Part shown: piece after piece, positions 1 to 64,000 of the stretch | Layout of the letters: every line of letters begins with the position of its first letter | How positions within the stretch are numbered: the stretch's first letter is position 1 | Assembly (NCBI GenBank): GCA_965207455.1 | Contig: CBDBMJ010000003.1 | Span: 54,197-118,196 of the forward strand | Direction: 5' to 3' | DNA from: Bdellovibrionota bacterium | GTDB taxonomy: Bacteria; Bdellovibrionota; UBA1018; CAIPTA01; JAALKR01 | DNA length: 64,000 nucleotides | Translations under genes and position numbers: made by a program | Notes under the pieces: generated by a model | Told to the model about the DNA's origin: nothing | The model's database searches: none | What the model saw: only the letters and a program-made list of their open reading frames with translations

Positions 1-213
1 CACACCCTAGTGGATAAAAAAAATACGGTGGTTTTTATCGAGCATAGCTTGGACATGATCGCCCAAGCGGACTGGATCATCGACCTAGGCCCCAAGGGAG
101 GCGACGAAGGTGGCGACATTATGGCACAGGGACCACCTGAGTCCGTCATCCGTGAGTCAAAATCTGTAACAGGAAAATTTCTAGCTCCATTTTTAAACAA
201 AAAAAAATCCTAG
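1..213 (+). CDS. uvrA: Excinuclease ABC subunit A, C-terminal fragment (CDS begins upstream of window)
   Basis: Translation ...[40 protein letters not shown] matches the UvrA C-terminal ABC signature region; ORF is open to the window edge. Confidence 0.75.
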
Positions 214-221
214 CAGCCATA

Positions 222-986
222 ATGATTCTACTAATCCTCTCTATCCTCACATCACTCATACCCTCCCCAACACTTGCCACCACCTTTGGCGAGATTCATC
301 TTACCCGTCAACTCCAAAGAGCTCCCCATATTGCTCGTGTGGGCATTGGCGAGCGAACCGTGGAAAAAAATCCCCAAGATAGACTAACCCATACCTATTG
401 GGAAGCCTCTGTTTTGGAGGTGTTTAGTTCCCGTCCCTTAGAGGAGAACATTCGTATCCGTCAACCAGGAGGCATCATCGACGGTTCCGGTTCTCAAGTA
501 TTGGGTACAGCCTCTTTTACAGAGGGAGAGGAAAGCATTGTTCTGCTACGGGATACCAAGGAAGATGCTAAGGAACTGATTGGCCTAGCCTCAGGAAAGT
601 ACACCATAACAAAAAACGCCTCAGGAAAAGAAATACTAAAAAGTGGATTAGGCGTTGTGCTGAAAAACCAAAAGAACCAAATTTTTCGCCTACAAGATTT
701 TCGCAACCTTATGGAAAGAATAAAAACAAAGACTCTTACCCCAGGAGATAAATCCATAACCATTAACCTAGAGAAAACGCACCACAATCATTTAAATAAT
801 CACAAACCCCCCAGGAACATAGAAAGCTCCACTCCAACAACCTCCCAACCCCCTGAAACTCGTCAAAAAGATAGGGAAGAAAGAAAAGAAAGGGAAAACC
901 CACCTTCTTTTTTTTGGTGGACTGTGGGCGCCCTACTCGCGAGTACCCTCCTAATCACCCTAGCCTTGAAACATTACCGTTCTTAG
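222..986 (+). CDS. Hypothetical protein with N-terminal signal-like segment and C-terminal TM anchor
   Basis: 254-aa ORF; hydrophobic N-terminus; Ser/Thr/Pro-rich linker; C-terminal FFWWTVGALLASTLLITLAL helix. No recognisable family. Confidence 0.4.
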   Translation: MILLILSILTSLIPSPTLATTFGEIHLTRQLQRAPHIARVGIGERTVEKNPQDRLTHTYWEASVLEVFSSRPLEENIRIRQPGGIIDGSGSQVLGTASFTEGEESIVLLRDTKEDAKELIGLASGKYTITKNASGKEILKSGLGVVLKNQKNQIFRLQDFRNLMERIKTKTLTPGDKSITINLEKTHHNHLNNHKPPRNIESSTPTTSQPPETRQKDREERKERENPPSFFWWTVGALLASTLLITLALKHYRS

Positions 987-1018
987 GGATATACTGTTTA
1001 CATAGGGAGAAGAGGGAT

Positions 1019-1552
1019 ATGTCAAAATTTACTATACTACCCATACTTGTTTTTTTCATCACCCATAGCCTTTGGGCAAACTTTTCCCCTCGCACCGTGG
1101 TACCCGCCTCTAAGGGAAAATTTCAAAAATACCAAGTAGACGCAATCATTCGCGGGGGCTACGCCCTAGCCAAAAATAGCAAAATATCTAAAATTCGTTG
1201 GGCAAGAAAAAATGGCTTTGAACGCTTGGTACTGGAAGTAATATTGGAGGGCACAAAGCAAACCAACCGATCTCCACCCTACTTTCAAGTGGCCCTAGAA
1301 CCAAACAAGGGAAAGGTGAACCTGGGAATACGAAGCATAAAAAACGTGCTGTTTTCTCAAAAGGAAGTCCAGCGTATTGCACAGTCCAGTGGACTGATCA
1401 AGAGCGCCTACCTTGCACCCATGTTGCAGGATAAACTTGTGCTACTGAATCTACAAATGCAAGTACCTGTGGACGTTGAAGCCTTTTATTTAGTCAATCC
1501 ACCTAGAATTGTGCTGGATATTCGAGCAAGAAAAACGACAACCCCACTATAA
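1019..1552 (+). CDS. Secreted hypothetical protein, AMIN-like beta-sandwich motifs
   Basis: ATG at 1019 gives MSKFTILPILVFFITHSLWA signal peptide; motifs RLVLEVILEG and PPRIVLDIRA resemble AMIN-domain repeats. The stop codon lies inside an 11-bp tandem repeat. Confidence 0.4.
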   Translation: MSKFTILPILVFFITHSLWANFSPRTVVPASKGKFQKYQVDAIIRGGYALAKNSKISKIRWARKNGFERLVLEVILEGTKQTNRSPPYFQVALEPNKGKVNLGIRSIKNVLFSQKEVQRIAQSSGLIKSAYLAPMLQDKLVLLNLQMQVPVDVEAFYLVNPPRIVLDIRARKTTTPL

Positions 1553-1575
1553 CCCCACTATAACCCCAACTATAA
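1542..1575. repeat. 11-bp tandem repeat (ccccactataa) x3, first unit contains the stop codon of the preceding CDS
   Basis: Read directly: ccccactataa / ccccactataa / ccccaactataa. Confidence 0.8.
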
Positions 1576-1584
1576 ACCTACCGC

Positions 1585-2187
1585 TTAGTATGCTTCTTTA
1601 ATTTGCTTAAAGTAATAGCAATATTTTTCGTCAGTTTTAGTTGAACCGAGCCAAAAGGGAAGAAATGAATCATATTTAGCCAGAAAGTACTCTGTTTCTT
1701 TCTCTGATCCTCGCTCTACTACTACTATCTTTTTTAAGTGAACTTCAATATCTGTCATATCCAAAAAAATAGCATAGCTTAAAACAAGGCTGTTATTTTC
1801 CTCTTTTGCAGACACCGCACGCTTATTTATAAAGTTTGTCAACTGTTCTATACGCCCTTCACTTTCTTCCATAAAACTCTCATAATAGCCTAGCTTATTA
1901 GAGACTAAGGCTCCAAAGATGAGTTTATATTTATAACCGATGGTCTCAAGTCCAGCAAGTAGTGAAGGTATGGGAACTGCTGGGCGCTCAATATCAAAGC
2001 ATCGTCCACTTCTCCAACCAAGAGCGTCGCCATCCTTTGCTGGGCTTGCCTTCTCAAAAACCTCTTCCAGTTTGCTGTAGCTCGCATTATCCATTGGACC
2101 CACATCAGCTAATGACTCCTCACTCAGTACTCTAGCTACTGCTGGCACAGAAAATGCACATAAAAAAATCAGTATATAGTATTTCAT
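1585..2187 (-). CDS. Secreted hypothetical protein
   Basis: 200-aa ORF with signal peptide MKYYILIFLCAFSVPAVA; AT-rich upstream region with a 9-bp inverted repeat. Confidence 0.45.
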   Translation of the reverse strand: MKYYILIFLCAFSVPAVARVLSEESLADVGPMDNASYSKLEEVFEKASPAKDGDALGWRSGRCFDIERPAVPIPSLLAGLETIGYKYKLIFGALVSNKLGYYESFMEESEGRIEQLTNFINKRAVSAKEENNSLVLSYAIFLDMTDIEVHLKKIVVVERGSEKETEYFLAKYDSFLPFWLGSTKTDEKYCYYFKQIKEAY

Positions 2188-2348
2188 TTTTTTGCTCCTT
2201 TTTTTTATTGCACACTAAAATTGCAGTATATATTATTACATAATATATTTAAATAGTCAAGTATTATTTAGCCAAACGAGTTAAAACTGCAACTTATTGT
2301 TTTTATTAATTTAATTGAACAAGACAGGGGGAAAGACAGATTAAGAAC

Positions 2349-2711
2349 CTATTCGGATACAAAGGTACGCACTGCTATTCCACGAGCCGTAGTACGCAGG
2401 AAACCGTTTCGTACTTGAAATTGAATAATAGCATTGGCACCCAGTAGGGCAGCTTCCTCTTGCAGAGAGGCTTTTGCATCGTCGCCGTCGCCCCAAACCA
2501 TGGTACTTACGGAAGCGAGGCGCTTGTATTGAATGGCAAGGTCTGCTTGAGGAGACACAATAACGGATTCTGGCTCTGTGGGCTCATAAACCTTCGTTTG
2601 CTTGGGAATAAAAAAAGTGGAGTAGGAACAAGCCCCCAAAAATAAAAACGACAATAAAAGCGGCAATAAAAAAATCAACCCGTATGTTCTATTCACCATA
2701 TTGAACCGCAA
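2349..2711 (-). CDS. YbjQ/UPF0145-like (heavy-metal-binding-domain family) lipoprotein, tandem paralog 1
   Basis: Lipobox LFLGAC; C-terminal LQEEAALLGANAIIQFQV...GIAV resembles the YbjQ-family core. Confidence 0.5.
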   Translation of the reverse strand: MRFNMVNRTYGLIFLLPLLLSFLFLGACSYSTFFIPKQTKVYEPTEPESVIVSPQADLAIQYKRLASVSTMVWGDGDDAKASLQEEAALLGANAIIQFQVRNGFLRTTARGIAVRTFVSE

Positions 2712-3024
2712 TTCCTTTCACATGAAGCGTGGGAAAAATATCTAGGGAATAATCTATGGACACGTTTACCACGGCGTCAGCTCCCAATTCCGCAGCCTCT
2801 TCTTTCAACGCCTCTACTGCCCAAACTCCACTAGTACCCAAACGAACAGTGGATAAAATAGCAAATGGTCGCGACCTCACAGGGGGAGAACCTAAATATA
2901 TCATAACGTCTCTTGGTCTCTTAGGAACGGAGAAATCCTCGTCCACTAAAAAAACTGTGGTTGTGTTGGCACAACTTGTGCACATTATAGCAACAAAAAA
3001 TAAAAACCTAAAACGCATACGCAA
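2689..3024 (-). CDS. YbjQ/UPF0145-like lipoprotein, tandem paralog 2
   Basis: Lipobox IMCTSC; LKEEAAELGADAVVNVSIDY...GIAVQY matches the YbjQ-family signature (ERAAELGANAVVGVRFDY). Confidence 0.5.
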   Translation of the reverse strand: MRMRFRFLFFVAIMCTSCANTTTVFLVDEDFSVPKRPRDVMIYLGSPPVRSRPFAILSTVRLGTSGVWAVEALKEEAAELGADAVVNVSIDYSLDIFPTLHVKGIAVQYGE

Positions 3025-3751
3025 TCGCCAATCCTGGAAAACTTTCTAAAACAGTCTCGTGACTAATATACTCTATAATTAAAGACCAGCCCCTATAAAT
3101 TTTTGCTTCAATGCCACCTCCAATGATCATACCAGCCACACCTTCTTGCAATGTATCCATCCTAAGAGCAAACTCCCCCCCCAATAAAATAAAAGGAGAA
3201 ACCGACAAAGGAATCAAATGATAGGTGAGAAAAAAACTGCCCACAAACTTCTGCTCCTTCACCTTGGGGTGAAAAAATCGAGAACTGGCAGCAATACCCA
3301 TTCCCAAGCGATTGAAGTTATGGGTCATAAAAGCTCCCACACCAGGGGTGCGCCCCTCCCCACTAATGGCAAAAAGGTTGGAGCGATACCCTTTTCTACC
3401 TAAAACAGGATGACGATAGGCTTTATTGGGCTGCAAATCCTCTGCCAACTGTGCCTCCAGCTTTGTGAAATCAATATTTTCATCAGGCCTGTGGGTTCTT
3501 CTTTTCTTCAGAAGCGTGCCGTCGTCCAGATCTGAAGTGGAATCCAGCGGTTCTGAGTCTAAGCGTTCTTCTGGTGAACCGGGTGATGGGGCTTCATCTG
3601 TGGTTTCATCTCTAATGTCATCTGTAGCTTCATCTGTGGTTTTATCTGTGGCTTCTTCCCGTCCCAAGCCCTGAGCGAAAACCGTTCCAACCCCTAATCC
3701 AAGGTACAGGCACACCAAGCCAAAACCCATCCATTTTCCATAGAACTTCAT
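3008..3751 (-). CDS. Outer-membrane beta-barrel protein with acidic TDEATDD repeats
   Basis: Signal peptide; low-complexity acidic N-region; C-terminal alternating hydrophobics ending ...LAIAYAF (terminal Phe, typical OMP signature). Contains a C8/G8 homopolymer. Confidence 0.5.
   Translation of the reverse strand: MKFYGKWMGFGLVCLYLGLGVGTVFAQGLGREEATDKTTDEATDDIRDETTDEAPSPGSPEERLDSEPLDSTSDLDDGTLLKKRRTHRPDENIDFTKLEAQLAEDLQPNKAYRHPVLGRKGYRSNLFAISGEGRTPGVGAFMTHNFNRLGMGIAASSRFFHPKVKEQKFVGSFFLTYHLIPLSVSPFILLGGEFALRMDTLQEGVAGMIIGGGIEAKIYRGWSLIIEYISHETVLESFPGLAIAYAF
3175..3182. repeat. Homopolymeric C8 (G8 on coding strand) tract inside OMP gene
   Basis: Counted across the line break: cccccc + cc. 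Encodes LGGEF. Confidence 0.8.
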
Positions 3752-4246
3752 ATATGTTTAGGTTAACAGAAATAGAAAAAATATTTATAGAAAAGGGCTG
3801 TTCCTGCTAGGCAGTCAATTCATTAAAGAGCTGGCTGCCATAACAAGGAATTTATATAGGGTCAGCGAAGAGCTCGTTTTTTCTTCGTAAATACTGTAAT
3901 ATCGCCAACGTTTACACAACCGTAAGTAACTTCCAATGTCCATCTATCCCGAGAACTATTTTGACTATGGAAAAAGTTTTTATTTTCTAGACGCTCCCAC
4001 TCTGAAAAAAAGAACTCAATCCCTTTGTCCTGAAAAGCGAAATGGACAAAAAACTAGACCAGCTTTTTTTATTATTGCAGCAGTCTAAGAATGGAAAAGC
4101 GGCATGATTTCAACGCGATGCTCCTTGGTGCGTTTTCATTATGAGTCAATACGAGGCTTTCCACAATCGGCTAAATTATCATCTTTTTTCATTCGGGGGT
4201 GTTTCCATGGTGCTATTCAGAGTATGAATAGAGAAAAAGGAAAAAA

Positions 4247-5581
4247 ATGGACAAAATTTCCACAAGTCCTCTTTCAGGATTTCGAGACTTTCTACCTCAG
4301 GAAAGTGCTGCTCGCGCTTGGGCACTGGATACTATTGCAAAGGCCTATGGTGCTTATGGCTTTCAGCCCATCATAACTCCCAGTTGTGAGCGTTTGGCGA
4401 CCCTTCAGGGAAAGGGTGCTGGTCAGGAGAATGAGCATCTTATTTTTAAATTACAAAAGCGGGGGAGGTCGTTGGAAAAGGCTTTTACCCAGGCGACGCC
4501 TGAAAATTTAGACACTCTCAGCGACATGGGCTTGCGCTTTGATCTCACGCTCTTACTAGCGCGCTATTATGCCCATTTTCAGCTTCCTCAGCCCTTCAAG
4601 GTGTTTCAGTGCGGGCCTGTTTGGCGTGCCGAGCGTCCACAAAAGGGAAGGTATAGGGAGTTTTTTCAATGCGACGTGGATGTTCTCGGAAGCGCCTCCA
4701 TAGGAGCAGAGGTGGATTGTTTGCAAGCGATTGCTCTGGCCATGCACCAGATGGGTATTGGCAAGGTGGAATTTCATCTCAATGATCGACGTCTTTTGGA
4801 TGCCTTGGGCACAAATCTGGGTATTCCTCCTGATCAGTGGACGGGTGTACTGGTAACAATGGATAAGTTGGACAAGATAGGAATCGACGGTGTGACCCAG
4901 GAGTTGGGGAAAAAAATACCGAAGCCAGAAAAAATTATTAGCGCCTTTACTGGTCGCAAGACTTTAAGGGAATGGAGTGAAATTGCCCCCACAGCGGTTG
5001 ACAGTCTTGGGGAGATTTTTGCCTGCTTGGAGCCGACTCTAACTGAAAAGGATCAGTCCCTTCACTTTTCTCCCACTCTGGTGCGTGGGCAGAATTATTA
5101 TACGGGAACGATTTTTGAAATTCGCAAGCCTTCCCTAGGTTACTCCCTTGGCGGTGGTGGGCGCTATGATCGACTGCTGGAGTTGTTTGACGTTCCTTCC
5201 ACACCGGCGTTTGGCGGCAGTATTGGTTTTGAGAGGATAATCCCCCTTTTGTTGGAGAGCAAAGACAAACCTTTCGTGCTTCCCACGCCCCAAGTTTTCT
5301 TTCCTCTCTTTTCCTCAGGCCTCTATGGAAAGGTGAACGATTTGGCAGAAAAATTGCGCAAAAAGGATATAAGCGTAGATGTATTTCCCGATGCCGTGAA
5401 GCTCAAGCGACAGTTTCGGTATGCAGAGGCACGGGATATTCCCTATGTGGCTAGTATTGGTGAGAGTGAGTTAGACCAGGGGACAGTTACATGTAAGAAT
5501 ATGAAGACAGGCAAGGAAGAAACAATGGATGAAAGTGCATTTATTATAGAAATGGAAAAAAAATGTCGAAACAACCGTTAG
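4247..5581 (+). CDS. hisS: Histidine--tRNA ligase
   Basis: N-terminal GFRDFLPQE motif and class II motif VWRAERPQKGRYREFFQCD; 444 aa. Confidence 0.9.
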   Translation: MDKISTSPLSGFRDFLPQESAARAWALDTIAKAYGAYGFQPIITPSCERLATLQGKGAGQENEHLIFKLQKRGRSLEKAFTQATPENLDTLSDMGLRFDLTLLLARYYAHFQLPQPFKVFQCGPVWRAERPQKGRYREFFQCDVDVLGSASIGAEVDCLQAIALAMHQMGIGKVEFHLNDRRLLDALGTNLGIPPDQWTGVLVTMDKLDKIGIDGVTQELGKKIPKPEKIISAFTGRKTLREWSEIAPTAVDSLGEIFACLEPTLTEKDQSLHFSPTLVRGQNYYTGTIFEIRKPSLGYSLGGGGRYDRLLELFDVPSTPAFGGSIGFERIIPLLLESKDKPFVLPTPQVFFPLFSSGLYGKVNDLAEKLRKKDISVDVFPDAVKLKRQFRYAEARDIPYVASIGESELDQGTVTCKNMKTGKEETMDESAFIIEMEKKCRNNR

Positions 5582-7365
5582 TATACCGAACCCATACCTG
5601 TGGAGAGCTTTCTTTAGATCAAAACAAAGAAAAAGTGATCCTTAGTGGGTGGGTGGATACCCAACGAAACCATGGTGGGCTGATATTTATCGACCTTAGG
5701 GATCGTTACGGTATTACCCAATTGGTCTTTGATCCGGATCAGGGAAAAGAGTTGATGGATCAGGCCGGCAGGGTTCGTAGTGAGTATGTATTGCGAGTGG
5801 TGGGGATGGTACGCAATCGACCTGAAAATATGGTGAATACAAAGATTTCCACGGGTTCGGTGGAAGTGCTTGCTCAGGAGATCACTGTGCTGTCTGCGGC
5901 AAAAACGCCTCCTTTTGTTATTGAGGATAAGGCAAATGTTAGTGAGGATATTCGTTTGGAGTTTCGGTATTTGGATCTTCGTCGTCCATTTCTACAAAAG
6001 ATTCTTCAACTCAAGCACCGTTTTGTCCAGGGTATGCGTAACTACCTTACGGAAAAAGATTTCCTAGAGATAGACACTCCTATTTTATTTAAAAGCACTC
6101 CTGAAGGGGCAAGGGATTATTTGGTGCCGTCCAGGAATTCACAGGGATCTTTTTATGCCCTACCACAGTCTCCCCAGACCCTAAAGCAGCTTCTGATGAT
6201 CGGTGGGTTGGATCGTTATTTTCAATTTGCCCATTGTTTTCGAGATGAAGATTTGCGTTCGGACCGTCAGCCGGAGTTTGTCCAGTTGGATTTAGAAATG
6301 TCCTTTGTCAATGAGGAGTCCATCTATGCCTTAGTGGAGGGATTGATGACAGCAGCCTATAAGGAGGCTTCCAATAGTAAGCTCACCCCACCGTTTCCAC
6401 GGCTGACGTATAAAACTGCCATGGAGAAATATGGGAATGACAAGCCAGACACTCGTTTTGACTTATTGTTAGAGAACGCCAGTGCTGTGTTTGAAAAGAC
6501 AGCATTCAAGGCATTCTCTTCGGTGTTAGGGGCTGGTGGTAGTATTAAGGGTTTATGTGTAAAGGCTGGCACCGATCTTTCCCGCAAGAATATTGACAAT
6601 CTCACTTCTCTTGTGGCTCGATTTGGAGCCAAGGGTTTAGCTTGGCTAAAAGTAGAGGAGTCTTTAGTTTCTCCCATTGCAAAGTTTCTATCCTCGCAGG
6701 AGCAAAGTGCTTTAGTGAAATGTATGAAAGCAGAAAAAGGGGATTTAATTCTTTTAGTGGCAGACATTGATCCTGAGGTAGTGGATGCATCTTTGGGTAA
6801 CCTACGGGTCCATCTGGGGAAAGAGCGAAATCTAATTAAGGACAATTGTTTTAACTTTCTTTGGGTCACTGACTTTCCTCTTTTTGAATACGACTCTGAA
6901 ACAAAAACCTATTCAGCCAAGCACCACCCTTTCACTCAGCCCCATCCCGACGATATAGAGTTATTGAAAAATCAAAAAAATATGGGGGAGATACGTTCCG
7001 TGGCCTATGATCTTGTTTGTAATGGTCATGAAATTGCTGGTGGTAGTTTGCGTATTTACCAATCGGATGTGCAGGAGGCCATGTTCCGAGCCTTGAATGT
7101 AACGAAAAAAGAAGTGGAAGAAAAATTTGGTTTTTTCATACGTGCCCTACAGTACGGAACTCCTCCCCATGGCGGTATTGCCTTTGGTCTTGACCGAAAT
7201 ATCATGTTATTGACGGGAGTGAAATCCATTCGAGATGTTATTGCCTTTCCCAAGACTCAGACGGGAGCTTGTTTGATGAGTTCTTGTCCCGACCCGGTAA
7301 CAGATAAACAACTGCGAGAATTATCTATTCGGGTGAGTAAAGAGGATCGTCCCACCCCAAAATAA
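5563..7365 (+). CDS. aspS: Aspartate--tRNA ligase
   Basis: 600 aa. N-terminal OB-fold RTHTCGELSLDQNKEKVILSGWVDTQRNHGGLIFIDLRDRYGITQ and class II core FRDEDLRSDRQPEF. Overlaps hisS by 19 nt. Confidence 0.9.
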   Translation: MSKQPLVYRTHTCGELSLDQNKEKVILSGWVDTQRNHGGLIFIDLRDRYGITQLVFDPDQGKELMDQAGRVRSEYVLRVVGMVRNRPENMVNTKISTGSVEVLAQEITVLSAAKTPPFVIEDKANVSEDIRLEFRYLDLRRPFLQKILQLKHRFVQGMRNYLTEKDFLEIDTPILFKSTPEGARDYLVPSRNSQGSFYALPQSPQTLKQLLMIGGLDRYFQFAHCFRDEDLRSDRQPEFVQLDLEMSFVNEESIYALVEGLMTAAYKEASNSKLTPPFPRLTYKTAMEKYGNDKPDTRFDLLLENASAVFEKTAFKAFSSVLGAGGSIKGLCVKAGTDLSRKNIDNLTSLVARFGAKGLAWLKVEESLVSPIAKFLSSQEQSALVKCMKAEKGDLILLVADIDPEVVDASLGNLRVHLGKERNLIKDNCFNFLWVTDFPLFEYDSETKTYSAKHHPFTQPHPDDIELLKNQKNMGEIRSVAYDLVCNGHEIAGGSLRIYQSDVQEAMFRALNVTKKEVEEKFGFFIRALQYGTPPHGGIAFGLDRNIMLLTGVKSIRDVIAFPKTQTGACLMSSCPDPVTDKQLRELSIRVSKEDRPTPK

Positions 7366-8185
7366 TATTATCAATAAGACGGGTTTCGCCCAGAAAAGCA
7401 GCCAGGGCATACACAGCCTTTCCTTTTGTTTCTAGGGGCTTGAGATCGGGATAGGAAAGAATTTCCAGGTATTGGATACGAAAACTTTTTTCTGTTTGGA
7501 TTTGCTCCCTGCCCTGTTGGATAATTTCATCCACAGAGTGCTCTCCCTGTGTATAGAGCTTTGCTCCCTCCCTTAGGGTTTTGTATAAAAGAGGTGCTTT
7601 TTTTCTATCTTCGGAGGAAAGGTATTGGTTCCTAGAACTCAGTGCGAGTCCGTCGGACTCCCTCACTGTGGGACAAAACTGTAATTTCACGGGCAACAGA
7701 AGGTCCTTCACCATGCGTTCAATAACGAGGCATTGCTGAATATCTTTTTTTCCAAAGTAGGCGCAGGTGGGTTGGACGAGGGCAAAAAGACGGGCAACAA
7801 CGGTGGCCACTCCCTGGAAGTAGGTACTACGAAACTTACCACACAAGGGAGCTGAGACTCCCTCCACTTGAATATAAGAAGAAAAACCAGGGGGATAGAT
7901 AAGGGATCTATGGGGGCAAAAAAGTATGGTTAGGTTTTTTTCCCGTAAGCGATTTTTATCTTCCTCCAATGTTCTGGGGTAGACAGAAAAATCTTCGTTT
8001 TCTCCAAATTGTGTGGGGTTTACATAGATGGAAACCACGGTGCACTTGTTTTCTTTTATGGAGGCATCTACCAAAGATTCATGCCCAGGGTGGAGCGCGC
8101 CCATGGTGGGCACAAAACCAATGCTCCCTTGGCGATAGGGTTTAAGGGCATGGTTTAATTCTTCGAGAGTGGTAACGATCTTCAC
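7325..8185 (-). CDS. panC: Pantoate--beta-alanine ligase
   Basis: PTMGALHPGHESLV HIGH-like motif; 286 aa. Confidence 0.9.
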   Translation of the reverse strand: MKIVTTLEELNHALKPYRQGSIGFVPTMGALHPGHESLVDASIKENKCTVVSIYVNPTQFGENEDFSVYPRTLEEDKNRLREKNLTILFCPHRSLIYPPGFSSYIQVEGVSAPLCGKFRSTYFQGVATVVARLFALVQPTCAYFGKKDIQQCLVIERMVKDLLLPVKLQFCPTVRESDGLALSSRNQYLSSEDRKKAPLLYKTLREGAKLYTQGEHSVDEIIQQGREQIQTEKSFRIQYLEILSYPDLKPLETKGKAVYALAAFLGETRLIDNIILGWDDPLYSPE

Positions 8186-9402
8186 TAGCTACTCCAGCGA
8201 GTGTGGGCAATATCCAGTAGCCTTTGAGCAATTTCTTCCTTGGAGGCTTTCGGTAAAAACGTATGGGAAGCATTATTTTCAAAAACATATAGCTCGTTGG
8301 TATCCACATCAAAGCCAATGTCGCTTCTACTCACGTCGTTTAAAGCAATAAAATCCAAGCCCTTTGTTTTTAATTTATCCTGTGCTTTTTCCATTTGCTC
8401 TTTTTTTGTACCCACTTCTGCGGCAAATCCCATAAACACTTGCCCCGGCTTTCGCTTAGCTGTCAAAGAGGAAAGAATATCTTTTGCAGAATTAAGTTCC
8501 AGATTTAATGTTTCCTTGCGTGGAATTTTTCCTTTCTTTTCATCTTTCATTAAAAAATCGCAGACGGCGGCTGTGCTAAAAATTATATTGGCTTTGGGAA
8601 GGGCGCTAAGGGCTTGGGCTTCCATTTCATCGTTGGTTTCCACTTGAAATGTTTTTCCTTGCTCAAGCTTGGTATAGGCGGAATCTACTGGTCCGGATAT
8701 TAAGGTAACATGGGCACCCTGTTTTTCTGCTGCCCTAGCAATCATATAACCCATGCGACCACTGGATCGGTTTGTGAGAAAACGAACCGGGTCCAAATAA
8801 GTACGAGTGGGACCACTGGTAACTAAAACATGTACTCCCTTTAGGGGTTGTGATTCTAATTTCTCCGCAACCTTTTGGTATATCTCCATGGGTTCTGCCA
8901 TTTTACCCATACCCGTTTCCCCACAAGCTAAGTCTCCACTCACGGGTCCAATTTCTTCAACCTTGCGTGCCCGTAGTTTTTTTCTATTCTCTTGAGTAAT
9001 GGGTGCTTCCCACATGCGCACATTCATGGCAGGAGCCATAAAAATAGGTTTCGTGAATGCTAGGGCTTCGGTGAGAAGAGCATCGTCGCAAATTCCATGG
9101 GCGAGCTTTGCCATAAAATTTGCTGTGGCAGGAGCCACCACTAGGGCATCTCCCCATTCACAAAGGTCGATATGGGCAGTGGCAGACAGATCGTAACTCT
9201 GTTGGTCGCCTAGAGAACGAAGCACAGGATTATTGCTCAAGCTCTCCAACGTTAGTGGAGTAACAAATTGCTCTCCCTGCTTGGTTAGTATCACACGCAC
9301 ATTGGATCCATTTTTTACAAACAAGCGCACAAGCTCACAGGATTTATAGGCAGCAATTCCTCCCGTTATTCCTAAAATAATATTTTTATTAAGCAATGGC
9401 AT
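8185..9402 (-). CDS. coaBC: Bifunctional phosphopantothenoylcysteine decarboxylase/synthetase
   Basis: N-terminal flavoprotein ILGITGGIAAYKS and C-terminal DFP ligase domain; 405 aa. Confidence 0.9.
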   Translation of the reverse strand: MPLLNKNIILGITGGIAAYKSCELVRLFVKNGSNVRVILTKQGEQFVTPLTLESLSNNPVLRSLGDQQSYDLSATAHIDLCEWGDALVVAPATANFMAKLAHGICDDALLTEALAFTKPIFMAPAMNVRMWEAPITQENRKKLRARKVEEIGPVSGDLACGETGMGKMAEPMEIYQKVAEKLESQPLKGVHVLVTSGPTRTYLDPVRFLTNRSSGRMGYMIARAAEKQGAHVTLISGPVDSAYTKLEQGKTFQVETNDEMEAQALSALPKANIIFSTAAVCDFLMKDEKKGKIPRKETLNLELNSAKDILSSLTAKRKPGQVFMGFAAEVGTKKEQMEKAQDKLKTKGLDFIALNDVSRSDIGFDVDTNELYVFENNASHTFLPKASKEEIAQRLLDIAHTRWSS

Positions 9403-10165
9403 ACAAACCCTCTAACGTTAGGTTGGGTTCAAAGTGGGTAACGGACTGAGATGTTCCCTCTAACAGATACCCAAATCCACCTGTGGCAATCACGGGGCAA
9501 TCCTGGGGAAAGTTCTTTTCTTTACGAATAGCTTCCACCATACCGTCTACCATAAAAGCAAACCCATGAATGGCTCCACTACTCATGGCAGTTTTCGTAT
9601 CATGGCCCACAACGGGAAGTTCTCCCGACGATGGAGTGAGGGCAATGGGTCCAAGGAGTGCGGTTTTTTGTACCAAAGCGTTCATGGAAATTCCCACACC
9701 TGGGCTAATAATACCTCCCATATATGCAAAGCAATTTTCATTTTTCCCAATAATGTCGAAGGTAGTAGCCGTGCCTGCGTCCACAACAATTGCTGGTGCT
9801 CCAAAACGCAAAGCTCCCTGAGCATTGGCCATTCGATCAGCACCCAAGATAGCAGGGTTGGGTAATTGTATTTCAAAGGACCATGGACTGCTTTCTTTGG
9901 CTATCACTAGGGGAATACTCAGTTCATGGAACAGTTGGCTCCAAGTGGACTCCAGCGCTGGAACCACGGAAGCAAGGACTGCTTTTTCAAGCTGCTTCTC
10001 TAGAGAGTGTTTCCTACGGGAAAGGTTTGTTTCCAAGTAGGTGAAAAGCTCATCAGCATAGGCATGGCGATTGCTTTGTATGTGGAAAGTATGAAGCTTT
10101 CCATCGGACTCGAATAAGCCAAATGTTGTGCGTGAGTTGCCGATGTCAATAATGAGTTTAGCCAT
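9389..10165 (-). CDS. coaX: Type III pantothenate kinase
   Basis: MAKLIIDIGNSRTTFGLF start, ASKHA fold; 258 aa. Confidence 0.85.
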   Translation of the reverse strand: MAKLIIDIGNSRTTFGLFESDGKLHTFHIQSNRHAYADELFTYLETNLSRRKHSLEKQLEKAVLASVVPALESTWSQLFHELSIPLVIAKESSPWSFEIQLPNPAILGADRMANAQGALRFGAPAIVVDAGTATTFDIIGKNENCFAYMGGIISPGVGISMNALVQKTALLGPIALTPSSGELPVVGHDTKTAMSSGAIHGFAFMVDGMVEAIRKEKNFPQDCPVIATGGFGYLLEGTSQSVTHFEPNLTLEGLYAIA

Positions 10166-10770
10166 TATTTTTTACCTCTATTTTCATTTCTACTTTCATA
10201 TTTGGCTTCATTTTTCTTGCTATTCTTTTTTTTCTTTTCAACTTTGACTTCGGGCTTGGGTTTTGGTTTCTTATCTGGATAGTTAATTTTGTAGATAACG
10301 GGAACGCCCAGTACTTTATTTCTTATGGGTAGGAGTACAACGCTAATGCCTTGATTTATTTTTTTTAAAGAGGGGGGGGAGCTCTTTTTTCGAAGTATGG
10401 ATCTTACCATGGGTTTAAGCTCTGTGGGCCAATGGGCCACGAATTTCTTCTCAGAGAGATTTACCCAAAATTTAACATTATATTCTTTTTTATTGACATA
10501 GACTTGTCCCTCTATGCTGGATTTTTTTACGGTGGGGAACTTTTTATTATTGTCAAGTAAGAAAACACTCATTCCACTTCCTCTAATGAGTAACTCGGTT
10601 AGGAAGGTGCCTGCGGATCGAAGTTGACCACCCCTGGGGCCTACGTTTCTCCCTTTACTTTTTTGGGTATTGGAGGCTTTGGAGGTTTTTTGAGCCAACG
10701 ATGGGGGAGCTATGAGGAGAATCGCCAAGGAAAGGAACAGAAGAGAACTTTTTTTAATTTGTTTTTTCAT
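10165..10770 (-). CDS. Secreted lysine-rich hypothetical protein embedded in the pan/coa operon
   Basis: Signal peptide MKKQIKKSSLLFLSLAILLIAPPSLA; KPKPKPEVKVEKKKK tail; no family recognised. Contains a G8 tract. Confidence 0.45.
   Translation of the reverse strand: MKKQIKKSSLLFLSLAILLIAPPSLAQKTSKASNTQKSKGRNVGPRGGQLRSAGTFLTELLIRGSGMSVFLLDNNKKFPTVKKSSIEGQVYVNKKEYNVKFWVNLSEKKFVAHWPTELKPMVRSILRKKSSPPSLKKINQGISVVLLPIRNKVLGVPVIYKINYPDKKPKPKPEVKVEKKKKNSKKNEAKYESRNENRGKK
10372..10379. repeat. Homopolymeric G8 tract (C8 on coding strand, encodes SPPS) inside secreted-protein gene
   Basis: Read directly: agggggggga. Confidence 0.8.
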
Positions 10771-10771
10771 C

Positions 10772-11572
10772 CTATCCCTTGACTTGTTTTACATAATCCG
10801 AGGCAGCTCCACTGACTATTTTTTTCAAATTGCAGTAGGGCGTAGCAAACTTTGGCGTGGGACCAAAGGTATAGCCTAAGATATCATTTACCACGAGCAC
10901 CTCTCCATCACAAACAGTTCCTGCTCCGATCCCAATGGTCGGAATTTTTAATTCTTGGGTAATTTGTTCCGCTGCTGTGGGATGTAGGCACTCCAGTACC
11001 AAAGAAAAACATCCAGCTTTTTCTAAAGCTAGGGCTGATTGCACCAAGAGGTCCACATCTTTTTCCGTTTTTCCGTGGATATAAAACCCTCCCATTTGGT
11101 GTATGGACTGAGGAGTGAGACCAATGTGACCCATCACTGGGATCCCTGTCTCCACACAGCGACGGGTGAGTTCTAGAATATGGGGGGAGGCGCCCTCCAT
11201 TTTTACGGCCTGTACTCCACCCTCGCCCAAACAACGACCACTACTGATCAGACCCGTCTCCACAGAACTTTGATAGCTCATAAAAGGAAGGTCTGCGATA
11301 ACAAACGCTCGCTCACTTCCTCGAACCACGGCTGCTGAGTGTTCTATAATAGTATCCAAACGAACCTGAAGGGTATTTTCTTGACCGTAGACCACGTTGC
11401 CGATGGAGTCGCCCACGAGGAGAATATCCACACCTGCATCGTCTAGGCATTGGGCTGTCATCACATCGTAGGCTGTTAGGGCAGCTAGGCGTTCCTTGCC
11501 CTTCATGGCTTGGAGGGAGTGGAGTGTGTGTCGTTTTGTTTTGTTTTGTACGCTACTCATATTTTGTTCCAT
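10772..11572 (-). CDS. panB: 3-methyl-2-oxobutanoate hydroxymethyltransferase
   Basis: LAALTAYDVMTAQCLDDAGVDILLVGDSIGNVVYG core; 266 aa. Confidence 0.9.
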   Translation of the reverse strand: MEQNMSSVQNKTKRHTLHSLQAMKGKERLAALTAYDVMTAQCLDDAGVDILLVGDSIGNVVYGQENTLQVRLDTIIEHSAAVVRGSERAFVIADLPFMSYQSSVETGLISSGRCLGEGGVQAVKMEGASPHILELTRRCVETGIPVMGHIGLTPQSIHQMGGFYIHGKTEKDVDLLVQSALALEKAGCFSLVLECLHPTAAEQITQELKIPTIGIGAGTVCDGEVLVVNDILGYTFGPTPKFATPYCNLKKIVSGAASDYVKQVKG

Positions 11573-12479
11573 TGGTAGTTGGGTTCCTATAGCGTTCCGT
11601 TCCTTTCTTGCTAATCGGTGATCCCGATTCTATTTCTTTAGAAAACTCTTGGGCAAAAACTCCAGACTCAATATCTTCCCAAAGTTTTTCCATTCGGGGT
11701 TGAAGTTCCTTTTGGGGAAGTAAATATTCTGAAGCTCGTATGCCGCCGAACCTAGCGGTGCTACTTACTTTTTCTAACATTCCAGCCACACCCCATTCTA
11801 CCATCATATCCACGATGAGTTTGGTTTCATGCAAGCACTCATAGGTGGCTAGTGTCGGATTGATTCCTTTTTTCACAAGGTGGCGTATGCTGGCATCCAG
11901 TAGGTGGGGGATTCCCCCGCATAATAGGATTTGTTCGCTGAAAAGATCGGCGTTGGTTTCCTCGGAAAAGGTGCTTTCCAGCAAGCCCACTCGATGGCAG
12001 CCCAGTCCTGTGGCAATTGCGCGGGCAAGTTCCCAAGAATTACCCGAGGCATCCTGAGATACAGCAAGCACGCCCATCACTCCTGAACCAGCCACATAGT
12101 TTTCTCGGAGTTTTTTACCGATACCTTTCGGGGCAACGAGAATGGAGTTGTCTTGGGGAGAGAGGGGAAGTTTCCCGTACGTTACGGCAAAGCCGTGGGC
12201 AAAAACAAAGGTTCGGGGTGAGCCATCTTTGCAGTGGGTTTGGAAAAAAAGTGGAATCTTTTCATCTGGAATTAAAATGGCTATGGGGTGGAGCGCTCGA
12301 TTTTCCAGTGCCTCCTCTAGGGAGCAGGTGGCAAAGCCATCTTTTTGAGCTCGCTCAATGGAGGTTCCCTTGTTTAATGCATTGCGCCCAGAGACAGTCA
12401 CGTCCCATCCTGAGTCTTTTAGGTTTTTTGCCCATGCTTGCCCTTGATTTCCGTAGCCAATAAGTGTAATTTGTGCCAT
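11553..12479 (-). CDS. Ketol-acid reductoisomerase (IlvC)-like NADPH reductase, in the operon position of ketopantoate reductase
   Basis: IGYGNQGQAWAKNLKDSG Rossmann motif; AHGF...APKG...GLLESTFSEETNADLFSEQILLCGG...YECLHETKLIVD matches the KARI knotted domain. 308 aa, slightly shorter than class I KARI. Confidence 0.7.
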   Translation of the reverse strand: MAQITLIGYGNQGQAWAKNLKDSGWDVTVSGRNALNKGTSIERAQKDGFATCSLEEALENRALHPIAILIPDEKIPLFFQTHCKDGSPRTFVFAHGFAVTYGKLPLSPQDNSILVAPKGIGKKLRENYVAGSGVMGVLAVSQDASGNSWELARAIATGLGCHRVGLLESTFSEETNADLFSEQILLCGGIPHLLDASIRHLVKKGINPTLATYECLHETKLIVDMMVEWGVAGMLEKVSSTARFGGIRASEYLLPQKELQPRMEKLWEDIESGVFAQEFSKEIESGSPISKKGTERYRNPTTNGTKYE

Positions 12480-12505
12480 GTGACTAATTACTAGCAGGAT
12501 TTTCC

Positions 12506-12913
12506 ATGTTACTCAACTTTATGAAAGCAAAAATTCACCGACTTCGGGTTACTCAAGCCAATCATGAGTATGAGGGGAGTGTGACCATTGATGAGCTCCT
12601 GATGAAGGAGGCAGGCATATTGCCTTATGAGCAGGTGCAGGTCTATGACGTGACCTCTGGGAGTCGTTTTGTGACGTATGCGATGGAGGGCCCTCCTGGA
12701 AAAGGGGATTGCTGTGTGAATGGAGCAGCCGCACGTTTGGTGGCTCTAGGGGATGAGGTAATTATCATGAGTTATTGCTTATTAACCCAAGAGGAGGCTT
12801 TGGATTACCAGCCCAAGGTGGTGCTTATGAATAAAGACAATTCTATTAAAGACAGTTTTACGGTTCGAGGGGGACATAAGGAAGTGGGCGCACCGTTGGT
12901 GGAAAGAAAGTAA
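12506..12913 (+). CDS. panD: Aspartate 1-decarboxylase (pyruvoyl-dependent)
   Basis: MLLNFMKAKIHRLRVTQANHEYEGSVTID with the G-S self-cleavage site; 135 aa. Confidence 0.9.
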   Translation: MLLNFMKAKIHRLRVTQANHEYEGSVTIDELLMKEAGILPYEQVQVYDVTSGSRFVTYAMEGPPGKGDCCVNGAAARLVALGDEVIIMSYCLLTQEEALDYQPKVVLMNKDNSIKDSFTVRGGHKEVGAPLVERK

Positions 12914-12917
12914 GCCT

Positions 12918-14039
12918 ATGGAGTGGGTGGTATTTCTTGTTCTTGCTGCTCTAACTGTTCTAGTAGCTGCTCTTGTATTTATTTTTCGTTCTAACAGTAG
13001 GGATAGGGATTTAGCCCTGATCGCGCTTCAGCAAAACATGATGAAGCAAATGCAAGAGGATGGTGTGAGTTTGCGAAAAGAGTTTAGCCAGTCTTTGCAC
13101 GAGTCCATGCAAAATATTTCCACAGTGCTGGGTGGGGTGAGTACTCAGCTCAATAAGCGTATGGAGGAGACAAACACTACTTTGGGTCGCACTCAAAATA
13201 ATGTGGGAGATCGGCTCGACAATGCGGCCAAAGTTATCCACAACCTACAAAATCAATTGGGAACTTTGGAGGAGTCCAGCCGACGTATGTTGGATATAGG
13301 TCAGGGGCTTAAAAATTTAGAGAATGTGTTGAGAAATCCAAAAATTCGAGGAAACATGGGCGAGTTTTTTCTAGAGGATCTTCTCAGACAAGTTTTGCCC
13401 ACGGGTAGCTACGGCATACAACATTCCTTTCGATCAGGTGTTACCGTAGATGCTGTGGTGTATGTGGGTGATAATCTGCTACCCATCGACTCCAAGTTTC
13501 CTGTGGAGAGTTTTGTGCGTTTTTTGACTATTCCCGATGATGAACCCGACAAAAAGAAAAAAGAATACCGGGCTTTTATTGCCACCATCAAACACCACGC
13601 CAATGACATTGCTAAAAAATATATTTGTCCCGATGAAAACACCTTTGATTTTGCTTTTATGTATATTCCTGCGGAGAATGTATACTACGAGACTATTATT
13701 CGTAACGACGGTACAATCAATTCAGACTCCCTATACTCCTGGTTACTACAAAAGAAAGTAATTCCCGTATCTCCTAACTCTCTATATGCTTACCTGCAAG
13801 TAATACTGTTGGGTTTAAAGGGCATGAAGATTCAAGAAAGTGCAAAAGAGATTCTCCAGGGCTTAGACCAGCTCTCCGGCGATCTCCGCCGCTTCCAAAG
13901 CGACTACTCCGTATTGGGAAAGCACATAAAAAATGCAGGCAATACTTTCGAGGGTGGAAATAAATATTTGGAAAAATTTCAAGGTCGTTATGACCAGCTT
14001 CTACAAACGAAGGAGTATCGTGGAATTACCAAAGAATAA
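12918..14039 (+). CDS. rmuC: DNA recombination protein RmuC
   Basis: N-terminal TM and coiled-coil; NMGEFFLEDLLRQVLP and PIDSKFP motifs of the RmuC family. Confidence 0.8.
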   Translation: MEWVVFLVLAALTVLVAALVFIFRSNSRDRDLALIALQQNMMKQMQEDGVSLRKEFSQSLHESMQNISTVLGGVSTQLNKRMEETNTTLGRTQNNVGDRLDNAAKVIHNLQNQLGTLEESSRRMLDIGQGLKNLENVLRNPKIRGNMGEFFLEDLLRQVLPTGSYGIQHSFRSGVTVDAVVYVGDNLLPIDSKFPVESFVRFLTIPDDEPDKKKKEYRAFIATIKHHANDIAKKYICPDENTFDFAFMYIPAENVYYETIIRNDGTINSDSLYSWLLQKKVIPVSPNSLYAYLQVILLGLKGMKIQESAKEILQGLDQLSGDLRRFQSDYSVLGKHIKNAGNTFEGGNKYLEKFQGRYDQLLQTKEYRGITKE

Positions 14040-14082
14040 ATCCTCCATACGTTCCTGGTCCTACTTTATTCTCTACTGTGTG

Positions 14083-14391
14083 ATGATTGTGTTTTTCACT
14101 CATAAGAAACCACTGGATCCCAGTTCCTACCCTTTTCCAAAGTATGGGGAATTGGTCCATTGTGTGGAATACTTTTTCTTTGCCATACTATTGCAGAAAG
14201 CCCTGCTTCGCAGTGAGGTGCCCAGGAGTTTTTGGTATGCCTTTGGGGGCACGTCCATCTTTGCTGTGGGAAACGCCCTGTATCTCTCCTTTTTCTCCAA
14301 CGGTGGCGCTTGGAGCACTACGGATTATATGGCCGTTGGGCTGGGAATAGGGCTTGCCATGTTTCTCTTAAATAGTATTTATCGCACCTAG
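14083..14391 (+). CDS. Small integral membrane protein (possibly VanZ-like)
   Basis: ORF 13933..14391 overlaps rmuC by 100 nt; internal ATG at 14083 avoids the overlap. Three predicted TM helices. Family assignment weak. Confidence 0.3.
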   Translation: MIVFFTHKKPLDPSSYPFPKYGELVHCVEYFFFAILLQKALLRSEVPRSFWYAFGGTSIFAVGNALYLSFFSNGGAWSTTDYMAVGLGIGLAMFLLNSIYRT

Positions 14392-14597
14392 GGTCCCAGG
14401 TCCGTGAGCATTTCCACCCCACCCACATCCGTTAGGTACACATGACCCGCGGGGCACACATGCTGTTCCACTTTTCTGGAAACATCATCGGGACGAATCC
14501 CACGAATCACAGGTATTGAGGAAAAATTGGTCTTACAGATGGGACAATCCAATGCTCGTTCCAAGGGATGCTTGGGTAGGGAATGTGCTTTTGTCAT
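14388..14597 (-). CDS. Small zinc-ribbon-like hypothetical protein (CPICK...CPAGH)
   Basis: 69-aa ORF with CxxC...C...H spacing; downstream of the paralog pair on the same strand. Confidence 0.35.
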   Translation of the reverse strand: MTKAHSLPKHPLERALDCPICKTNFSSIPVIRGIRPDDVSRKVEQHVCPAGHVYLTDVGGVEMLTDLGP

Positions 14598-14707
14598 GCC
14601 ATTACCATAACATTAATTATATATATTTAAAAGCATCACTTATTTAAATATTTGAGAAACAAAAAAGCCCTCTCTATTTCTAAAGAAGGCTTTTCTATTA
14701 AGAAGAT

Positions 14708-14804
14708 TTTGTAATAAATTAAAATTTATGTATTTAAATTTTTTGGTTAGCTGCCGGTTGCATTTTTTGATGAGCAATCATCAGCATCAGTTGATGCGAA
14801 AGGC
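14708..14804. repeat. 97-bp direct repeat copy 1 (3' end of CDS + 3' UTR)
   Basis: Identical to 15524..15620 at the nucleotide level. Confidence 0.85.
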
Positions 14805-15502
14805 TCTTTATAGCTCATGCCTCGTTCTTTGAGGCTGGTGTAGTCGTCATTTCTTTTCAATTCAGTACAGAGGTTATTTAACTTCTGTACTTGTTTCGCT
14901 AACCTTTTAGCTTCTGCTTCCGCTTCTTGAGCTTCAGTTATTGCTTCTTCAACTTCTTTTTCTCCAATCAAATTTTTAAATCTTTTTTCCTTGATTACAA
15001 GCGCCAGCTCAGACTCTACTCTTGTACTTACTTGAGAACCTATTTCATCTTCTATATTCGTCTTATATCTATCAAGCAGATCAGCGCCAAAACCCTTAGT
15101 ATATCCAGAAAAAATACAAGTAAATATACCTTCTTTAAGTAATTTATAATTAGTCAAGAGAACATCTGATCTAGTCGAGACTCCACGGAGTATAAATCTT
15201 GAAATTATACTTGGCTCTTCTGTTGCCTCACATCTAGAATAATTTTCAGAGATATAAGTTGCGATATGAGACTTTAGCTTTTCCCTGATCACAGTATCTG
15301 TGGAAGAAATAGTTTTTTGATATTCCGCTGTCTTACTTTCCGCATCTCTAACTCTCTCTTTTGCACGTATGAATTTCTCCTCAGCAGAAACAGGTTTCAC
15401 CGATGAATCATCACTCTCAGGATTCAGCGCATGTCCAATTGTTGGTGATGCTATGGAAAGCGCTATTGCTGTTATCATTACTATATTTTTTGTTTTTATC
15501 AT
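14747..15502 (-). CDS. Secreted coiled-coil protein, paralog A (conserved C-terminal ...PFASTDADDCSSKNATGS)
   Basis: Signal peptide MIKTKNIVMITAIALSIASPTIGHA. Clear homology to 15563..16240. Last 19 codons and 3' UTR identical to paralog B. Confidence 0.6.
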   Translation of the reverse strand: MIKTKNIVMITAIALSIASPTIGHALNPESDDSSVKPVSAEEKFIRAKERVRDAESKTAEYQKTISSTDTVIREKLKSHIATYISENYSRCEATEEPSIISRFILRGVSTRSDVLLTNYKLLKEGIFTCIFSGYTKGFGADLLDRYKTNIEDEIGSQVSTRVESELALVIKEKRFKNLIGEKEVEEAITEAQEAEAEAKRLAKQVQKLNNLCTELKRNDDYTSLKERGMSYKEPFASTDADDCSSKNATGS

Positions 15503-15523
15503 TTTTTTATCCTCAGGGAGTAG

Positions 15524-15620
15524 TTTGTAATAAATTAAAATTTATGTATTTAAATTTTTTGGTTAGCTGCCGGTTGCATTTTTTGATGAGCAATCATCAG
15601 CATCAGTTGATGCGAAAGGC
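15524..15620. repeat. 97-bp direct repeat copy 2
   Basis: Identical to 14708..14804. Confidence 0.85.
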
Positions 15621-16240
15621 ACTTTATAGTCTAGACGTTGATCTAGGATAATAGCGATGTCATCTCTTATTGCTCTATCAAGGAGGTTCTCTAATTTTAG
15701 AAGTTGCATAGCCAATTGAATAGCTTTTTCTTCTGCATATGCAAATTTTCTTTCTGCATCTAGATCTTCTTCCGCACTTATAGCATCGTTTATATCCTTT
15801 TTTTCAGCTTCTACTTTTGTACTTACTTGAAGCTCTATTTCATCACCCAGCATTTCAAAATACGTTTTATTTATACTACCTTTAGTAAATCCATGAAAAA
15901 TGCATCTCGATATTCCTATTTCGATTCCTTCATTACGATCAACTGGTATGCTTCTATTGTTCAAATAACGATAGTCCGCACCCATTATCCGAATATCGTT
16001 TATTTCTTCTTCCTTGCACCTAGTATAATTTTTAGAAATATAAGATGAGAGATGAGACTTTATTTCTTTATTTTTAGAATCAAGTTCCACTTGATATTCC
16101 ACAATCACTTCATTTAAAACCGCGGTCCTCTGCTTAGAGTTCTTTGACAAATCATCATCAGAATATCCAATTGTTGGTAAGGCTATGGCAAGTACCATTG
16201 CTGTTATCGCTATTATATTTTTATTGCTTGTTTTCATCAT
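15563..16240 (-). CDS. Secreted coiled-coil protein, paralog B
   Basis: Signal peptide MMKTSNKNIIAITAMVLAIALPTIGYS; shared YTRC...CIFHGFTKG core and identical C-terminus. Confidence 0.6.
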   Translation of the reverse strand: MMKTSNKNIIAITAMVLAIALPTIGYSDDDLSKNSKQRTAVLNEVIVEYQVELDSKNKEIKSHLSSYISKNYTRCKEEEINDIRIMGADYRYLNNRSIPVDRNEGIEIGISRCIFHGFTKGSINKTYFEMLGDEIELQVSTKVEAEKKDINDAISAEEDLDAERKFAYAEEKAIQLAMQLLKLENLLDRAIRDDIAIILDQRLDYKVPFASTDADDCSSKNATGS

Positions 16241-16449
16241 TATTCTTATCTCCTTTATTCATGTTAGTTATATTTGTTAATGCAAGGGACGTGCCAGAAT
16301 AGCTTTAAAAGGGTATAATTTAAAAAAGCTTTATTTTCAGTCGCTTAGCCGTTAATCTTATGCCTGCTGATACAAAGGCTACAAGAAATCAAGCCCTGGA
16401 TTGACTAAAAAATAAACAATGTCGAGGAATTTTACAGTAACCAGTAAAT

Positions 16450-17553
16450 TTATGTGTTTGGTTGAAGAGTGAGTACTTCTGCTTCTATCCAGGAGCCTGC
16501 CCCTGTTTGGGTTATGAGTCGGGGGTTGTGGAGTTGAAACATGGTGGGTTCTTCGGCAAAGGCAAGAGGGTATTCCGTTATGGTCACTAGGGCTTTGGTG
16601 AGTTTATAGGAAGGAGGCAAAAATCCTCCGATGGTGTCCACCAATCGGGACTGCACACAACGCTTCCAAAGGGCAGGGCCTCTGTGAATAGCTGTTAAAT
16701 AAAATCCAAAATTTCGCAGTTGACGAAGAATGGGTGCTACATCCATATAATTCTCTTTGATTGGGATTTGAACCACATGTATGCCAGCATTGATCATTTG
16801 CTTGCGCTTTTCTTCTTGGGCGGGAGCGTCCCCGATAAATACAATGGTTTTTTCCTCTCTATTTTGCACCAAGTGGGATTCCATCGGTATGGCCCCAAAG
16901 GGGTCCAGCACACATACCCAGTCTTGGAGGGAAACAATACTATCTTCCCGATAGGCTGCTTCCACGTCGAAAAGAAGAATGTCGTAGAAAAATGGAGTGC
17001 TCTTATTGTGCACACTCACCCGTACTATCTTTTTCTCATCGTCTATCTTTAAATCCCAAATTAGTTTTATTTGTGGGAGAAAGCGGTTGATGGATTTTTT
17101 GTAATCTTCATACAAGAGTTGGCAAAGGTGAGCTTCCTCTCCGTCGGCAATAATTACCTCTAAACCGTATTGCTCTAAACTTTGTATACCCTTGCCGCTA
17201 ATACTTTGTGTGGGATGGAGAGTACCAATTAACACTCTGGGAATGCCCATGTTTCGTATGCTTTCCGTTACTGGAGGAATGCGCTGGTAGGTGGGGTTGG
17301 GCTCCAAACTTAAGTATAGGGAAAGCTCCTCTGGCCTGGAGTGATCGTCGATGGTGTTCCACGCTTGGACCACACCATCTTCCTTGTCGCCCGGTTGAAA
17401 AACCGCTTTAGCCAGCACAGTACTTCCTCTGGCAATAATTGCGGACCAGGTGCTCTCCAAGGGTTGACCTATTTTTACTGGCGGTCGTCGACCCTCCAAA
17501 ACCAACTTATGGGTTTGGAGTAACATCTTTCTATCTAAATTCTCAAAGGTCAT
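16450..17553 (-). CDS. RibD-family (deaminase-like + RibD_C reductase-like) protein with degenerate deaminase active site
   Basis: N-half aligns to the CDA fold (…YLSLEPNPTYQRIPPVTESIRNMGIPRVLIG… versus …YVTLEPCxHxGRTPPCADALIEAGVARVVVA…) but lacks the HAE/PCxxC zinc ligands. C-half matches RibD_C topology. Confidence 0.45.
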   Translation of the reverse strand: MTFENLDRKMLLQTHKLVLEGRRPPVKIGQPLESTWSAIIARGSTVLAKAVFQPGDKEDGVVQAWNTIDDHSRPEELSLYLSLEPNPTYQRIPPVTESIRNMGIPRVLIGTLHPTQSISGKGIQSLEQYGLEVIIADGEEAHLCQLLYEDYKKSINRFLPQIKLIWDLKIDDEKKIVRVSVHNKSTPFFYDILLFDVEAAYREDSIVSLQDWVCVLDPFGAIPMESHLVQNREEKTIVFIGDAPAQEEKRKQMINAGIHVVQIPIKENYMDVAPILRQLRNFGFYLTAIHRGPALWKRCVQSRLVDTIGGFLPPSYKLTKALVTITEYPLAFAEEPTMFQLHNPRLITQTGAGSWIEAEVLTLQPNT

Positions 17554-17572
17554 GGGATTAGGAAATCATTCC

Positions 17573-18637
17573 TTAAGCAGGCTCTTCCACAAGAGCGCGC
17601 ATTTCCTGTTCCACATGGTATGTCTGTGGTTGGGTGGCATCCTCTAAAATCGGAGATATGCCAACTCCCGGAATATGCTTTCCTGCAATCATGCGAGGGC
17701 GCACTTGAAGAGAATAAAAAAGTTCGTCACATACCCTGCGAATAAGATGCTCAGAAAAATTGCACACCTCAGTGTCCTCGTTGATACAAATAAAGCGCCC
17801 TGTTTTTTTTACGGATTTGCGAATCGACTCCCAGTCGTAGGGATAAATAGTTCGTAGATCAATAACCTCGTAATGAATACCCTCTTGAGCCAATTTTTTT
17901 GCTATCCCCTCCACTATGGGCATGAGCCTTCCCCAAGCCACCACTGTGGCCCTGTCTCCCTCTTGGCAGGTTCGTGCCTTACCAATGGAAATATTGGGAT
18001 CCGAAAGCCCTTGGGGCCAACGGGGCTTCCAATTCATTTTCTTTTTTTCGTTCACAGGCATATCGATCATGTCGCGAAGTTGCTTTTCATCATCAGGCTC
18101 ACCCGGTATTTTCTTCTCCCCCTTACTCCGCAAAAGCGCCTTGGGCTTTAAGTACATAACAGGGTTGGGATCTTTAATGGCCGCTAACATTAAGCCGTAA
18201 GCATCGTAAGCGTTGGAGGGCATAACCGTCTTCCAACCAGGGATCTGTACCATTTTAGAATCAAAGGAATGGGAATGATAAATAGAACCGTGAATACCAC
18301 TTCCAACGGGAGTCATCACCACAATGGGGCAAGTATAGTCGCCATTACTGGCCCAACAAGCATTGCCCGCAAGTTTTAATAGGTCGATGGTATTAAAAAT
18401 ATAATCACAGAACTGAATTTCTGCCACACAACGGCTTCCTGCATAGCCCAGACCAGTGGCCATGCCAATCACACCTCGCTCGTCCAAAGGACTGTTCCAA
18501 CTTGTCTCCAACCCTTGGGTGGCTGTAAATACTCCACCTAGTGGAGGACCCACGTCTTCCCCAAAAACGTCCTTTAAATCCAAGTTTTTTTCTCCGTACG
18601 CCAACGCCATTCGGATTGCCTGTGCAATAGTCGCCAT
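17573..18637 (-). CDS. 2-oxoacid dehydrogenase E1 component beta subunit (transketolase-like)
   Basis: GEDVG...GGVF...RVIDTP-like N-terminus and AEIQF, LRTIYPYD motifs. About 35-aa Lys-rich insertion relative to typical E1-beta. Confidence 0.8.
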   Translation of the reverse strand: MATIAQAIRMALAYGEKNLDLKDVFGEDVGPPLGGVFTATQGLETSWNSPLDERGVIGMATGLGYAGSRCVAEIQFCDYIFNTIDLLKLAGNACWASNGDYTCPIVVMTPVGSGIHGSIYHSHSFDSKMVQIPGWKTVMPSNAYDAYGLMLAAIKDPNPVMYLKPKALLRSKGEKKIPGEPDDEKQLRDMIDMPVNEKKKMNWKPRWPQGLSDPNISIGKARTCQEGDRATVVAWGRLMPIVEGIAKKLAQEGIHYEVIDLRTIYPYDWESIRKSVKKTGRFICINEDTEVCNFSEHLIRRVCDELFYSLQVRPRMIAGKHIPGVGISPILEDATQPQTYHVEQEMRALVEEPA

Positions 18638-18640
18638 AAA

Positions 18641-19735
18641 TTAACCCCTTCGTTTATTCTTCCATTGCTCTTTGGCAAGTTTTATAAAGTCCACACCAAT
18701 GGACTCAGCTAAGGTGTCCCTACCTCGATCATTATTCTCTTGAGCATAGACATGATCGAAAATACTCTCAGGTGTGGGATGCGTTTCTTGTCGTACTTTT
18801 TTCCAACTCTCACTAATTTCCTTCGTCCATTTTTCCCAAACCTTTTTCGCGTCCTGAGAGGAAAGTATGCTCTGCTTTTTTAATTCCTTTTCAAACCCCT
18901 CAATAGGACAAGGGTCTGTGGTTCGGTTAGCACCACTAGCAGACGAATGACCATAAAGACGACTCACACAAAACTCCAAAAGATAGGGCTTGCGCTCCTT
19001 GCGCACATATTCCATGGCCTGGCTTAAAGCACCCCAAGCCTCCCATACATTGTTTCCGTCGACAGTGAGGGAAGGAATTCCAAAGGCTTTTCCCCGGTCG
19101 GAAATTTTTCTCTCTCCGTGTTGACCGTCGTAAGTGGTGGAAATACCCCAACGGTTATTATTCACAATTATAAGTAGAGGCAAAGGAGCCGCTGGTCGAC
19201 TCGCCCAAATAAGAGCACTGGCAAAATCACCCTCAGCTGTGCCCGCATCTCCCCCATTGGCAATGGTAATACCCCTACTTCCCCTCTGAGCATGAGCCGT
19301 TCCAATAGCCTGGGTATATTGGGGCTCAATACAAGAAGAGATGGGAGGAATATTCCACTCCCGCTTGCTATAATGATTTACAAAGTTTCGACCCCCAGAA
19401 TAGGGATCCGTGGAAACACAGGCCATTTGGCGAATAGTGTCTGCTGGGTCCGCTCCCATTGCCATTAAAATACCGCTGGATCGATAGTGCAGATGAAGGA
19501 AATCATGATCCAGACCAGAACCCTTATCGAGTAAAAGCCCAAGGGGAATGGAACTTGCCTCTTCTCCCGGCCCCCCAATCCAAAAAAATCCCTCGCCTGA
19601 TTTCCCCATAAGAATGATGCGCTCTTCCAATACCCTGGTCTTTACCATGAGGCTGTGAATTTGTAGCAAGGTTTTTGGGGGTATGGCTGACTGAACTGAT
19701 CGCACAGCCGCTGGAGAAAGTACTTTTCTGGTCAT
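18641..19735 (-). CDS. 2-oxoacid dehydrogenase E1 component alpha subunit (TPP-binding)
   Basis: TPP motif GDAGTAEGDFASALIWAS...IIVNNNRWGIST; 364 aa. Confidence 0.8.
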   Translation of the reverse strand: MTRKVLSPAAVRSVQSAIPPKTLLQIHSLMVKTRVLEERIILMGKSGEGFFWIGGPGEEASSIPLGLLLDKGSGLDHDFLHLHYRSSGILMAMGADPADTIRQMACVSTDPYSGGRNFVNHYSKREWNIPPISSCIEPQYTQAIGTAHAQRGSRGITIANGGDAGTAEGDFASALIWASRPAAPLPLLIIVNNNRWGISTTYDGQHGERKISDRGKAFGIPSLTVDGNNVWEAWGALSQAMEYVRKERKPYLLEFCVSRLYGHSSASGANRTTDPCPIEGFEKELKKQSILSSQDAKKVWEKWTKEISESWKKVRQETHPTPESIFDHVYAQENNDRGRDTLAESIGVDFIKLAKEQWKNKRRG

Positions 19736-19860
19736 AGGTTTGCCCTCATAATAACTTTGTTCCCATAATAACTTTGCCCCCTCCAGCTATTGGCAGTAGA
19801 CTCTATTAGATGCACTTCTATGAAGTGTGACTAGTCGAGTCTAGGAGTAAAAAGGATATC

Positions 19861-20796
19861 ATGAAGTGGAAATTTCCTCCAGCTTTAGCGTCGGATCAAG
19901 CAATCGGGGTGGTGGCACCCTCGAGCTTTGTGGATAATACATTCTTGCAATCAGGGCAAAAAAAATGCAGTCAGCTGGGCTTAAAACTCCACTATGACGA
20001 ATCCATATTGCAGAAAAAATTGTTCTTCGCAGGCGAAGACTCTCAAAGGGCAGAGAATTTTATTGCTGCCCATACTAGCGAGACCAATAATATGCTTTGG
20101 TGTGCACGAGGAGGCTACGGGGCTGCTCGTATTCTTCCCCTATTGGAGGAAAAAAAATTCCATACAACACTCCAAGAAAATCCAAAACTCCTTATTGGTT
20201 ACTCGGACTCCACAGCTCTCTTTACCTATTACCTACAAAGGGGAGGAGTTTCCTGTTTACACGCTCCCTTAATGGCAGCTCCCAGTTGGTTAGATACGAC
20301 AGAAAAAGATTCTACCGACTTTCTCAATATCCTTCATGGAACCACAGGTCTGGGCAAAGCCTCCCATACCGCAAAATGGAATACCCTTTTTTTAGGAAAC
20401 CGTGGGACAGCTGAAGGAATTCTCATGGGAGGAAATATTAGCGTGCTATGTTCTTTAGTGGGTACGCCTTGGCAGCCCAAGTTTCAAGGAGGGATTGTGC
20501 TACTGGAAGATTGTAACGAACCCCCTTACCGGCTTCACCGTATGCTTACCCAATTGGATCAGGCCGGTTGTTTCGACGGAATACGAGGAGTAATTCTCGG
20601 CGACTGCACCCACGGAGTGCCCAAAGGCACTACCTGGGAAACGGTCTTTTCCGACATACTCGTTCCCAAATGTCTCGTGCTTCATGGTGCTCCCGTGGGA
20701 CACAGCAAGCGCAACAGCCCTCTCCCACTAGGGGTGCGAGCTAGAATCAACTCCCAAGGAAAACTGGAGTTATTGGAGCAGGTGGTAGGGCTCTAG
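19861..20796 (+). CDS. ldcA: LD-carboxypeptidase (S66 family)
   Basis: VVAPSS...LW...GG...LIGYSDSTAL nucleophile-elbow region; 311 aa. Confidence 0.75.
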   Translation: MKWKFPPALASDQAIGVVAPSSFVDNTFLQSGQKKCSQLGLKLHYDESILQKKLFFAGEDSQRAENFIAAHTSETNNMLWCARGGYGAARILPLLEEKKFHTTLQENPKLLIGYSDSTALFTYYLQRGGVSCLHAPLMAAPSWLDTTEKDSTDFLNILHGTTGLGKASHTAKWNTLFLGNRGTAEGILMGGNISVLCSLVGTPWQPKFQGGIVLLEDCNEPPYRLHRMLTQLDQAGCFDGIRGVILGDCTHGVPKGTTWETVFSDILVPKCLVLHGAPVGHSKRNSPLPLGVRARINSQGKLELLEQVVGL

Positions 20797-20806
20797 GATT
20801 ATTAAG
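20760..20806. repeat. Imperfect ~45-bp direct repeat, left copy (covers last 12 codons of ldcA)
   Basis: aaaactggagttattgg[agcaggtg]gtagggctctaggattatta versus 22216..22256 aaaactggagttattgg[g]ggtaggactctaggattatta. Confidence 0.75.
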
Positions 20807-21431
20807 AGACCCAAAATTTCTGTAATTCATCAATAAAGCTCTGGTAAGCCTCTTCAAAGCTAGGTGCTTCTTTGATTCCTGAAACAGCACTTGACCAACC
20901 GATCTTCAGAAGGCTCAAATCTATGGTTTTTAAATGCTGGATAAGATCTTTAGGAATAACTGTTTCTCGATAATTGAAACAAGCTTCAAGAGAACGAAAT
21001 AAATTGTTTTTTTCAGCTCTTGGAAGAAAGTAGGATAAGTCAAATATATCCTTTGAGCGTGAATTGTACTTTCCAAGATCCACTAGTGCATGAATTTTTT
21101 CTGCAATCATTGTTTCTATAGGATAAACAAACCAAGTCAGTTCATTTTCTCCAATCAGCTCTGGTGTTTTAATTTGAAGAGGAGAAGGAACAATAGGATC
21201 ACCAATTCCTAGGTCAAATTGAATAATCTGGAACTTTTTTATATTTTTAGGTATCTCGCCAATCCCAGCACGAAATACTTGTCGAACTCCACCATACTCG
21301 CCCTGAGTTTTAAGATCTATTTCTTTTTCAAACCTAAACCAAACAGCATCATTAAAAGTTTTTTCTACGACTACCTTAACAGCATCAAGATCAATTGTAT
21401 ACCTGCTGGATTTATAAATACGTAGTCCCAC
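20802..21431 (-). CDS. abiEii: AbiEii/DUF1814 nucleotidyltransferase toxin (type IV TA / abortive infection); N-terminus ambiguous
   Basis: IETMIAEKIHALVDLGKYNSRSKDIFDL matches the AbiEii signature. First canonical start is GTG at 21431, but the in-frame upstream 33 codons encode ...LVFKGGYVGL (the conserved GG nucleotide-binding motif) with no ATG/GTG/TTG; in-frame stop at 21531. Confidence 0.6.
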   Translation of the reverse strand: MGLRIYKSSRYTIDLDAVKVVVEKTFNDAVWFRFEKEIDLKTQGEYGGVRQVFRAGIGEIPKNIKKFQIIQFDLGIGDPIVPSPLQIKTPELIGENELTWFVYPIETMIAEKIHALVDLGKYNSRSKDIFDLSYFLPRAEKNNLFRSLEACFNYRETVIPKDLIQHLKTIDLSLLKIGWSSAVSGIKEAPSFEEAYQSFIDELQKFWVS

Positions 21432-21557
21432 ATAGCCACCCTTGAAAACAAGAGATTTGTAGAGTGTTGCATTTGATGTAATTCTGACAACTAAGATTAT
21501 TTTTTTTAGCCCAATTTGAAAGCTTCTGTTTTATCGAGATGCTCTGATTCTTTATAC

Positions 21558-22124
21558 TCATAAAATGATGGCCTCCCAATATTTATCAAAGGTTTTTTTT
21601 AGGTTTAGTGCAGTTGCCATTTTTCCAAGTTTCGTTTCTGTAGTAAGGTCATCTTTAAGAGCACGTCTTGTTGCATTTATCGCAATTCTAAGACCGAGTT
21701 TCGTTGCAAATTTTAGTGATTCAATAAGTGTGCGCTCAATATTTGTGATTTTAAAGCATCCTCGATCTTCGATTCCTTTAGTAAAAGGTGTGCTTGTTCT
21801 AAGACATTTATATTTTTTGCGTTCATTTTTTTTTGCTTGAGGTACGATAAGCCAAACTTGCTGAGGAGCCTGATCAATGAGTCCGTAATGAAAAAGAGCA
21901 GAGAGCCCACTTACGGCAGCATCTGGTCCAAAATACTTGTATGCCATAGCAAAATCCAGCTCTTCTGGATCAATGGAAGACTTTGGATGCATATAAAGAC
22001 CACGATCAATTCGTAGGAGCTTTTCCTGCTTCACCCACCTTGAAAGCGTGTGTCGCCCAATGCCCGCGCTGCTTTGAGCTTCTTTCGCATTGAATATTCC
22101 AAGTTTTTTTAGTTTGCTAGGCAT
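21558..22124 (-). CDS. abiEi: AbiEi antitoxin / transcriptional regulator
   Basis: N-terminal wHTH LGIFNAKEAQSSAGIGRHTLSRWVKQEKLLRIDRGLY typical of AbiEi_4; 188 aa; directly upstream of abiEii. Confidence 0.65.
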   Translation of the reverse strand: MPSKLKKLGIFNAKEAQSSAGIGRHTLSRWVKQEKLLRIDRGLYMHPKSSIDPEELDFAMAYKYFGPDAAVSGLSALFHYGLIDQAPQQVWLIVPQAKKNERKKYKCLRTSTPFTKGIEDRGCFKITNIERTLIESLKFATKLGLRIAINATRRALKDDLTTETKLGKMATALNLKKTFDKYWEAIIL

Positions 22125-22136
22125 CTTATTCTATTA

Positions 22137-22182
22137 TGCACCAAATCCGACATTTTTCAACAAAAATGTCGGATTTGGTGCA
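22137..22182. promoter_or_regulatory. Perfect 21-bp inverted repeat with 4-nt loop, 13 nt upstream of abiEi start (candidate AbiEi operator and/or terminator of upstream lipoprotein gene)
   Basis: tgcaccaaatccgacattttt-caac-aaaaatgtcggatttggtgca; arms are exact reverse complements. Confidence 0.55.
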
Positions 22183-22215
22183 TATACGATAGCAGCCATG
22201 GAGCATAAGTACCTA

Positions 22216-22256
22216 AAAACTGGAGTTATTGGGGGTAGGACTCTAGGATTATTAGG
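22216..22256. repeat. Imperfect direct repeat, right copy (ldcA-tail remnant overlapping lipoprotein stop)
   Basis: See left copy 20760..20806. Confidence 0.75.
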
Positions 22257-23004
22257 GTAGGGGCCACAAGCGAAACACGCTTTCTGTTTTCGATATCCAC
22301 TCCCCCCGTTCAAAGGGTGTTTTCACGGTATAAGGTGATTTAGCAAAACGGAAAAGCAGGGGCGGGTAGGTTTTATCTTCTTTTTGCCACTGGGGATTTT
22401 GTCTTCCTTTTGCGTGACGAAAGTTTAAGAAGTCGAAGTGTATGTACACCTCCTTTGTGTTTCCAGAGGCAAGAACTCGCCCATCTGGAGTAAGTCGCTT
22501 GGAGTAATCTATTGACGGCAGGCCCATTCGATTCATGGTAATTTCGTCTTTAATCTGAGTATATTCACAGAGATTTATATTTTCTTTTTGGGTAATATGA
22601 ACACGTCCGTGGCTCACGCCCCCATCCTTTCGTCGACCAAATACTTCAAAAGATTTTCTATTACTCAGTTTCTTTCCCTCCTTTCCCCAAAGTTCGTAAA
22701 GAAAAACCATGGACTCTTCTGGAAATAAACCGCAAGAAGGAATTTTATATACTTTCAGAAGTTTCCTGCCACCAAGGAAGCTTACTTCTATTTTCTCTTC
22801 TGTATGGCGCTCGTCGGTTGCAGCTAGGCTATCGCTTAAGGTATTTAGAGTGCCCTTCCAAGTGCCCTCTAGTTTTTCAAAAGAGAAGCTCTTCCAACTT
22901 TGGTTCATTTTGGTACACTCAAAGCATAAAGAATTTAGTCTTTGCCCCGCACAGCCACTCAAAAATAAACCCAATACGCCAATAGAAAAAAGTAAACGCA
23001 CCAT
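22252..23004 (-). CDS. Lipoprotein of unknown function
   Basis: Lipobox LFLSGCAG; 250 aa; no family recognised; sits between the AbiE and HipBA modules. Confidence 0.5.
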   Translation of the reverse strand: MVRLLFSIGVLGLFLSGCAGQRLNSLCFECTKMNQSWKSFSFEKLEGTWKGTLNTLSDSLAATDERHTEEKIEVSFLGGRKLLKVYKIPSCGLFPEESMVFLYELWGKEGKKLSNRKSFEVFGRRKDGGVSHGRVHITQKENINLCEYTQIKDEITMNRMGLPSIDYSKRLTPDGRVLASGNTKEVYIHFDFLNFRHAKGRQNPQWQKEDKTYPPLLFRFAKSPYTVKTPFERGEWISKTESVFRLWPLP

Positions 23005-23092
23005 TTTTTATGCCTCCTTATAGAAGACATATCGGCAGCAGTTATTTTTACTTGAGCACTATTTATCACCGTCAAAGAATTGACAATTTATT

Positions 23093-24313
23093 TCATGAAT
23101 ACATTTTTTTTGCTTTTTTTAACTCTGCATGTTCGAACGCTGAGGCCATGCGATCGATTTCTTTTTTACTTAAGCCAAATTGTTGGGCAATATCGCGCCA
23201 GCTAGAAACAGCCGTTGCCACCTGCTTCACAATCTTATACGCTTGATTTTTTTCTAGTCTAAATTCGTCAATAACAGATAGAGCTGTATCAATAGAGGCT
23301 GTTGAGTCATTGAAGCTAATTGAAGTTGAAAGGATACGGTCCTTTATGTCGATGGGATTTGGGTTTATATCGTAAGCAGGTGAGAGGCGCCAGCCTTTAT
23401 GTCGTTCATATAAAAAACCATGGTTTCGCAAATGATCGTCGGTATTAGAAATAAGTACGGTGAAGACAATCCTGCGCCAAAGTTCTGCCATATCTTGATC
23501 GGGTTTTTCACCATACTGTATAAGGGCATGGGCGATCTCAAGATAGCTGCGCCTATCATTATCTTTTGCACCAAGCATACTCATGGCAGAGAGGAATGGA
23601 ATGCGTTTATTACCTATTCGATCAAAGCGCTGTATAATGAGAACAGGTTTTTTCTGGATATTTTCTAAGCGCACTTCAGGGATCTGTAGACCAGCTTTTT
23701 GTGCCAGTTTAAGAGCCACAGCTTCCCATACAACAACATTATATTCATCATCTTTTTTAGGAAATTTAGCAATAGCGAGACGACCATTTTTATCATACAC
23801 AGATACCTTTGGTCTTGCACCACCAAGAGAAGAGCCTGGAGCAAGAAGTATTTTTAAATCATCCTCTGTTTCATTATCATTTAAGAAATTCTCGGAGGCA
23901 GACAAAAGCCTTGGTAAATCAATAAGTGGTGGAATGCTTGTTCTGTTTTTTCGAGTTAAGTATGGTCCTTGGGATTGCAGGGAAAAGCGCAGCGCGCCCT
24001 GACGTGATTCATCGTTGACGGCAAGGAGATAATCTATTTCTAAAAGAGGTTTCATGGCTTGCCCTTTCCTTTTTGCACGCATACTTTCAAAGCGCTGAAT
24101 GAGAATATGTCCCCAGCGATCTGGAGCAGAGTCTCCAATTGCGCCAAATAAAGCCTGACCGGGGCATGTATAAAAAGCACCCTCGGTGAGTTGCAAGGCC
24201 GGATCAATGGCAAATCTTTCGCGATTCTTGCGCTGGTGACACCATAATTTACCCACTTGCTGGCGCTCATCACCAAGTTGGATAGAAACATAAATTTGCT
24301 TACTATTTGCCAT
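23093..24313 (-). CDS. hipA: HipA-family Ser/Thr kinase toxin (type II TA)
   Basis: N-terminal couple_hipA-like domain (IYVSIQLGDERQQVGKLW) and HipA_C kinase core; start taken at MANSKQ (24313), overlapping the hipB stop by 11 nt. Confidence 0.75.
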   Translation of the reverse strand: MANSKQIYVSIQLGDERQQVGKLWCHQRKNRERFAIDPALQLTEGAFYTCPGQALFGAIGDSAPDRWGHILIQRFESMRAKRKGQAMKPLLEIDYLLAVNDESRQGALRFSLQSQGPYLTRKNRTSIPPLIDLPRLLSASENFLNDNETEDDLKILLAPGSSLGGARPKVSVYDKNGRLAIAKFPKKDDEYNVVVWEAVALKLAQKAGLQIPEVRLENIQKKPVLIIQRFDRIGNKRIPFLSAMSMLGAKDNDRRSYLEIAHALIQYGEKPDQDMAELWRRIVFTVLISNTDDHLRNHGFLYERHKGWRLSPAYDINPNPIDIKDRILSTSISFNDSTASIDTALSVIDEFRLEKNQAYKIVKQVATAVSSWRDIAQQFGLSKKEIDRMASAFEHAELKKAKKMYS

Positions 24314-24638
24314 TGTTCTCTCGATTGATCCGAGGAAACCGAATGCGTTTTGGCAGGTTTTCTGTTTCCAGATCCAGTCCAATAATATCGCGGTGTGGGC
24401 CGGCTATATTCTGCAAGTGATCAGTCATGCCTAGTACGAATAGAGCACAGGCATATGATCCCATTGAAACAGAGGGCTCACCTCTTTCAATTTTGCCTAA
24501 AGTTATAACTGAAAAGCCTGCACGTTCAGCCATAATTTTTGTGGGGATACGCCGTCGTCGTCGAGCGACAGAGATATTTTCACCAAGCTCACGCATGGCT
24601 CTTTTTGCAGGAATGGGTAATCGTGGTTTACGTTTCAT
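24303..24638 (-). CDS. hipB: HipB-like XRE-family HTH antitoxin
   Basis: HTH ISVARRRRRIPTKIMAERAGFSVITLGKIERGE; 111 aa; translationally coupled to hipA. Confidence 0.7.
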   Translation of the reverse strand: MKRKPRLPIPAKRAMRELGENISVARRRRRIPTKIMAERAGFSVITLGKIERGEPSVSMGSYACALFVLGMTDHLQNIAGPHRDIIGLDLETENLPKRIRFPRINRENNGK

Positions 24639-24650
24639 CTGTTCACCTTA

Positions 24651-24701
24651 ATATATCTTATAATATATACTATAGTATTTAAGAATAATTATAAGATATA
24701 T
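24651..24701. promoter_or_regulatory. hipBA operator candidate: 14-bp perfect inverted repeat (atatatcttataat / attataagatatat) enclosing a 12-bp palindrome atactatagtat
   Basis: Read directly, 13 to 63 nt upstream of the hipB start on the minus strand. Confidence 0.55.
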
Positions 24702-24896
24702 TATACTCCCTTGCTGTTCAGAGACTCTTTAAATTATGGTGAAGCCTCCACTGAGCACTTAAGCAATAAAAAATATGCTTAACTGTCAAAACTACTATAA
24801 GCATATGTTATTTAAGGCTATTTTTTATGTATTTAAGGGAGCGACCTCAATCCTACTGCCCACATCACTCTGCAAAATAACGAATTCCAGCTAAAT

Positions 24897-25556
24897 CTAT
24901 TCAGCAGGTTGGTGTCGAATAATAGTACCGTCGATCATGTAAATTACATCTTCCGCAATATTGACTGCATAATCACCAATATGCTCCAAGTGACGAGAGA
25001 CGGATAAATAATGGATAAGAACCTCCACGTTATTTGGATCCTTGCGAATGCAATCATAGACTTGGCGATAGGTCTGCCTATTGATTGCATCCAGCTCATC
25101 ATCGAGACCAACAGTTTCCCGTGCAAGCTCCCCATCCCTATCAATCATAGAGTCCAGTGCTCTTCGGAGGATGGTGCGCGCTTTTTTGGCCATCTCTTCA
25201 AAATCAAATGGCGCTTCAATGGGATCCATCTTAGAAATAACTGCGGCTCGCCTTGAAATATTAACAGCCAAATCTCCCACTCTCTCTAAATCGTTATTAA
25301 TTTTCAAGACACCGATCAAAAAACGCATATCTATGGCAACTGGCTGATGAAGAGCCAGCACTTTTAAGCATTCTTCTTCTAAAGCCACCTCAGCTAAATC
25401 CACCTCATGATCCAGCTCTTTAAGATGCTTAGCTAGTTTTTCATCTCGGTGCTTCAACGCTGTTATAGCTTTCCCTAGATTTCCTTCCACCATGGCACTT
25501 AATAAAAGTAATTTTCGTTTAATTGCATCTAATTCCCATTCTAATCGTTTAACCAT
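24897..25556 (-). CDS. phoU: Phosphate signalling complex protein PhoU
   Basis: Two PhoU repeats (DLERVGDLAVNI, RHLEHIGDYAVNIAE). Confidence 0.9.
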   Translation of the reverse strand: MVKRLEWELDAIKRKLLLLSAMVEGNLGKAITALKHRDEKLAKHLKELDHEVDLAEVALEEECLKVLALHQPVAIDMRFLIGVLKINNDLERVGDLAVNISRRAAVISKMDPIEAPFDFEEMAKKARTILRRALDSMIDRDGELARETVGLDDELDAINRQTYRQVYDCIRKDPNNVEVLIHYLSVSRHLEHIGDYAVNIAEDVIYMIDGTIIRHQPAE

Positions 25557-25589
25557 AATACCATTCCCTCTTTCTTATTATAATCCATA

Positions 25590-26354
25590 TTAGCCAAACC
25601 TACCCGTAATATAATCTTCTGTTTCTTTCTTCTTTGGATTTGTGAATAAATTTTTTGTTTCTCCGAACTCTACTAAAACCCCGTTAACGAGAAAGGCTGT
25701 TTCGTCGGAAATACGAGTTGCTTGCTGCATATTATGGGTCACAACCAGTATTGTGTAATTTTTTTTCAAGGAATGGATTAAGTCTTCCACTCCTGCTGTG
25801 GAGCGGGGGTCTAGGGAGGAGCAAGGCTCATCCATTAAAATTACGTCCGGCTTCATGGCTATGGCACGAGCAATGCAAAGGCGCTGCTGTTGTCCACCGG
25901 AAAGACTTTGAGCTGGATCGTCTAGACGTTTTTCCACTTCCTTCCATAGAGAAGCCTCTTTCAAAGAATTTTCCACTAGCTCATCGTCGTCCCCTTTATA
26001 CCCGTGAAGTTTTGGTCCCCAAATAATATTGTCATAGATGGACTTGGGAAAAGGGTTGGGTCGCTGAAAAACCATACCAATTCTTTTCCGAATCTCCACA
26101 GGGTCCGCTTGTGGTGAATATAAATTATTCCCTCGGTACAGCACTTCTCCTTTTATTACTGCACTGGGAATAAAATCGTTCATTCGATTGAAAACTCGTA
26201 AAAGAGTACTTTTACCACATCCAGATGGCCCAATCACCGCAGTAACCTTGTTCTCCTGAATTTGTAAATCTACTTTTTTTACTGCCTCTTCTTCACCGTA
26301 AAAACAAGATAGGTTACTTACGGATAAAACAATATTTTTATTTATATTTTCCAT
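25590..26354 (-). CDS. pstB: Phosphate ABC transporter ATP-binding protein
   Basis: Walker [10 protein letters not shown], signature LSGGQQQR, Walker B ILMDEP; start taken at MENINKN to abut pstA. Confidence 0.9.
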
Positions 26355-26355
26355 G

Positions 26356-27216
26356 CTAGGTTTGATTCCTTTTTTGTGACCTGTGACGAATCCATAGAGC
26401 ACCACAATTCATTAGAAATAAAGTAGCTAAGAAAACAATAATCGTTGCTGCAGAAAGGCTGTGGAAGTCTGCTTGTGGACGAGAAGCCCAGTTAAATATT
26501 TGAATAGGAATCGTAGTGAATGGGTCCATTGGGCTGCTAGGAATAAAGGCCACATAGGCATAGGCACCTAGAATAAGTAAGGGAGCAGCCTCGCCAATGG
26601 CACGGGAGAGGGAAAGAATAAGTCCCGTCATAATTCCCGGTGTGGCTGCGGGTAGCACCTGTCCAAAAACTGCTTGCCAGCGCTTGGCTCCAAGGGCGTA
26701 TGCTGCGTGACGAATGGAGTCCGGTACTGCTTTAATCGCCTCTTGGGTGGTAATAATAATCATGGGCAATACCAATAGGCTTAACATCAAAGCACCAGAA
26801 ATCAAACTTCTTCCTAAATCCATAAATCGTACAAATATGATCAATCCAAGCAGACCATAAATTACAGAGGGCACTCCAGCCAAATTCGATAGGTTTAAAT
26901 GTATGAAATTAGTAAAGCGGTTCTTTTCCATATATTCTTCCAAATAAATAGCAACACAAACACCCATGGGAATAGAAAATATCCCCGTTAATAGCATCAC
27001 CCAAATGGTTCCTCCAATTGCAGCTCTTAATCCAGCTTCCTTAGGCATCCATGACGTCCAGTTGGTAAGCAGGTTCCAACTTAACCAGCCAGCTCCTTTC
27101 ACAATAATGCTCGCAATCAATGTGACTAAAATAAGAGTGGACAACCAAGCAAATCCTAAGCAAGTCCATCGAAACAAGCGCTCCATTCGTTTCCTGCGTT
27201 CTATATTTTCCATCAT
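26356..27216 (-). CDS. pstA: Phosphate ABC transporter permease PstA
   Basis: Six TM helices, EAA-like loop; position in operon. Confidence 0.85.
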
Positions 27217-28130
27217 CTGGAAACCACCTTATGAGCAACGGCATTGAGACCAAAGGTCATAAAAAATAATAACGCCCCAACAGCCATACTACTTTTAAAT
27301 TCAATTCCCTCAGCCGATATATCCCCCAAACTAATTTGCACGATATAGGAAGTCATGGTTTGAATACTTTCCAGTGGGTTAATGGTAAGATTGGGTGTGG
27401 CTCCTGCGGCCAACGTAACTGCCATTGTTTCTCCAATGGCCCGGGAAATAGCAAGAATAAAAGCTGCCAATATCCGAGAAAAAGTGGCAGGAACCACAAG
27501 TTGGGTAACCACCTCATAGGTAGTGGCACCCATGGCATAACCTCCTTGCCTTAAAGCAGGGGGTACGGAACGAAAAGCATCGTCGCATAAAGATGCCACT
27601 AGCGGTAAAATCATAATGGCTACAACAATGGATGCGCTAGCTGCATTAAACACTTGAATATTTGGGAAAAATATTCCCAACAATGGAGTAATAAAGGTAA
27701 GAGCAAAGTATCCATATACAATAGAGGGAATTCCTGCCAATAACTCTAAAATGGGTTTCATGATATCCCGGGTGCTGGGCCTGGAATACTCACTAAGATA
27801 AATAGCCGTAACTAGACCAATGGGAAGGGCCAGCGCACCTGAACACACCACCACCAGCAAAGTGCCACACACAAGAGGGAGCACGCCAAAGGATTTTGGC
27901 TCCAGTAAGGGCTCCCAACGGGTGCCTGTTAAAAAATCCAGTATGGGAACTTCTGCAAAAAACTGGAAGCTCTCGTCCAATAAGCACCATAAAATAACAA
28001 CTGTAATTAACAGGGTAAAAAGAGTACAAAGCAATAAAACAAGCTCTATTGCTTTTTCCTGTAGATTAGGCTTAATGTTAAAAAAACTCTTTACCATTAT
28101 ACGCTTACTGCTTTGCCAACTCTTGCTCAA
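27213..28130 (-). CDS. pstC: Phosphate ABC transporter permease PstC
   Basis: TM permease; operon position; start may be the internal MVKSFF. Confidence 0.85.
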   Translation of the reverse strand: MSKSWQSSKRIMVKSFFNIKPNLQEKAIELVLLLCTLFTLLITVVILWCLLDESFQFFAEVPILDFLTGTRWEPLLEPKSFGVLPLVCGTLLVVVCSGALALPIGLVTAIYLSEYSRPSTRDIMKPILELLAGIPSIVYGYFALTFITPLLGIFFPNIQVFNAASASIVVAIMILPLVASLCDDAFRSVPPALRQGGYAMGATTYEVVTQLVVPATFSRILAAFILAISRAIGETMAVTLAAGATPNLTINPLESIQTMTSYIVQISLGDISAEGIEFKSSMAVGALLFFMTFGLNAVAHKVVSR

Positions 28131-29064
28131 AAAGTTTTAAAACTGCTCTATATTTCTCACCAGACATGGGTACATAACCTACCTCAGAAGCAATATTTTC
28201 CACATTCTGCAAATAAAACTGCACGAACTTTCTTAGTCCTGGAATCTTTTTTGCTTCTTTCATATTTACATAAATAAAAATAGGCCGGGATAAGGGCTTG
28301 TAACTTCCAGTCCTAATACTTTCCATTGCTGGTGCCACAGGTGGAGCTTTTTTATTAGCAATGGGTACCGCACGAATTTTATCTTTATTTTCTTTGTAAT
28401 AAGCGTAGCCAAAGAAGCCTAAGGAATATTTACTATTGGCCACACCAATAACAAGAACGTTATCATCTTCACTTTTCGTATAATCCGACCTACATCGTTG
28501 GGATTTTCCATTAATGTTTTTTGTAAAATAGTCGAAAGTACCAGAGTCTCCCCCTGGACCGTAAAGCTGTAGTGGTTTGTTGGGCCAACTTGGTCGCACA
28601 TCCCTCCAAGTTTTCACAGGACTATTTCTATCCCATATTTTTTTCAATTCTTTAACGCTAAGATAATCTGCCCATGTATTATCCTTATGAACCACAATAG
28701 ATATTCCATCGTACGCCACGGGTAACTCCAAGTATGAAATATTATTTTTCTTACTCCTTTCTATCTCGTTTGGTTTAATTTGTCGGGAAGCATTGTTAAT
28801 ATGGGTTGTTCCTCCAAGAAACTTCTTAAATCCTCCACCAGTTCCTGATATACCAATCACCACATTGATTTTTGGGTGGACTTTGCGCATTTCTTCTGCA
28901 ACAGCCTCAGTAACAGGATAGACCGTACTCGAGCCATCAACCTGCAAAACCTTGCTGTTATTTCCACCTTTTGTACAGCTCGCTACCAAAACCAAAGCAA
29001 GACAAGCAAAACAAGCAAAACAAGCAAAACCTATGGATACACCTCTCATGCTATTTTTTTTCAT
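28105..29064 (-). CDS. pstS: Phosphate-binding protein PstS
   Basis: PBP fold SGSSTVYP...GSGTGG; start at 29064 is preceded by AAGGAGG 8 nt upstream. Signal peptide contains the 9-bp x3 repeat encoding FACFACFAC. Confidence 0.85.
   Translation of the reverse strand: MKKNSMRGVSIGFACFACFACLALVLVASCTKGGNNSKVLQVDGSSTVYPVTEAVAEEMRKVHPKINVVIGISGTGGGFKKFLGGTTHINNASRQIKPNEIERSKKNNISYLELPVAYDGISIVVHKDNTWADYLSVKELKKIWDRNSPVKTWRDVRPSWPNKPLQLYGPGGDSGTFDYFTKNINGKSQRCRSDYTKSEDDNVLVIGVANSKYSLGFFGYAYYKENKDKIRAVPIANKKAPPVAPAMESIRTGSYKPLSRPIFIYVNMKEAKKIPGLRKFVQFYLQNVENIASEVGYVPMSGEKYRAVLKLFEQELAKQ
29006..29032. repeat. 9-bp tandem repeat (caagcaaaa) x3 inside the pstS signal peptide
   Basis: Read directly. 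Confidence 0.7.
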
Positions 29065-29135
29065 CCCACTGACCTCCTTTTTGCCCTTTCTATAACTCTC
29101 CTTATAGGTAAGAAATATTAGCAAAGTGTGAGAAA

Positions 29136-30548
29136 TCAGGGAGATTGTAAAAAAATTGAGAAATTACTACCCTTGCCCTGCTCACTCAGCACTGTGGCTC
29201 TCCCACCATGTACTGCCGCTATATGCTTTACAATGGCAAGCCCTAAGCCCGTGCCTCCCAGATGGCGACTACGAGACTTATCCACACGATAAAATCGCTC
29301 AAATAAACGGGGTAAATGGACCTGAGCAATGCCCTCCCCGGAATCCACCACAGAAACCATCACTTCTCCATCCTTGTTGCAAGCATTCAGCTCCACCTCA
29401 CTTCCAGCGGGACTGTAGTAAATAGAGTTGTCCAATAAATTTACCAACGCCTGCTCCAACAAAGAGGGGTTGGCTAAAACTTGAAGATCCTTGGGACACT
29501 TCACTCCAAAGCGGATCCCTTGGGCTTGGGCGTTTTGTGAGCAAGCCTCCAGTGCACTTTCCAGTATGGGCAACAAGGCTTTGGACTCCAGCGAAATACC
29601 CCTCCCTTTTTTTTCTATGCGAGACAGTAGCAGTAAATCTTCCGTAATGGCATGTAGTCGATTGGTGTGCTTGAGAACAATAGTTAAAAAATTTTTCCTT
29701 TCTTCCTCCTTAAGGTTTTTACTCTCTAGGAGCGTTTCCACAAATCCTTTAATAGAGGTAAGGGGGGTGCGCAGTTCATGGGAAATATTTTCCATAAATT
29801 CTTTGCGATGGTTTTCTAGTTGGTGCATACGAGTGGTATCGTAGAATACTAACAAAACACCAATATCCTCCCCACTGGCTCCCAATAAATGACTACTGTT
29901 GACATACCAAAAAATTTCATCCAATCCCATATTTACTTCCACCCCTGAATTGTGAGAGCTCGTATCCCTAAGTGCCTCTTTGGCAATTTTCAACAACTCA
30001 GGTATGCGTATAACCTCCTCCACAGCTCTACCACGAGCCTTCTCCCCAGAAACTTGCAGTAGGTTAGCTGCCACTTCGTTGAGCTGAACAATATGCCCCT
30101 GCCTATCGATAGCAATCACTCCTTCCATCATACTGGAAAGCATGGCCTCCTGTTCCTGCTTTTGTTCAGAAATAGTACGGAGACGATTTTTAAGTTGGTT
30201 GCCCATTCGATTTAGTGCCACACCCAAACTATGGATTTCCACCGCACTAAAGTGAGATAAATCTACCCTACCCGTAAAATCCCCCTTAGAAATTCGCTTA
30301 GCTTTATTGCGGATGGCTTCCAATGGACGACTTATCCGACGAGAATAAACCAAACTCACCAAAGAAATCAAAATAATAACTACAAGCCCTATCCATATAA
30401 ACTCCTTATACAAAGGGGAGAGAAGTTTTATTATATCCGTTTCAGGCATACCAACATATACTGCCAGCCCGATAAAAATAAGAAGCAGTGAAAAGGTAAT
30501 TACAAAATAAGATGTGTAGAGTTGCCAAAACAATTTTTTTCGTCGCAT
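29136..30548 (-). CDS. phoR: Phosphate regulon sensor histidine kinase
   Basis: N-terminal TM, HAMP/PAS, H-box SHELRTPL, HATPase G-boxes. Confidence 0.85.
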   Translation of the reverse strand: MRRKKLFWQLYTSYFVITFSLLLIFIGLAVYVGMPETDIIKLLSPLYKEFIWIGLVVIILISLVSLVYSRRISRPLEAIRNKAKRISKGDFTGRVDLSHFSAVEIHSLGVALNRMGNQLKNRLRTISEQKQEQEAMLSSMMEGVIAIDRQGHIVQLNEVAANLLQVSGEKARGRAVEEVIRIPELLKIAKEALRDTSSHNSGVEVNMGLDEIFWYVNSSHLLGASGEDIGVLLVFYDTTRMHQLENHRKEFMENISHELRTPLTSIKGFVETLLESKNLKEEERKNFLTIVLKHTNRLHAITEDLLLLSRIEKKGRGISLESKALLPILESALEACSQNAQAQGIRFGVKCPKDLQVLANPSLLEQALVNLLDNSIYYSPAGSEVELNACNKDGEVMVSVVDSGEGIAQVHLPRLFERFYRVDKSRSRHLGGTGLGLAIVKHIAAVHGGRATVLSEQGKGSNFSIFLQSP

Positions 30549-30551
30549 AAT

Positions 30552-31268
30552 TTATTCCTTAAATCGATAGCCTATGCCTCGAATAGTCTCCACCCAATCT
30601 CCATGTTTACCTAGCTTTTTTCGTAACCCCACAATTTGTACATCCACGGATCGATCCGTAACAGGATAGTTTGGCCCCTGAACCCCTTGAACAATTTGAT
30701 TTCGCGTAAACACCCAACCAGGATGGGTGGCCAAGTATGTGAGCAAGCGAAATTCAGTTACACTTAAAGGAAGTGCTTTGCCATGTATGCTCACCTCATG
30801 CTTGCCCACATGAATATAAAGACCATGAATTTTAATTTCTTCCCTCTCCTCCCAACCAGAGCTTGGCTGTTTTTTTGTTCCCTCACTTCTTCTCAATAAC
30901 GTTTTCACACGAGCCACAAGCAAACGTAGGCTGAAGGGTTTTGTAATATAGTCATCAGCCCCCATTTCCAGACCAGCGATAATGTTTTCTTCGTTGCCCT
31001 TAGCAGTCACCATAATAATAGGAATGTGGGCTGTACTTGAATCGTTCTTCAATTGTCGACAAACATCCATGCCACTCATGGACGGCAACATTAAGTCAAG
31101 AAGGGTGATATCTATGGGGTCGAGCGAAGAGTTCCGAATCCTTTCCAACCCCTTTTCCCCTGAAAAAGAACCTGATACATTATAACCCTCCTGGATCAAA
31201 GTATAGCGAAGCAAGTTTAGTATATCTTCCTCGTCTTCGATAATATGTACGTTGGCTTTCATCCCCAC
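30552..31268 (-). CDS. phoB: Phosphate regulon response regulator (OmpR family)
   Basis: Receiver domain with DL...LP and a winged-helix C-terminus; adjacent to phoR. Confidence 0.85.
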   Translation of the reverse strand: MGMKANVHIIEDEEDILNLLRYTLIQEGYNVSGSFSGEKGLERIRNSSLDPIDITLLDLMLPSMSGMDVCRQLKNDSSTAHIPIIMVTAKGNEENIIAGLEMGADDYITKPFSLRLLVARVKTLLRRSEGTKKQPSSGWEEREEIKIHGLYIHVGKHEVSIHGKALPLSVTEFRLLTYLATHPGWVFTRNQIVQGVQGPNYPVTDRSVDVQIVGLRKKLGKHGDWVETIRGIGYRFKE

Positions 31269-31433
31269 CCTTATATAGCACAGGTACGGAGGATATGGCT
31301 TTGGATTCTAGTACCGACCCATAGTTAGAGCTGCGCCAAGAGCATTGCTGCAAGCCAAGCAAAAAAATAAAAAACTCATTAAAAACAATAGTTTATGAGC
31401 GAATAAAAAACCGACTAAATGAGTATATTATTA

Positions 31434-31462
31434 TTGACTTTTATTATAATGCGATGTATAAT
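31434..31462 (+). promoter_or_regulatory. Canonical sigma70-type promoter (TTGACT-17-TATAAT) for the downstream small secreted protein
   Basis: ttgact at 31434-31439, 17-nt spacer, tataat at 31457-31462; RBS aaggaag before the ATG at 31510. Confidence 0.55.
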
Positions 31463-31509
31463 ATTAGCTGAAATAAACGTTAACCTATTTAAAGAAAGGA
31501 AGAAAGAAA

Positions 31510-31860
31510 ATGAAAAAAAGAAAAAACATAATAATACTATTGGCTGGTCTAACTTTGCTTAGTCCTGCTATTGGATCTGCAGAAGGGTGCAAATATGACC
31601 AGAGATACGATGAGAATGCGAGATTCGAAATTAATCTTCGCGAAAAGCAATTAGACCGGTATCATAGAAGGTTGGATCAAGTGAAGCTTTCAATTTCAAT
31701 TTTAGAGGCAGGTAAGATATATGATCAAGACAAGATAGGCGTCGGTGATATAGGCTATAAAATTAAAAAAGTTACTACCTTGATTAATTGTATACGAAAA
31801 AAATATAAAAACGGAAATGCGATAGATAACTGTAAAAATTTCGACTTAAAATATGAGTAA
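31510..31860 (+). CDS. Small secreted Cys-containing hypothetical protein (AT-rich islet)
   Basis: Signal peptide MKKRKNIIILLAGLTLLSPAIGSA; 116 aa; no family. Confidence 0.5.
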   Translation: MKKRKNIIILLAGLTLLSPAIGSAEGCKYDQRYDENARFEINLREKQLDRYHRRLDQVKLSISILEAGKIYDQDKIGVGDIGYKIKKVTTLINCIRKKYKNGNAIDNCKNFDLKYE

Positions 31861-31912
31861 ATCAGGACTGAAAACAATATAGCGTAGTCATTCCCGAAAA
31901 ATCGAATGCGCT

Positions 31913-32923
31913 TTAGGAGCCCGCTTTCTGGGCTCCCAGCATTTTCTTCAGCAATGTTTTCCAAGCCTCCCATTCTTCCTTTGGTAGTTCAGGGGAGGAG
32001 TTGTTTTTATCTGTAGTTCGTTCTTTTGCCTGTTCCCTCATTTGTTCTTTCATCTGTTCTTTGGCACAAGAGTAGTTCCCTTGGCAGATATTTAATTTTA
32101 TACGGGAGAGGGCTGCCTGTGCATTACTTTTCTCTAGTTTCAGTATTTCCGTCATGCGAGTGCTTGCCTGTTCTATTTCTGCATGGGCAAGGCAAAGATT
32201 TCTTGTTGTATTCAAGGGACTTTGTGCCTGCGCTCTAGTCCAATACTCCATGGCAAGTGTTACTTTTCCTTCCTTTTTACAAATGTGGCCCATAAGATCC
32301 AGGGATTTTAAATGTTCTCCTTTCTTCTCAAAAACTTTTTCCAATAGCTTTTGAGCAAGGTCTAGGTTCTTTTGATTATAGTAGTATCGAGCGGATTCAA
32401 AGAGAACGGTTGTATTGTCGTCGTAGTGAATGAGTAGTTCTTTAAATTGTAAGTCTGAGCCTACATCTCGAGAGTCTTTTTCTGTGGCTAGTGTTTGCAT
32501 AAGATCTCTCTCCCAACGTTCCGGTTCATCTTGTAGTTTTACAAGGGCTTGTCTCATGAGTCCCTTCACCTCGTTCAAGGAAAAAGGATTCTGGATCAGT
32601 TGGTTTATATTCAACTCTCCTGCCAGCACTTTAATATTGTCGTTGATGTTGTCCACGAGGAGTACAAAAAAAGTATAGCTATATAGGCTTAAGCCGCCAA
32701 TGGATCGAATAAATTGCTGGGCGCTAAAGCCAGAAAAGGAGAATGCGCAAATCACTATATTTACTGGGCGCTTTAGAAACACCTCTTTTGCACTTTCGAT
32801 GGTTTCGCAAAAGGAAATCTTTGTATTTTCAATAGCGCAAAAATACCGTTCTATGGCAGCCATGCTCGTCATTCTTTCCCCGATAATCAGTACCGTGAAT
32901 TCTGTTTTTTTAGAGCTATTCAC
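31913..32923 (-). CDS. Pseudo-receiver (REC-like lacking phospho-Asp) + TPR repeat protein
   Basis: N-terminal CheY-like topology (VLIIGERMTS...VNIVICAFSFSG) without the conserved Asp; TPR-like YYYNQKNLDLAQKLLEKV... repeats. Confidence 0.4.
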   Translation of the reverse strand: MNSSKKTEFTVLIIGERMTSMAAIERYFCAIENTKISFCETIESAKEVFLKRPVNIVICAFSFSGFSAQQFIRSIGGLSLYSYTFFVLLVDNINDNIKVLAGELNINQLIQNPFSLNEVKGLMRQALVKLQDEPERWERDLMQTLATEKDSRDVGSDLQFKELLIHYDDNTTVLFESARYYYNQKNLDLAQKLLEKVFEKKGEHLKSLDLMGHICKKEGKVTLAMEYWTRAQAQSPLNTTRNLCLAHAEIEQASTRMTEILKLEKSNAQAALSRIKLNICQGNYSCAKEQMKEQMREQAKERTTDKNNSSPELPKEEWEAWKTLLKKMLGAQKAGS

Positions 32924-33067
32924 TATCCATTAATTATAAGTCACCTTGGGGGTGAGAAAAAATAGAATTGCCACAAAAATGATGCGCACTGTAGCTTGCT
33001 TTCGGCCTCCACACAATAATTAAAAACTGTCTTTACAAGACTTCGGTATCTGCTTAAAATATAACTC

Positions 33068-33586
33068 ATGCCCTTCTCTGAGTATAAAAAATACTACACC
33101 CTTTTCTTCCTATCCCTTGGAATCATTACTCTCGATCAGGTCACAAAATCCCTGATCGTCAAAAAGTTTTATTTAGGGGAGAGTGTGTCTGTTATAAAGA
33201 ATTTTTTCGACCTCACCCTTGTACACAATTTCGGTGCGGCCTTTGGCATGTTCTCCAAACTTCCCAGCCATATTCGAGAGCCTTTCTTTATGATTATTCC
33301 CATAACCATACTTATTGTTATTTTTTTTACCTTCCGAAAATTGACAGACGATAAGGTCTATAGCGTGTTTGGTTTTTCCCTTATTATGAGTGGTGCCGTT
33401 GGGAATCTCATCGACCGTTTTCGATTTGGTTATGTGGTGGACTTCCTAGACTTCCATTGGTTTAATAAATATCATTTTGCTGCATTCAATGTTGCGGACT
33501 CCAGCATTTGTGTGGGTGTGTTTCTCCTACTGGCTTGTATTGTACTCAAACTGGAATCTTCAGAGGACGAAATCCAAGAAGAATAG
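33068..33586 (+). CDS. lspA: Lipoprotein signal peptidase II
   Basis: NFGAAFG, GAVGNLIDR and FNVAD motifs. Confidence 0.9.
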   Translation: MPFSEYKKYYTLFFLSLGIITLDQVTKSLIVKKFYLGESVSVIKNFFDLTLVHNFGAAFGMFSKLPSHIREPFFMIIPITILIVIFFTFRKLTDDKVYSVFGFSLIMSGAVGNLIDRFRFGYVVDFLDFHWFNKYHFAAFNVADSSICVGVFLLLACIVLKLESSEDEIQEE

Positions 33587-33606
33587 GGCAGAACAAGCGC
33601 CTTCCC

Positions 33607-34077
33607 CTATGGGTAGAAAACACTCAAGCTTTTCTTAACCTCCACAAAGGTCTTAATATTTCGGGTGTTTGTAATTTTCCACATTTTCGCTTTGTTGCGT
33701 ATCAAGTATGCAATTTTTCGTACGGTCATGCGTGCGTTGTCTTTTTTATTTTTCCTGTCGTATATGAGTTCATAGAGGATGCTGACCTTGTCCGTAGATT
33801 CTTGCCTTAAATCCTTGGCTTCAAATCGAACAAATTTATACTTTGGTTCCACCAGTCTCTTGAGGAATTCCTCGTCCGTCATACTTTTTATTTTTTTCAA
33901 CGCTTCTCCCGTAAAGTATTCTTCCAGGTCTTTTTTGTCCTGTTCGTTCGTGGATCGAATGGCCACCTTTATATAATTCTCCAAAACTGTTCGAGGATTA
34001 TCTTCCTTACCGTGCTTGCTACAAGCAGAAAGTGCAGTCAAGAGGGTGCAAAAAATAAATAATTTAATTGGATACAT
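33607..34077 (-). CDS. Lipoprotein of unknown function
   Basis: Lipobox LTALSACS; 156 aa. Confidence 0.45.
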   Translation of the reverse strand: MYPIKLFIFCTLLTALSACSKHGKEDNPRTVLENYIKVAIRSTNEQDKKDLEEYFTGEALKKIKSMTDEEFLKRLVEPKYKFVRFEAKDLRQESTDKVSILYELIYDRKNKKDNARMTVRKIAYLIRNKAKMWKITNTRNIKTFVEVKKSLSVFYP

Positions 34078-34789
34078 AACCTGCTCTCCTAATTTCGTTT
34101 AAGTAGTTCTGTAAATCTTTGGCCCAGTCGCCACAATTTTTATTGGTAAACTTTAAACCAATCCCTGCTTTATTCTTTGTTTGCAATCTGGTTTCAACCG
34201 TAGCATGGAATGTGTGCTGGTCACGAAAACTTAACTCGATATACTGAGGTTTAAACGTCCATGCTTTATTGAGTAAAAAAACAAAACACCCTTGCTCACC
34301 TAAGTTTACCAAGCGAACTTTTTCAAAATTCTCCGACCCCTGCTTATCATACACACATGCAGTGACTCTAGGAATAGCCTTTGGGTACTTCTCCCACCAG
34401 GCGCATTTGGAGTTGTAGTAGGGCAAGGAAAGGGTTTTTTGTATCCACTCCCCCACCAGAACCAATGCCATGGCCAAAAGAAAAATAACGGCCAAGAGAA
34501 TATGCTGGTGTTCGCTCATGGCAAATATGGATGAGCCGGCTGTAACAAGCAGGGTGGTGATGGAATAAAAGGTTTTTCCCAAGGGGTGGAATCGAAAAAG
34601 AAATACCCCGCTGATAATCGCCCCCAGGATAGCAAAATTTATATGCCACCAGAACGGCTGGTAACCCACCTCCCAGACCCATGTGATGACTTGAAACCCT
34701 TTGCTATAGAAAATATAGGGAATAACAGCTACCACAGGCAGTAACAGGACAGCCAAAGCCATAGATAGGTGGTAGGATAAATAGCGCAT
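34064..34789 (-). CDS. Membrane protein with C-terminal PilZ-like domain (tentative)
   Basis: 4-5 N-terminal TM helices; C-terminal beta-rich segment with an NLGEQG motif resembling PilZ DxSxGG; weak. Confidence 0.3.
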   Translation of the reverse strand: MRYLSYHLSMALAVLLLPVVAVIPYIFYSKGFQVITWVWEVGYQPFWWHINFAILGAIISGVFLFRFHPLGKTFYSITTLLVTAGSSIFAMSEHQHILLAVIFLLAMALVLVGEWIQKTLSLPYYNSKCAWWEKYPKAIPRVTACVYDKQGSENFEKVRLVNLGEQGCFVFLLNKAWTFKPQYIELSFRDQHTFHATVETRLQTKNKAGIGLKFTNKNCGDWAKDLQNYLNEIRRAGYVSN

Positions 34790-34853
34790 ACCTAAAATGT
34801 ATCATTTTCACTACACTCTTTAAAGTTTAAAGTAATGATGCTATGCTGTTGAA

Positions 34854-35462
34854 ATGCCTACTACGGGTCTATTCATTGTTTTCAGTTATCTGGTTGGTTC
34901 CATACCCTCAGGGGTAATCCTTGCGCGGTTGATGGGCCATGGGGATCCCAGAAAATTCGGTAGTGGCAATACGGGTGCTGCCAATCTCACCCGACTGGGA
35001 GGCAAGCCACTGGGAATGCTTACCTTTCTCTTCGACTTTCTCAAGGGCTTCCTACCCACCCTTGCGGCCCAACTGTATTTACCGCCTCAAGAATGGCTTG
35101 TTCCCACTGTGGCTGCCACCACTGTTGTGGCCCACTGTTATTCCCCGTTCCTGCGTTTTTCTGGTGGAAAGGGCGTGGCCACCAATTTTGGTGCTCTCCT
35201 TCCCTTAGCACCCATTCCTGTGCTAATCGGATCGCTCTCCTGGGGTCTTTGTTACTTTCTGAAAAAAATATCTTCCCTAGCCTCCCTCACCTCGGTGCTA
35301 GTAATACCCATTGCAATGGCTGTTATGGGCTTGCCCAACTCGGTAATTACCGCTGCATCTTTCCTATGCCTATTAATTTTCTATCGACATAAAAAAAACA
35401 TCCGAGACTTGCTGAATAACAAAGAGTGGTCATTCAGTAAAAACCAGAGCAAAAAGCCATAG
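34854..35462 (+). CDS. plsY: Glycerol-3-phosphate acyltransferase PlsY
   Basis: GSIPSG...GSGNTGAAN...FDFLKG motifs. Confidence 0.85.
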   Translation: MPTTGLFIVFSYLVGSIPSGVILARLMGHGDPRKFGSGNTGAANLTRLGGKPLGMLTFLFDFLKGFLPTLAAQLYLPPQEWLVPTVAATTVVAHCYSPFLRFSGGKGVATNFGALLPLAPIPVLIGSLSWGLCYFLKKISSLASLTSVLVIPIAMAVMGLPNSVITAASFLCLLIFYRHKKNIRDLLNNKEWSFSKNQSKKP

Positions 35463-35464
35463 CC

Positions 35465-35926
35465 CTACGGAGCCTTCCGCTTCGCCCTCTTATTGTTCTT
35501 ATTGGCTTTTGTAGTAGCTAGGCCAAACTTTTTTGCCCCTGCCCTTTTGGCAATATTCATCACCTGCAAGGTCAAGCCCAACATCACTTCCTTATCCCCT
35601 GCCAAGACAACGTTCTTTTGTTTTTGGGTGGCAAGTTTTTCTTTTAAGGCTAGCTCCAGATTGTCCAAGTTAACCCGCTTGTCTCCAAGGTATATATTGT
35701 TTTTATTGTCGATAGAAATGGTAATACCCTTTGATGGGTTGAGTGAAGAGGCGGCTCCTGCTTTTGGTAAATTCACCTTTACTCCACTTTGGGTGACTGC
35801 CGACGAGGTAACCATAAAAATAATTAATAAAACAAGGAACACATCTGTGAGAGGAGTGATATTAATCTCCGAAAAAAGGCTCAAGTCCTCGTCCTCTTCC
35901 ACAAAAGTATTGTTTAGCATTCCCAC
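35465..35926 (-). CDS. exbD: ExbD/TolR biopolymer transport protein
   Basis: INITPLTDVFLVLLIIFMV TM and periplasmic domain. Confidence 0.8.
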   Translation of the reverse strand: MGMLNNTFVEEDEDLSLFSEINITPLTDVFLVLLIIFMVTSSAVTQSGVKVNLPKAGAASSLNPSKGITISIDNKNNIYLGDKRVNLDNLELALKEKLATQKQKNVVLAGDKEVMLGLTLQVMNIAKRAGAKKFGLATTKANKNNKRAKRKAP

Positions 35927-35934
35927 AAAAATCC

Positions 35935-36552
35935 CTATTGGAGTGTTTTTTCCCAGTCGTCGATAAAACTCTCCAGACCAAGGCGACTTTTCATCACAGC
36001 ACTTGCCGCTCGTACCTGAAAAATATTAAAAAATACGGCTGCAATAATGGCCACAATAATTCCAGATGCGGTGGCCACGAGAGCCTCAGAAATACCTTGA
36101 GCCACTACGGAAAATCCCGTGTTTCCCGTAACTGCAATATCTTTAAAGGCTTGGAGAATTCCCACCACTGTTCCAAAGAGACCTAAAAAGGGTGCTGCAT
36201 TTCCTATGGTTCCTAGAATCCACAAGTAGCGTCGGTACTCTTGGGTGAGTTCCAGGCGACTGCGCATATACGTCTTTTGAATGGCTTCAGGACTGTCGCC
36301 AGAAGAACCCATAAGCTTTTTCATAAATCCAGCCTCGGGCGCCCTAGAGTGGGAGCATAGATCCAGTGCTTGGTTCCGTTTATTGCCCTCTATGGCTTGG
36401 CTCGCTCCCTGAAATAGTAGGGTGCTATTTTTATCCGCTTGGTATAAAAACCAACCCCTCTCCAGAACAACGGCCCACGTTATGATGGAACAAATAAGGA
36501 GCGGGTACATAACAAAACCGCCAGCATAAAAAATAGTAAGAATTTCACCCAT
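35935..36552 (-). CDS. exbB: MotA/TolQ/ExbB proton channel
   Basis: Three TM helices, characteristic cytoplasmic loop; adjacent to exbD. Confidence 0.8.
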   Translation of the reverse strand: MGEILTIFYAGGFVMYPLLICSIITWAVVLERGWFLYQADKNSTLLFQGASQAIEGNKRNQALDLCSHSRAPEAGFMKKLMGSSGDSPEAIQKTYMRSRLELTQEYRRYLWILGTIGNAAPFLGLFGTVVGILQAFKDIAVTGNTGFSVVAQGISEALVATASGIIVAIIAAVFFNIFQVRAASAVMKSRLGLESFIDDWEKTLQ

Positions 36553-36617
36553 AAAAAAATGCTAGCCTTTTTTTATTTTTGTGTAAAGTAAAGTGAGAAA
36601 GAGATTGAGGATATATA

Positions 36618-37622
36618 ATGCTGAAAAGAATAATAGTCAAGAATAAAGCCCTCACTACCATCATCTGCTTCTTGGTTTTTTTTCTAGCCCTGCTCTTGCG
36701 ACAATACATCATACAAAGCAATGACTCCGCTAGCATCTGGGGCCCCCCACCCACCTGCGACAAAAATGATATTACCCATTTCACCCTATCCCAAATAAAT
36801 GGCGACAAAAAAGACTCCAACACCTTTCGACGAACGAATCCCATCAAAAAAAATATTCCCGATTCGGCAAGGGATCTCTCGGCTGCTTGGGAATTTATAG
36901 AGCCGGATCTGGGTGAGGCCGACGCCCAAGTCCTACAGCGACTGGTTGGCTCCATTTGCTCCCTTCCCCTAGGACGTGCCATTCCCTCAAGGGACAAGAA
37001 AAAACTGGGGCTAGACAATCCAAGGATCAAGGGCAGTCTCCAAAAACCCCAGCCGGACGACCTCCCCCAAGTCTGGCACTTTCAGGTGGGCGGGAAGTAT
37101 ACTAGCCGTACAGTCGCAATTTTTCTCAAGAAAAACGATGGGTCTTCCGCTGTCTATGAGGCTCCTTTGGGCCTAGAAAAGCTCCTCCAATCCAATACTC
37201 AGCGCTTTCTCAATCGTCGTGTTATGAGAATGCCTCTGGGAAATGTGAACTATGTAAACGTGCAATTTGCGAAACGAAAGGGCTTCACTTTGGAGCGAGG
37301 TAGCTTGGATTGGAAAATGTTAGTGGAAGGGGAGACTGTGGCAGCCCCTAGCGATGAGATCCGTCGTTTTGTTAACAGGCTGGGCACCCTAAGGGCACTA
37401 GATATTCTAAAAAAATCTGTCACAGAAAAGAAATGTCGCAAACTTGCCGACGCTGCTATCGTGCAAATTGAAGGTATCGGTAACCATAAGGAAACTTTAT
37501 ATTTTAGCGAACCCCAGGATCTTGCGAATAAGAAAAGAAAACGAATGCTCACCTGTAATAGCCAAAGAAAATCCCTGCTTGGTGTGCATAAAGATATGTG
37601 GATGTATTTAAATACATTATAA
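36618..37622 (+). CDS. Membrane-anchored hypothetical protein
   Basis: 334 aa, N-terminal TM; preferred over the antisense low-complexity ORF 36545..37030. Confidence 0.4.
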   Translation: MLKRIIVKNKALTTIICFLVFFLALLLRQYIIQSNDSASIWGPPPTCDKNDITHFTLSQINGDKKDSNTFRRTNPIKKNIPDSARDLSAAWEFIEPDLGEADAQVLQRLVGSICSLPLGRAIPSRDKKKLGLDNPRIKGSLQKPQPDDLPQVWHFQVGGKYTSRTVAIFLKKNDGSSAVYEAPLGLEKLLQSNTQRFLNRRVMRMPLGNVNYVNVQFAKRKGFTLERGSLDWKMLVEGETVAAPSDEIRRFVNRLGTLRALDILKKSVTEKKCRKLADAAIVQIEGIGNHKETLYFSEPQDLANKKRKRMLTCNSQRKSLLGVHKDMWMYLNTL

Positions 37623-37674
37623 ACATAAAATCCCTCTTGACACGATCGACCATATGCCCTATAAGGAGAGAGAA

Positions 37675-38190
37675 ATGAAAAATATAAAAGTGCCTATTGC
37701 AATAATTCTACTCCATTCCACCCTTGCCTTCCATTCTGCCTTCGCCTTCACTACAGAAGAACAATGTCCCGACTCTACGTTTAAATTTGCAAAATATGAG
37801 TGCACCTCAACGACTGGTGAAAAGCATACATACGAAATAAAAAGCCAAGGTTGTGCCACCAAGGAGCTCGATGGAAAGGAGCAATCATACAACTCATTGA
37901 AAATAACCCAGCAGTCTGATAAAGGTGATGATTCTAAGGAGGAGTTCACTACGTGCATACGTGGGCCCCAATCAGGCAAACATTACTTTCTATGCCATCA
38001 ACCGAGCAAGGCTCAGGACATTTGTACAGAAAAAGAGTATTTAGTTTTTAATTTTGGGGAAATGGAAGATAAGTTTGGAGGAGAGAAAAGCTTACTGTTT
38101 GCTGCAAAATATATATGTGGCAAGCTTGAAGAGTACTCCTATTATATCGAGTACAATAAGTGCTCGCAAATCTTCCTAGACACCCCTTAA
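37675..38190 (+). CDS. Secreted cysteine-rich (10 Cys) hypothetical protein
   Basis: Signal peptide MKNIKVPIAIILLHSTLAFHSAFA; even number of Cys suggests disulfides. Confidence 0.45.
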   Translation: MKNIKVPIAIILLHSTLAFHSAFAFTTEEQCPDSTFKFAKYECTSTTGEKHTYEIKSQGCATKELDGKEQSYNSLKITQQSDKGDDSKEEFTTCIRGPQSGKHYFLCHQPSKAQDICTEKEYLVFNFGEMEDKFGGEKSLLFAAKYICGKLEEYSYYIEYNKCSQIFLDTP

Positions 38191-39675
38191 GCATAGAGTA
38201 TCTATGGCTTGTATGTAAAAACGTGTGGCTATATCCAATTGAGAGAGTTCATTATATTCATCGGGGGCGTACGCATTGGGAGCTTCTTTGCCAGGACCAA
38301 AGACCACGGTGGAGACTCCTTGGTCGGAAAAAATAGATCCTTCGGTGCAGGCCGAACCAGAGGTGATTTTCCCATTCACTCCAACCCTGTGGAGCGCTCC
38401 CATCAATACTCGCACAAAAGTACTTTCCCTATCCGTGTGCATAGCAGGGCTGGAGCTAACCCTCTTAAAGTTGAAACTTATTTTTGGCTCGCCCTGGGCT
38501 ATCCTATCCACGGCTTGCTGTAGGGTTTTTTCCAAATCCTCCCTTACTCCTTTGGAGGACATTTCAGGTAATAAAGATATATAAAAATATACAATGATGG
38601 TGTCTGCTTTATGCTCGATGGAATTCATGGATAGAGTGGAAAATGGAGGAGAAAACTCACTTGCGGTTTGCGTTTTTAATTCTTCTCCAACCGTTTCCAT
38701 CATATCTTCCAATTGAAAAAGAATGTCTAAGAGTTTGTCGGGAAAGAGTCGAACAACAGCATCGCTCCCGGAGCGATTAAAGTTGAGCTCAAAAAAATCA
38801 CTGGGATTCCCCTGTAAATGTTTTTTAAATTGACGACGGAACATGTCCAACTCCCCATCAGGGAGCATGATAACCGCTGTGGCACTGTCGGCTACTTTAT
38901 GCAACTCTCCCCCACCACTCAAGGATTGCATGCGTATGGGAATATGACTTGCTTTCAATGCACGCAACAGTCGCAGGAGTTTTTCAATGGCACTATCCCC
39001 TGTTTCCGGCATGGCAGCGTACGCACCCGTACCCAAAGCTTTTATTTCCACACGAACATTAAATTCTCTAGCGTCCTTTTGTATCGTCGCAAAAGATAAC
39101 TGTATGGCTGTGCTCATCTGAGATTTATGATGATTCATAATCTGTAGGGACGTGGGGTGACCAATAAGGGCGTACTTGGGATTGAGTGCTTTCGAGTCCA
39201 TCAAGTACTTGCTCCCAAAAAAAGAAGACTCTGCCCCACAGGTGGCTGCCAAGTATATGGGCTGAGCTAATTTCTTATCCACAAATTGCTTGCAGGCCTC
39301 TAACTTACATAAAAAATCTAACTTGGCATTCGCAGCACCCAGTCCGATGATCTTGTCCTTGTCTACCTGAGGACTCCATGGCTCGCTGTTCAAGCGCTTC
39401 CAGTGGGAAAGGTTCCCTGGGTAGGCTGTGTCCAAGTGGGATAGGAGAAGAAGACCTTTAGAGGTTTTGCTTTCCACTAAATCGTCGCCCAAAATTCCAA
39501 TAATATTAAATTGCCTGCGATTATAGTTTTCGATGGAGTGCTCCACTTTTTGCACAATGATCTTGGCCTGTAGGGACTCAAAAATAGGAATTAAATAATC
39601 TACTATTTTCTCATTCCCAATACTCGTAACGCTATTGATTCGCAGTAAGTTTAAGGCTTGATCGATAAAATCCAT
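38176..39675 (-). CDS. M20-family metallopeptidase/deacylase (ArgE/DapE-like)
   Basis: LSHLDTAYPG ... IGLGAANAKLDF metal-ligand motifs; 499 aa. Confidence 0.6.
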   Translation of the reverse strand: MDFIDQALNLLRINSVTSIGNEKIVDYLIPIFESLQAKIIVQKVEHSIENYNRRQFNIIGILGDDLVESKTSKGLLLLSHLDTAYPGNLSHWKRLNSEPWSPQVDKDKIIGLGAANAKLDFLCKLEACKQFVDKKLAQPIYLAATCGAESSFFGSKYLMDSKALNPKYALIGHPTSLQIMNHHKSQMSTAIQLSFATIQKDAREFNVRVEIKALGTGAYAAMPETGDSAIEKLLRLLRALKASHIPIRMQSLSGGGELHKVADSATAVIMLPDGELDMFRRQFKKHLQGNPSDFFELNFNRSGSDAVVRLFPDKLLDILFQLEDMMETVGEELKTQTASEFSPPFSTLSMNSIEHKADTIIVYFYISLLPEMSSKGVREDLEKTLQQAVDRIAQGEPKISFNFKRVSSSPAMHTDRESTFVRVLMGALHRVGVNGKITSGSACTEGSIFSDQGVSTVVFGPGKEAPNAYAPDEYNELSQLDIATRFYIQAIDTLCLRGV

Positions 39676-39767
39676 TTCCCCCTATAGTAACCTTTTCTTT
39701 ATAGGTGAGACAATTTTTCCTGAAAATTCATCTGGACCTAAGTTTATTCACACGTTAAAATCCCCCT

Positions 39768-40529
39768 ATGGGCAACTACTGTACCTTTTTTCTATATCTA
39801 ATCGCTATTCCAGTGTACGCACAGGGCACGAACACTACCGTAGAGCTGCAAACTGCGGAGCACGCCTACCAAGAAAAAAACTATGAAAAGGCCCATACCC
39901 TATACACAAAGCTCCTCAAAAAGTCTCCCAACTCAGCAAACCTTCTCTTTAACCTCGCCTCCGTAGAAATAAAAATAGGAATGTTGGGCAGGGCATACGC
40001 CCATTTGCTACGCGCCCAAAGAAATAGCCCACTGGACTCGGACATTCGCTACAATACAAAACTACTGTACCAAGCATTGTCGGAGGAAAAAAACTTAGCC
40101 ACGGTGCCTTCCCAAACCGTACTGGGCTCCACCTTTCTTGGCAGCATCCCACTAAGTCTTTGGCTATGCCTTATGCTTTTGTTCTCAGCCCTTGGTTTAC
40201 TCCTGTTTAAACGGGGCGGCTTTCCCTTAACTGCCTCTTCTTTTTTTGCCCTATTGTTTGCTATCGTCAGTGCCTCAGTTTTTTATAACCATTACCACGA
40301 GGCTGTAGTGGTAGGGGAAGAGCCGGTGGTACGCAGTGGTCCAAACGATGGCTTTCCTGAAGTGCTGCTCCTAGCTCAAGGGAGCCTCGTGGCAGTGGAG
40401 GAAAAAAACAAACAGTGGGCTAAAATTCGCTTTCGCCTCGTCCATGGCTCCAGTGATGAGGACATTATTGGTTGGCTGAAGATAAAAACCCTAGATATCT
40501 TGGCTAACCCTAGGGTAGGCTTCCAATAA
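39768..40529 (+). CDS. TPR + TM + C-terminal SH3b-like domain protein
   Basis: N-terminal TPR (EKAHTLYTKLLKKSPNSANLLFNLA), two TM helices, C-terminal VRSGPNDGFPEVLLLAQGSLVAV...GWL SH3-like. Confidence 0.45.
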   Translation: MGNYCTFFLYLIAIPVYAQGTNTTVELQTAEHAYQEKNYEKAHTLYTKLLKKSPNSANLLFNLASVEIKIGMLGRAYAHLLRAQRNSPLDSDIRYNTKLLYQALSEEKNLATVPSQTVLGSTFLGSIPLSLWLCLMLLFSALGLLLFKRGGFPLTASSFFALLFAIVSASVFYNHYHEAVVVGEEPVVRSGPNDGFPEVLLLAQGSLVAVEEKNKQWAKIRFRLVHGSSDEDIIGWLKIKTLDILANPRVGFQ

Positions 40530-40540
40530 GGTGACATCCC

Positions 40541-41293
40541 GTGTTTATTCGTAAATTTCCATCCTTTCTCCTTCTTTTCGCCCTAGCGCTTTCTGCCTGC
40601 TCCACTACGCAAAGTAAAAAAAAATCAAGCAACGTCATTACGGCTAAATACCAAGAAGCCCTAGAATTCTTGGAAGATAAACGCTACCTGGAAGCCAATA
40701 AAAGATTCCAGAGCTTAAAAATCCGTAACCCCTACAGTAGGTACGCTTCCCTATCCTCCCTTCGCATTGGAGATACCTATTTTCAGCAGGGCCTATACCT
40801 AGAGGCTGCCAGTGCATATAAACTGTTCCTAGACCTCTACCCTAAACATAAAGAAGCAAGCTATGCCCTTTTTCGTATTGGAGAAAGCAATATGAAAACC
40901 GTTCCCGATTCCATTTACTTGGATCTGACGGGAGCCACTATTGCGATAAAGAGTTTCCGTCGATTTTTACAAAGGTTTCCCAAGAGTCAGTACCGGAAAA
41001 AAGCGAAAAAATTCATTGCAAGTTTGCGAAAGAAGCTAGGGGAAAAGGAAAACTATGTGGGGAACTTTTACTTTAAACGGGAATTGTGGAAGTCCGCAAT
41101 TGAACGCTATCGTCGAATTTTGAAAGAATACTCGGACCTCAAAATATTCAATGAAAAAGCACTCTATCGCCTAGCCTATTCCTACCGACAAATAAAAGAG
41201 CGGCGAAAGTCCAGAGGCATAGTGGCACGCTTAAAAAAGAGATACCCCAAGGGAGCATTTACAAAAAAAGTACAGTCATGGAAACGACAATAA
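40541..41293 (+). CDS. bamD: BamD-like outer-membrane assembly lipoprotein (TPR-like)
   Basis: Lipobox LALSAC; 250 aa; TPR-like helices with the YxxAxF and IGxxY pattern typical of BamD/YfiO. Confidence 0.5.
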   Translation: MFIRKFPSFLLLFALALSACSTTQSKKKSSNVITAKYQEALEFLEDKRYLEANKRFQSLKIRNPYSRYASLSSLRIGDTYFQQGLYLEAASAYKLFLDLYPKHKEASYALFRIGESNMKTVPDSIYLDLTGATIAIKSFRRFLQRFPKSQYRKKAKKFIASLRKKLGEKENYVGNFYFKRELWKSAIERYRRILKEYSDLKIFNEKALYRLAYSYRQIKERRKSRGIVARLKKRYPKGAFTKKVQSWKRQ

Positions 41294-41311
41294 AGGAAAG
41301 GCGAGATTATA

Positions 41312-42013
41312 ATGGATGTAAGCAAAATTCGAAACCTGATCAAAAGCAAAAAGTACCAGCTAGCCCAAGAAGCGCTCCTACGAATGAGTGTAGACGGAAA
41401 GTCCACGGACGAATCTCAGTATTTAATGGGACTCGTCTGCCAACGACAAAATAATTTGGAGGGAGCAGTCTATGCCTACCAACAAGCCCTTGCCCGTAAC
41501 CCCGTCCATACCAATGCCTCCATTGCCCTATCCGTGATTCATAATGATATTGGTCACTACAAAAGCGCAAAGAAAATATTTGAGCAGGCAGAAAAAAATG
41601 AAACCAAGGGAGGCACACACACTCGAAACAACGCCGTAACCAAAGAACTCTTTCAAAAACACCTAGAAACGGGCAACCTATACCGGAAAATACAACGCTA
41701 CGACGAAGCTACCCATGAGTATATAAAAGCTGGTCGACTAGACCCCAACAACCCTGAAGCTAATATTTGCTTAGCTAAGCTGCTTGCCCAACGGGGACAG
41801 GTAAGTGCCGCTAAAAAAGAACTGGAAAGACTCATCTATGCCTTCCCCAACTACATATCGGCACGAATACAACTCGCTCTCCTACTATACGCCATGGGAA
41901 ATACGGTAGACGCTAGAGGGGAACTCATCAATGCCCTAGCAATAGACCCTGAAAATAAGGAAGCTAAAAAATATTTAACTCTAACGGCAAAAGCTACAGA
42001 AAGCTTATCGTAA
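41312..42013 (+). CDS. TPR repeat protein
   Basis: Several 34-aa TPR units (AYQQALARNPVHTNA..., YIKAGRLDPNNPEA...). Confidence 0.55.
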   Translation: MDVSKIRNLIKSKKYQLAQEALLRMSVDGKSTDESQYLMGLVCQRQNNLEGAVYAYQQALARNPVHTNASIALSVIHNDIGHYKSAKKIFEQAEKNETKGGTHTRNNAVTKELFQKHLETGNLYRKIQRYDEATHEYIKAGRLDPNNPEANICLAKLLAQRGQVSAAKKELERLIYAFPNYISARIQLALLLYAMGNTVDARGELINALAIDPENKEAKKYLTLTAKATESLS

Positions 42014-42018
42014 AATCC

Positions 42019-42567
42019 CTATAGGGGACTCACTTGTACGCCGGACTCCACACCTGCCAACGGAACAGCTGTGGCCACATTCGTACGGTGAATCGTTCCC
42101 ATGGGAGTTTTTGCCACCGATATCACTAGGGCTGATAACTCATTGTACATGGCACACTTCACGGAATATTCATTTTCCTGAAGCACCACCTGTCGCCCCA
42201 AACGCTCTTTGGTATTGACAACAATGGGTGCTTTTAGGTTCGCCGTCATCTCCCGAACATCCGCAGGAATGGTGAGCACGGAATACACCAAGGTTTTCTC
42301 CTTTTCTAAAGAAGAGAGCTTTAATACACGCAATTCGTTTGCCGATAAACGCACATGATAATCCTTACGAAATACCATTGGTTCCAGTATGGGAAACGCA
42401 ATCTCTGAATTTTCCACGGATTGAAACCACAGGATCATGGTCTCGTCCGACGGGTCCACAATAAAATATTGTTTTAGCTTCTCAAAACCCATCATGCCTT
42501 CCGACAAATGAATAATATGCTCCGAAGCCACATTTAATACACCAAAACGGCTTGTTTTAATCCCCAT
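42019..42567 (-). CDS. fliW: Flagellar assembly factor FliW (C-terminally extended)
   Basis: FGVLNV...IHLSEGMMGFEKLKQYFIV...WFQSVENSEIAFPILEP matches FliW; 182 aa versus about 150 typical. Confidence 0.75.
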   Translation of the reverse strand: MGIKTSRFGVLNVASEHIIHLSEGMMGFEKLKQYFIVDPSDETMILWFQSVENSEIAFPILEPMVFRKDYHVRLSANELRVLKLSSLEKEKTLVYSVLTIPADVREMTANLKAPIVVNTKERLGRQVVLQENEYSVKCAMYNELSALVISVAKTPMGTIHRTNVATAVPLAGVESGVQVSPL

Positions 42568-42637
42568 ATTCCCTCCCCACTCTTTATGTTAAAGATCACT
42601 CATTACTTTGATTTTAACTCCAACGTTTGGGAATTGG

Positions 42638-42889
42638 CTAGGATTCTTTATCTTCTTTTACGCCACTTTTAATAATATCTGCCATATTTGATACAGATTT
42701 AGGGGAAAGTCCCGCTGCTTCCTTGTTAGAATCTTGAATGGAGGTGTAAATTTCCTCCCGGTGGATTTTTGTCTCCTTGGGCGCCTGTATTCCTAGCCGT
42801 ACCTGTTTTCCCTTAATTTGCACAACCATTATCTTAATATGGTCGTCTATGGCTATCGACTCTCCAAGCTTTCTTGTTAAAACTAGCAT
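42638..42889 (-). CDS. csrA: Carbon storage regulator CsrA (flagellar-type, extended C-terminus)
   Basis: MLVLTRKLGESIAIDDHIKIMVVQIKGKQVRLGIQAPKETKIHREEIY. Confidence 0.9.
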   Translation of the reverse strand: MLVLTRKLGESIAIDDHIKIMVVQIKGKQVRLGIQAPKETKIHREEIYTSIQDSNKEAAGLSPKSVSNMADIIKSGVKEDKES

Positions 42890-42986
42890 ATCTTAATCCT
42901 CATACTCCCTGATGATTTTTCTTTTTTTCCTCTAGGTTATTAGGTGCATACCTGATTTTGCTACATTCAGCAATGGAAACCAGCAT

Positions 42987-43907
42987 TTATGTTAAAAAAT
43001 CTAGGAGTTTTAGGCTATTAAACTTTTGCGCCGCACCTAAACTAGCCTTTAAGGCCGTTTCTTCCTTAGCTAAATCTGCGACCACACGCACCAAATCTGC
43101 ATCCTCCATGGAGCTCCGAACCTCTGCCTGTATGAGGTCGCGCTCCCCAATGCCCCTGATGGAATTTTCAATGGTCGATGCTTTCGTCCCCACATCCGTT
43201 CGAGCCTCGATAAGGCGACTGCGTATACCATCCAGTGAACCCAGCACCGATTGGATCTTCTCATGGTCATTGCTCTTCAAGGCATCGTAGAATGTGTTGA
43301 GAATAAAAAAAGCATTCTCTGGCTCATCCTGTTCCAAGCCAAACTCTCCTCGATACACAGGAGAACCCGAAAATACATCCTGACCCGGCAGGTTCATGGA
43401 TACAAACACATCCTCATCCACCTCCACCATCATATTGCCATCGTCCCCAGAATAGTCCCCTCGCTCACTAAAAGGCTTTGTGCTTGTCTGAAAACCACCA
43501 AATATATAGCGACCCCCTAAGCGCTTATTGGCTAGGCTCAGTAGTTCCTGGCGTAAGGAGTTTACCTCTTCAGCTACTAGGGACCGGGTTTCTGCACCAT
43601 TGGCTGCATTGCTAGCCATTTGAATGGAAAGATCTTTCGTTCGATCCACCACATCCAAGGCAGAAGTCAATACAGTTTCCGTATAATAAAGAAAGTTCTT
43701 TGCTAAAGATGCGTTCCGAACGAATTGCTCATTATTCATTGCACTCTCCTTTATCTGAGTTACATGCTGATAACCTGCCGGATCGTCGGAAGGTTTATTG
43801 ATGCGTTTAAGGCCACCTGCCTCTTGCTGGAGCTTTGCCAAATTACTCCGAGGCTTGTTTACTGAATCTTTTATTCCTTTGTATATAGAGTTTTCTGTTA
43901 TTCTCAT
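42987..43907 (-). CDS. flgL: Flagellar hook-associated protein 3
   Basis: Flagellin-like N and C termini; position after flgK. Confidence 0.75.
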   Translation of the reverse strand: MRITENSIYKGIKDSVNKPRSNLAKLQQEAGGLKRINKPSDDPAGYQHVTQIKESAMNNEQFVRNASLAKNFLYYTETVLTSALDVVDRTKDLSIQMASNAANGAETRSLVAEEVNSLRQELLSLANKRLGGRYIFGGFQTSTKPFSERGDYSGDDGNMMVEVDEDVFVSMNLPGQDVFSGSPVYRGEFGLEQDEPENAFFILNTFYDALKSNDHEKIQSVLGSLDGIRSRLIEARTDVGTKASTIENSIRGIGERDLIQAEVRSSMEDADLVRVVADLAKEETALKASLGAAQKFNSLKLLDFLT

Positions 43908-43911
43908 AATT

Positions 43912-45342
43912 TTAACCTAATAAACCAATTATTGTTTCTAACATTTCATCAGCCACTTTCATCACTTTTGCATTAGCAGAATAGGCGTGCTGAAAGCGAA
44001 CAATGTCTGCCGTTTCTTCATCTAAACTCACACCACTGATTTGTTCTCGAAAGCCTTCCAACTGATTCATAACATCTACTTTAAATGTCAGTTCTTTATT
44101 CGCAAAAGCAGTACTACTACCTATATCAGCAACAATGGAATTATAATCTTCCACAACGGAATGATCGGGAATTCCAGAGGAGCCTTTCAAGGAAGGCAGC
44201 TTAGATATCTGTAGAGCAATGCGATTATCTCCAGGTGCCTCAGGCAAGAGACCAGCAGCAATAGCGTCCAAGGAGGAGGTGACTTCATCGGAAAGTCGAA
44301 ACAATTCTATGGCACGCCCCTTACTCTCTTCTTCAATTTTTTGAAAAAAATCTCTCTCGCCCACTCCATCTAAACCGTAACCTGCTTGATGAATGGTGTT
44401 CACATTATTGACTAGACTAAAGGCAATGGTATCCATTTTCTCCATAGCTCTTCCCACCTCTCCATCTCTTACTCCAAGGAGAGCACCTATTCTACCTTGG
44501 GTCATATAGGGAGTGAGTTCAAAGGGAGCCACATCATGCAAATAAATACTGTACGTATTTTCCGGTTTTCCATTGCTATTACCCGGAGTTCTTCGCAACT
44601 CCAACTCGTTGAGCGTATCTCCTGAAAGAACAATACCCTGTCCTGCCACCGTTATACTCATCATACCCGCATCGTTTTCAAAAACTGAGATTTCACTCAA
44701 TTCGCCCAAGCGATTTATGGCCAGATCCCTTCTATCATCTAAATCAGGCACTTCTTTTCCTCCCACTCTTCCTGCACTAATTAAGGCATTGAACTCTCGG
44801 ACTTCATGCAGAATGGAGTTAAATTCTTTTGTATAGCCTTTGATACGAGCATCGATATTTTTCTGGATTCCCAGCAAACCATTATCGATATTGCCTGCAC
44901 TTTTCACTAAACTCTTGGCAGAAGCACGCACAGTGGAACGAAGAGCAATGTTGGAAGGATCTAGGGATAGGTTTTTAAACTCGTTAAAAAATTTGGATAA
45001 CTGGTGGTTAAAACCTTCCACATTGGATTCATTAAAAACCTGCTCGGACTGTGAGAGAAAAATCTTTCTCTCCTCTGCATAACCCAAACTCGTGGCTTCC
45101 TTTCCAATACGTTGGCTGAGGTATTCATCGGACGTACGAGACACTCCCGTGTTTCTCACGCCAGAGCCCACATATCCATTTGCTTTAGGAATACTAGGCC
45201 CCGTTACTTGATCCACTTTTTGACGGGAATAGCCCTTCGTATTGGCATTGGCCACATTATGGGAAGCACTTCCTAAAGAACTCCGGGAGGCATTTAATCC
45301 TGAGTTGGCAATATCAAATATTCGTGTTGCGCCACTACTCAT
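43912..45342 (-). CDS. flgK: Flagellar hook-associated protein 1
   Basis: GLNASRSSLGSASHNVANANTKGYSRQ N-terminal rod/hook motif; 476 aa. Confidence 0.85.
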   Translation of the reverse strand: MSSGATRIFDIANSGLNASRSSLGSASHNVANANTKGYSRQKVDQVTGPSIPKANGYVGSGVRNTGVSRTSDEYLSQRIGKEATSLGYAEERKIFLSQSEQVFNESNVEGFNHQLSKFFNEFKNLSLDPSNIALRSTVRASAKSLVKSAGNIDNGLLGIQKNIDARIKGYTKEFNSILHEVREFNALISAGRVGGKEVPDLDDRRDLAINRLGELSEISVFENDAGMMSITVAGQGIVLSGDTLNELELRRTPGNSNGKPENTYSIYLHDVAPFELTPYMTQGRIGALLGVRDGEVGRAMEKMDTIAFSLVNNVNTIHQAGYGLDGVGERDFFQKIEEESKGRAIELFRLSDEVTSSLDAIAAGLLPEAPGDNRIALQISKLPSLKGSSGIPDHSVVEDYNSIVADIGSSTAFANKELTFKVDVMNQLEGFREQISGVSLDEETADIVRFQHAYSANAKVMKVADEMLETIIGLLG

Positions 45343-45357
45343 CGCCCATCCCCCTAG

Positions 45358-45867
45358 TTAAACTTTCTCGGATACAATGCGTGCGTTTCTATCTCCACTT
45401 TCATGCATCTTTCCTCGGGGATTATATGTTGGAGATTTATCTTCCGTAACTGCTAAGGCATTTTTTTTCATTTCCTGGGTTTCTTCCAGGGCATTTTCCA
45501 CTAACCTTCCATTTTCTTGATTAAAGCTATGCACACGAGTGACAATAATCCTCAAGCTGTTGCGTAATTTCATTATCGACGGATACTGAGGATACAGCCT
45601 TGCCACAGCCTCTAAACTCAGTTTCTCCACATCTTGGTTTGTGGCATTTGCTAGAGATAATAGCCATTTCTGGCGTTCCATTTCTTTCTTGTGCAATTCA
45701 CCTAAAAGAACCTCTTTGGCTAACGTAATCTTACGAATTTCTTTTATGTTTGTTTGTACAACATAATCCTTCTCTTCTCGAACGAGAAGCAACAATTCTT
45801 TATAAAGGGTAAGTTGAGACGTTAAATTTTCTTCCAGCAACTCTACTTCTGGTAGCGAATCATCCAT
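45358..45867 (-). CDS. flgN: FlgN-like flagellar export chaperone
   Basis: Helical 169-aa protein upstream of flgK; LYKELLLLVREEKDYVV pattern. Confidence 0.5.
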   Translation of the reverse strand: MDDSLPEVELLEENLTSQLTLYKELLLLVREEKDYVVQTNIKEIRKITLAKEVLLGELHKKEMERQKWLLSLANATNQDVEKLSLEAVARLYPQYPSIMKLRNSLRIIVTRVHSFNQENGRLVENALEETQEMKKNALAVTEDKSPTYNPRGKMHESGDRNARIVSEKV

Positions 45868-45921
45868 GAATTTTCCTCCATCCTCCGTGATAGAGATACC
45901 GATTTTCTTCAGCCCCTTCAG

Positions 45922-45960
45922 TTTTGGCCCCTAGTTTTGGCCCCTAGCTTTAGCTCCTAG
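45922..45960. repeat. 13-bp tandem repeat (ttttggcccctag x2 + ctttagctcctag) in the flgM-flgN junction; third unit holds the flgM stop
   Basis: Read directly. Confidence 0.75.
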
Positions 45961-46265
45961 CTTCGCAGCAACTCCTCAAGCAACATTTTATCGGCAACCT
46001 CTCCGTAATCGGGTTTATACTCATTTGCAGCAATTTGTTTTTTCAGTAACTCTACTTTTTCTTTGTTTGATAGGTCTGTGCCTTTCACTATCTCTATGGC
46101 CTTGGCCACTAGCTTCGCCTTATCGGATAACCTAACCGCTGTGCCATCCATTGTTTTAGGGGCTTGTTCTCCACGCCCCACAGTGGTATTGGGATTCAAC
46201 ATATTTTTCTTAGCTTTAGCTAAGTTTGATATTTCCACATTATCCATGGAGCTTGAAACTTTCAT
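45957..46265 (-). CDS. flgM: Anti-sigma-28 factor FlgM
   Basis: C-terminal KVELLKKQIAANEYKPDYGEVADKML matches the FlgM sigma-28-binding helix. Confidence 0.75.
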   Translation of the reverse strand: MKVSSSMDNVEISNLAKAKKNMLNPNTTVGRGEQAPKTMDGTAVRLSDKAKLVAKAIEIVKGTDLSNKEKVELLKKQIAANEYKPDYGEVADKMLLEELLRS

Positions 46266-46320
46266 AACCTATTTCCTTTCTAAAACTCAGTTTTATTGTA
46301 ACACAATAGTTGCTATCAAG

Positions 46321-46638
46321 TCATTCCTTTTTCTGTGTGTGAATGTTGCGAATACCTGTCTGAGCAGGATCCGTTAAGTGGCGAACAATGAGCTCTGCAA
46401 GACCAATCCCCCTACCACTCTCACTTGCTTTCTCTGCATAGGTATCGTCCAACATTCCACGAAATAACTGTAAAGAACGATTATTTTTTGAGTCTGCACT
46501 TTCTGGCACACTACTTCGCATGGCACGAACCAATTGCTTTAAAAAGTTTGCCTCCATGGCACGCGCTGCTTGCACTAACTTTGGGTCCACCCGATCCAGA
46601 TTTACAGGTTGGATAATTTTTGTTGTATTTACCTTCAT
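46321..46638 (-). CDS. Rod-binding protein (FlgJ N-terminal domain-like)
   Basis: AARAMEANFLKQLVRAMRSS...RGMLDDTYAEKASESGRGIGLAELI fits the Rod_binding domain. Confidence 0.6.
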   Translation of the reverse strand: MKVNTTKIIQPVNLDRVDPKLVQAARAMEANFLKQLVRAMRSSVPESADSKNNRSLQLFRGMLDDTYAEKASESGRGIGLAELIVRHLTDPAQTGIRNIHTQKKE

Positions 46639-46875
46639 AATTACTCAATAAAATAAGGAGATAGGACAGATGAAAAAAACTGCCCTACCCCCCTTGTTAG
46701 ATGCACCCAGCATCCATGCCAGCCACTATTATAAAAGAAAAAAAACAATCACCATCCATGGCAGATAATTTTTCTCCATTTCCTGCTTCATATACCAAGA
46801 CCCCATCCTAGAGTCATACATCTATCAAAAATCTATGCACATTCCTTGCCATCTTTTCTACTCTTCGTTTTATTT

Positions 46876-47919
46876 TTAAAATATTTCTAATTCCCCTTCC
46901 AAAGCACCTGATTTTTTCAAGGCTTGAAAAATTGCGGTAAGATCTTTGGGACCAACGCCAATGGTATTTAAAGCTTTTACTAACTCACTCACGCTCGTAG
47001 ACTCTTGAATTTCAATTACTTTTTTACCCACACTGCTTAACTGCCTAGTTTTATCTTCTATCTGAATGGATAGGTCTCCGTGTGAAAGCGCAACCGACTT
47101 AATCCGCACTTTTCCTCCTGCTACAATGGTTCCCGTTTTCTCATTGATAACAATTTTAGCTTTTTCGCTAGTATTCACCGTCAAATTTTCCAACACCGCC
47201 ATTAATTCGACAGCATTTCCCTTAAAAGAAAACGGAACAATTAAGTCCACCGTATTACCGTCTACCGTGGTGGCATACTTACCACCCAACTCCATATTAA
47301 TTCTACGAGCCACCCTAGCAATAGTAGTAAAATCATGCTCTTGGGTGTGCAAACGAATAGATTTTTTATTAGAAAAGTTTGCCTTTAGTTCCCGCTCCAC
47401 AGTTGCACCACTGGGAAGCCATCCCACTGTACCAAATGTTTCCTTGGTTTCAGACGTGGTCCCAAGACTCACGGAACCTTGTGCAACGGCATAAACTTTT
47501 TGATCTCCTGCTCGTAACGGCGTTGTCAGCAACGTACCACCACTTAAACTGGCCGCATCTCCCACACTGGAAATAGTTATGTCAATTTTTTGTCCTGCAC
47601 GCGCAAAGGGAGGCAACTTTGCTGTTACCACTACAGAAGCCACGTTCTTCGATTCCACATTAGCCCCTGAATCCATTCCCATCTTTTTCAACATGCGACG
47701 AAGGGCTCTTCCCGCTGTTTGACCAGAGGAGTCCCCTGTGCCCCTTAAGCCAACCACAAGCCCATAGCCAATTAAAATGTTTTCCCGTACCCCCTTTACC
47801 TTTACCACATCTTTTATACGTGCTCCCCAAACCTCCTGAACAGACACTGAAGATAATGTAAACATAATAAAAATAAATATAGAAACTCGCATCGATATCA
47901 CTCCCCTCATCTCTCTCAC
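46876..47919 (-). CDS. flgI: Flagellar P-ring protein
   Basis: VKGVRENILIGYGLVVGLRGTGD; 347 aa; start may be the internal M. Confidence 0.9.
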   Translation of the reverse strand: MREMRGVISMRVSIFIFIMFTLSSVSVQEVWGARIKDVVKVKGVRENILIGYGLVVGLRGTGDSSGQTAGRALRRMLKKMGMDSGANVESKNVASVVVTAKLPPFARAGQKIDITISSVGDAASLSGGTLLTTPLRAGDQKVYAVAQGSVSLGTTSETKETFGTVGWLPSGATVERELKANFSNKKSIRLHTQEHDFTTIARVARRINMELGGKYATTVDGNTVDLIVPFSFKGNAVELMAVLENLTVNTSEKAKIVINEKTGTIVAGGKVRIKSVALSHGDLSIQIEDKTRQLSSVGKKVIEIQESTSVSELVKALNTIGVGPKDLTAIFQALKKSGALEGELEIF

Positions 47920-47938
47920 CCCTCTTACTCCTCTTTCT

Positions 47939-48799
47939 CTACCTCAATACCCAAGCTCTAAAATCTAAGAAATCAGTAGAACTTATTTTATTATCCATAT
48001 CCAATTTCTTAATCGGCACTAAAGCAATCACCTCTATCACTTTTCTACGCCCTTGGTAGGTAATGGGTTTTTCACCCACTAGACGGAGAAAGTTGTCGCC
48101 AAGATTCTCCACTATTTCCATGCGCATAGTCTTTAGTTCAACTTTTGGATCCACACCCTTACCTTCCACAGAAGCAGGATCCACAGAATCAAGCTTCACA
48201 GAATTAATCTTCACGGAAGCGAGCTCCCTTGAACTCTTTTCCACCTTCTTAACGATTTTATCCACAGGCAAAGAACGGAAAAGCGCACGCCGCATTTCCT
48301 TATTCAATTTCTCCTTTATATTCACAAAAACCACATCACCTAAACTAACTTTTTTGTTTGTATTCTCTGTAAACAGGTAATTGTCCGGATTGTTAGCAAA
48401 CCAAAGACTGTTTTCACTTACCTCCGTGTCCCTAAAATCCTCACTCTTAAAGCGATCATTGGGAACAGCAGAAAATTTATCTCGAACGCTAACAAAAAAA
48501 TCACCCCTAGGTTTGTCTCTCAAAGAATCATGCACAGGAACGGTGTTTGCTGTAGGCGGCGGAGGAGGAGGAGGAGGAGGCAGTGGTAGTGCAGGCGGTG
48601 GTGGCAGCGGCCTATCCAGCTCTCTCTTCACCAACACATACTGCCTATCCAAACTTGCAATTCTTCTTTCTATATGAGAATTCTCCCATGCTAAAATTTT
48701 CTTTCTTTCCGATAAAGACCCTTCTTCAATCATAGAGCTAACGGAAGTGCTGCAACCATTGAACAATAACAAAAAAATAATATAGCTGGATTTTCTCAT
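47939..48799 (-). CDS. flgH: Flagellar L-ring lipoprotein with poly-Pro insert
   Basis: Lipobox LFNGCS; C-terminal ITYQGRRKVIEVIALVPIKKLDMDNKISSTDF matches FlgH; PLPPPPALPLPPPPPPPPP linker. Confidence 0.75.
   Translation of the reverse strand: MRKSSYIIFLLLFNGCSTSVSSMIEEGSLSERKKILAWENSHIERRIASLDRQYVLVKRELDRPLPPPPALPLPPPPPPPPPTANTVPVHDSLRDKPRGDFFVSVRDKFSAVPNDRFKSEDFRDTEVSENSLWFANNPDNYLFTENTNKKVSLGDVVFVNIKEKLNKEMRRALFRSLPVDKIVKKVEKSSRELASVKINSVKLDSVDPASVEGKGVDPKVELKTMRMEIVENLGDNFLRLVGEKPITYQGRRKVIEVIALVPIKKLDMDNKISSTDFLDFRAWVLR
48555..48611. repeat. GGN/(GGA)6 triplet repeat encoding poly-proline in flgH
   Basis: ggcggcggaggaggaggaggaggagg... Confidence 0.8.
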
Positions 48800-49812
48800 A
48801 ACCTAGCCTCCAATACCTTTTCCTCATTCAATCGCCCAGAAATTATTTTTCTTGTTTTTTTAATCCGCACCTGTAACGTGCGACCAATGGTTCCCTTACC
48901 CATGGCCTTGCCTGCCGTAGATATGGTTAAGCCACCCGCTCCAGAAAGAATTACTTTTACACTTTCCCCAGGAAGTACGTCCGGAATGGCGTCCAGAAAA
49001 CTCACTCTTAACACTTGCCCCCTAGAAATATTTCGATTGCTCCGCATACCAACTAAGTGCTTTTTCAATTCCTTCCTATTCTTTGCCAGCACCACAACGG
49101 CCCTATAAACACGCCGAGTCTCCCCTAGCTTTTTATAAAAATACCGGGGCTGGAGTTTTTCTAAAAACCGAATATTTCTCTTACTTACCCACTGCTGTTC
49201 AAACCATTTTATGTCTGCACTTACTAGGAAGGTTCTCCCAGCAGAGTAATTCTTCCCTTTTAATATCATGGGGGATTGTATGGAAATCCTAAAAAATATT
49301 CGACCGTTCCAACTATGATGGTGCTGAGGCTCCACCACACTTAAGCTACTCCCACCTATCCGATTTTTCTTTAAAGCAACCACCGCACTTGTGGGTATCT
49401 TGATGTCTTTTACGGAAAGAAGAACTCTCTTGGGAAGATCTCCATTCTTATGAACAAAACGCACTAGTAATTTTTTTATATTTTCCCTCAAAGACATAAC
49501 CTTTTTCTGGCGCACATGAATCACCTTTGGAGCTTTGAACTCAATGGAATTATTCCCCACAATTTCCTGAATCCTCGATAAGATATAAGAGGAAGGAATA
49601 CGCAAACTCTTCTTACCTGCTGGCAATTGTCCTATGGGCATCTCACTCAACAACTTAGCCTTCACCCCGTCGTTCAGTTTTATCTCAGCAATTTGATGAA
49701 GAAAAATACTTCTTCCCTTAATAAAAACAGGTGAACGTAAATGGATCTCTCCCCTAGCCTCCACATCCATGGGCGCGAAAAGAAAAAATAGAGCAATACT
49801 ACTTAACCACAT
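48796..49812 (-). CDS. flgA: Flagellar P-ring assembly chaperone FlgA (long form)
   Basis: C-terminal SAF-like VKVILSGAGGLTISTAGKAMGKGTIGRTLQVR; operon position between flgG and flgH. Confidence 0.65.
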   Translation of the reverse strand: MWLSSIALFFLFAPMDVEARGEIHLRSPVFIKGRSIFLHQIAEIKLNDGVKAKLLSEMPIGQLPAGKKSLRIPSSYILSRIQEIVGNNSIEFKAPKVIHVRQKKVMSLRENIKKLLVRFVHKNGDLPKRVLLSVKDIKIPTSAVVALKKNRIGGSSLSVVEPQHHHSWNGRIFFRISIQSPMILKGKNYSAGRTFLVSADIKWFEQQWVSKRNIRFLEKLQPRYFYKKLGETRRVYRAVVVLAKNRKELKKHLVGMRSNRNISRGQVLRVSFLDAIPDVLPGESVKVILSGAGGLTISTAGKAMGKGTIGRTLQVRIKKTRKIISGRLNEEKVLEARL

Positions 49813-50584
49813 TGTTTGTTATTGATAGCATCGCGTCTGCCGCTTGCATCACCTTGGAATTCATTTCATAAGAGCGTTGCACCTTAATCATATTCACCAT
49901 TTCGGTTACAATATTCACGTTGGAACCCTCCAAAGCTCCAGATAAAATTCTTCCAAATTTAGACGTTCCAGGAATACCTTGCTCCGGTACCCCCGAGGCC
50001 TCAGAAAATTTATATAAATTCCCTCCAACAGCCTTCAATCCGCTGGGATTAATAAAACGAACTAACTGGATTTGACCTAAATTCAAGCGATCCCCAGCAC
50101 TGTTTTGGGCAGTTACAGTTCCATTGCGCTCAATCCCCACACTCAAAACATTGGGAGGAATGGTAATGCCTGGTTGTAGTAGATTCCCACTGGAAGTCAT
50201 CATTTTTCCATCAGGCCCAATACGGAAATTTCCGTCCCGGGTATAACGAATCTCTCCAGAGGAATCCTCCACAGAAAAAAATCCATCCCCCTCTATCATA
50301 AGATCCAAGGGAGCATTGGTCATTCGCGCCGACCCCTGAGTAAATTCTTTATACAGACTGGCCGTCTTTACTCCCGCACCCACCTGCACGCCCGTGGGCG
50401 AAATGGTATTTCTACCTGTCTGAACACCCGGCTCTAACAACGTTTGGTAGAAAAGATCCTGGAATTTTGCAGTACCTCGCTTGTAACCCGTAGTATTTAC
50501 GTTGGCTAAGTTATTGGCAATATTGTCCAAATCCATTTGCATGGCTTCCATACCCGTTGCCGCTGTGTGAATAGCTCTAAACAT
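49799..50584 (-). CDS. flgG: Flagellar distal rod protein
   Basis: AATGMEAMQMDLDNIANNLANVNTTGYK and C-terminal rod motif. Confidence 0.9.
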   Translation of the reverse strand: MFRAIHTAATGMEAMQMDLDNIANNLANVNTTGYKRGTAKFQDLFYQTLLEPGVQTGRNTISPTGVQVGAGVKTASLYKEFTQGSARMTNAPLDLMIEGDGFFSVEDSSGEIRYTRDGNFRIGPDGKMMTSSGNLLQPGITIPPNVLSVGIERNGTVTAQNSAGDRLNLGQIQLVRFINPSGLKAVGGNLYKFSEASGVPEQGIPGTSKFGRILSGALEGSNVNIVTEMVNMIKVQRSYEMNSKVMQAADAMLSITNNVVK

Positions 50585-50607
50585 TTTTTCCCCTCCAGTG
50601 TTCCTCT

Positions 50608-51432
50608 TTATTTCGTTATGTCGCTAATAGCTTTTTTCTCTATCTCTCCATAGTTTCTTATAATATTTTGATTCGCTTCAAATAAACGATTGGCTTTTAA
50701 AAGCGCAGTTAATTCTTGAATGGGATTTACATTGGAAGTCTCCAACATACCCTGTAATATCCCAGAGGAACGAGCATCCCTGTTTATGTTGGCGTTATCT
50801 TTGTTAGTAAACAAAGTACCCTCTTCCTTTAATAGCAAACGCTTGTCCACAAAATCCACTACAGAAAGCTCACCCACTTGCTTCTTTCCATAATATACCT
50901 CTCCATTCCGGTTAATGATGAGAGTGCTCCCAGGAGTTTTGTTGTCTAAATAAATTCCACGATTTAAAAGATTCTGTCCTGCATTTTGAGGATTAAATCG
51001 TGTTTTTGATAGAACTAAATCACCCCTTAATGTAACCAAAGCACCTGCGGGATTGATACGAAAAGAACCACCCCTGCTATAACGAATTCCCTTGGGCGTG
51101 AGCACCTCTAAAAATCCACTTCCATCTATGGCAACATCCAATGGAGATCCGGTTACTTTTATTTTTCCTGAACTAAAGTCTGTGAACGTTCCCCCCATTA
51201 CCACGTAGGCTTTGTCCTTACCGTCTAAGCGATGCAAATCTTTTTCTGTATATAGTCGGCGAGGAATGCCTTTTCCCTGCTGGGCCAAATCCGAGGAACT
51301 TAAAATCTGCTGGAATACAATGGAGCTTTTTTTAAACCCATCTGTATTCACATTGGCTAAATTGTTTGCCACCACATCTAAGCGCTGACTTTGCACAATA
51401 CTACCAGAAACTGCAGGCCATATACCCTTCAT
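50608..51432 (-). CDS. flgF: Flagellar proximal rod protein FlgF (or second FlgG paralog)
   Basis: SQRLDVVANNLANVNTDGFK N-terminal rod motif. Confidence 0.75.
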   Translation of the reverse strand: MKGIWPAVSGSIVQSQRLDVVANNLANVNTDGFKKSSIVFQQILSSSDLAQQGKGIPRRLYTEKDLHRLDGKDKAYVVMGGTFTDFSSGKIKVTGSPLDVAIDGSGFLEVLTPKGIRYSRGGSFRINPAGALVTLRGDLVLSKTRFNPQNAGQNLLNRGIYLDNKTPGSTLIINRNGEVYYGKKQVGELSVVDFVDKRLLLKEEGTLFTNKDNANINRDARSSGILQGMLETSNVNPIQELTALLKANRLFEANQNIIRNYGEIEKKAISDITK

Positions 51433-51599
51433 GCTTTACCCCTCTCTTACAAAGCAAAGCAATTCCCGTACCACCTCAACAAGAAAAGAGAGAAATAGAA
51501 ATTAGTAAGAAAAATCAAGCATGTAGGCTTGAAAAAAAATATCGCAGCACTGAAGAAATCTTTTATTTTTTTATTTTTTGACAAATACTTCCAAAATAC

Positions 51600-51616
51600 T
51601 GACAGAAAAATGACAG
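51600..51616 (-). promoter_or_regulatory. Pho-box-like direct repeat (minus strand: CTGTCAT TTTT CTGTCAG)
   Basis: Plus strand tgacagaaaaatgacag; reverse complement matches the PhoB box consensus CTGTCAT-N4-CTGTCAY with 11-bp periodicity. Confidence 0.4.
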
Positions 51617-51681
51617 TTAGACTCCCCATAATTTTGATTTTTTCGATTGCGTATATTCAAAATTCTGATTACATTCTCCCT

Positions 51682-52557
51682 ATGGACGCCATATTTCCCT
51701 GCACCTCTCTAGCAAAAAAAATATTGAACGATTCCCAACAATCTGCCCAAGCCTTCCATGAACAATACAAACAAAAACCAACCCTTTGCGTGGTTTTAGT
51801 GGGAGAAGACCCTGCTAGCCTAGTCTATATAAAGAAAAAAAGTGAGGCCTGCAACACCCACTCTCTTGCAGCCACCGATATTCACCTACCCGAAAGTACT
51901 AGCCAGGCCGAACTCGACGATGTAATAGAAAAACTGAATCAAGACCCCTCCATCCACGGAATCCTTGTCCAATGCCCATTACCCCAGGGACTTTCCCAAT
52001 CTCGCATACAGGGCCTAATCGATCCCAAAAAGGACGTGGATTGCTTTCATCCCACCAATACGGGCAAACTCATGAACAATCCCCAACAAGCTTTTCAAGA
52101 AGGCTTAGTTCCCTGTACTCCTGCAGGTATAATGGAAATTTTAAAGGAAAACGATATCTCCATAGACGGAAAAAATGCTGTGGTACTGGGGCGTTCTAAC
52201 CTCGTGGGCAAACCCATGGCCCTATTGTTATTAGGCGCCAATGCCACCGTCACCCTTTGCCACTCCCGAACAAGAAATGTAAGCGACGAATGCAAACGCG
52301 CAGATATTTTAATTGTAGCCGTAGGCAAACCACAACTCGTTACCCAAGAATTTGTGAAACCTGGAGCTGTGGTAATCGACGTGGGAATCAATCGAGTAAA
52401 CGTCGACGGAAAAAATCGATTAGTAGGAGACGTGGATCAAACCTCCGTTTCCACACAGGCGAGCCTCCTTACCCCCGTACCCAAAGGAGTGGGAGTGATG
52501 ACCATTGCCATGCTTATTCGGAATACAGTGCGCGCAGCATGGAACCAAAAAAAATGA
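51682..52557 (+). CDS. folD: Bifunctional methylenetetrahydrofolate dehydrogenase/cyclohydrolase
   Basis: CVVLVGEDPASLVYIKKKSEAC...GILVQCPLP; start taken at MDAIF, giving 291 aa; the long ORF from 51529 adds an atypical leader. Confidence 0.85.
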   Translation: MDAIFPCTSLAKKILNDSQQSAQAFHEQYKQKPTLCVVLVGEDPASLVYIKKKSEACNTHSLAATDIHLPESTSQAELDDVIEKLNQDPSIHGILVQCPLPQGLSQSRIQGLIDPKKDVDCFHPTNTGKLMNNPQQAFQEGLVPCTPAGIMEILKENDISIDGKNAVVLGRSNLVGKPMALLLLGANATVTLCHSRTRNVSDECKRADILIVAVGKPQLVTQEFVKPGAVVIDVGINRVNVDGKNRLVGDVDQTSVSTQASLLTPVPKGVGVMTIAMLIRNTVRAAWNQKK

Positions 52558-53645
52558 AAAAAACACCTCTATACAAACAACATGTACAATTAGGCGCAAA
52601 CCTAGTGGACTTTAACGGCTGGCAACTGCCCGTGCAATATTCCAGCATTATGAAGGAGCATGCGGCAGTACGCAACCAAGCAGGTCTATTCGATGTCAGC
52701 CACATGGGTGAAATCTGGGCGACGGGACCGGACGCACAAGAATTTATCAATAAAGTAATTACCAACGATGTCGGCCCCCTCCAAGAAGGCAAAGCCCTAT
52801 ATACCGTACTGTGCCGACATGACGGCGGCATCCTCGATGATTTTATTGTCTATAAATACACACCCCAACGATTTTTAATCTGCGTAAACGCCTCCAACAG
52901 AGAAAAAGATTTTCGCTGGCTTGTGGAACAACTGGACAAAGAACGAGTGAAATTAGAAGACCATTCAGACAACTACTGTCAAATAGCCCTGCAAGGCCCC
53001 AAATCCCTAGAAATTTTAAAAAAAATCTGCGACCCGGATCTTCCCTACTACCACTTCACAGAAAAAGAAATTTCTTATAACGGTGTAACTGTGCCGACAA
53101 TGATTAGTCGCACAGGATATACAGGAGAATGGGGTTATGAATTATATATGCCCAGCGCATATGGTCCCCACCTATGGCAAGCACTGTTGGAGGCAGGTTC
53201 TCCCCTAGGTTTAATTCCATGCGGCCTAGGCGCGAGAGATATTCTACGAACGGAAGTAAATTTTCCCCTGTACGGTCATGAGCTTACTGAAAATGTTACC
53301 CCCTTTGCAGCAGGTCTAGCCTGGGTAGTAAAAATGGACAAACCCTCTTTTATTGGCAAAGACGCTCTCCTAGAGCTAACAGAAAAAAAGACGTGCCTAA
53401 GAAATATTGTAATGGAAGGCCGTGCAATCCCCCGCTCTGGCTGCGAAGTCTATGGACCAGAAAAAAAAGAACCCATTGGTTATATTACTAGCGGTACCCT
53501 TTCTCCTATGTTACAAAAACCTATTGCTATTGCTCAGGTCTCTAAGGACTTAACAATAGGAGAAGATATTTTTATAAAGATTCGAAACCGATTTTTTGCC
53601 GGACAGGTGGTGAAGGCTCCCTTCTATAAAAAAGAGGAAAAGTAA
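52554..53645 (+). CDS. gcvT: Glycine cleavage system aminomethyltransferase T
   Basis: TPLYKQHVQLGANLVDFNGWQLPVQY...GLFDVSHMG; ATGA start/stop overlap with folD. Confidence 0.9.
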   Translation: MKKTPLYKQHVQLGANLVDFNGWQLPVQYSSIMKEHAAVRNQAGLFDVSHMGEIWATGPDAQEFINKVITNDVGPLQEGKALYTVLCRHDGGILDDFIVYKYTPQRFLICVNASNREKDFRWLVEQLDKERVKLEDHSDNYCQIALQGPKSLEILKKICDPDLPYYHFTEKEISYNGVTVPTMISRTGYTGEWGYELYMPSAYGPHLWQALLEAGSPLGLIPCGLGARDILRTEVNFPLYGHELTENVTPFAAGLAWVVKMDKPSFIGKDALLELTEKKTCLRNIVMEGRAIPRSGCEVYGPEKKEPIGYITSGTLSPMLQKPIAIAQVSKDLTIGEDIFIKIRNRFFAGQVVKAPFYKKEEK

Positions 53646-53649
53646 TTTC

Positions 53650-54039
53650 ATGTCAGAAGAAATTCCAAAGGACTTGCGCTATACTCCAGAACACGAGTGG
53701 GTATCTGTAAAAGAAAATACTGCACTCGTAGGCATCACCTTCCATGCACAAGATGCGCTGGGTGAAATAGTTTATGTGGAATTACCAGAGGTTGGCACGG
53801 AGTTAAAAAAAGGAGACACTCTTGGCGCAGTGGAAAGTGTAAAGGCCGCTAACGATCTGTACTCCCCTATTTCGGGTAAGGTACTAAAAATAAATACAAT
53901 GCTAGCAGACGACCCAGGACAAGTAAACTCCGACCCGTATAATGCAGCATGGATGATCGCACTAGAAATTACCAACCCTCAAGAACTCGACACATTAATC
54001 GACGCTGACGCATACAAGAAGATAATATCTTCCCTATAA
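53650..54039 (+). CDS. gcvH: Glycine cleavage system H protein
   Basis: Lipoyl-lysine motif ESVKAANDLYSPISG. Confidence 0.9.
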   Translation: MSEEIPKDLRYTPEHEWVSVKENTALVGITFHAQDALGEIVYVELPEVGTELKKGDTLGAVESVKAANDLYSPISGKVLKINTMLADDPGQVNSDPYNAAWMIALEITNPQELDTLIDADAYKKIISSL

Positions 54040-54057
54040 TTTTTTTTAAAAGCTCCT

Positions 54058-54507
54058 TTGACAAAGTTTATAAACAACGATATGTTGGTCTCCGATATGC
54101 CCAGTGATACAAATTTTGCAACAGTTGACGTGAAGAAAAAAGAACTCATAACAGAAGAAAGTTCTTTATCTAATTTTGAAACAAGTACTTTTCATAACAT
54201 TTCTCCGACGATAAACGAAGACACGAACTCCACCCACGCCAACCGACAAATTTTTTCCAGCATGCTTGTTACCAGCAAAATAGATTCCAATGTGGATTGC
54301 TCCGTAACGGACAGAATATCCCAACTGCTGGAAAGCCCTCAAGTGAATGCCATACTAAGTGCTGCAGAAAAACTATCCCGCGAAAAAGATATACCATTAG
54401 CAAAGTCCATGGAACAAATTATTGGAAGCCTACGGGAACTGGACGAACTATGGACTCAAGTTCTCTTCCGTGAAGGATTAAACCACCTAAGCAAATCTAT
54501 CCAATAA
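54058..54507 (+). CDS. Hypothetical protein
   Basis: 149-aa ORF, Ser/Thr-rich N-half; no family. Confidence 0.35.
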   Translation: MTKFINNDMLVSDMPSDTNFATVDVKKKELITEESSLSNFETSTFHNISPTINEDTNSTHANRQIFSSMLVTSKIDSNVDCSVTDRISQLLESPQVNAILSAAEKLSREKDIPLAKSMEQIIGSLRELDELWTQVLFREGLNHLSKSIQ

Positions 54508-54517
54508 AACTAGCCGA

Positions 54518-54576
54518 GGTCACACAAGGGGGTCACACAAGGGGGCCGCAAGGGGGCCGCACAAGCGGACCGCACA
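54518..54576. repeat. Degenerate 11-13-bp tandem repeats (ycrcacaaggggg) ending in an imperfect GC hairpin, between convergent genes
   Basis: ggtcacacaaggggg tcacacaaggggg ccgcaaggggg ccgcacaagcgg accgcacag. Confidence 0.6.
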
Positions 54577-54577
54577 G

Positions 54578-55378
54578 TTAAGACTGCACCACAAAATCCC
54601 AATAAATTCTAATCAACCCACCTCGTTCAATCAATCCTCGTGGAGGATTGGGGAAAGGCCCCGCCCGATTAAACGCCTCAATAGCCGCCTCATCTAAATC
54701 AATAGCCCCCGACCCCCGTAACAACTTAATGGCCTTAATACGCCCATGACGATCAAGAAAAACAGAAAGGCGAGTAGTATAACTAGCATCCGTAAGAAAA
54801 CGCCGCTCACTTTTTATGTAACGAAATATGGCACCACGAAGCTCAGAACTCCAAGAACTCTCCAAGCGCTTACGAATACGATGGTAATAAGTATAGTAAA
54901 TAAATTCTTTTGTATTTAACAAAGTGCTATTACCCTTTTTCACTTTTTTCAAATAATCGTTACTGGCCGATGGCTGAGCTAAACGCTTCCTCTTCTTGAC
55001 GGACATAAAATTCCCCACTGTGCTGGGAACCAGTTGCTTTAAATCCAGCACCCTCAGCTGAGCTTTTTTTCCTGCACGAAAAGGGCTTATATTTTCAGAC
55101 TTGGTCTCCTTTTTCACACTTTGATTACGCTTACCCAAATATTTGGTTTTTTTCGGCACCCTACGATCAAGACTTTCCTCCGTCTCCACAATCTGTCTAC
55201 GCTCCACAGGCTCTAACAAATCAAACTCCACTATCTCTTGCACCTCTGCTACCGGTCGACCAAAGAAAAATCCAAAAGTAATAAAATGAATGAGAACGGA
55301 AAGCAACAGTGTCAGTAAAAGACTGGATGCCAACAATCTATTTAGCGGCAGAAAAGCTTTGGATCTCAGTTTATTCAT
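54578..55378 (-). CDS. tonB: TonB-family energy transducer (TonB_C domain)
   Basis: N-terminal TM, Pro/Lys-rich spacer, C-terminal RLSVFLDRHGRIKAIKLLRGSGAIDLDEAAIEAFNRAGPFPNPP. Confidence 0.6.
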   Translation of the reverse strand: MNKLRSKAFLPLNRLLASSLLLTLLLSVLIHFITFGFFFGRPVAEVQEIVEFDLLEPVERRQIVETEESLDRRVPKKTKYLGKRNQSVKKETKSENISPFRAGKKAQLRVLDLKQLVPSTVGNFMSVKKRKRLAQPSASNDYLKKVKKGNSTLLNTKEFIYYTYYHRIRKRLESSWSSELRGAIFRYIKSERRFLTDASYTTRLSVFLDRHGRIKAIKLLRGSGAIDLDEAAIEAFNRAGPFPNPPRGLIERGGLIRIYWDFVVQS

Positions 55379-55441
55379 ACATTCACATACCTAATAAAAT
55401 ATACCCCTATACAACAAGGTATCGGCACTTTAATAGAATTT

Positions 55442-58171
55442 CTAAAAGTCTTCGCTAAAAAAATTGCTAGAATCGGGTACCTGCTGCTTATCCCTTGTCC
55501 TGACTGTGGGTTCTGTGCCCTCTGCAAAAGCCACCTTTACGGAATCCACACTTTTGGAGCTAGCAAAACTACCGTCCTTAGGATTTATACGAACAAAAAC
55601 AATGTCTTGGGGCACTTCGTAGGTATTGAGAGGATACACCTCCAAACAACTTTTCATGTAATCCACCCAAGCAGGTAAGGCTGCCCTAGAACCGGTCTCT
55701 CCCTTTCCCAGACTTCTGGGAGCATCGAAACCAGTCCATACTCCCGTTATAATTTCAGGGGAAAAACCCACAAACCAAGCATCCACGAAATCATTGGTAG
55801 TACCTGTTTTTCCACCCAAACTTCTTCCGAGGCGAGAGGCTCTCCAGCCCGTACCACGAGTAACCACGTCACGAAGTATATCTCCTATAATAAAAGCTGT
55901 TTTTGAATTCATTGCGCGCATGGGATCCTCAAACTGAGGTGCCTTGAAGTTGGCAATTTTCTCATCCTTACTCTCATCCTTCTTTTCTCCTGCGGAATCA
56001 GCGGTTTCTGGTATGGGATCAGATTCTTCTGCCAAGGCTTTAGCTGCTGCCTCCTCCTTCATTCTTTCCTCTTCACGATCCTCTAACCATTTTTGAGCTA
56101 TTTCTGCCTGCACGTCTTCCTCATCATACTCGAAAAGAATCTCTCCATTTCTATCTTCGATTTTTAAAATATAAATGGGTTCTATTTTCAATCCATTCCT
56201 GGGAAAAAGCGCATAGCTTTTCGTCAAGTCCATCAAGGATATAATATTGGATCCAAGGGCAAGGGAGAGGTCTTCATTCAATCCTTTTCGTATGTCTAGG
56301 TTTTTTAAGTAATTTAACATATAGGGTACTTGTATTTTCTGTAATAGCTTTACCGTGGGCACATTTCGGCTTTTAATTAATGCCATCCGAAGAGTAGTGT
56401 CTCCATAAAATCGCTCACTATTGTTTTCAGGGATCCATTTAAATTCTTCTTTCCCCTGATTTTCAAAAATCATGGGAGAATCCATAATAATAGACACCGG
56501 GTTATAACCCCTATCTAAGGCAGCGGCATAGATAAAGGGCTTAAAAGCAGAACCCGGTTGACGCTTGCTCTGGATCACTCGATTATATTCTGAATTTCTA
56601 AAATCCACACCACCAACCATGGCCACCACATAGCCTGTTTTTGCTTCCATGCTCACCAGCGCACTCTGAGCTGTTGCTTTTTGGGTCAACGCCACCCTCA
56701 CATACGGATCTTCTTTTTCCTCCTCTGGAGTGTTTTCCTCAGTGAGGTTGGATGGCTCTTCCTGAAAAAGTGCTTTAGGAATATCCAAGACCCTCACATC
56801 AATCACATCACCTAAGCTAAGGGACTCTGAAACTTCTGTAAGCTTCTCACCATTGGAGAACGCATTGGATTCTATTTTTTTAGCCCAACTCATATTATTT
56901 ATACTCAGTTTTGTTTTTATCCCTCCAATCATGGCAACGGCTGCTTTCTTATCCTCATCTATACTAATAACAACGGCATGGTAATCCTCACCCTTGGCAA
57001 GTAAATCTATTTCCTTCTTATATAAGCCCAACTCCTGAGCCTTATTCATGCTGTATTGGGCCCATTCTTCCTGAGACACTTCCTCATTTTTATCTGTGGG
57101 TAAGAGCAAGAAAGGGAATTTCTTTGTGAAAACCTCCACTTGAATTTTCTTTAACTCCTCCAGTATTTCTTCGTTATCCTCTACATACACTTTTTTTGAC
57201 GGTCCCAAATATCCCTGCCTCTTAGAGAGTTTAAGAATATTCCTCACAATTGCTTTGTTTGCGGATAAGGAAAGATTATAGTTAGCGGCAGAATAGATTT
57301 TTAATCCAGCAGTATAGAGCTGATCTTGGCCGTACTCCTCCAACACTTTCCTACGAATGTGCTCCACATAATAGGGGCTAACCTGGTTATTGACTTCCTT
57401 GTAATGGTACAAGCGAACATTTTCCTCCATTGCCTGATCGTGCTGTTCTTGGTCGATATGTTTCGTATCCAACATCCTACCCAATACGTATAGTTGTCGC
57501 CTGCGCGCTTGCACGAAATTCGTCATAGGTGAGTACTTAGAGGGAGCTTGTGCAAGACCTGCCAGTAGTGCCATCTCTGCTATGGTTAGGTCTTTGGCAT
57601 TTTTCTTAAAATATGTTTTGGCTGCTGCTTCCACACCATAAGCTCCATGCCCAAGATAAATTTGATTTAAATATAAAAATAAAATCTCTCTTTTATTGAG
57701 ATTATTTTCTATTTGACTGGCAAGAATGGCTTCCTTGAACTTCCGAGTAAAGGATCGCTCCGAGGTTAATAGTAAAGATTTCGCTACCTGCTGTGTAATG
57801 GTACTTCCTCCCTGCACTACTCTACCTGCTTTCAAATTAGCCAAAGTGGCTCGAAGGATTCCTAAAAAATCAATCCCCTTATGATCAAAAAATCGATCAT
57901 CCTCTGCACTAATAAAAGCTTCCACAGCGAGTTGGGGAATTTCATCAATACTCAGCACATAACGCCTTTCCTTGTAGAACTCTCCTATTATGCGACCGTC
58001 GCGAGAAAATACTTGGGTAACTAGTGCAGGTGAGTAGTCTCGCAAAGAAGAAATAGCTGGTAGATTTTTTAATACAACAAGGATTGCAATTAAGGCTGCT
58101 GTAACTCCAATAATACCCAAGATAAAACAGCTAAAAAATATTTTTTTATACGACATTATACTCTCTCCCAA
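55442..58171 (-). CDS. mrcA: Penicillin-binding protein 1A (bifunctional glycosyltransferase/transpeptidase)
   Basis: GT51 motifs EDDRFFDHKGID and GGSTITQQ; transpeptidase SxxK (SAFK) and KTG(T) motifs; 909 aa. Confidence 0.85.
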   Translation of the reverse strand: MGESIMSYKKIFFSCFILGIIGVTAALIAILVVLKNLPAISSLRDYSPALVTQVFSRDGRIIGEFYKERRYVLSIDEIPQLAVEAFISAEDDRFFDHKGIDFLGILRATLANLKAGRVVQGGSTITQQVAKSLLLTSERSFTRKFKEAILASQIENNLNKREILFLYLNQIYLGHGAYGVEAAAKTYFKKNAKDLTIAEMALLAGLAQAPSKYSPMTNFVQARRRQLYVLGRMLDTKHIDQEQHDQAMEENVRLYHYKEVNNQVSPYYVEHIRRKVLEEYGQDQLYTAGLKIYSAANYNLSLSANKAIVRNILKLSKRQGYLGPSKKVYVEDNEEILEELKKIQVEVFTKKFPFLLLPTDKNEEVSQEEWAQYSMNKAQELGLYKKEIDLLAKGEDYHAVVISIDEDKKAAVAMIGGIKTKLSINNMSWAKKIESNAFSNGEKLTEVSESLSLGDVIDVRVLDIPKALFQEEPSNLTEENTPEEEKEDPYVRVALTQKATAQSALVSMEAKTGYVVAMVGGVDFRNSEYNRVIQSKRQPGSAFKPFIYAAALDRGYNPVSIIMDSPMIFENQGKEEFKWIPENNSERFYGDTTLRMALIKSRNVPTVKLLQKIQVPYMLNYLKNLDIRKGLNEDLSLALGSNIISLMDLTKSYALFPRNGLKIEPIYILKIEDRNGEILFEYDEEDVQAEIAQKWLEDREEERMKEEAAAKALAEESDPIPETADSAGEKKDESKDEKIANFKAPQFEDPMRAMNSKTAFIIGDILRDVVTRGTGWRASRLGRSLGGKTGTTNDFVDAWFVGFSPEIITGVWTGFDAPRSLGKGETGSRAALPAWVDYMKSCLEVYPLNTYEVPQDIVFVRINPKDGSFASSKSVDSVKVAFAEGTEPTVRTRDKQQVPDSSNFFSEDF

Positions 58172-58176
58172 TCACC

Positions 58177-59121
58177 CTAATCTAGGGCAAGCTCCTCGGC
58201 CATGGCCTCAATAGTAATAAAAGCTGCTTCTTTGCCTGCTGCCATGATTCCAGCACGTCGCTTGAAATCCATAAAAGAATAATTACTAAGCTCCGGCTTG
58301 ATGAGGAATTGAGCTTCTCCTCTTTGGTACTTGGAAATATTTTTTGCTACGAAAAACTGCATGGCTATTTTTTTCCTGTCTTTATCCAGAAAATTCAGTC
58401 GAAAATCGTCGTTCAATAAATCCACAACAACCACATGGGTGGCACCTTTTTTTTTCGCTAAAGCAATGGGCAAGGGACGAAACAAAGCGCCACTAAAGAG
58501 TTCTTTATTCTCATTGATCTTCCATGGCTCAAATATACCTGGGATGGCAATAGCCACACTCACCGCATCTGCCACCTCTTCATCATCTAAAGTGATAAAC
58601 CTGCCGTACTCAGGTTCCATGGCTGGAACAATAAGTTTTATCTTTAAATCACGTTGCTGCTTAAATCCCAAATAGGAACGAAGGAATTTATGTATCTTTT
58701 TTCCACTGGCTGCTCGGGAAAACAAGGCCGAATCCAAATAGGTATTCTTTTTTAATTTAAACAACTGCCACTGTAAGGCATTAATTTCTCCAGAACTGGC
58801 AAAAAGTCCACCTACCACTGCTCCCATTTCCATACCGACAATACAATGCAAAGGCACGTTTTTTTCCACAAAGGCTTCCAACACGCCCACATGGGCAAAA
58901 CCCCTAGCCATGCCCGGACCCAAAACAAGGCAAATGCGAGCCTCCGGATCCCAGGCAATAGCACCAGCCTTGGTGTCTTCTTTTCTTATCTTCTCACGCT
59001 CAATAACAGGCGCACTAGTGACCTCATCATATAAAGAATACTTCTTCTTGGATCCAGTGGCACAGGCTCCTAGTAGGAGAGAAAGTACACAGCCAGCAAT
59101 AATCCTATTTTTTGCTTCCAT
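58177..59121 (-). CDS. Patatin-like phospholipase lipoprotein
   Basis: Lipobox LLLGACATGS; GPGMARGFAHVGVL oxyanion motif and GxSxG. Confidence 0.75.
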   Translation of the reverse strand: MEAKNRIIAGCVLSLLLGACATGSKKKYSLYDEVTSAPVIEREKIRKEDTKAGAIAWDPEARICLVLGPGMARGFAHVGVLEAFVEKNVPLHCIVGMEMGAVVGGLFASSGEINALQWQLFKLKKNTYLDSALFSRAASGKKIHKFLRSYLGFKQQRDLKIKLIVPAMEPEYGRFITLDDEEVADAVSVAIAIPGIFEPWKINENKELFSGALFRPLPIALAKKKGATHVVVVDLLNDDFRLNFLDKDRKKIAMQFFVAKNISKYQRGEAQFLIKPELSNYSFMDFKRRAGIMAAGKEAAFITIEAMAEELALD

Positions 59122-59842
59122 AGAGAAAAAACTCCTGATTCCCTTTTTTACCTTTAATTTCTGAGGGCTTTATACCAAGCACTCGAAACGAATAACTCTC
59201 CACATGCTCCTTAGCGGAACGCAAAACATTCTCAATTAAATCCTCATTCTTTACCACACCACTTTTATTTAAACCCGATGGTCCCACTTCAAACTGAGGT
59301 TTTACAAGGGCGAGGAGCTTACCTCCTGATGGTAGAAACTTTGTTATGTGTGGAATAATTTTATGGAGCGACACAAAGGAAACATCCACTAAAACAATAT
59401 CAATCACATGAGCAATATTAACTAGAGGAAATTTCTGAATGGAAATGCCTTCCCAAAAATCTACCCGATGATCCATTCGCAGTGTTTTATCCAATTGATC
59501 CGTCCCCACATCCACACAATAAACATGTTGAGCACCTTTTTCTAATACACAACCAGTAAATCCTCCTGTGGAAGCGCCCACATCCAGAACCACCTTGTTA
59601 CGAACAGAAATAGCAAAATCACTAAGTGCTCTATCTAATTTTAAACCACCTCTGGAGATATGGGCACACCATTTTTTAGAAATCTTTACCTTGTGAGCGT
59701 GAGAAACCGTTTGACTCGGCTTCCAGCAGGTACGGTCGTCCACATACACTCCACCCCGGAGAATGAGATCCCGGGCCTGGCTCCTGCTCTTCACCAAACC
59801 TTTCTGAAAAATCCACTGATCTAGGCGAAAATCAGGTGTCAT
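59105..59842 (-). CDS. tlyA: TlyA-family rRNA 2'-O-methyltransferase
   Basis: S4-like N-terminus (RLDQWIFQKGLVKSRSQARDLI) and FtsJ-like VLDVGASTGGFT. Confidence 0.85.
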   Translation of the reverse strand: MTPDFRLDQWIFQKGLVKSRSQARDLILRGGVYVDDRTCWKPSQTVSHAHKVKISKKWCAHISRGGLKLDRALSDFAISVRNKVVLDVGASTGGFTGCVLEKGAQHVYCVDVGTDQLDKTLRMDHRVDFWEGISIQKFPLVNIAHVIDIVLVDVSFVSLHKIIPHITKFLPSGGKLLALVKPQFEVGPSGLNKSGVVKNEDLIENVLRSAKEHVESYSFRVLGIKPSEIKGKKGNQEFFLYGSKK

Positions 59843-60089
59843 CTCTAAACGCTTCAGTGTTAATCATTTCTTTATTCGAGGAAACTAAAAGTTCAATTTT
59901 CTGTTCTGCCTCACTTAGTTTTTCCTGACAACGTTTAGCCAAAACCAAGCCCTTTTCAAATTCCTCCATGGACTTCTCAAGAGGGCTTTCTCCTCTTTCT
60001 AAATTCCGAACAATTCCCCTAAGCTCCTCTAGTAGAACTTCCAATGTCTCCTGCTTTTTCTTTTTCTCGGTAACTTTTTTCTTTTTCAT
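59832..60089 (-). CDS. xseB: Exodeoxyribonuclease VII small subunit
   Basis: LEELRGIVRNLERGESPLEKSMEEFEKGLVLAKRCQEKL. Confidence 0.8.
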   Translation of the reverse strand: MKKKKVTEKKKKQETLEVLLEELRGIVRNLERGESPLEKSMEEFEKGLVLAKRCQEKLSEAEQKIELLVSSNKEMINTEAFRDDT

Positions 60090-60186
60090 CCTCCCTTCTT
60101 ATCACTTTACTTACCCCTATTTCTAGCCCGTTTTTCCAACTTTTTGCTTATAAAAGCCCTCCTCTGCTATACTTAGGCTAAGATCT

Positions 60187-60693
60187 ATGAAAATACTGAC
60201 AAAAAAACCTCTCTATCAGTTCTTTTGTCCCCTATGTGGACAAGAAAAGAAAACGCCCCACCCCAACCATAAGACTTCCCTTCGAAACCATGTCCAAATT
60301 TTCCTTGCCACCTCTTTCTTTACACTCCTCACTTGGGAGTATTTTCACTGGAAGGGCGTGGTTAGCTACTTTCTTTTCTGGAGCCTTACGGATTTTTTTC
60401 TTCGATTGAAACGACGACAGCTGCTGATTTGTAAGTCCTGTGGTTTTGACCCCTTTTTATACACTTCGAATCCTGAAAAAATGCGTAGCGTCGTAAGGAG
60501 GCATATCCAAAAGCGCATTCATGCTGAGAGCCTGTTCCAGGGGGTTGCCCTAAAAAATTATCACACAGCCCCAGAAGAGTCCTCTCCCTCCCCAAAACCA
60601 CTGGAACGCAATGCCCAAGGGCTGGAGGAAAATCTTCCATCTATGCCTCCCCCCGACTTGACTCCCATACCTCCCCTAGATACAAATCAGTAA
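60187..60693 (+). CDS. Hypothetical membrane protein with zinc-ribbon CxxC pairs and Pro-rich tail
   Basis: CPLCGQ...CKSCGF; one or two TM helices. Confidence 0.4.
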   Translation: MKILTKKPLYQFFCPLCGQEKKTPHPNHKTSLRNHVQIFLATSFFTLLTWEYFHWKGVVSYFLFWSLTDFFLRLKRRQLLICKSCGFDPFLYTSNPEKMRSVVRRHIQKRIHAESLFQGVALKNYHTAPEESSPSPKPLERNAQGLEENLPSMPPPDLTPIPPLDTNQ

Positions 60694-60723
60694 ACATCAA
60701 TTTATATTCCAAAGGAGATTTTC

Positions 60724-61167
60724 ATGTCAGTAAATAAAGTGATTTTAGTAGGACGACTGGGAGCCGACCCAGAAATACGTTATACGCCATCTGGAGCGGC
60801 CGTAACAAATTTTAACCTAGCCACCAGCGAGAGTTGGAACGACAAAAGCGGGCAAAAACAGGAGCGTACCGAATGGCACCGAATTGTGGTGTGGGCAAAA
60901 CTAGCTGAGCTATGCAATCAATACTTATCGAAAGGACGACAATGCTACCTAGAAGGTCGACTCCAAACAAGACAATGGGACGATAAGGACGGCAATAAAC
61001 GCTACACCACAGAAATCGTTGCCAGCACTGTTCAATTTCTAGGATCCAACGCCCAATCCACTACCAATACAGACGAGACAGCGGCGGATACCAGTACTAC
61101 TAATCAACCACCTCCTAGCACTGGAGCAACGGAAACATCCTTTACTGAAGACGATATACCATTTTAA
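60724..61167 (+). CDS. ssb: Single-stranded DNA-binding protein
   Basis: OB-fold N-terminus and acidic tail ending DDIPF. Confidence 0.95.
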
Positions 61168-61214
61168 ACACGCCTAACGGTATTTCGATCCACTGCGAAG
61201 TTAAGAGGTGAACC

Positions 61215-61958
61215 ATGAGATTTCTCGTTGTCATTCCGACCTATAATGAAATAGAAAATCTCCAAGATATCACCTCCTTAATCTTGCAACATGCGGACGA
61301 AACCGCAAAACTAGCTGGTATCCAAGAGTTTCATATTCTCATCGTGGACGATAACTCTCCCGACGGCACCGGCGCTCTTGCAGCGGAGCTATCCAAAAAA
61401 GATCCACGTATCTTTGTGATACACAGACAGCAAAAAGAGGGACTGGGCAGGGCCTGTATTAGTGGCTTTTGTTGGGGCATAGAAAGAAAGTATGATGCCC
61501 TTTGTGAAATGGACGCAGATTTTTCCCACCACCCCAAACACCTCAAGGACTTTTTTCCTCTCCTAAAAAACCACAGCGTGGTTATTGGTTCTCGCTACAC
61601 TCCCTCTGGAAATACAAAAAACTGGAGCATCTTTCAAAGAGCTATCAGCAGGGGAGGAAACCTATACGCCCAGACCATGCTGGGACTCCACATTCAGGAT
61701 CTAACAGGAGGCTATAACGTTTGGAAACGTGAAGTCTTGGAAGCCATCGGCCTCTCTTCTATTGAAAGCCAGGGCTATCTCTTTCAAATTGAAATGAAAT
61801 ATCGGGCATGGATAAAAGGGTTTTCCATGGTGGAAACCCCCATCGTTTTTGAAGAACAAAACCAAGGCCCCTCAAAAATATCCAAAAAAATTCTTTTAGA
61901 AGCGGTTTTCCGTATACCTGTTTTACGAACAAATAAAAACTCCCATGTCTCTCATTAA
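61215..61958 (+). CDS. GT2 polyprenol-phosphate mannosyl/glucosyltransferase (Dpm1-like)
   Basis: VVIPTYNE...DDNSPDGT...GSRY motifs. Confidence 0.8.
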   Translation: MRFLVVIPTYNEIENLQDITSLILQHADETAKLAGIQEFHILIVDDNSPDGTGALAAELSKKDPRIFVIHRQQKEGLGRACISGFCWGIERKYDALCEMDADFSHHPKHLKDFFPLLKNHSVVIGSRYTPSGNTKNWSIFQRAISRGGNLYAQTMLGLHIQDLTGGYNVWKREVLEAIGLSSIESQGYLFQIEMKYRAWIKGFSMVETPIVFEEQNQGPSKISKKILLEAVFRIPVLRTNKNSHVSH

Positions 61959-62097
61959 AAAACGCCTCCCTTACCTACTCATTGGCCTTCTCATCGGCAC
62001 GGCCCTATCCGTCCTGCTCATACAAGCCAAACGGCAGCGATTGCTAAACCAAACTACTCCAGCACCAACCCAATCAGGTGAAAAAAAACAAGATTGA
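61945..62097 (+). CDS. Possible 50-aa single-TM protein (MSLIKKRLPYLLIGLLIGTALSVLLIQ...), overlaps the GT2 stop
   Basis: ATG at 61945 in the +2 frame relative to the GT2 gene; below the ORF-track length cut-off. Confidence 0.3.
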   Translation: MSLIKKRLPYLLIGLLIGTALSVLLIQAKRQRLLNQTTPAPTQSGEKKQD

Positions 62098-62120
62098 GGT
62101 TATACTGAAGGGGTAGGAAC

Positions 62121-62873
62121 ATGAAATCTCGCCCCAATATTACTGCCACAATTATTACCTTAAATGAGGAAGAGAGCTTACTGCGCACTTTGGAAAGTCT
62201 TGCTTGGGTGGAAGAAATTGTGGTGGTGGACTGTGGTTCCGTGGATAAAACTCAACAGATTGCCCAAGCAGCAGGAGCAAAAGTAATAGAAAACAAATGG
62301 CAGGGCTATGGACAGCAAAAGAATTTTGCCATGGAACAGGCCACCCATGATTGGGTACTCAATCTGGATGCAGATGAAGTAATAAGCCCGGAGCTAAAAA
62401 AAGAAATAGAGCTTTTTTTACAATCCCCGGAGTTAACAAATTATCGAGGAGCAAAGATGCCAAGACGGGCATGGTATTTGGGACGATGGATTCGCCATGG
62501 GGGATGGTATCCAAATTACACCACACGCTTAAGCCATAAAAAATACAGCCGCTGGACGGAGCCTCCCATCCATGAATCCCTTGGGGTGGACGGCAAGGTA
62601 TATTCCTTTTCCCGTGATCTACTCCACTATCCTTTCTCCACCATGGGAGAACAGATAAACGCAAATGTGCGCTACGCTCAATTAGGTGCTGCCACAGCAA
62701 AAGCCCAAGGAGAGAAATCCTCCCTTATGAAGATACTCTCAAGACCCACCGTAAAATTTTTAGAAACCTATATTTGGAAACGGGGATTTTTAGACGGCTT
62801 CCCGGGTTTTGTGATTGCCGTAAATAGTTCCCATTCCATGTTTATGAAGTATGTGGAGATCTACCTTGCCTAA
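62121..62873 (+). CDS. GT2-family glycosyltransferase (LPS-core WaaE/KdtX-like)
   Basis: ATIITLNEEESLLRTLESL...VVDCGSVDKT...LDADE motifs. Confidence 0.75.
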   Translation: MKSRPNITATIITLNEEESLLRTLESLAWVEEIVVVDCGSVDKTQQIAQAAGAKVIENKWQGYGQQKNFAMEQATHDWVLNLDADEVISPELKKEIELFLQSPELTNYRGAKMPRRAWYLGRWIRHGGWYPNYTTRLSHKKYSRWTEPPIHESLGVDGKVYSFSRDLLHYPFSTMGEQINANVRYAQLGAATAKAQGEKSSLMKILSRPTVKFLETYIWKRGFLDGFPGFVIAVNSSHSMFMKYVEIYLA

Positions 62874-63567
62874 TATTCTAATTATCGACAACAATATAAT
62901 GCAGCCCCATGGGTGCTTAGACATTACCCGTACCCTACTGGAAAACACAAAAGATGGACTGGATACCACCGTTTGTCGAGGACCAGAGCAACAAATTCCT
63001 TTCTCTTCCAAAGGTTTTGACGGGGTTATTATCTCCGGATCCAAAACCACAATCCTAGACAATGCACCTTGGGTGGGGCAACTCATGGACTTCATTCGTA
63101 AACTACACCAAGAAAAAATTCCTGCTCTGGGTATCTGTTACGGATCTCAGATTATTATAAAATCCCTGTTTGGAGATAACCATGTTCGCAGGGCTCGTAC
63201 CCCTGAGGTGGGCTTAGTAAAAATTAAACTTACCGATGGGGGAAAAAAATCTCCTATTTTTGAGAATCTGCCTCACGAGTTTTATTCCTTTTGTTATCAC
63301 TTCGACGAAATAGCTAAACTACCACAGGAATACGCCATCACAGCCCTATCCCAAAACTGCGCCATCCAAGGCTATGACGTTCCCAACACTCCAATATGGG
63401 GCATACAGTTCCATCCGGAAAAGAACCCGAAAGAATGTGCCGCAAATGTGAGGAGTATAAAGGAAGAGATTTCGGGAATATCTATTTTTAATGAAGATGA
63501 TCTGGAGAAAATGTTTGACCGCACGGTAGGAGATAAAATCTTTACGAACTTCTTAAAGCAAGTCTAA
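62851..63567 (+). CDS. Class I glutamine amidotransferase (GATase1) domain protein
   Basis: Catalytic triad context ALGICYGSQII and GIQFHPE. Confidence 0.7.
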   Translation: MWRSTLPNILIIDNNIMQPHGCLDITRTLLENTKDGLDTTVCRGPEQQIPFSSKGFDGVIISGSKTTILDNAPWVGQLMDFIRKLHQEKIPALGICYGSQIIIKSLFGDNHVRRARTPEVGLVKIKLTDGGKKSPIFENLPHEFYSFCYHFDEIAKLPQEYAITALSQNCAIQGYDVPNTPIWGIQFHPEKNPKECAANVRSIKEEISGISIFNEDDLEKMFDRTVGDKIFTNFLKQV

Positions 63568-63679
63568 GCCAAGCTTTGGGCATACACTCCCATATTCGGA
63601 CACCGGAGCTGGGAGAGTCGCTCCAGAAAGAGATTTTCCGTTACGCTACTAAGGCCTAAATCTTGCATTTTTTCTCTTA

Positions 63680-64000
63680 ATGGGAAAACAGTACTATATC
63701 TCCGCTGCTATCAAAATCCTCAGTAAACATGCTTTTGGTTTTCCAGAAATAAAAAAAGGACAGGAAGAAATTATCCGAGCCCTAGCTCTGGGTCGATCTG
63801 TTTTTGCTATCTTCCCAACAGGCTACGGTAAAACCTTATGCTACCAAATCCCTGTACTCCTATGGAACTGGAAAATATTTATCGTCTCCCCTCTTATTTC
63901 CTTGCTCCTCGATCAACGAGAGAGAATGGAAAAAGCAGGCATACCCACTCTTTGCTTCCACAGCGGGCTTTCCAAGGAGGAAAGAAAAGAAATGAACAAA
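63680..64000 (+). CDS. recQ: ATP-dependent DNA helicase RecQ, N-terminal fragment (continues past window)
   Basis: FGFPEIKKGQEEIIRALALGRSVFAIFPTGYGKTLCYQIPVLL...IVSPLISLLLDQ matches the RecQ helicase motifs 0/I/Ia; ORF open to the window end. Confidence 0.7.
   Translation, partial: MGKQYYISAAIKILSKHAFGFPEIKKGQEEIIRALALGRSVFAIFPTGYGKTLCYQIPVLLWNWKIFIVSPLISLLLDQRERMEKAGIPTLCFHSGLSKEERKEMNK

Follow-up and report, generated by a model that had tools for sequence, protein, structure and literature searches.

A bare, decaying AbiE operon between direct repeats of an ldcA 3' end: probable insertion with long target duplication

Background

How does a two-gene operon come to stand between two copies of the end of an unrelated chromosomal gene, with no integrase to bring it there? 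The question is raised by a locus in a 64-kb stretch of a contig from a Bdellovibrionota bacterium (the whole stretch is hereafter called the window), where an initial annotation had described an abiEii-abiEi pair at the 3' end of ldcA, bounded by imperfect direct repeats. On balance, we consider it probable that a horizontally acquired AbiE (type IV toxin-antitoxin/abortive-infection) operon was inserted here bare, with a long duplication of its target, and has since decayed. Below we present the evidence for this reading together with that for its rivals.

Results and discussion

Two copies of the ldcA end bound the inserted segment

The locus comprises two host genes, two repeat copies and the segment between them:
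19861..20796, plus strand: ldcA-like LD-carboxypeptidase gene (311 aa; Pfam), the target gene
20760..20804, no strand: direct repeat copy 1, 45 nt
20805..22215, minus strand: inserted segment, 1,411 nt, consisting of just the AbiE operon and its promoter/operator
22216..22254, no strand: direct repeat copy 2, 39 nt, a relic ldcA end (non-coding)
22252..23004, minus strand: convergent lipoprotein gene, the right-hand neighbour (250 aa; lipobox LSGC by inspection)

Copy 1 consists of the 11 full final codons of ldcA preceded by one nucleotide, the TAG stop and a further 8 nt (GATTATTA). It encodes the conserved LdcA end KLELLEQVVGL*, and its last three bases, TTA (20802-20804), are the TAA stop of abiEii on the minus strand. 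The last three bases of copy 2, also TTA (22252-22254), are the stop codon of the lipoprotein gene, an overlap that had been pointed out in the initial annotation. The two copies differ by one in-frame indel of 6 nt (two codons) and by two substitutions: their heads are identical over 17/17 nt (20760-20776 and 22216-22232), their 24-nt tails are 92% identical (20781-20804 and 22231-22254), and the start-to-start spacing is 1456 in the head and 1450 in the tail. Thus, the presence of the ldcA end at both 20760 and 22216 and the two substitutions were described correctly, while the indel had been given as 8 nt, and the repeat had been taken to span the last 12 codons plus stop at 20760..20806 rather than the extent given above.

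Local alignment of the two insert flanks gives a score of 26.5 (z = 16.7 against shuffles), and none of 100 shuffled sequences contained two matches to the repeat. No further copy of either repeat half was found within the 64-kb window, so the sequence is not a dispersed element there, as the initial annotation had suggested should be checked. The motif L..LEQ is invariant across nine LdcA homologues; since copy 1 keeps it and copy 2, which would read KLELLGVGL*, has lost the EQ, the repeat is derived from the target. The missing EQ also rules out that copy 2 is a functional alternative ldcA end, a possibility raised by the in-frame indel and by one of the changes being synonymous.

Between the two copies there is the AbiE operon alone and no other DNA. 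The segment 20805-22215 has a GC content of 0.369, compared with 0.443 in its flanks and a window mean of 0.429 (-2.4 SD), and it is an outlier in tetranucleotide distance (+2.3 SD), so that the atypical composition anticipated for the insert was indeed found. DNA homology to the cassette of an independent locus (L010) covers 20813-22178, stopping 8 nt and 37 nt short of the repeat boundaries. When the two deletions in abiEii described below are restored, the insert measures 1,411 + 41 + 39 = 1,491 nt, which is within the 1.46-1.50-kb unit common to independent AbiE copies. We saw no inverted repeats at the insert ends, and the duplication is 39-45 nt, both at odds with a transposon or MITE (terminal inverted repeats, duplication under ~15 bp). 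Nor is it an integron cassette by its structure: there is no attC-like palindrome beside the abiEii stop, which itself falls inside the direct repeat, and the cassette has its own putative promoter. Since tRNA and Rfam scans of the window were empty, the site is not a tRNA/tmRNA attachment site. The cassette DNA gave zero blastn matches to plasmids.

The ancestral junction of ldcA and the lipoprotein gene

The target gene product matches Peptidase_S66 (8e-26) and Peptidase_S66C (5e-31) in Pfam and the NCBIfam muramoyltetrapeptide carboxypeptidase model at 163 bits, which is under the equivalog cutoff. The convergent lipoprotein has no family in Pfam or NCBIfam; it is 44%, 43% and 37% identical to the products of genes beside or near ldcA in L006, L007 and L096, and the ldcA/lipoprotein neighbourhood is also kept in the latter two. 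In L006 (GCA_011087705.1), the closest available relative (LdcA 50% and lipoprotein 44% identical), the order is E1alpha-E1beta-ldcA followed directly by the convergent lipoprotein homologue, with the two stops 6 bp apart and the ldcA end present once (...GGAAAACTGGAACTACTGGAACAAGTC...). If the insert and one of the two repeats are taken out of the window sequence, a 5-bp spacer is left between the genes.

The comparison of the junction with relatives, as proposed in the initial annotation, thus shows one ldcA end and no cassette in L006, a distant relative. This arrangement supports an insertion at the ldcA/lipoprotein junction. Together with the confinement of the repeat to this locus, its derivation from the target and the atypical insert, it also lends support to the original proposal that the target was duplicated. 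The empty site is visible in the order of genes and in the end of a homologous gene rather than at the level of single bases, and the target duplication is to that extent inferred: a search of 5.8 billion proteins found no conspecific genome with an empty site, the next LdcA being 50% identical, and a scan of genome contigs with LdcA for close relatives returned only Desulfobacterota-type matches (31-36% identical). In the same neighbourhood, a hipBA module has no flanking repeat.

The operon retains its antitoxin and operator while the toxin gene is a pseudogene

The insert contains the following features:
20802..21561, minus strand: abiEii toxin pseudogene (from translations and from protein and DNA alignments)
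21558..22124, minus strand: abiEi antitoxin/autorepressor gene, 188 aa, apparently intact
22133..22160, minus strand: putative sigma-70-like promoter (TTGAAA, 16 nt, CATAAT; 10/12, consensus match only)
22135..22184, no strand: perfect palindrome, putative AbiEi operator, 23-nt arms with a 4-nt spacer

The two genes are bicistronic with the antitoxin first, the ATG of abiEii at 21561 overlapping the abiEi stop as ATGA (21558-21561). That they form a low-GC abiEii-abiEi pair was recognised at the outset, and Pfam and PADLOC agree on both families; abiEii is not intact, being a pseudogene of an AbiEii family member. DNA alignment to L010 and L009 places a 41-nt frameshifting deletion between 21485 and 21484, which rules out a homopolymer slip in an A8 run as the cause of the frameshift, and a second, in-frame deletion of 39 nt between 21378 and 21377 has removed 13 codons after motif II. 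The longest open reading frame left (20802-21431, 209 aa) begins past the glycines of nucleotidyltransferase motif I, while the intact homologues used in the protein alignment have 275-284 aa. Accordingly, the Pfam AbiEii match (7.7e-16) covers profile positions 48-236 only and the PADLOC match positions 92-266 of 294; a DUF1814 nucleotidyltransferase with motifs I-IV is no longer encoded in one piece, its start and N-terminus being cut off by the frameshift. As G49 of motif I is essential for the toxicity of AbiEii (PMC3985639), and given these lesions, the present product would not be expected to be toxic.

AbiEi, by comparison, matches AbiEi_4 (1.9e-08) and, weakly, AbiEi_1 in Pfam, and its residues 6-186 of 188 match positions 15-194 of 198 of the PADLOC AbiEi profile (6.5e-29). 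It is collinear with its homologues to the last residue (57-62% identity). Profile and full-length alignment thus identify it as an AbiE antitoxin (COG5340/AbiEi) with the N-terminal winged-HTH and the C-terminal antitoxicity domain. Upstream, the palindrome arms (22135-22157 and 22162-22184) are 100% complementary, so the perfect palindrome of the initial annotation is real, with arms of 23 nt around a 4-nt spacer instead of 21 bp, and the putative promoter is embedded in it. The same palindrome lies upstream of abiEi in L010 in an imperfect form, whereas L009 has a different one of 17 nt. AbiEi of Streptococcus agalactiae recognises, in its own promoter, a pair of 23-bp inverted repeats separated by 3 bp, to which it binds (PMC3985639, PMC7319586), and the geometry of palindrome and promoter in the window putatively matches this published operator. 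On the sequence evidence, the locus would now be a decaying module that makes at most an autorepressed orphan antitoxin.

Related cassettes share the operon and nothing else

Independent AbiE loci have in common only 1,462-1,498 nt, at 82-88% DNA identity, beginning ~30-60 nt upstream of abiEi and ending at the abiEii stop; their flanks are unrelated. Of ~34 such sibling cassettes, 4 (about one in eight) lie between long direct repeats of 46-132 nt that differ from locus to locus: 46 nt including the last 16 nt of tRNA-Asp in L016, 48-57 nt in L050, ~86 nt in L051, and 108-132 nt including the last 34 nt of proC in L077/L094. These loci score 27 or more, while none of 381 control window pairs (327 + 54) reached a score of 18. 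The cassettes of L050 and L094 are 84% identical, yet their repeats are unrelated and differ in length, which indicates that the repeats come from the targets. Neither terminal inverted repeats nor a common motif at the inner repeat boundaries was seen in the five repeat-flanked cassettes. Two candidates were set aside: a 25-nt repeat in L010 (19/25) is indistinguishable from chance in AT-rich DNA, and a 235-nt "repeat" in L014 is a second, internally deleted tandem copy of the cassette rather than a target duplication. The search for an empty site of L094 through its proC relatives was uninformative, as the best one on a long contig, L092 (89% protein, 76% DNA identity), has divIVA downstream and no recognisable repeat. 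Several sibling cassettes adjoin Fic/Doc and other toxin-antitoxin genes.

These loci also bear on whether the footprint is an artefact, that is, a repeat that arose independently of the insertion by local duplication or chance, or a chimeric metagenome contig joined through shared k-mers. The source is a metagenome-assembled genome, and the sibling contig L077 ends exactly at its own repeat. However, the repeat in the window was reproduced by none of 100 shuffles and lies exactly at both ends of a compositionally foreign segment, the two copies differ and so would not collapse in an assembly graph, and footprints of this kind were found again in separate assemblies (L094, L074 and L077, which come from three replicates, as well as L016, L050 and L051). 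We therefore consider an artefact or coincidence extremely improbable.

The sibling repeats are 83-91% identical around cassettes that look intact, a pattern that two alleles, brought together by att-type or Campbell-type integration, explain more easily than decay after an exact duplication. In the Campbell-type scheme, a circle excised from a related genome via its repeats, and carrying one ldcA end, would have recombined through RecA with the resident ldcA end to give two non-identical copies. Besides the imperfect repeats, this would account for the repeats always being host-gene sequence, and it would be in keeping with the tandem cassette copies in L014 and with the amplification of restriction-modification cassettes through their long flanking repeats (PMC2853133). 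For the window, though, we regard it as quite unlikely: the longest perfect identity of the copies is 17 nt and their total length 39-45 nt, a poor RecA substrate; copy 2, without the invariant EQ, is no functional allele of the ldcA end; no close relative is known with a cassette at ldcA; and the first duplication would still have to arise, only in an earlier host.

Mode of entry

The Pfam scan covered 42 window proteins, those of the locus genes and of 40 of the 66 window ORFs with 150 aa or more, to the left and right of the insert; the other 26 ORFs are of 150-240 aa, the size range of small serine recombinases. No integrase, transposase or resolvase domain was found among the 42, in line with the absence of an integrase noted at the start. 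We propose that an original operon of ~1.49 kb, comprising a promoter with a 23+4+23-nt AbiEi operator, abiEi and abiEii, entered as a bare cassette the region of the 5-bp gap where the 3' ends of ldcA and the lipoprotein gene face each other, and that ~45 bp of target, from the ldcA end through the lipoprotein stop, were duplicated, so that neither host gene would have lost its intact 3' end. Selection would have continued to act on the copy attached to ldcA, while the other drifted (6-nt deletion, two substitutions). As the cassette has no recombinase, no terminal inverted repeats and no leftover island DNA, the target strands may have been cut at positions tens of bases from each other and ligated to the incoming DNA, with the gaps filled afterwards. 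The toxin has since been inactivated by the 41-nt frameshifting and 39-nt deletions, with the antitoxin/repressor and operator staying intact.

Several observations weigh against this proposal. The target duplication is not seen base for base, the next LdcA being only 50% identical; some 30 of the 34 sibling cassettes have no flanking repeat; and a trans-acting integrase could sit elsewhere, as the analysis covered 64 kb of a contig that is 504 kb or longer and, within them, 40 of 66 ORFs of at least 150 aa. Furthermore, repeats at gene or tRNA 3' ends are also the classical att signature of tyrosine integrases, which fits L016 with its tRNA-Asp at least as well. The repeats in the window might accordingly be attL and attR of a tyrosine integrase targeting the ldcA 3' end, either because a larger island has decayed to its addictive toxin-antitoxin pair, as in the established concept of cis-mobilizable elements (CIMEs; PMC5704250), or because the cassette was moved by an integrase encoded elsewhere. 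At ldcA the repeat does span the 3' end of a gene that integration leaves complete, as many integrative elements do, and the L016 repeat contains a tRNA-Asp 3' end; the imperfect sibling repeats are expected if attP and attB arms differ, and the toxin-antitoxin genes beside several sibling cassettes suggest accretion at hotspots. On the other hand, the insert is the bare cassette unit within 8 nt and 37 nt, and decay of an island to exactly that on both sides would be a coincidence. The insert retains no remnant of an integrase, excisionase or transfer gene, none of the 42 scanned proteins has a recombinase domain, and closely related cassettes with unrelated repeats (L050, L094) are unlike a family with a single attachment specificity. 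We consider att-type integration unlikely here, and prefer insertion of the bare operon with long target duplication.

Significance

Taken alone, the locus is unremarkable, a toxin-antitoxin insertion in decay that has no evident effect on its host. AbiE systems are already known, as is long target duplication for restriction-modification cassettes, and this locus adds one member. Its insertion footprint is, however, unusually clean, of a kind rarely documented for the recombinase-free entry of a cassette. We put forward as a tentative generalisation, possible rather than expected, that in this clade the AbiE cassettes, or perhaps even toxin-antitoxin operons generally, are discrete 1.5-kb mobile units that enter preferentially at gene or tRNA 3' ends, convergent to them, by a host-driven process encoding no recombinase and leaving long target duplications of variable length (39-132 bp). 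If true, the AbiE footprint would be the same as that described by the Kobayashi group for restriction-modification cassettes, the process would be independent of a cargo that cuts DNA, and the integration of stand-alone toxin-antitoxin modules could for the first time be approached concretely. A full-text search, whose coverage of the literature is incomplete, found no paper applying long target duplication to toxin-antitoxin cassettes. Should the pattern be general, it would point to a common, cargo-independent route for "selfish" two-gene modules, for which the cassette and its repeat provide defined substrates for testing.

Comparison with known systems

Insertion with long target duplication was reportedly described for restriction-modification cassettes in a 2000 study (Gene 259:99). 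Such cassettes, without mobility genes, are inserted with target duplications of 46-47 bp and longer (Furuta, Abe & Kobayashi 2010, PMC2853133); several of the repeats are of 46-47 bp, lengths vary by case, and the repeated sequence occurs once at the empty locus and nowhere else (PMC2853133). Set against the defining features of Furuta et al. 2010, the window has an insert of 1,411 nt (below 20 kb) with a complete addiction module (promoter, abiEi, abiEii), flanking direct repeats of 45 nt and 39 nt (over 30 bp) and, within the 42 proteins scanned and the 64 kb, no mobility genes and no multi-copy repeat. For the empty locus the comparison is with L006, a distant relative, where a single ldcA end abuts the lipoprotein gene. 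The two cases are thus alike in being small "addictive" modules without a mobility gene, each lying between chromosomal genes with a direct repeat longer than 30 bp on either side. They are unlike in that the cargo here is a type IV toxin-antitoxin (AbiE) pair, to which the published proposal of an insertion driven by the DNA-cutting activity of the cargo itself cannot apply, in that the empty site is seen in a distant relative only, and in that the repeat spans two convergent stop codons.

CIMEs are decayed integrative elements in which attL and attR remain although the integrase gene and the genes for transfer are gone (Guedon et al. 2017, PMC5704250). The locus resembles them in having an integrase-less segment between direct repeats whose sequence takes in a target gene's 3' end. 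It differs in that there is no remnant of island DNA in the insert, the segment being exactly one operon, and in that no cognate integrase-bearing element is known for the ldcA site, related cassettes occurring at other sites with unrelated repeats. A toxin-antitoxin operon standing alone between housekeeping genes, variably decayed and with no associated mobile element, was described in a 2009 study as far as that work is represented in two later papers (PMC3184786, PMC7167474); compared with the case as given there, the window likewise has a small operon alone between housekeeping genes, and in addition keeps a clear long target duplication at both ends.

As for the cargo itself, it shares with the AbiE systems of Streptococcus agalactiae and Lactococcus (Dy et al. 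2014, PMC3985639; Beck et al. 2020, PMC7319586) the bicistronic abiEi-abiEii order, the antitoxin with an N-terminal winged-HTH, the DUF1814 nucleotidyltransferase toxin domain and a putative promoter inside paired 23-nt inverted repeats 3-4 nt apart. Unlike those systems, it has a pseudogene for its toxin, with motif I split off by the frameshift and 13 codons deleted after motif II, and it belongs to a Bdellovibrionota-like uncultured bacterium. Among all these systems, judged by comparison of their features, the locus would be best matched by insertion with long target duplication as known for restriction-modification cassettes.

Imperfect direct repeats bound the AbiE insert

We confirmed that an abiEi-abiEii cassette (a type IV toxin-antitoxin operon, AbiE) lies between ldcA and the convergent lipoprotein gene, and that the two copies of a direct repeat flank it, one at the ldcA end and one at the lipoprotein stop:

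19861-20796, ldcA, S66 LD-carboxypeptidase gene (Pfam Peptidase_S66 N and C)
20760-20804, direct repeat copy 1, AAAACTGGAGTTATTGGAGCAGGTGGTAGGGCTCTAGGATTATTA
20805-22215, minus strand, insert, 1,411 nt
21558-22124, minus strand, abiEi, 188 aa (Pfam AbiEi_4; PADLOC AbiEi profile matched almost end to end)
22216-22254, direct repeat copy 2, AAAACTGGAGTTATTGG------GGGTAGGACTCTAGGATTATTA
22252-23004, lipoprotein gene, its stop within copy 2

The two copies are identical over their initial 17 nt and 92% identical over their final 24 nt, the offset between these blocks shifting by 6 nt and not by the 8 nt of the initial annotation; copy 1 comprises the 11 terminal ldcA codons (KLELLEQVVGL), followed by the stop codon TAG and 8 more nt, rather than 12 codons plus the stop. 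The terminal TTA of each copy is a stop codon on the opposite strand, where it ends abiEii in copy 1 and the lipoprotein gene in copy 2. Local alignment of the left against the right flank of the insert gave z = 16.7, the two copies were never obtained in shuffled sequence, and neither repeat half has a further copy elsewhere within the 64-kb window; an artefact or coincidence is very improbable. The L..LEQ motif at the LdcA C-terminus, invariant in nine homologues, is retained in copy 1 while its EQ is missing from copy 2, and copy 2 is therefore best read as an unselected relic of the duplicated target.

The GC content of the insert is 0.369, versus 0.443 in the flanks and 0.429 in the window (-2.4 SD), and its tetranucleotide distance is +2.3 SD, a single other window region being more atypical. 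The source organism has no close relative in the collections: the window LdcA occurs on a single contig of 504 kb, its next homologue being 50% identical. In L006 (GCA_011087705.1), the nearest though distant relative, the order is E1alpha, E1beta, ldcA and then a convergent lipoprotein homologue (44% identical), with the two stops 6 bp apart and one ldcA end only (...GKLELLEQV...); two more relatives keep this neighbourhood with one additional gene in between. Excising the insert together with one of the repeat copies leaves a reconstructed 5-bp spacer in the window. The proposal that an accessory module integrated at this junction and duplicated its target is thus supported by the L006 gene order, the composition and the LEQ motif.

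The cassette is a discrete unit, and repeats recur around its siblings

A metagenome scan with an AbiEii alignment yielded 79 loci, and all-against-all blastn showed that many pairs share only ~1.46-1.50 kb (82-88% identity) amid unrelated flanks, a block that begins ~30-60 nt ahead of abiEi and ends with the stop of abiEii (L040/L094, 1,498 nt; L050/L094, 1,478 nt; L040/L050, 1,477 nt; L035/L041, 1,462 nt). The insert aligns with its nearest cassette, L010, over 20813-22178, ending 8 nt and 37 nt short of the repeat boundaries, and measures 1,491 nt once two deletions in abiEii are restored. Because both values fit the cassette unit, the bare operon alone appears to have entered the ldcA/lipoprotein junction.

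We compared the abiEi-upstream with the abiEii-downstream flank at the 36 loci with enough sequence (~34 non-redundant), and found strong direct repeats at four sibling loci.

Direct repeats at sibling AbiE loci
L016, 46 nt; the downstream copy consists of the final 16 nt of tRNA-Asp and a further 31 nt
L050, 48-57 nt
L051, about 86 nt
L077/L094, 108/132 nt, ~85% identical; one of the copies extends over the final 34 nt of proC

Repeat-positive loci scored at least 27, whereas no score reached 18 among 327 sliding window pairs with matching geometry (from the window and unrelated loci) or 54 off-cassette pairs within AbiE loci. Repeat sequence and length vary by locus, even between L050 and L094, whose cassettes are 84% identical, which argues that the repeats derive from the targets and not from the element. 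At all three identifiable targets (ldcA, proC and tRNA-Asp), too few for significance, the cassette points its abiEii end at the intact gene end. The inner repeat boundaries show neither a common motif nor terminal inverted repeats. In L016, the 2.55 kb enclosed by the repeat copies encodes abiEi, abiEii, a 107-aa HTH_3 protein and an 86-aa ORF, with no integrase.

Several of these loci have further features. The L016 segment spans 2135-4782, with tRNA-Asp at 4767-4843 and a Fic/Doc gene next to the upstream copy on its outer side. In L010 (537-1502), L016 (1214-2011) and L051 (38-664), loci that are otherwise different, the cassette is preceded by Fic/Doc-family genes, which may reflect co-localisation in small toxin-antitoxin/defence islets. 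In L094 (the same locus as L077 and L074) the repeats, at 1503-1610 and 3509-3640, differ by one 25-nt indel and enclose an intact cassette convergent to proC; the replicate assembly L077 ends exactly within the repeat and shows a 74-nt difference as well as a third variant of the repeat, which suggests that the population contains at least two haplotypes. L014 has, instead of repeats at its cassette, a second, internally deleted cassette in tandem. Its 510-6587 region is a toxin-antitoxin hotspot: it also has a third fragment of AbiEii (5974-6414) plus an antitoxin-like gene with a Panacea domain, and is enclosed as a whole by outer direct repeats (510-542/6413-6445, 94%; 778-911/6458-6587, 81%).

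The cargo is a decayed AbiE operon

The low-GC abiEii-abiEi pair was correctly recognised, except that abiEii is broken. While abiEi is collinear with its homologues, abiEii, whose ATG overlaps the abiEi stop (ATGA, 21558-21561), differs from intact 275-284-aa homologues (57-65% identical) and their DNA by a frameshifting 41-nt deletion between 21485 and 21484 and an in-frame 39-nt deletion between 21378 and 21377, directly past the TIDLD motif. Of the ORFs that remain, the longest (20802-21431, 209 aa) starts past the motif I glycines, which Streptococcus agalactiae AbiEii needs for toxicity (PMC3985639). Given the two deletions and the loss of these glycines, the toxin gene is, judged from its sequence, a pseudogene; a homopolymer sequencing slip was ruled out by the deletions seen against homologue DNA.

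Ten nucleotides upstream of abiEi lies a palindrome, annotated initially as 21 bp, with two perfect 23-nt arms (22135-22157 and 22162-22184) around a 4-nt spacer, and a -35/-10 match (TTGAAA, 16 nt, CATAAT) within it. S. agalactiae AbiEi represses its own promoter by binding a pair of 23-bp inverted repeats with 3 bp between them (PMC3985639, PMC7319586), and L010 has a recognisable, imperfect form of the putative operator sequence seen in the window. At most, an autorepressed orphan antitoxin would be produced today. No predicted terminator-like site separates the ends of abiEii and ldcA (20796-20826); unless repressed by AbiEi, the abiE promoter would drive antisense transcripts into ldcA. 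Within the AbiE family the cargo is an ordinary member that has decayed, and other cassettes of the clade also decay on the toxin side: L087, L088 and L090 (match 3001-3219 etc.) have flank and abiEi in common with L041/L059 but only ~360 nt of abiEii left, and the L050 abiEii (1045-1887) is split into two ORFs.

Two other window regions deserve mention. Directly beyond the lipoprotein gene is a hipBA pair (23093-24638, minus strand), a hipA-like kinase toxin gene (Pfam HipA_C, 4e-50) overlapping an upstream HTH (hipB-like) gene; L006 has a different gene at this position (956 aa, plus strand), and the pair, around which no direct repeat was found, looks like a second toxin-antitoxin insertion in this neighbourhood. 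The most atypical composition (GC 0.34-0.36, largest tetranucleotide distance) occurs at ~14400-16400, which may be another foreign insertion; its two minus-strand ORFs (14747-15502 and 15563-16240) have no Pfam, NCBIfam or PADLOC match.

Route of insertion and comparison with known systems

As the initial annotation stated, there is no integrase: the insert encodes no recombinase, and Pfam detected no integrase or transposase domain in 42 window proteins, including 40 of the 66 ORFs that reach 150 aa (the other 26 are mostly 150-240 aa). The scanned proteins are housekeeping (CoA/pantothenate, PDH-E1-like, pst-phoU-phoRB, flagellar, folD, gcvT), belong to the hipBA pair, or have no family match. 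A decayed integrative element of the cis-mobilizable (CIME) type, or an integrase acting in trans, would account for imperfect repeats at gene and tRNA 3' ends, but the insert fits the cassette unit exactly and related cassettes have different repeats, making such an origin unlikely. Campbell-type homologous integration of a circular cassette is quite doubtful. We consider insertion with long target duplication the probable explanation, its well-supported part being that the insertion duplicated its target.

Decaying toxin-antitoxin operons that stand alone between housekeeping genes are a familiar finding, e.g. ccdO157, and the window locus is itself a dying toxin-antitoxin insertion. Its footprint is unusually clean and recurs in the cassette's relatives. 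A full-text search, in which literature coverage was incomplete, turned up no study that extends long target duplication to toxin-antitoxin cassettes, and a recent review calls their integration route unelucidated; the footprint bears on that question, and its recurrence in sibling cassettes offers a lead for a systematic survey.

For restriction-modification cassettes, comparison of genomes has established long target duplication, in which the repeats measure 46-47 bp or more, mobility genes are absent and the empty site is single-copy (PMC2853133). The window locus resembles these cases, except that its empty site is seen only in a distant relative. The authors of that study suggested that DNA breakage by the cargo itself might drive insertion; this cannot hold for AbiE, so a host process would be implied, and in one picture incoming DNA would be joined to widely staggered breaks, followed by fill-in. 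The footprint at ldcA belongs to the class known from restriction-modification systems.

Follow-up and report, generated by a model that had tools for sequence, protein, structure and literature searches.

The abiE operon of the stretch of DNA analysed here (64,000 nt, hereafter the window) very probably carries an abiEii toxin gene that has been pseudogenised by two deletions, beside an intact abiEi antitoxin/regulator gene. The parts of the toxin gene and the site presumed to govern its translation are as follows:

20802..21431, minus strand: annotated ORF of 209 aa with a GTG start (MGLRIYKSSRYTIDLD...), the downstream part of the abiEii body
20802..21481, minus strand: abiEii body in the +1 frame, carrying motif I FKGG, RYTIDLD, motifs III and IV and the stop codon
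21369..21381, minus strand: 39-nt in-frame deletion (13 residues) directly after GATGCT (DLDA), its exact junction ambiguous within 13 nt
21481..21482, minus strand: junction of the 41-nt frameshifting deletion, placed by DNA alignments with five relatives and with the contig of the nearest relative (L081)
21482..21561, minus strand: 5' fragment of abiEii, the ancestral ATG and 26 2/3 codons encoding MSIKNQSISIKQKLSNWAKKNNLSCQ(N)
21572..21577, minus strand: Shine-Dalgarno-like GGGAGG within conserved abiEi codons for WEA, 10 nt before the toxin ATG

Upstream of GTG 21431 the frame of the toxin body remains open to 21530, its 33 codons reading NRSFQIGLKKIILVVRITSNATLYKSLVFKGGYV / ...LKKIILVVRITSNATLYKSLVFKGGYV with no ATG, GTG or TTG among them, and is closed by a TAA at 21533-21531, 27 nt from the abiEi stop codon (TGA, 21560-21558). 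A first-pass annotation of this DNA had reported the GG motif upstream of GTG 21431, the absence of these three start codons before the stop and the 27-nt stop spacing, and all of these observations hold. Its description of GTG 21431 as the only canonical start codon is correct within the frame of the toxin body but not beyond it, as three-frame translation revealed an ATG at 21561-21559 in a different frame, overlapping the abiEi stop as ATGA. This ATG opens a 50-codon ORF (21412..21561, MSIKNQSISIKQKLSNWAKKNNLSCQNYIKC...*) that ends at 21412 and whose first 27 residues, MSIKNQSISIKQKLSNWAKKNNLSCQN, are the conserved AbiEii N-terminus. In the protein alignment full-length homologues all open with M..K.Q..SI.QKLSN.A.K...SYQN, the same sequence as that of the small ATG-frame ORF, and in related loci the toxin start likewise overlaps the abiEi stop, as ATGA, TTGA, GTGA or TAATG. 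DNA alignments of the Shine-Dalgarno-like site show TGGGA (columns 23-27) and G (column 29) to be invariant in all relatives examined, with A or G at column 28. The position of GGGAGG within the abiEi codons for the C-terminal YWEAI suggests a dual constraint of coding and translation coupling at this site. The non-canonical start proposed in the first-pass annotation is not supported, since the ancestral ATG is still present in the other frame with its ATGA overlap and with GGGAGG 10 nt upstream.

A search of 5.8 billion proteins using a provisional fused toxin sequence as query returned the annotated 209-aa product (P0001) and hundreds of AbiEii homologues, mostly of 275-290 aa, the nearest of which (P0002) is 65% identical. 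When P0002 was compared with the window by tblastn, residues 1-27 matched in the ATG frame (67% identity) and residues 37-278 in the next frame (69% identity). Alignment with full-length AbiEii homologues, a check advised in the first-pass annotation, gave a start-to-KGG distance of 39 residues in the window copy as opposed to the typical 53 (105 of 110 full-length homologues). Between KGG and DxD the window has the spacing of 17 seen in 115 homologues, whilst the distance from DxD to WF is 17 residues in the window copy and 30 in 114 of 115 homologues. Both the 41-nt and the 39-nt gap are found in the window only, every aligned relative having both segments at the protein and the DNA level. 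The first gap lies between ...TGTCAGAA and TTACATCAAAT..., 80 nt after the toxin start codon, and shifts the frame by +1; past 21482 the frame of the 5' fragment runs out of register to TAA 21414-21412. The codons lost here are those of approximately 14 residues, represented in P0002 by VAMTFLLERLVARI, that form most of helix alpha2. In L081 the missing 41 nt read GTGG...CGAAT with AAT on both sides, a microhomology that probably points to slippage or recombination as the origin of the deletion. Together the deleted segments contain 8 of 79 columns conserved at a level of at least 90%, including the FLxERL residues. The toxin is thus disrupted beside an intact antitoxin, as the first-pass annotation had suggested in substance, although not in the anatomy that it envisaged: the lesions are an internal 41-nt deletion and a previously unnoticed 39-nt in-frame deletion, not an N-terminal erosion. 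A frameshift restoring an upstream ATG, which it had named as a finding against its reading, was essentially what was found, its cause being the loss of 41 nt rather than an error of one base in sequencing. One further feature of the 5' fragment was considered as the lesion:

21500..21507, minus strand: run of eight A residues (A8) inside the 5' fragment, where alone a slip of one base could bring the frames together; judged incidental

A single-base slip at A8 was rejected as the lesion, given that removal of one A leaves 14 residues missing from the alignment; in the DNA alignments the ATG frame is still homologous through NNLSCQN, beyond the A run, hence a 41-nt deletion.

The identity of the toxin remnant is clear from its profile matches and motifs. 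The stop-free frame of 242 codons matches the Pfam AbiEii family PF08843 with 68.9 bits (cut-off 22.5) and the PADLOC AbiEii profile PDLC02288 with 105.8 bits, the latter covered only from profile position 51 onward; a search of NCBIfam with the toxin gave no match. Motifs I-IV (FKGG, RYTIDLD, AEKIHAL and SKDIFD) each align to invariant columns, with the GG codons at 21440-21435 and the DxD at 21392-21384. An uninterrupted full-length toxin ORF is not present: the gene is split over two frames with the 39-nt in-frame deletion in addition, and motif I FKGG falls outside any ORF with a canonical start in its own frame. To locate the losses on a structure, the deletions were mapped onto an AlphaFold2 model of P0002 (83-sequence alignment, pLDDT 93, pTM 0.90), which has helices at 3-20 and 25-42, a strand at 51-54 followed by the GG motif, a strand with the DxD at 71-76 and a helix at 81-92. 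The 41-nt deletion corresponds to about residues 28-41, 14 of the 18 residues of helix alpha2, with the loss of nearly invariant T, F, L, E, R, L and R residues. With the 39-nt deletion the DxD strand loses its end, and the loop after it and most of helix 81-92 are gone as well. The solved S. agalactiae AbiEii (PDB 9HLO chain B) has both deleted segments, and in it the start of alpha2 touches AbiEi (preprint 10.64898/2026.01.19.700257). Toxicity of the S. agalactiae protein is abolished by each of the single substitutions G49A (motif I), R63A, D67A and D69A (motif II), K173A and R180A (motif III) and D192A (motif IV), with G49A causing loss of both toxicity and GTP binding (PMC3985639). The predicted product of GTG 21431 is without motif I (GG) and all that lies upstream of it, and a product joining the two frames is without alpha2 and the 13 residues after the DxD. 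By analogy with this mutagenesis, performed on a protein of 25-30% identity, we infer that no active nucleotidyltransferase or toxin would be made from the window locus.

The antitoxin gene and its control region show no such damage:

21558..22124, minus strand: abiEi, intact antitoxin/autoregulator gene, 188 aa (Pfam AbiEi_4 PF13338, 34.7 bits)
22133..22160, minus strand: promoter-like TTGAAA-16-CATAAT, 10 of 12 matches, by consensus only, overlapping the inverted repeat upstream of abiEi
22135..22184, no strand: perfect 23-nt inverted repeat, candidate AbiEi operator, TATGCACCAAATCCGACATTTTT / AAAAATGTCGGATTTGGTGCATA with a 4-nt spacer, just upstream of the abiEi ATG (22124)

The window abiEi covers positions 15-194 of the 198 positions of the PADLOC AbiEi profile, and its product aligns end to end with those of four relatives, 68 columns being invariant in all five and the only gap one of 2 residues. 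The Pfam and PADLOC matches and this alignment are consistent with a full-length AbiEi having both an N-terminal wHTH and a C-terminal antitoxicity domain; the NCBIfam match to AbiEi was below threshold only, and the protein cluster of this AbiEi is a singleton. The related locus L035 has a 21-nt inverted repeat that shares with the window its spacer length of 4 nt and the core AAAAATGTCG, and L001 has one of 17 nt. S. agalactiae AbiEi is a repressor of transcription that binds inverted repeats extending to 23 bp with an N3 spacer (PMC3985639), and by analogy the 23-nt inverted repeat of the window is probably the AbiEi operator. Promoter-like sites are no more numerous in this region than in shuffled sequence. 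With AbiEi, the promoter-like site and the inverted repeat all intact, the regulator half of the module looks functional and AbiEi may still be able to repress its own promoter.

The arrangement suggests a course of events in which the toxin ancestrally started at ATG 21561, the ATGA overlap giving translational coupling with abiEi. A deletion of 41 nt at a point 80 nt into the gene, with short AAT repeats as its probable endpoints, would have placed the body in the +1 frame with the loss of most of alpha2, and a 39-nt in-frame deletion would have removed the end of the DxD strand, the next loop and most of the following helix. Ribosomes starting at ATG 21561 would now produce a 50-residue peptide ending at 21412. 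Conservation of the 226 remaining toxin codons matches that of intact homologues: over 79 columns conserved at a level of at least 90% among 104 full-length homologues the window remnant has a single substitution, and over the same columns the homologues have a mean of 2.2, with at least one in 86 of the 104. This lack of further decay suggests that the damage is probably recent, although it would also fit continued selection on a product. The remnant might, for example, be kept as a dead AbiEii fragment, arising by reinitiation at GTG 21431 or slippage at A8, that binds and modulates AbiEi, or AbiEi and its operator might be kept as an 'anti-addiction' or regulatory module against incoming AbiE elements. 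Such retention is very unlikely, the sole hint of it being the lack of excess substitutions at conserved sites.

Related loci, counted among the best 80 of 138 confirmed matches, derive almost entirely from Bdellovibrionales, Pseudobdellovibrionaceae and kin, and nearly all are from metagenome-assembled genomes (MAGs). The toxin is intact in 62 of these 80 by a strict test and in most of the others on inspection, and is disrupted, independently, in about 6 of the 80:

L005, 4001-4825: second Gly codon of the GG motif turned from GGA into the stop TGA
L028, 4001-4822: stop at the invariant Trp
L029, approximately 3860-4723: stop in the 5' region
L035, 4001-4839: frameshift
L042, approximately 1900-2780: stop in the 5' region
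L051, 380-1252: frameshift, with most of abiEi gone too

Loss of the toxin appears to be recurrent in this Bdellovibrionales-type clade, although some of these cases may be MAG sequencing errors. The same concern extends to the window, which is probably also derived from a metagenome-assembled genome: the true toxin could have approximately 278 codons, with both gaps introduced during assembly or consensus polishing, and the single frameshifts and stops of some related loci, if errors, would be in keeping with this. The gaps themselves make such an artefact very unlikely. They take out 41 and 39 nt of coding sequence that is unique and not repetitive, as opposed to homopolymer-length errors, two separate clean gaps 100 nt apart are an atypical error pattern, and the first is flanked by the AAT microhomology in the nearest relative, as in a genuine deletion.

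Two further explanations would have the remaining sequence translated into a useful protein, and for both the undecayed toxin body would fit continued use. A +1 slip, or the transcriptional loss of one A, at A8 would yield a 252-aa protein (MSIKNQSISIKQKLSNWAKK-IILVVRITSN...FKGG...) retaining some activity; the run lies within a 116-nt overlap in which both frames are open, and removal of one A does give a continuous ORF from the ATG. The joined product would nevertheless be without alpha2 and the 13 residues after the DxD, both of invariant length across the family. Moreover, the A8 at 21507-21500 is not special, A8/T8 runs occurring about once per 2 kb of the window (36 A/T runs in 64 kb, 32 of 8 and four of 9, with two within abiEi at 21593 and 21826), neither a comparable run nor a frameshift is seen here in relatives, and no stimulatory element is evident. 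Recoding is for these reasons highly improbable. The production and use of a truncated protein, starting either at GTG 21431 (209 aa, the ORF of the public annotation P0001), where the end of the 50-codon ORF 17 nt downstream makes reinitiation conceivable, or at a non-canonical ATA, ATC or ATT upstream of the GG motif, is equally improbable, as the former product has no motif I and G49A alone kills S. agalactiae AbiEii toxicity (PMC3985639), whilst the latter would have neither a Shine-Dalgarno sequence nor alpha1 and alpha2 and would keep the 13-residue deletion. A non-canonical start upstream of the GG motif was also rejected as an account of how the toxin begins: functional homologues beginning at the GG motif, another finding that the first-pass annotation had set against its own reading, were not encountered, the full-length homologues starting about 53 residues before KGG, and the true ATG in the other frame renders such a start unnecessary.

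Pseudogenisation of the toxin by the two deletions is ordinary toxin-antitoxin decay and implies no new biology or mechanism. For annotation it means that the 209-aa 'AbiEii' from GTG 21431 should become a pseudogene spanning 20802..21561, and that the locus does not belong in tallies of active AbiE defence or toxin-antitoxin systems. In degenerate toxin-antitoxin loci and orphan antitoxins the toxin is mutated and inactive whilst the antitoxin/repressor gene is intact. Compared with these the window locus is nothing unusual, being at an early stage with two deletions only, and it provides a clean example of early decay of such a module in which the toxin goes first and the antitoxin/repressor is spared.

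In its ancestral organisation the locus resembles the S. agalactiae AbiE system: in both, an antitoxin gene leads a two-gene operon and shares the 4 nt ATGA with the toxin gene that follows, and S. agalactiae abiEi and abiEii are bicistronic with an overlap of 4 nt (PMC3985639). Further likenesses are a COG5340-type AbiEi with an N-terminal winged-helix domain, a DUF1814/PF08843 toxin with the motifs KGG, RxTxDxD (with the same spacing), AEKxHA and KDxxD, and a long inverted repeat (23 nt with a short spacer) over the promoter. The window differs from S. agalactiae in that its toxin ORF is interrupted by the 41-nt frameshifting deletion and has lost 13 further residues, and identity to the S. 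agalactiae AbiEii of 9HLO is low (phmmer E = 5.5e-22). Much closer is the AbiEii clade of Bdellovibrionales/Pseudobdellovibrionaceae (P0002-P0120; L001-L083), whose toxins are 50-69% and AbiEi proteins 52-56% identical to those of the window, and which has gene order, start/stop overlap and inverted-repeat core in common with it; the two deletions distinguish the window copy from this clade. AbiEii belongs to the same DUF1814 nucleotidyltransferase superfamily as the toxins of the M. tuberculosis MenAT systems (MenT1/3/4, with MenA antitoxins), although the proteins are distant, AbiEii and MenT proteins being 16-17% identical (preprint 10.64898/2026.01.19.700257). By analogy with MenAT an intact copy would be expected to add nucleotides to tRNA 3' ends and to be neutralised by antitoxin-induced auto-phosphorylation of the motif II Thr/Ser, for which the T of RYTIDLD in the window would be the equivalent residue. 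In contrast to MenAT, the window copy is disrupted.

The abiE module lies between an LD-carboxypeptidase-like gene and a 250-aa ORF, and is bracketed by a pair of direct repeats:

20760..20804, no strand: 45-nt copy 1 of the direct repeat, directly following the abiEii stop
22216..22254, no strand: 39-nt copy 2 of the direct repeat, lying upstream of the abiE promoter region and abutting the stop of ORF 22252..23004

The repeats, which occur nowhere else in the window, consist of identical 17-nt and 92%-identical 24-nt blocks with a 6-nt indel, and enclose a module of 1.45 kb. Read on the plus strand, copy 1 supplies the final residues and the stop (KLELLEQVVGL*) of the LD-carboxypeptidase-like gene (19861..20796), and copy 2 would read KLELLGVGL* on the same strand. 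This looks like insertion of an abiE cassette at the 3' end of the LD-carboxypeptidase-like gene with target duplication, in the manner of an att site. Of the adjacent ORFs that were examined none was noted as an integrase, the flanking direct repeat had no match in the relatives' loci, and Rfam gave zero matches at gathering thresholds over the whole 64-kb window. The 250-aa ORF (22252-23004, minus strand) encodes a protein with a hydrophobic, lipoprotein-like N-terminus (MVRLLFSIGVLGLFLSGCAG...) and no Pfam match. A second toxin-antitoxin-like module is located at 23093-24638 (minus strand), comprising an ORF of 429 aa that matches the HipA_C kinase domain (E = 4e-50) but has no Pfam match over its first approximately 180 residues, and an overlapping upstream ORF of 111 aa, also with no Pfam match. 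Beyond the HipA_C gene are housekeeping genes encoding PhoU, an ABC-transporter ATPase and E1 dehydrogenase subunits.

Follow-up and report, generated by a model that had tools for sequence, protein, structure and literature searches.

A perfect 50-bp palindrome as the probable AbiEi operator of an abiE promoter in a Bdellovibrionota bacterium

What role does a long, perfect palindrome play when it lies directly in front of an abiEi gene? The question is raised by a stretch of 64,000 nucleotides from a Bdellovibrionota bacterium, referred to below as the window. On its minus strand, a lipoprotein-type gene (22252-23004) is followed by 67 nt, the palindrome, another 10 nt, abiEi (21558-22124) and abiEii. 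The lipoprotein-type gene is co-directional with abiEi, its stop codon lying at the far side of the 67 nt, and encodes a protein of 250 aa with a signal peptide ending in LSGC and no match in Pfam. The product of abiEi comprises 188 aa and matches Pfam AbiEi_4. An in-frame TAG at 22131-22133 precludes translation from any codon upstream of the ATG at 22124. The first-pass annotation had considered the palindrome a candidate operator for AbiEi and, alternatively, a terminator of the lipoprotein gene.

The palindrome had been described as a sequence of 46 nt at 22137-22182 with perfect arms of 21 bp. This sequence is present exactly as quoted and its arms are indeed perfect, but they are longer than had been stated, as complementarity continues for 2 bp on each side. 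The complete element, a predicted operator palindrome, thus spans 50 bp (22135-22184, minus strand) and consists of two 23-bp arms that are 100% complementary to one another and a 4-nt centre. Its sense (minus) strand reads TATGCACCAAATCCGACATTTTT-GTTG-AAAAATGTCGGATTTGGTGCATA. The distance to the abiEi ATG, previously given as 13 nt, agrees with ours within counting convention, 12 nt lying between the 46-nt form and the A of the ATG. The upstream arm (22162-22184), equivalent to the repeat termed IR1 in characterised abiE promoters, and the downstream arm (22135-22157), equivalent to IR2, are 23-bp half-sites, each predicted to bind one AbiEi monomer. Both contain an inner conserved box, GACATTT (22164-22170 in the upstream and 22149-22155 in the downstream arm), and an outer variable box, GCACC, at positions 18-22 from the dyad (22177-22181 and 22138-22142, respectively).

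With the use of a repeat finder, the 50-bp palindrome proved to be the longest inverted repeat in the 64 kb, the runner-up among the perfect repeats having arms of 16 nt. No copy of the 21-nt half-site was found in the window outside the two arms when up to 3 mismatches were allowed, and 100 shuffles gave 0 matches. As single-stranded DNA, the hairpin had a folding energy of -26.6 kcal/mol (z = -11.0 against shuffles), and folding as RNA in a context of 161 nt gave a z of -7.95 against shuffles. A chance origin of the palindrome is ruled out by its length, its uniqueness, these folding scores and the repeat scores of homologous loci relative to controls, which are described below.

Concerning the identity of the protein, the Pfam model PF13338 (AbiEi_4) recognized residues 7-45 of the window AbiEi with 34.7 bits against a cut-off of 25. 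A family profile built from 42 members could be aligned end to end with the crystallised AbiEi from Streptococcus agalactiae (PDB 6y8q; E 2e-5), family positions 12-193 corresponding to 6y8q residues 12-195. An AlphaFold (AF2) model of the window AbiEi, built on the family alignment, reached a pLDDT of 94.2 and displayed helices at residues 13-20 (H13-20) and 24-32 (H24-32), and a beta-hairpin wing at residues 37-45, in keeping with a winged helix-turn-helix of the AbiEi type at the N-terminus. When this model was compared with the PDB by Foldseek, 6y8q was the best match (E 1.8e-9, TM 0.66), and Rv2827c from Mycobacterium tuberculosis (1zel) was the third-ranked fold match (E 1.1e-4). Both of these homologs are proteins whose binding to DNA repeats has been shown experimentally. 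The window AbiEi is ~18% identical in sequence to the S. agalactiae protein, and the NCBIfam equivalog NF047376 scored 20 bits against a cut-off of 150, which places the window AbiEi in a distant subfamily. Judged from Pfam, the PDB profile alignment and the predicted fold, the protein is a full-length AbiEi.

We then turn to the promoter. The best sigma70-like site between 20500 and 23500 is TTGAAA-16-CATAAT on the minus strand, which matches the consensus at 10 of 12 positions and is located inside the palindrome. The predicted -35, TTGAAA (22155-22160), straddles the dyad, being composed of two loop bases and the first bases of the downstream arm. Owing to the asymmetry of the 4-nt centre, this hexamer does not occur on the opposite strand. 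The 16-nt spacer is taken up by the downstream arm, which also overlaps the predicted -10, CATAAT (22133-22138), whose first four bases are the last four of the palindrome. The segment between the -10 and the ATG, AGAATAAG (22125-22132), is eight nucleotides in length and is devoid of a Shine-Dalgarno (SD) sequence. The neighbouring hipB-like gene has AAGGTG in front of its ATG, so the absence of an SD sequence is specific to abiEi. Taking into account that the ATG follows the -10 by 8 nt and that an SD sequence is missing, the abiEi mRNA is predicted to be leaderless or near-leaderless, with transcription starting at or within ~2 nt of the ATG. With promoter and start assigned in this way from consensus sequences, the whole operator would be situated at ~-58 to -9 relative to the predicted transcription start. 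A promoter and ORF on the plus strand were also considered and rejected; the 56-aa ORF at 22090-22260 is unsupported, and TTGAAA is confined to the minus strand.

In order to place the element in a wider context, we collected 86 abiE loci whose AbiEi homologs are 42-61% identical, mostly from metagenome-assembled genomes (MAGs) of Bdellovibrionota together with a group from Acidobacteria. A scan of genome contigs gave matches mostly from Bdellovibrionota MAGs, the best of which was 58% identical to the window AbiEi, and a metagenome scan with the single window protein returned two distant relatives only (38% and 27%). Repeat scores and dyad positions were determined in 81 non-redundant loci. 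For the positions we used a dyad-symmetry score in place of a repeat finder restricted to 2 mismatches or fewer, which under-called imperfect operators such as those of loci L001 and L063. Within 100 nt upstream of abiEi, the top-scoring inverted repeat reached a median of 12 over the 81 loci, against 5-6 in the controls, for which windows were drawn at random from the same loci and upstream regions were shuffled. Scores of at least 12 were obtained in 51% of the loci compared with 0.5% and 0% of the controls. In 69 of the 81 loci, the dyad was located 31-37.5 nt before the start codon, the value in the window being 35. The upstream neighbour varied; by a crude calling of ORFs, it was divergent in 30 of 74 loci; in the other 44 it pointed in the same direction as abiEi, at a distance of 8-1251 nt. 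Given its constant spacing to abiEi and the variable upstream neighbour, the element travels with abiEi and not with the 3' end of the upstream gene.

The promoter geometry is also shared among the homologs. In 59 of 69 loci the best -35, mostly TTGAAA or TTGACA, was separated from the dyad by 1-4 nt, and the -10 ended 3-9 nt before the start codon, likewise in 59 of 69 loci. The most frequent distance was 6 nt, so that the 8 nt of the window lie 2 nt above the family mode. An SD-like 4-mer preceded the abiEi start in only one of the 69 homologous loci. In the public gene calls of several homologs (L001-L006; for L001, 2199 versus 2226), the start is an ATG inside the downstream arm, giving proteins of 200-203 aa. 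The conserved promoter geometry indicates that the true start of these genes is located 9-12 codons downstream, which would correspond to ~194 aa.

The primary sequence of the arms was then compared among the loci. Positions 5-11 from the dyad, with the sequence (G)ACATTT, are near-invariant (1.2-2.0 bits), and AA is found at positions 15-16. Positions 12-13 and 17-22 carry only 0.2-0.8 bits, yet the two arms agree with each other at these positions in 64-93% of the loci. As the arms are symmetric even where they are poorly conserved, the two arms change together, as expected if they were contacted by two copies of one protein whose specificity drifts between homologs. Among the mismatched arm positions we counted 38 G.T, 48 A.C and 165 transversion-type pairs. 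There is thus no G-U excess, and selection therefore acts on double-stranded DNA rather than on an RNA hairpin. In four homologous loci (L026, L027, L038 and L044), an extra half-site or a second palindrome was observed ~50-80 nt upstream of abiEi.

These results bear on the alternative raised in the first-pass annotation, namely that the hairpin is an intrinsic terminator, or another RNA-level barrier to read-through, of the lipoprotein gene at 22252-23004, and that it adjoins abiEi fortuitously. The stem is very stable, the stop codon of the lipoprotein gene is found 67 nt upstream on the same strand, and from this stop codon to abiEi the minus strand yielded no further terminator call. However, a T/U-tract is absent after the stem on either strand, the sequences being TAATAGAATAAG on the minus and TACGATAGCAGC on the plus strand, and a terminator scan did not call the hairpin; the earlier annotation, too, had remarked that no U-tract follows. 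In addition, the element keeps its distance to abiEi while the upstream gene is divergent or variably spaced, base identity is conserved beyond what pairing would demand, the mismatches display no bias towards G-U pairs, and a promoter is located within the element itself. We consider termination as the function of the palindrome improbable. At the window locus, the hairpin may hinder read-through from the lipoprotein gene, as a secondary role at most.

A structured RNA element was likewise examined and rejected. When 20000-25000 was compared with Rfam (E<=1), no family was assigned to the hairpin; only miRNA-precursor models matched it, all below threshold with 22-26 bits where 70-100 are required. 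There is no G-U preference, and transcription is predicted to begin only after the palindrome.

A long perfect palindrome is a typical feature of dispersed repeats of the REP or MITE kind, and the abiE locus is situated in a small toxin-antitoxin cluster, beside a hipA-like pair. One could thus suppose that the palindrome plays no part in regulation and is either such a repeat or a site where a mobile cassette recombines or forms a cruciform. We regard this as extremely unlikely, as the half-site is unique to the two arms within the 64-kb window even with 3 mismatches, Rfam holds no family for it, and in the homologs its placement relative to both promoter hexamers and the start codon is fixed.

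Some features of the neighbouring cluster were noted along the way. The hipB-like gene, encoding a helix-turn-helix (HTH) protein (24303-24638, minus strand), precedes a gene with a HipA_C domain (23093-24382). A perfect 16-bp inverted repeat, TAATATATCTTATAAT-N23-ATTATAAGATATATTA, is present at 24649-24703, ~10 nt before the SD sequence and ATG of the hipB-like gene, and is a candidate for a HipB-type operator in the same toxin-antitoxin cluster. The longest hipA-like ORF opens with a TTG at 24382 and shares 80 nt with the 3' end of the hipB-like gene; translation of hipA probably begins at a later codon. Between the phoU stop codon (24897) and the promoter region of the hipB-like gene there is a further inverted repeat of 17 bp (24766-24828), which is imperfect (88% complementary) and possibly terminates the pst-phoU operon.

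If AbiEi is the protein that reads the palindrome, changes in the operator should be accompanied by changes in the protein. Covariation was calculated for every pairing of a variable protein column with one of ten variable operator positions, with statistics that ignore phylogeny. The strongest associations were those of operator position 19 with residue 24 (z 19.4) and of position 20 with residue 25 (z 17.1). As the recognition helix corresponds to H24-32 in the AF2 model, residues 24 and 25 would be its first two residues. When these residues are QQ, the outer box is GGTG in 28 of 28 loci; with HQ it is GGC/CGC (12 of 12 loci), and with QP it is (A/C)ATG. C is found at position 18 in all 14 half-sites that go with R24, compared with 8 of the 124 half-sites without R24, and R24 is spread over three clades defined by the C-terminal domain alone. 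The window pair combines R24 and H25 in the protein with the outer box GCACC in the operator. At the same time, many other protein columns also track operator position 20, and since the statistics are in addition blind to phylogeny, a code relating residues to bases is only suggested by these data.

In many Bdellovibrionota MAGs, two or more paralogous abiE loci of the subfamily are found in one genome, some of them adjacent or divergent within ~5 kb. The outer boxes differ in the paralog pairs L011/L013 (OZ240230.1), L049/L078 (JANOYW010000005.1), L007/L025, L019/L074 and L037/L066, which fits repressor-operator pairs that may be insulated from one another.

The same observations help to judge whether the palindrome could be the site of some other regulator of abiE, such as a host factor or a protein of a phage or mobile element. 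The ACATTT sequence is nearly invariant in hosts ranging from Bdellovibrionota to Acidobacteria, as could be the case for the site of a widely conserved factor. However, the outer box co-varies with residues of the AbiEi recognition helix, including the combination of R24 and C18 in three clades, paralogous abiE loci of a single genome differ in their outer boxes, and the two characterised AbiEi proteins bind exactly such repeats (PMC3985639, PMC7319586). Recognition by a different regulator is in our judgement very unlikely.

Taken together, the identity of the protein, the 23-N4-23 design next to the published 23-N3-23, the fixed position in 69 of 81 loci, the covariation and the presence of the promoter inside the element support the candidate AbiEi operator proposed from the first-pass annotation. 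We conclude, from what is a comparative analysis of sequences, that the 50-bp palindrome is very probably the operator through which AbiEi represses the abiE promoter and thereby its own synthesis. We infer that AbiEi binds the arms with one molecule on each, a prediction that follows the monomer-per-repeat model of PMC7319586. At 5-11 bp from the dyad, the (G)ACATTT inner box would be the part of the site that the whole subfamily has in common. The outer box, at 18-22 bp from the dyad, differs between homologs and is apparently recognized through the residues that open the recognition helix, R24 and H25 in the window protein. The -35 coincides with the dyad, and the downstream arm takes up the spacer and extends to the -10. 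AbiEi molecules on the two arms would therefore mask not only the -35 and the spacer but also part of the -10, and by blocking RNA polymerase would repress transcription of their own gene, an arrangement of negative autoregulation.

The state of the toxin gene has to be considered here. The abiEii gene (20802-21561, minus strand) encodes a DUF1814 nucleotidyltransferase toxin (PF08843, E 7.7e-16), and its ATG at 21561 overlaps the abiEi stop codon (ATGA, 21558-21561). It lacks 41 nt that are present in the homologs L001 and L004, with the junction at ~21485/21486, resulting in a shift of the frame, and further on it has an in-frame deletion of 13 aa relative to homologs. It is probably a toxin pseudogene, or possibly the product of an assembly error. 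Beside the disrupted abiEii, the abiEi gene is intact and its operator palindrome perfect. As the cognate toxin gene is disrupted, the module may be decaying, and the palindrome need not still be in use.

The covariation, the paralogs and the intact abiEi together raise the possibility of a modular recognition code in which the start of the helix sets the outer box, paralogs are insulated from one another, and AbiEi outlives its toxin. We put this forward tentatively, as a reading that may be correct but is open to considerable doubt. Its fixed part would be the (G)ACATTT inner box, anchoring every member of the subfamily. With regard to residue 24, Q24 would specify T19/G18, H24 would specify C19 and R24 would specify C18; with regard to residue 25, Q25 would specify G20, and P, S or H25 would specify A20. 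If this were true, nature would provide dozens of mutually orthogonal repressor-operator pairs, several abiE paralogs could coexist in one genome without cross-talk, and the window AbiEi may live on by itself, as a DNA-binding protein that regulates its own synthesis and is made from a leaderless mRNA.

As for the annotation of the window, the palindrome would be described as a cis-regulatory site of the abiE module, and not as a terminator, an RNA gene or the end of a mobile element. Alignment of ~70 natural pairs of operator and repressor indicates that the 23-N-23 design has been kept from Firmicutes and Actinobacteria to Bdellovibrionota and Acidobacteria. The aligned pairs divide each arm into an invariant part and a part for specificity, and point to particular helix residues as candidates for setting that specificity. 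Pairs of AbiEi and operator could supply orthogonal repressor parts, and swaps of residues and boxes would probe them directly. The predicted leaderless mRNA and the decayed toxin gene are small additions to how modules of this kind are expressed and how they die.

To our knowledge, AbiEi operators have been studied experimentally in only two cases, those of S. agalactiae AbiEi and M. tuberculosis Rv2827c. In the abiE promoter (PabiE) of S. agalactiae V/R 2603, the repeats read 5'-TGTTGCTTTTATACCACAAATAT-N3-AAAATTGTAGTGTAAAAGCAACA-3', a 23+3+23 arrangement with 4 mismatches (Dy et al. 2014, PMC3985639). The S. agalactiae AbiEi produced two shifts in EMSA, removal of one repeat left one shift, and removal of both abolished binding; the protein repressed PabiE-lacZ, the toxin had no effect on repression, and similar repeats were found upstream of other abiE loci (PMC3985639). 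In PMC7319586, S. agalactiae AbiEi is described, with reference to Hampton et al. 2018, as monomeric in solution and as occupying the two repeats with two monomers, and its binding is described as requiring a positive surface across both domains. For M. tuberculosis Rv2827c, binding to four repeats of 23 bp has been described (Beck et al. 2020, PMC7319586).

The window locus resembles that of S. agalactiae in having two 23-bp repeats with a gap of 3-4 bp (49 bp in S. agalactiae and 50 bp here) that lie immediately upstream of abiEi and overlap the promoter. The two proteins share the same two-domain fold and are nearly equal in length (195 aa and 188 aa here), and the abiEi and abiEii genes overlap by 4 nt in both. 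The ACA of the inner box is located 8-10 bp from the dyad here and, by our reading of the published sequence, 7.5-9.5 bp from the dyad in S. agalactiae. In contrast to the 4 arm mismatches in PabiE, the arms here are perfect, and the toxin gene in the window is disrupted, unlike that of S. agalactiae. The promoters are also placed differently. In PabiE the -35 occupies the outer portion of IR1, and IR2 continues beyond +1, whereas the predicted -35 of the window locus coincides with the dyad and its predicted -10 overlaps the end of the downstream arm; the S. agalactiae transcript has a mapped leader of 26 nt with an RBS, whereas a leaderless mRNA without an SD sequence is predicted here. The promoter register thus differs from that of the characterised case. 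Operators of this kind, composed of IR1 and IR2 for AbiEi, were already known; what is new here is the shifted promoter register and the predicted leaderless transcript.

The promoter of the M. tuberculosis Rv2827c/Rv2826c module (Prv2827c) is similar in that a 23-bp repeat unit, bound by a monomeric antitoxin of the AbiEi family, is placed over the promoter, and its layout of four repeats is resembled by the homologs with extra upstream half-sites (L026, L027, L038 and L044). It differs in containing two pairs of repeats with 13-bp gaps, compared with one pair with a 4-bp gap in the window, and Rv2827c has a larger C-terminal domain than the window AbiEi. The operators of type II antitoxins, such as those of the HipB type, are comparable in that a palindrome lies over the toxin-antitoxin promoter and the antitoxin represses its own synthesis. 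Type II antitoxins usually act as dimers on short half-sites, with the toxin as a co-repressor (conditional cooperativity). S. agalactiae AbiEi differs on both counts, as its toxin is without effect (PMC3985639) and each long arm takes one monomer (PMC7319586).

Follow-up and report, generated by a model that had tools for sequence, protein, structure and literature searches.

HipBA type II toxin-antitoxin modules, for which hipBA of E. coli K-12 is the model, consist of a helix-turn-helix antitoxin gene (hipB) followed by an overlapping gene for a kinase with a full-length HipA_C domain (hipA); they have palindromic promoter operators and are patchily distributed on mobile elements. In E. coli, the hipBA operator is made up of four TATCC-N8-GGATA palindromes. 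AbiE systems, which are type IV toxin-antitoxin or abortive-infection cassettes, carry abiEi followed by abiEii with an ATGA overlap, as in AbiEi-AbiEii of S. agalactiae and Rv2827c-Rv2826c of M. tuberculosis, and the S. agalactiae abiE promoter contains two 23-bp inverted repeats 3 bp apart (PMC7319586). Gerdes et al. 2021 (PMC8262856) define the HipA kinase family, in which kinases without N-subdomain-1, HipT among them, still act as toxins.

Both kinds of module occur between ldcA and phoU in the 64,000-nucleotide stretch of DNA analysed here (the window), on either side of a gene for a 250-aa lipoprotein. A preliminary description had treated the whole interval as one low-GC accessory islet, with the lipoprotein as a possible cargo gene or partner of either module. 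In our reading, to which we assign a probability of roughly 80%, the interval consists of a core lipoprotein gene flanked on each side by an inserted toxin-antitoxin cassette, the two cassettes being unrelated. AbiE and hipBA are both accessory, ordinary and separately acquired mobile cassettes, each with a damaged toxin gene, and the lipoprotein gene is a resident, vertically inherited core gene of a Bdellovibrionota-like lineage, an assignment based on gene content and one labelled homologue. A gene without a database family wedged between mobile modules is easily mislabelled as island cargo; at this locus, synteny, composition and repeat boundaries identify the lipoprotein as the resident and the neighbouring modules as the newcomers. 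None of these findings overturns current understanding.

The AbiE cassette conforms to the described systems in gene order, overlap and protein families. abiEi (21558..22124, minus strand) encodes an antitoxin/repressor of 188 aa (Pfam AbiEi_4, 34.7 bits against a cut-off of 25; PADLOC AbiEi, 6.5e-29), and its stop codon overlaps, as ATGA, the start of the nucleotidyltransferase toxin gene abiEii (20802..21561, minus strand; Pfam AbiEii, 59.2 bits against a cut-off of 22.5, profile positions 48-236; PADLOC, 3e-29), so that the two domains sit in a bicistronic operon. Just upstream of abiEi, a perfect 23-nt inverted repeat at 22135..22184 (arms 22135-22157 and 22162-22184, 100% complementary) overlaps the promoter-like sequence TTGAAA-16-CATAAT. 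It is the likely AbiEi operator, through which AbiEi would repress its own promoter, and it resembles the S. agalactiae arrangement, with a spacer of 4 nt here versus 3 bp there. Unlike in those AbiE systems, the toxin reading frame is interrupted: a frameshift at a run of eight A (21500-21507) lies upstream of the FKGG motif and leaves that motif without a start codon. With one A removed, the gene would encode a 252-aa protein matching Pfam AbiEii at 68.7 bits over profile positions 5-236. The frameshift falls in a homopolymer and could be an assembly or sequencing error.

The borders of this insertion are clear. A 45-nt direct repeat at 20760..20804 contains the functional 3' end of ldcA (19861..20796, plus strand; LD-carboxypeptidase, Peptidase_S66 by Pfam), a core gene and the ancestral tail-to-tail neighbour of the lipoprotein gene, and the last three bases of the repeat are the abiEii stop codon. 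Its 39-nt counterpart at 22216..22254 is a displaced copy of the ldcA 3' end, whose last three bases form the lipoprotein stop codon (84% identity, one 6-nt gap, E = 4e-08). These repeats set AbiE apart as an insertion of its own, 1.45 kb long and low in GC, between ldcA and the lipoprotein gene. Ancestrally, ldcA and the lipoprotein gene stood tail to tail with their stop codons 5 nt apart, and we propose that the cassette integrated exactly at this junction, duplicating about 45 nt of the ldcA 3' end. The repeats look like attL and attR of a site-specific event, or like the remnant of a larger integrated element. Between them we found only abiEi and abiEii and no integrase or recombinase gene, so we infer the integration mechanism from the repeats alone. 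An imperfect repeat of the target 3' end at both borders, a foreign GC content and variable occupancy of the same site in relatives are shared with integrative islands and cis-mobilisable elements that insert at 3' ends; unlike those elements, the cassette is only 1.45 kb long, has no integrase or excisionase, and targets a protein-coding rather than a tRNA gene. Its isolation within 39/45-nt direct repeats, with no recombinase, also sets it apart from the S. agalactiae and M. tuberculosis systems. Across relatives, the ldcA-lipoprotein junction is either unoccupied or filled by an HNH gene, by a Y1 transposase or by three unknown genes, which supports the earlier suggestion of a hotspot in so far as insertions recur on the ldcA side of the lipoprotein; direct repeats flanking the inserts were not found in the two contigs L082 and L083. 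The locus offers a clearly bounded example of a minimal AbiE cassette, flanked by att-like repeats, at a site that has been used repeatedly.

On the other side of the lipoprotein gene, hipB (24303..24638, minus strand; AGGTG ribosome-binding site) encodes a probable XRE-type helix-turn-helix antitoxin/repressor of 111 aa, and hipA (23093..24313, minus strand) encodes a HipA-family protein of 406 aa, a predicted Ser/Thr kinase toxin. The ATG of hipA at 24313 overlaps the hipB stop by 11 nt, in agreement with the coupled pair first described. The best solved relative of HipB is PDB 9u9g_A (E = 1.9e-14, residues 4-99), deposited as 'XRE family transcriptional regulator, HipB', for which a literature search returned no relevant paper; against curated models, HipB scores below the cut-offs (HTH_31, 16.9 bits with a cut-off of 27; TIGR03070 couple_hipB, 19 with a cut-off of 71.65). 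HipA matches PF07804 HipA_C over the full profile (1-213 of 213) at 171 bits (cut-off 30.5). Its motifs GSSLGGARPK, NTDDHLRNHG and SPAYD, whose residues are almost all invariant columns among 26 subfamily sequences, are presumably equivalent to the motifs of E. coli HipA. A helix-turn-helix gene lies upstream of hipA, and the same hipBA arrangement is seen in the homologous modules L085-L089. HipA would act as a Ser/Thr kinase toxin neutralised by HipB. It is not closely related to the HipA of E. coli, Shewanella or Caulobacter (Hip Tree clade I): the E. coli and Shewanella proteins are only remote relatives (phmmer E = 0.02-0.06; E. coli chains 0.02-0.35) and were not recovered by a subfamily profile search at 1e-3, and among solved kinases the nearest is HipT of Legionella (E = 6e-11), a protein that lacks the N-subdomain.

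The subfamily does have the N-terminal subdomain of HipBA type II modules, and the copy in the window departs from them there. A 15-residue in-frame deletion in the conserved FEYxxxWL segment of N-subdomain-1 removes the consensus QSASFEYDxxWLKHP and is found in none of 25 aligned relatives. HipA consequently lacks an intact N-subdomain-1 (Couple_hipA) of about 100 aa: PF13657 Couple_hipA gives no match even at E <= 1, compared with 24.7 bits (cut-off 22.5) in the relative P0088. Loss of these 15 conserved residues of the N-terminal lid has probably altered HipA activity or its control. A 14-nt inverted repeat (24202-24215 / 24305-24318) between the hipA start and the deletion junction might have pointed to an mRNA structure; it was dismissed because, on a rough estimate, a region of 5 kb would yield such a repeat by chance.

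Two damaged toxin genes raise the question of whether both modules are decaying relics, with abiEii a pseudogene, HipA inactivated or crippled, and only the repressors/antitoxins and their operators still functional. The frameshift that splits abiEii upstream of FKGG speaks for such decay, as does the HipA deletion, through which residues that hardly vary among 25 relatives, and with them the PF13657 match, are lost. However, HipA retains a complete kinase domain and its conserved motifs, the hipA reading frame is otherwise intact and its overlap with hipB is kept, the activity of HipT means that a deletion in N-subdomain-1 need not inactivate the kinase, and the abiEii frameshift may be a homopolymer sequencing error. 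We therefore regard decay of both modules as possible, if doubtful.

The lipoprotein gene itself (22252..23004, minus strand) has a strong AGGAGG ribosome-binding site and, as initially noted, encodes 250 aa with a lipobox (LSGC, Cys18). The 88 nt that separate the lipoprotein start from the hipA stop (23005..23092) contain this ribosome-binding site and a promoter-like TTGTCA-17-AATAGT, and no terminator-like site was found there. The signal peptide and lipobox MVRLLFSIGVLGLFLSGC, with Cys18 invariant in 52 sequences, predict that the protein is lipidated and exported. It had been reported as having no recognisable family, which holds for curated libraries (no match in Pfam, NCBIfam or PADLOC), yet the protein does belong to a family. 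A single-sequence search, which recovered only the protein itself and one 47% homologue, would by itself have wrongly confirmed orphan status; profile searches overturned that, the first returning 29 matches (about 21 of them lipoprotein-sized or partial family members) and the second 60 clusters, one labelled Bdellovibrionota, so that the family has at least 60 members. In the databases searched it is rare, its only label to date being Bdellovibrionota, and it is a candidate for a new domain-of-unknown-function entry. An exact look-up of the lipoprotein itself matched no recorded contig.

Across the 52 aligned family sequences, 21 columns are invariant, five of them cysteines. Besides the lipid-attachment residue these are Cys27-x-x-Cys30, Cys91 and Cys146, which probably form two disulfides. 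We rejected the CxxC as a c-type haem site, since it is followed by Thr, nearly invariant in the family, and not by His. An AlphaFold2 model built from the 52 sequences predicts a roughly 10-stranded calycin-like beta-barrel at pLDDT 86, compared with a pLDDT of only 35 when two sequences were used; a Foldseek search of the model against the PDB returned nothing significant. Compared with 10-stranded barrels of the calycin type (nitrobindin/Rv2717c, the S-type phycobilin lyase CpeS, the OlmO spirocyclase and a Riemerella haemophore), the lipoprotein shows 4-16% sequence identity in alignments that span only about half of its 250 residues, and it differs in being lipid-anchored, in its four conserved cysteines and in extra N-terminal elements. 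By fold analogy alone, its most likely role would be to carry or bind a hydrophobic ligand of small size, either periplasmically or at the outer membrane. More tentatively, and as a conjecture rather than an expectation, we suggest that it is the founding member of an uncatalogued family of calycin-like barrels that are lipid-anchored and rich in cysteine. It would be a fixed part of the lineage's envelope, its gene usually following those for flagellin and an ~800-aa protein, and would bind a hydrophobic small molecule. A tetrapyrrole or a lipid are examples of such a ligand.

Evidence that this gene is core comes from its neighbours. Scanning genome contigs for close relatives with PhoU gave nothing above 56% identity, and among 80 phoU loci none had the lipoprotein, hipA or ldcA nearby, so the ldcA-phoU interval could not be compared as a unit. 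The lipoprotein could be followed by itself: in eight of nine relatives' contigs it lies tail to tail with ldcA and the E1 alpha and beta genes. L082, L083, L084, L170, L171/L172, L173 and L174 all share the order lipoprotein, convergent ldcA, E1alpha, E1beta, which holds in relatives whose lipoproteins are only 26-44% identical. Relative to L170, identity is 77% for E1beta, 69% for E1alpha, 48% for LdcA and 44% for the lipoprotein; relative to L082-L084, it is 66-68%, 60%, 40-42% and 26-32%, respectively, a scaling that is consistent with vertical descent. The gap between ldcA and the lipoprotein gene is 20 nt in L084 and 14 nt in L170, and the genes overlap by 4 nt in L174. The upstream side varies, with either a flagellin gene and a gene of about 800 aa or a divergent 959-aa gene, so relatives point to no single state for that side before hipBA arrived.

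Such persistent adjacency could mean that the lipoprotein acts with LdcA in cell-wall or peptidoglycan turnover; the pairing is kept down to 26% identity, and some of the genes are 14-20 nt apart or overlapping. We consider a partnership of this kind improbable. The genes are convergent and can share no transcript, and their junction has accommodated unrelated genes in five or more lineages, this window included. LdcA homologues of the Peptidase_S66 family are cytoplasmic, whereas the lipoprotein is exported. Moreover, its fold is like that of ligand-binding barrels and unlike that of peptidoglycan enzymes, and in relatives the gene co-oriented with it upstream is instead flagellin or the ~800-aa gene.

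The inverted repeat noted earlier upstream of hipB is real, with arms of 16 rather than 14 nt: the likely HipB operator (24649..24703) is a perfect repeat, TAATATATCTTATAAT / ATTATAAGATATATTA, with arms at 24649-24664 and 24688-24703 and a 23-nt spacer, and it ends 10 nt upstream of the hipB ATG. When the 258-nt intergenic region was shuffled 2000 times with dinucleotides preserved, and its 76%-AT core also 2000 times, arms of 16 nt never occurred; the maximum was 13. The same motif, TAATrTATCTTATwAT, recurs in the homologous modules L085, L088 and L090, at a distance of -68 (-65 here) and with arms spaced 37-44 nt start to start (39 here), and DNA homology to L088 begins exactly at 24703. A related string, GTATACTATA, lies within the operator arms of L087. 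The 12-nt palindrome atactatagtat inside the spacer (24667..24678) is also present, but its 6-nt arms are matched by nearly every shuffle and it sits 3.5 nt off-centre, so the nesting noted in the preliminary description carries no weight.

AT-rich low-complexity sequence or a transcript hairpin, and no protein-binding operator, could in principle account for the repeat, given that A and T make up 76% of the region and that TA-rich partial palindromes overlap throughout it. We find this very improbable: composition-matched shuffles never reached 16 nt, modules on unrelated contigs repeat the motif with its orientation, position and arm spacing, more distant modules show joint changes in the two arm sequences, and a hairpin made purely of A/T pairs around a 23-nt loop would be weak. 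The shuffles and the recurrence make the conserved repeat a credible HipB operator, the palindromic element found in hipBA modules. HipB bound at two inverted 16-nt sites, about 39 nt apart and on either side of the promoter region, would repress transcription, compared with four palindromes in E. coli. If this is true, two covarying inverted sites ~39 bp apart imply a HipB-DNA architecture unlike that of E. coli, in a layout common to a large, structurally uncharacterised HipA subfamily.

Base composition separates the units further. The window has a GC content of 42.9% (ORF mean 43.1 +/- 3.2; GC3 40.6 +/- 6.0). The lipoprotein gene, at 42.4% with a GC3 of 40%, is at the window mean; abiEii (35.2%, GC3 24%) and abiEi (39.5%, GC3 29%) are low; hipA (41.9%, GC3 33%) and hipB (45.5%, GC3 35%) deviate little from the average in total GC, with GC3 about 1 SD below the mean, so composition alone does not mark hipBA as foreign. 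The low-GC accessory islet of the preliminary description thus holds in that AbiE and hipBA are accessory, while the low GC is confined to AbiE and the lipoprotein is core. The preliminary description itself gave core status across the lineage as grounds for refuting it, and this applies to the lipoprotein. A Rfam scan of the whole window gave no match. That a single defence/toxin-antitoxin islet runs from ldcA to phoU, with the lipoprotein as cargo or as a third component of hipBA or AbiE, is scarcely credible: three units do lie on one strand within 4 kb, read-through from hipA into the lipoprotein gene is possible, and the lipoprotein has no curated family, but its syntenic contexts in eight of nine contigs never place hipBA or AbiE beside it, the hipBA homologues examined (L085-L089) have no lipoprotein neighbour, the AbiE direct repeats leave it outside, its GC and GC3 are average, and hipBA DNA homology stops at the hipA stop codon.

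In our reading, hipBA (23093-24703) is a self-contained, horizontally mobile type II module of 1.6 kb comprising operator, hipB and hipA. DNA homology to foreign modules extends from 24703 to about 23100, that is, from the outer operator arm to the hipA stop, and neither direct repeats nor a recombinase were found flanking it. HipA has more than 8000 relatives, the named ones spanning several unrelated phyla, and the best are 69-71% identical; HipB is 61-64% identical to the products of 110-113-aa genes upstream of the closest HipA homologues. Identity of hipBA to foreign modules equals or exceeds that of E1beta to all syntenic relatives except L170. A scan of viral contigs with the single HipA protein found nothing, and an alignment-based scan found homologues on IMG/VR viral contigs at up to 70% identity. 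Homologues are also present on 345 plasmids at 50-58% identity, and the closest modules are found next to a tyrosine integrase, next to yoeB/yefM and within a prophage-like region that contains a serine recombinase.

Throughout 20802-31268 every gene lies on the minus strand, and ldcA (19861-20796, plus strand) converges on them. At the upstream end of the interval is phoU (24897-25556), separated by a 258-nt AT-rich spacer from hipB (24303-24638; 111 aa), which is followed by hipA (406 aa), an 88-nt spacer, the lipoprotein gene (22252-23004; 250 aa), abiEi (21558-22124) and abiEii (20802-21561). Pfam detects two Peptidase_S66 domains (LdcA), PhoU, HipA_C (171 bits), AbiEi_4 (34.7 bits) and, in the unrepaired sequence, AbiEii (59.2 bits); both AbiE proteins are confirmed by PADLOC. 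The longest hipA reading frame begins at a TTG at 24382, but all homologues begin at the position of the ATG at 24313 (MANSKQIY...), from which hipA overlaps the hipB stop by 11 nt. The preliminary description had read the whole ldcA-to-phoU interval as one low-GC accessory defence islet. While it was largely correct in detail, we find that its unifying interpretation does not hold: a core gene sits between two toxin-antitoxin cassettes that were inserted independently, a third insertion lies nearby, and all are of familiar kinds. Some interest attaches to AbiE as a minimal cassette with clean att-like borders at a reused site, to the lesions in both toxin genes (abiEii and hipA), to an operator layout common to a large uncharacterised HipA subfamily, and to the uncatalogued lipoprotein family.

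The genomic context of the lipoprotein gene was compared in nine places, among which only a 1.5-kb contig (L001) deviates. On three relatives' contigs (L084, L170 and L174) the lipoprotein gene and ldcA are convergent, 20 nt apart, 14 nt apart and overlapping by 4 nt, respectively, with nothing inserted at the junction, and E1alpha and E1beta follow ldcA. Upstream of the lipoprotein gene, most relatives have a dUTPase, a flagellin and a protein of ~800 aa, and in no relative does this position hold hipBA or phoU. Percent identities to the window rank as vertical descent would predict, and the GC content of the gene (42.4%; GC3 40%) equals the window means. The conserved context, the pattern of identities and the average GC together identify the lipoprotein as a core resident gene. 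The suggestion that it is islet cargo or a partner of either module fails, since relatives keep the ldcA-E1 synteny without hipBA.

At the same junction, other relatives carry an HNH endonuclease gene (L083, 8833-9726), a Y1 (IS200/RAYT-like) transposase (L171/L172; L171 6020-6628) or three unknown genes whose products are partly secreted (L082, 8905-12290, and L173, 6750-9255). Direct repeats flanking this cargo were not found in L082 or L083.

The lipoprotein/ldcA junction is a recurrent insertion site, and AbiE is a separate, sharply bounded insertion (20805-22254). Direct-repeat copies of 45 nt (20760-20804) and 39 nt (22216-22254), which are 84% identical and differ by a single 6-nt gap in length, bracket the cassette, the left copy being where the ldcA coding sequence ends (...KLELLEQVVGL*). 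The last TTA of the left copy serves as the abiEii stop codon and that of the right copy as the lipoprotein stop codon. If one repeat and the intervening sequence (1450 nt) are removed, ldcA and the lipoprotein gene meet tail to tail, their stops 5 nt apart; an empty site is predicted to read ldcA-TAG-GATTA-TTA-lipoprotein. Low GC in the interval is confined to this insert (abiEii 35.2%, GC3 24%; abiEi 39.5%, GC3 29%), so that the label of a low-GC islet suits the AbiE part and not the rest, where the lipoprotein gene is at the window mean. Between the direct repeats there is no recombinase; we take AbiE to be either a site-specific insertion mobilised in trans or the last remnant of a larger element. 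Just upstream of abiEi, a perfect 23-nt inverted repeat with a 4-nt spacer (22135-22184) spans a promoter-like TTGAAA-16-CATAAT, matching the AbiEi operator of S. agalactiae, in which two 23-bp repeats lie 3 bp apart (PMC7319586).

The abiEii gene is split at an A8 run (21500-21507), with the first 20 codons in one frame and the remainder, including the FKGG motif, in another that has no start codon. Deleting one A restores a 252-aa AbiEii, raising the Pfam score from 59.2 to 68.7 bits and extending the profile match from 48-236 to 5-236. The break may mark a genuine pseudogene or may stem from an assembly error in the homopolymer. The closest relative for which genomic context is available, L170, has ldcA, E1alpha and E1beta each fragmented (8789-12057), most likely by frameshift errors in a long-read assembly, which calls for caution in reading the A8 frameshift as biological.

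Upstream of hipB, the 14-bp perfect inverted repeat noted previously is real and in fact longer, with perfect 16-nt arms (24649-24664 / 24688-24703) separated by 23 nt, and 10 nt lie between the repeat and the hipB ATG. Perfect arms reached at most 13 nt when the whole spacer and its 76%-AT core were each shuffled 2000 times with dinucleotide content preserved. The 12-bp palindrome reported inside it, atactatagtat (24667-24678), is present, but its 6-nt arms are matched by almost every shuffle and it sits 3.5 nt off the centre of the outer repeat, so the nesting adds nothing. The outer arms have counterparts in homologous modules: the hipB upstream regions of L085, L090 and L088 contain the motif TTAATGTATCTTATTAT at -68, and the window has TAATATATCTTATAAT at -65 in the same orientation, identical at 15/17 bases. 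Inverted copies lie 37-44 nt away in these three contigs (the window's arms start 39 nt apart), and the three have extra upstream copies that the window lacks. A further module (L087) has arms of 22-23 nt, 39-40 nt apart and of related sequence. In more distant modules (L093, L095, L097, L098) the arm sequences differ at similar positions, indicating that the two arms change together; we relied on the closer modules, since arms as short as 9-10 nt, seen in the most distant ones, do not singly exceed chance. We interpret the repeat as a putative HipB operator.

Homologous hipBA promoters have 3-4 alternating copies of the operator motif ~37-44 nt apart (L085 3520-3670; L088 3520-3670; L090 800-950), of which the window keeps only the two promoter-proximal ones. 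Another inverted repeat in the spacer (24766-24828; AT-rich, 17 nt, 88% complementary, 29-nt spacer), ~70 nt past the phoU stop, may be the pst-phoU terminator, or it may mark the limit of the sequence present before hipBA was inserted.

At the DNA level, the window and L088 become homologous from 24703, where the distal arm has its outer edge; homology to all modules stops at ~23100-23112, beside the hipA stop. By these edges, the mobile unit comprises the putative operator, hipB and hipA (23093-24703). The closest HipA homologues are 69-71% identical, each preceded by a HipB homologue of 110-113 aa that is 61-64% identical to the window's HipB. More than 8000 HipA relatives fall below 1e-10, those named including Legionella, Alpha- and Gammaproteobacteria, Rickettsiales, Opitutales and Phycisphaeraceae. 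In L085 the homologous module sits in a prophage-like region that also encodes a serine recombinase and a ParB-methyltransferase; in L087 a tyrosine integrase accompanies it, and in L088 a yoeB/yefM pair adjoins it. IMG/VR viral contigs carry homologues up to 70% identical, and plasmids (345) carry homologues 50-58% identical. Housekeeping PhoU, by contrast, has no match above 56% among 185,579 species genomes, and the conserved E1beta is 66-77% identical to its syntenic relatives. The hipBA module is horizontally mobile.

It also belongs to a poorly characterised HipA subfamily. HipA of E. coli and Shewanella is barely detectable against the window protein (E = 0.02-0.06) and was not recovered by a subfamily profile search at 1e-3; among solved kinases, Legionella HipT comes closest (E = 6e-11). 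HipB matches PDB 9u9g_A, deposited as HipB (1.9e-14); a literature search found no paper on this entry. In the scheme of Gerdes et al. (PMC8262856), the protein is a HipA-type kinase whose genes follow the hipBA order, and the weak matches to the E. coli and Shewanella proteins would place it outside clade I. According to Table 1 of that paper, no hipBA clade other than clade I had an experimentally analysed module.

Alignment with 25 close relatives shows that 15 residues (consensus QSASFEYDxxWLKHP), several of them nearly invariant among the relatives, are missing from the window HipA at the Arg31/Glu32 junction. The deletion falls in N-subdomain-1, described as a lid over the kinase core that is homologous to the HipS antitoxin (PMC8262856). 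Couple_hipA (PF13657) is above threshold in a relative HipA (P0088) and has no match in the window protein even at E <= 1; the kinase core and conserved motifs are intact, with Asp292 as the putative catalytic-motif Asp by motif analogy to E. coli HipA. The allele may be inactive, weakened or deregulated. A 14-nt inverted repeat (24202-24215 / 24305-24318; 13/14 complementary) pairs the hipA start-codon region with the deletion junction, and by a rough estimate is at chance level for a 5-kb region.

The lipoprotein was earlier described as an orphan without a recognisable family. It indeed matches nothing in Pfam, NCBIfam or PADLOC, but it is no orphan. A single-sequence search of 5.8 billion proteins returned only the protein itself and one 47% homologue; a two-sequence profile against 1.84 billion representatives gave 29 matches, of which about 21 were family members, either partial or of lipoprotein size; and a 21-sequence profile yielded 60 clusters, every one annotated as hypothetical and one labelled Bdellovibrionota. 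No family member matches any Pfam family. Across 52 full-length members, 21 columns are invariant, including the lipobox Cys18, Cys27-x-x-Cys30, Cys91 and Cys146. An AlphaFold2 model from the 52-sequence alignment (pLDDT 85.9, pTM 0.79) is all-beta, with about 10 long strands past the signal peptide. Foldseek with this model returned nothing significant, and about half of the chain aligns with calycin-type barrels at 4-16% identity. We tentatively suggest a periplasmic or outer-membrane-anchored barrel, probably disulfide-stabilised and binding a small hydrophobic ligand, a reading of low confidence because it draws on fold class only. Attachment of c-type haem at the CxxC was rejected, the next residue being Thr, not His.

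The third insertion in the same syntenic block is 14708-16240 (minus strand). It comprises two paralogous low-GC genes (34-37% GC, GC3 25%) for secreted proteins of 251 and 225 aa, which share the C-terminus PFASTDADDCSSKNATGS and have no match in Pfam or PADLOC; a 106-nt repeat (14708-14813 / 15524-15629) is 99% identical. The pair is flanked by a 64-aa ORF (14397-14582) and a 367-aa ORF (16450-17553, minus strand), whose homologues are adjacent in L083, L084 and L174. The 367-aa ORF, without a Pfam match, lies directly after E1beta in all relatives (29-36% identity) and is a second uncharacterised syntenic core gene.
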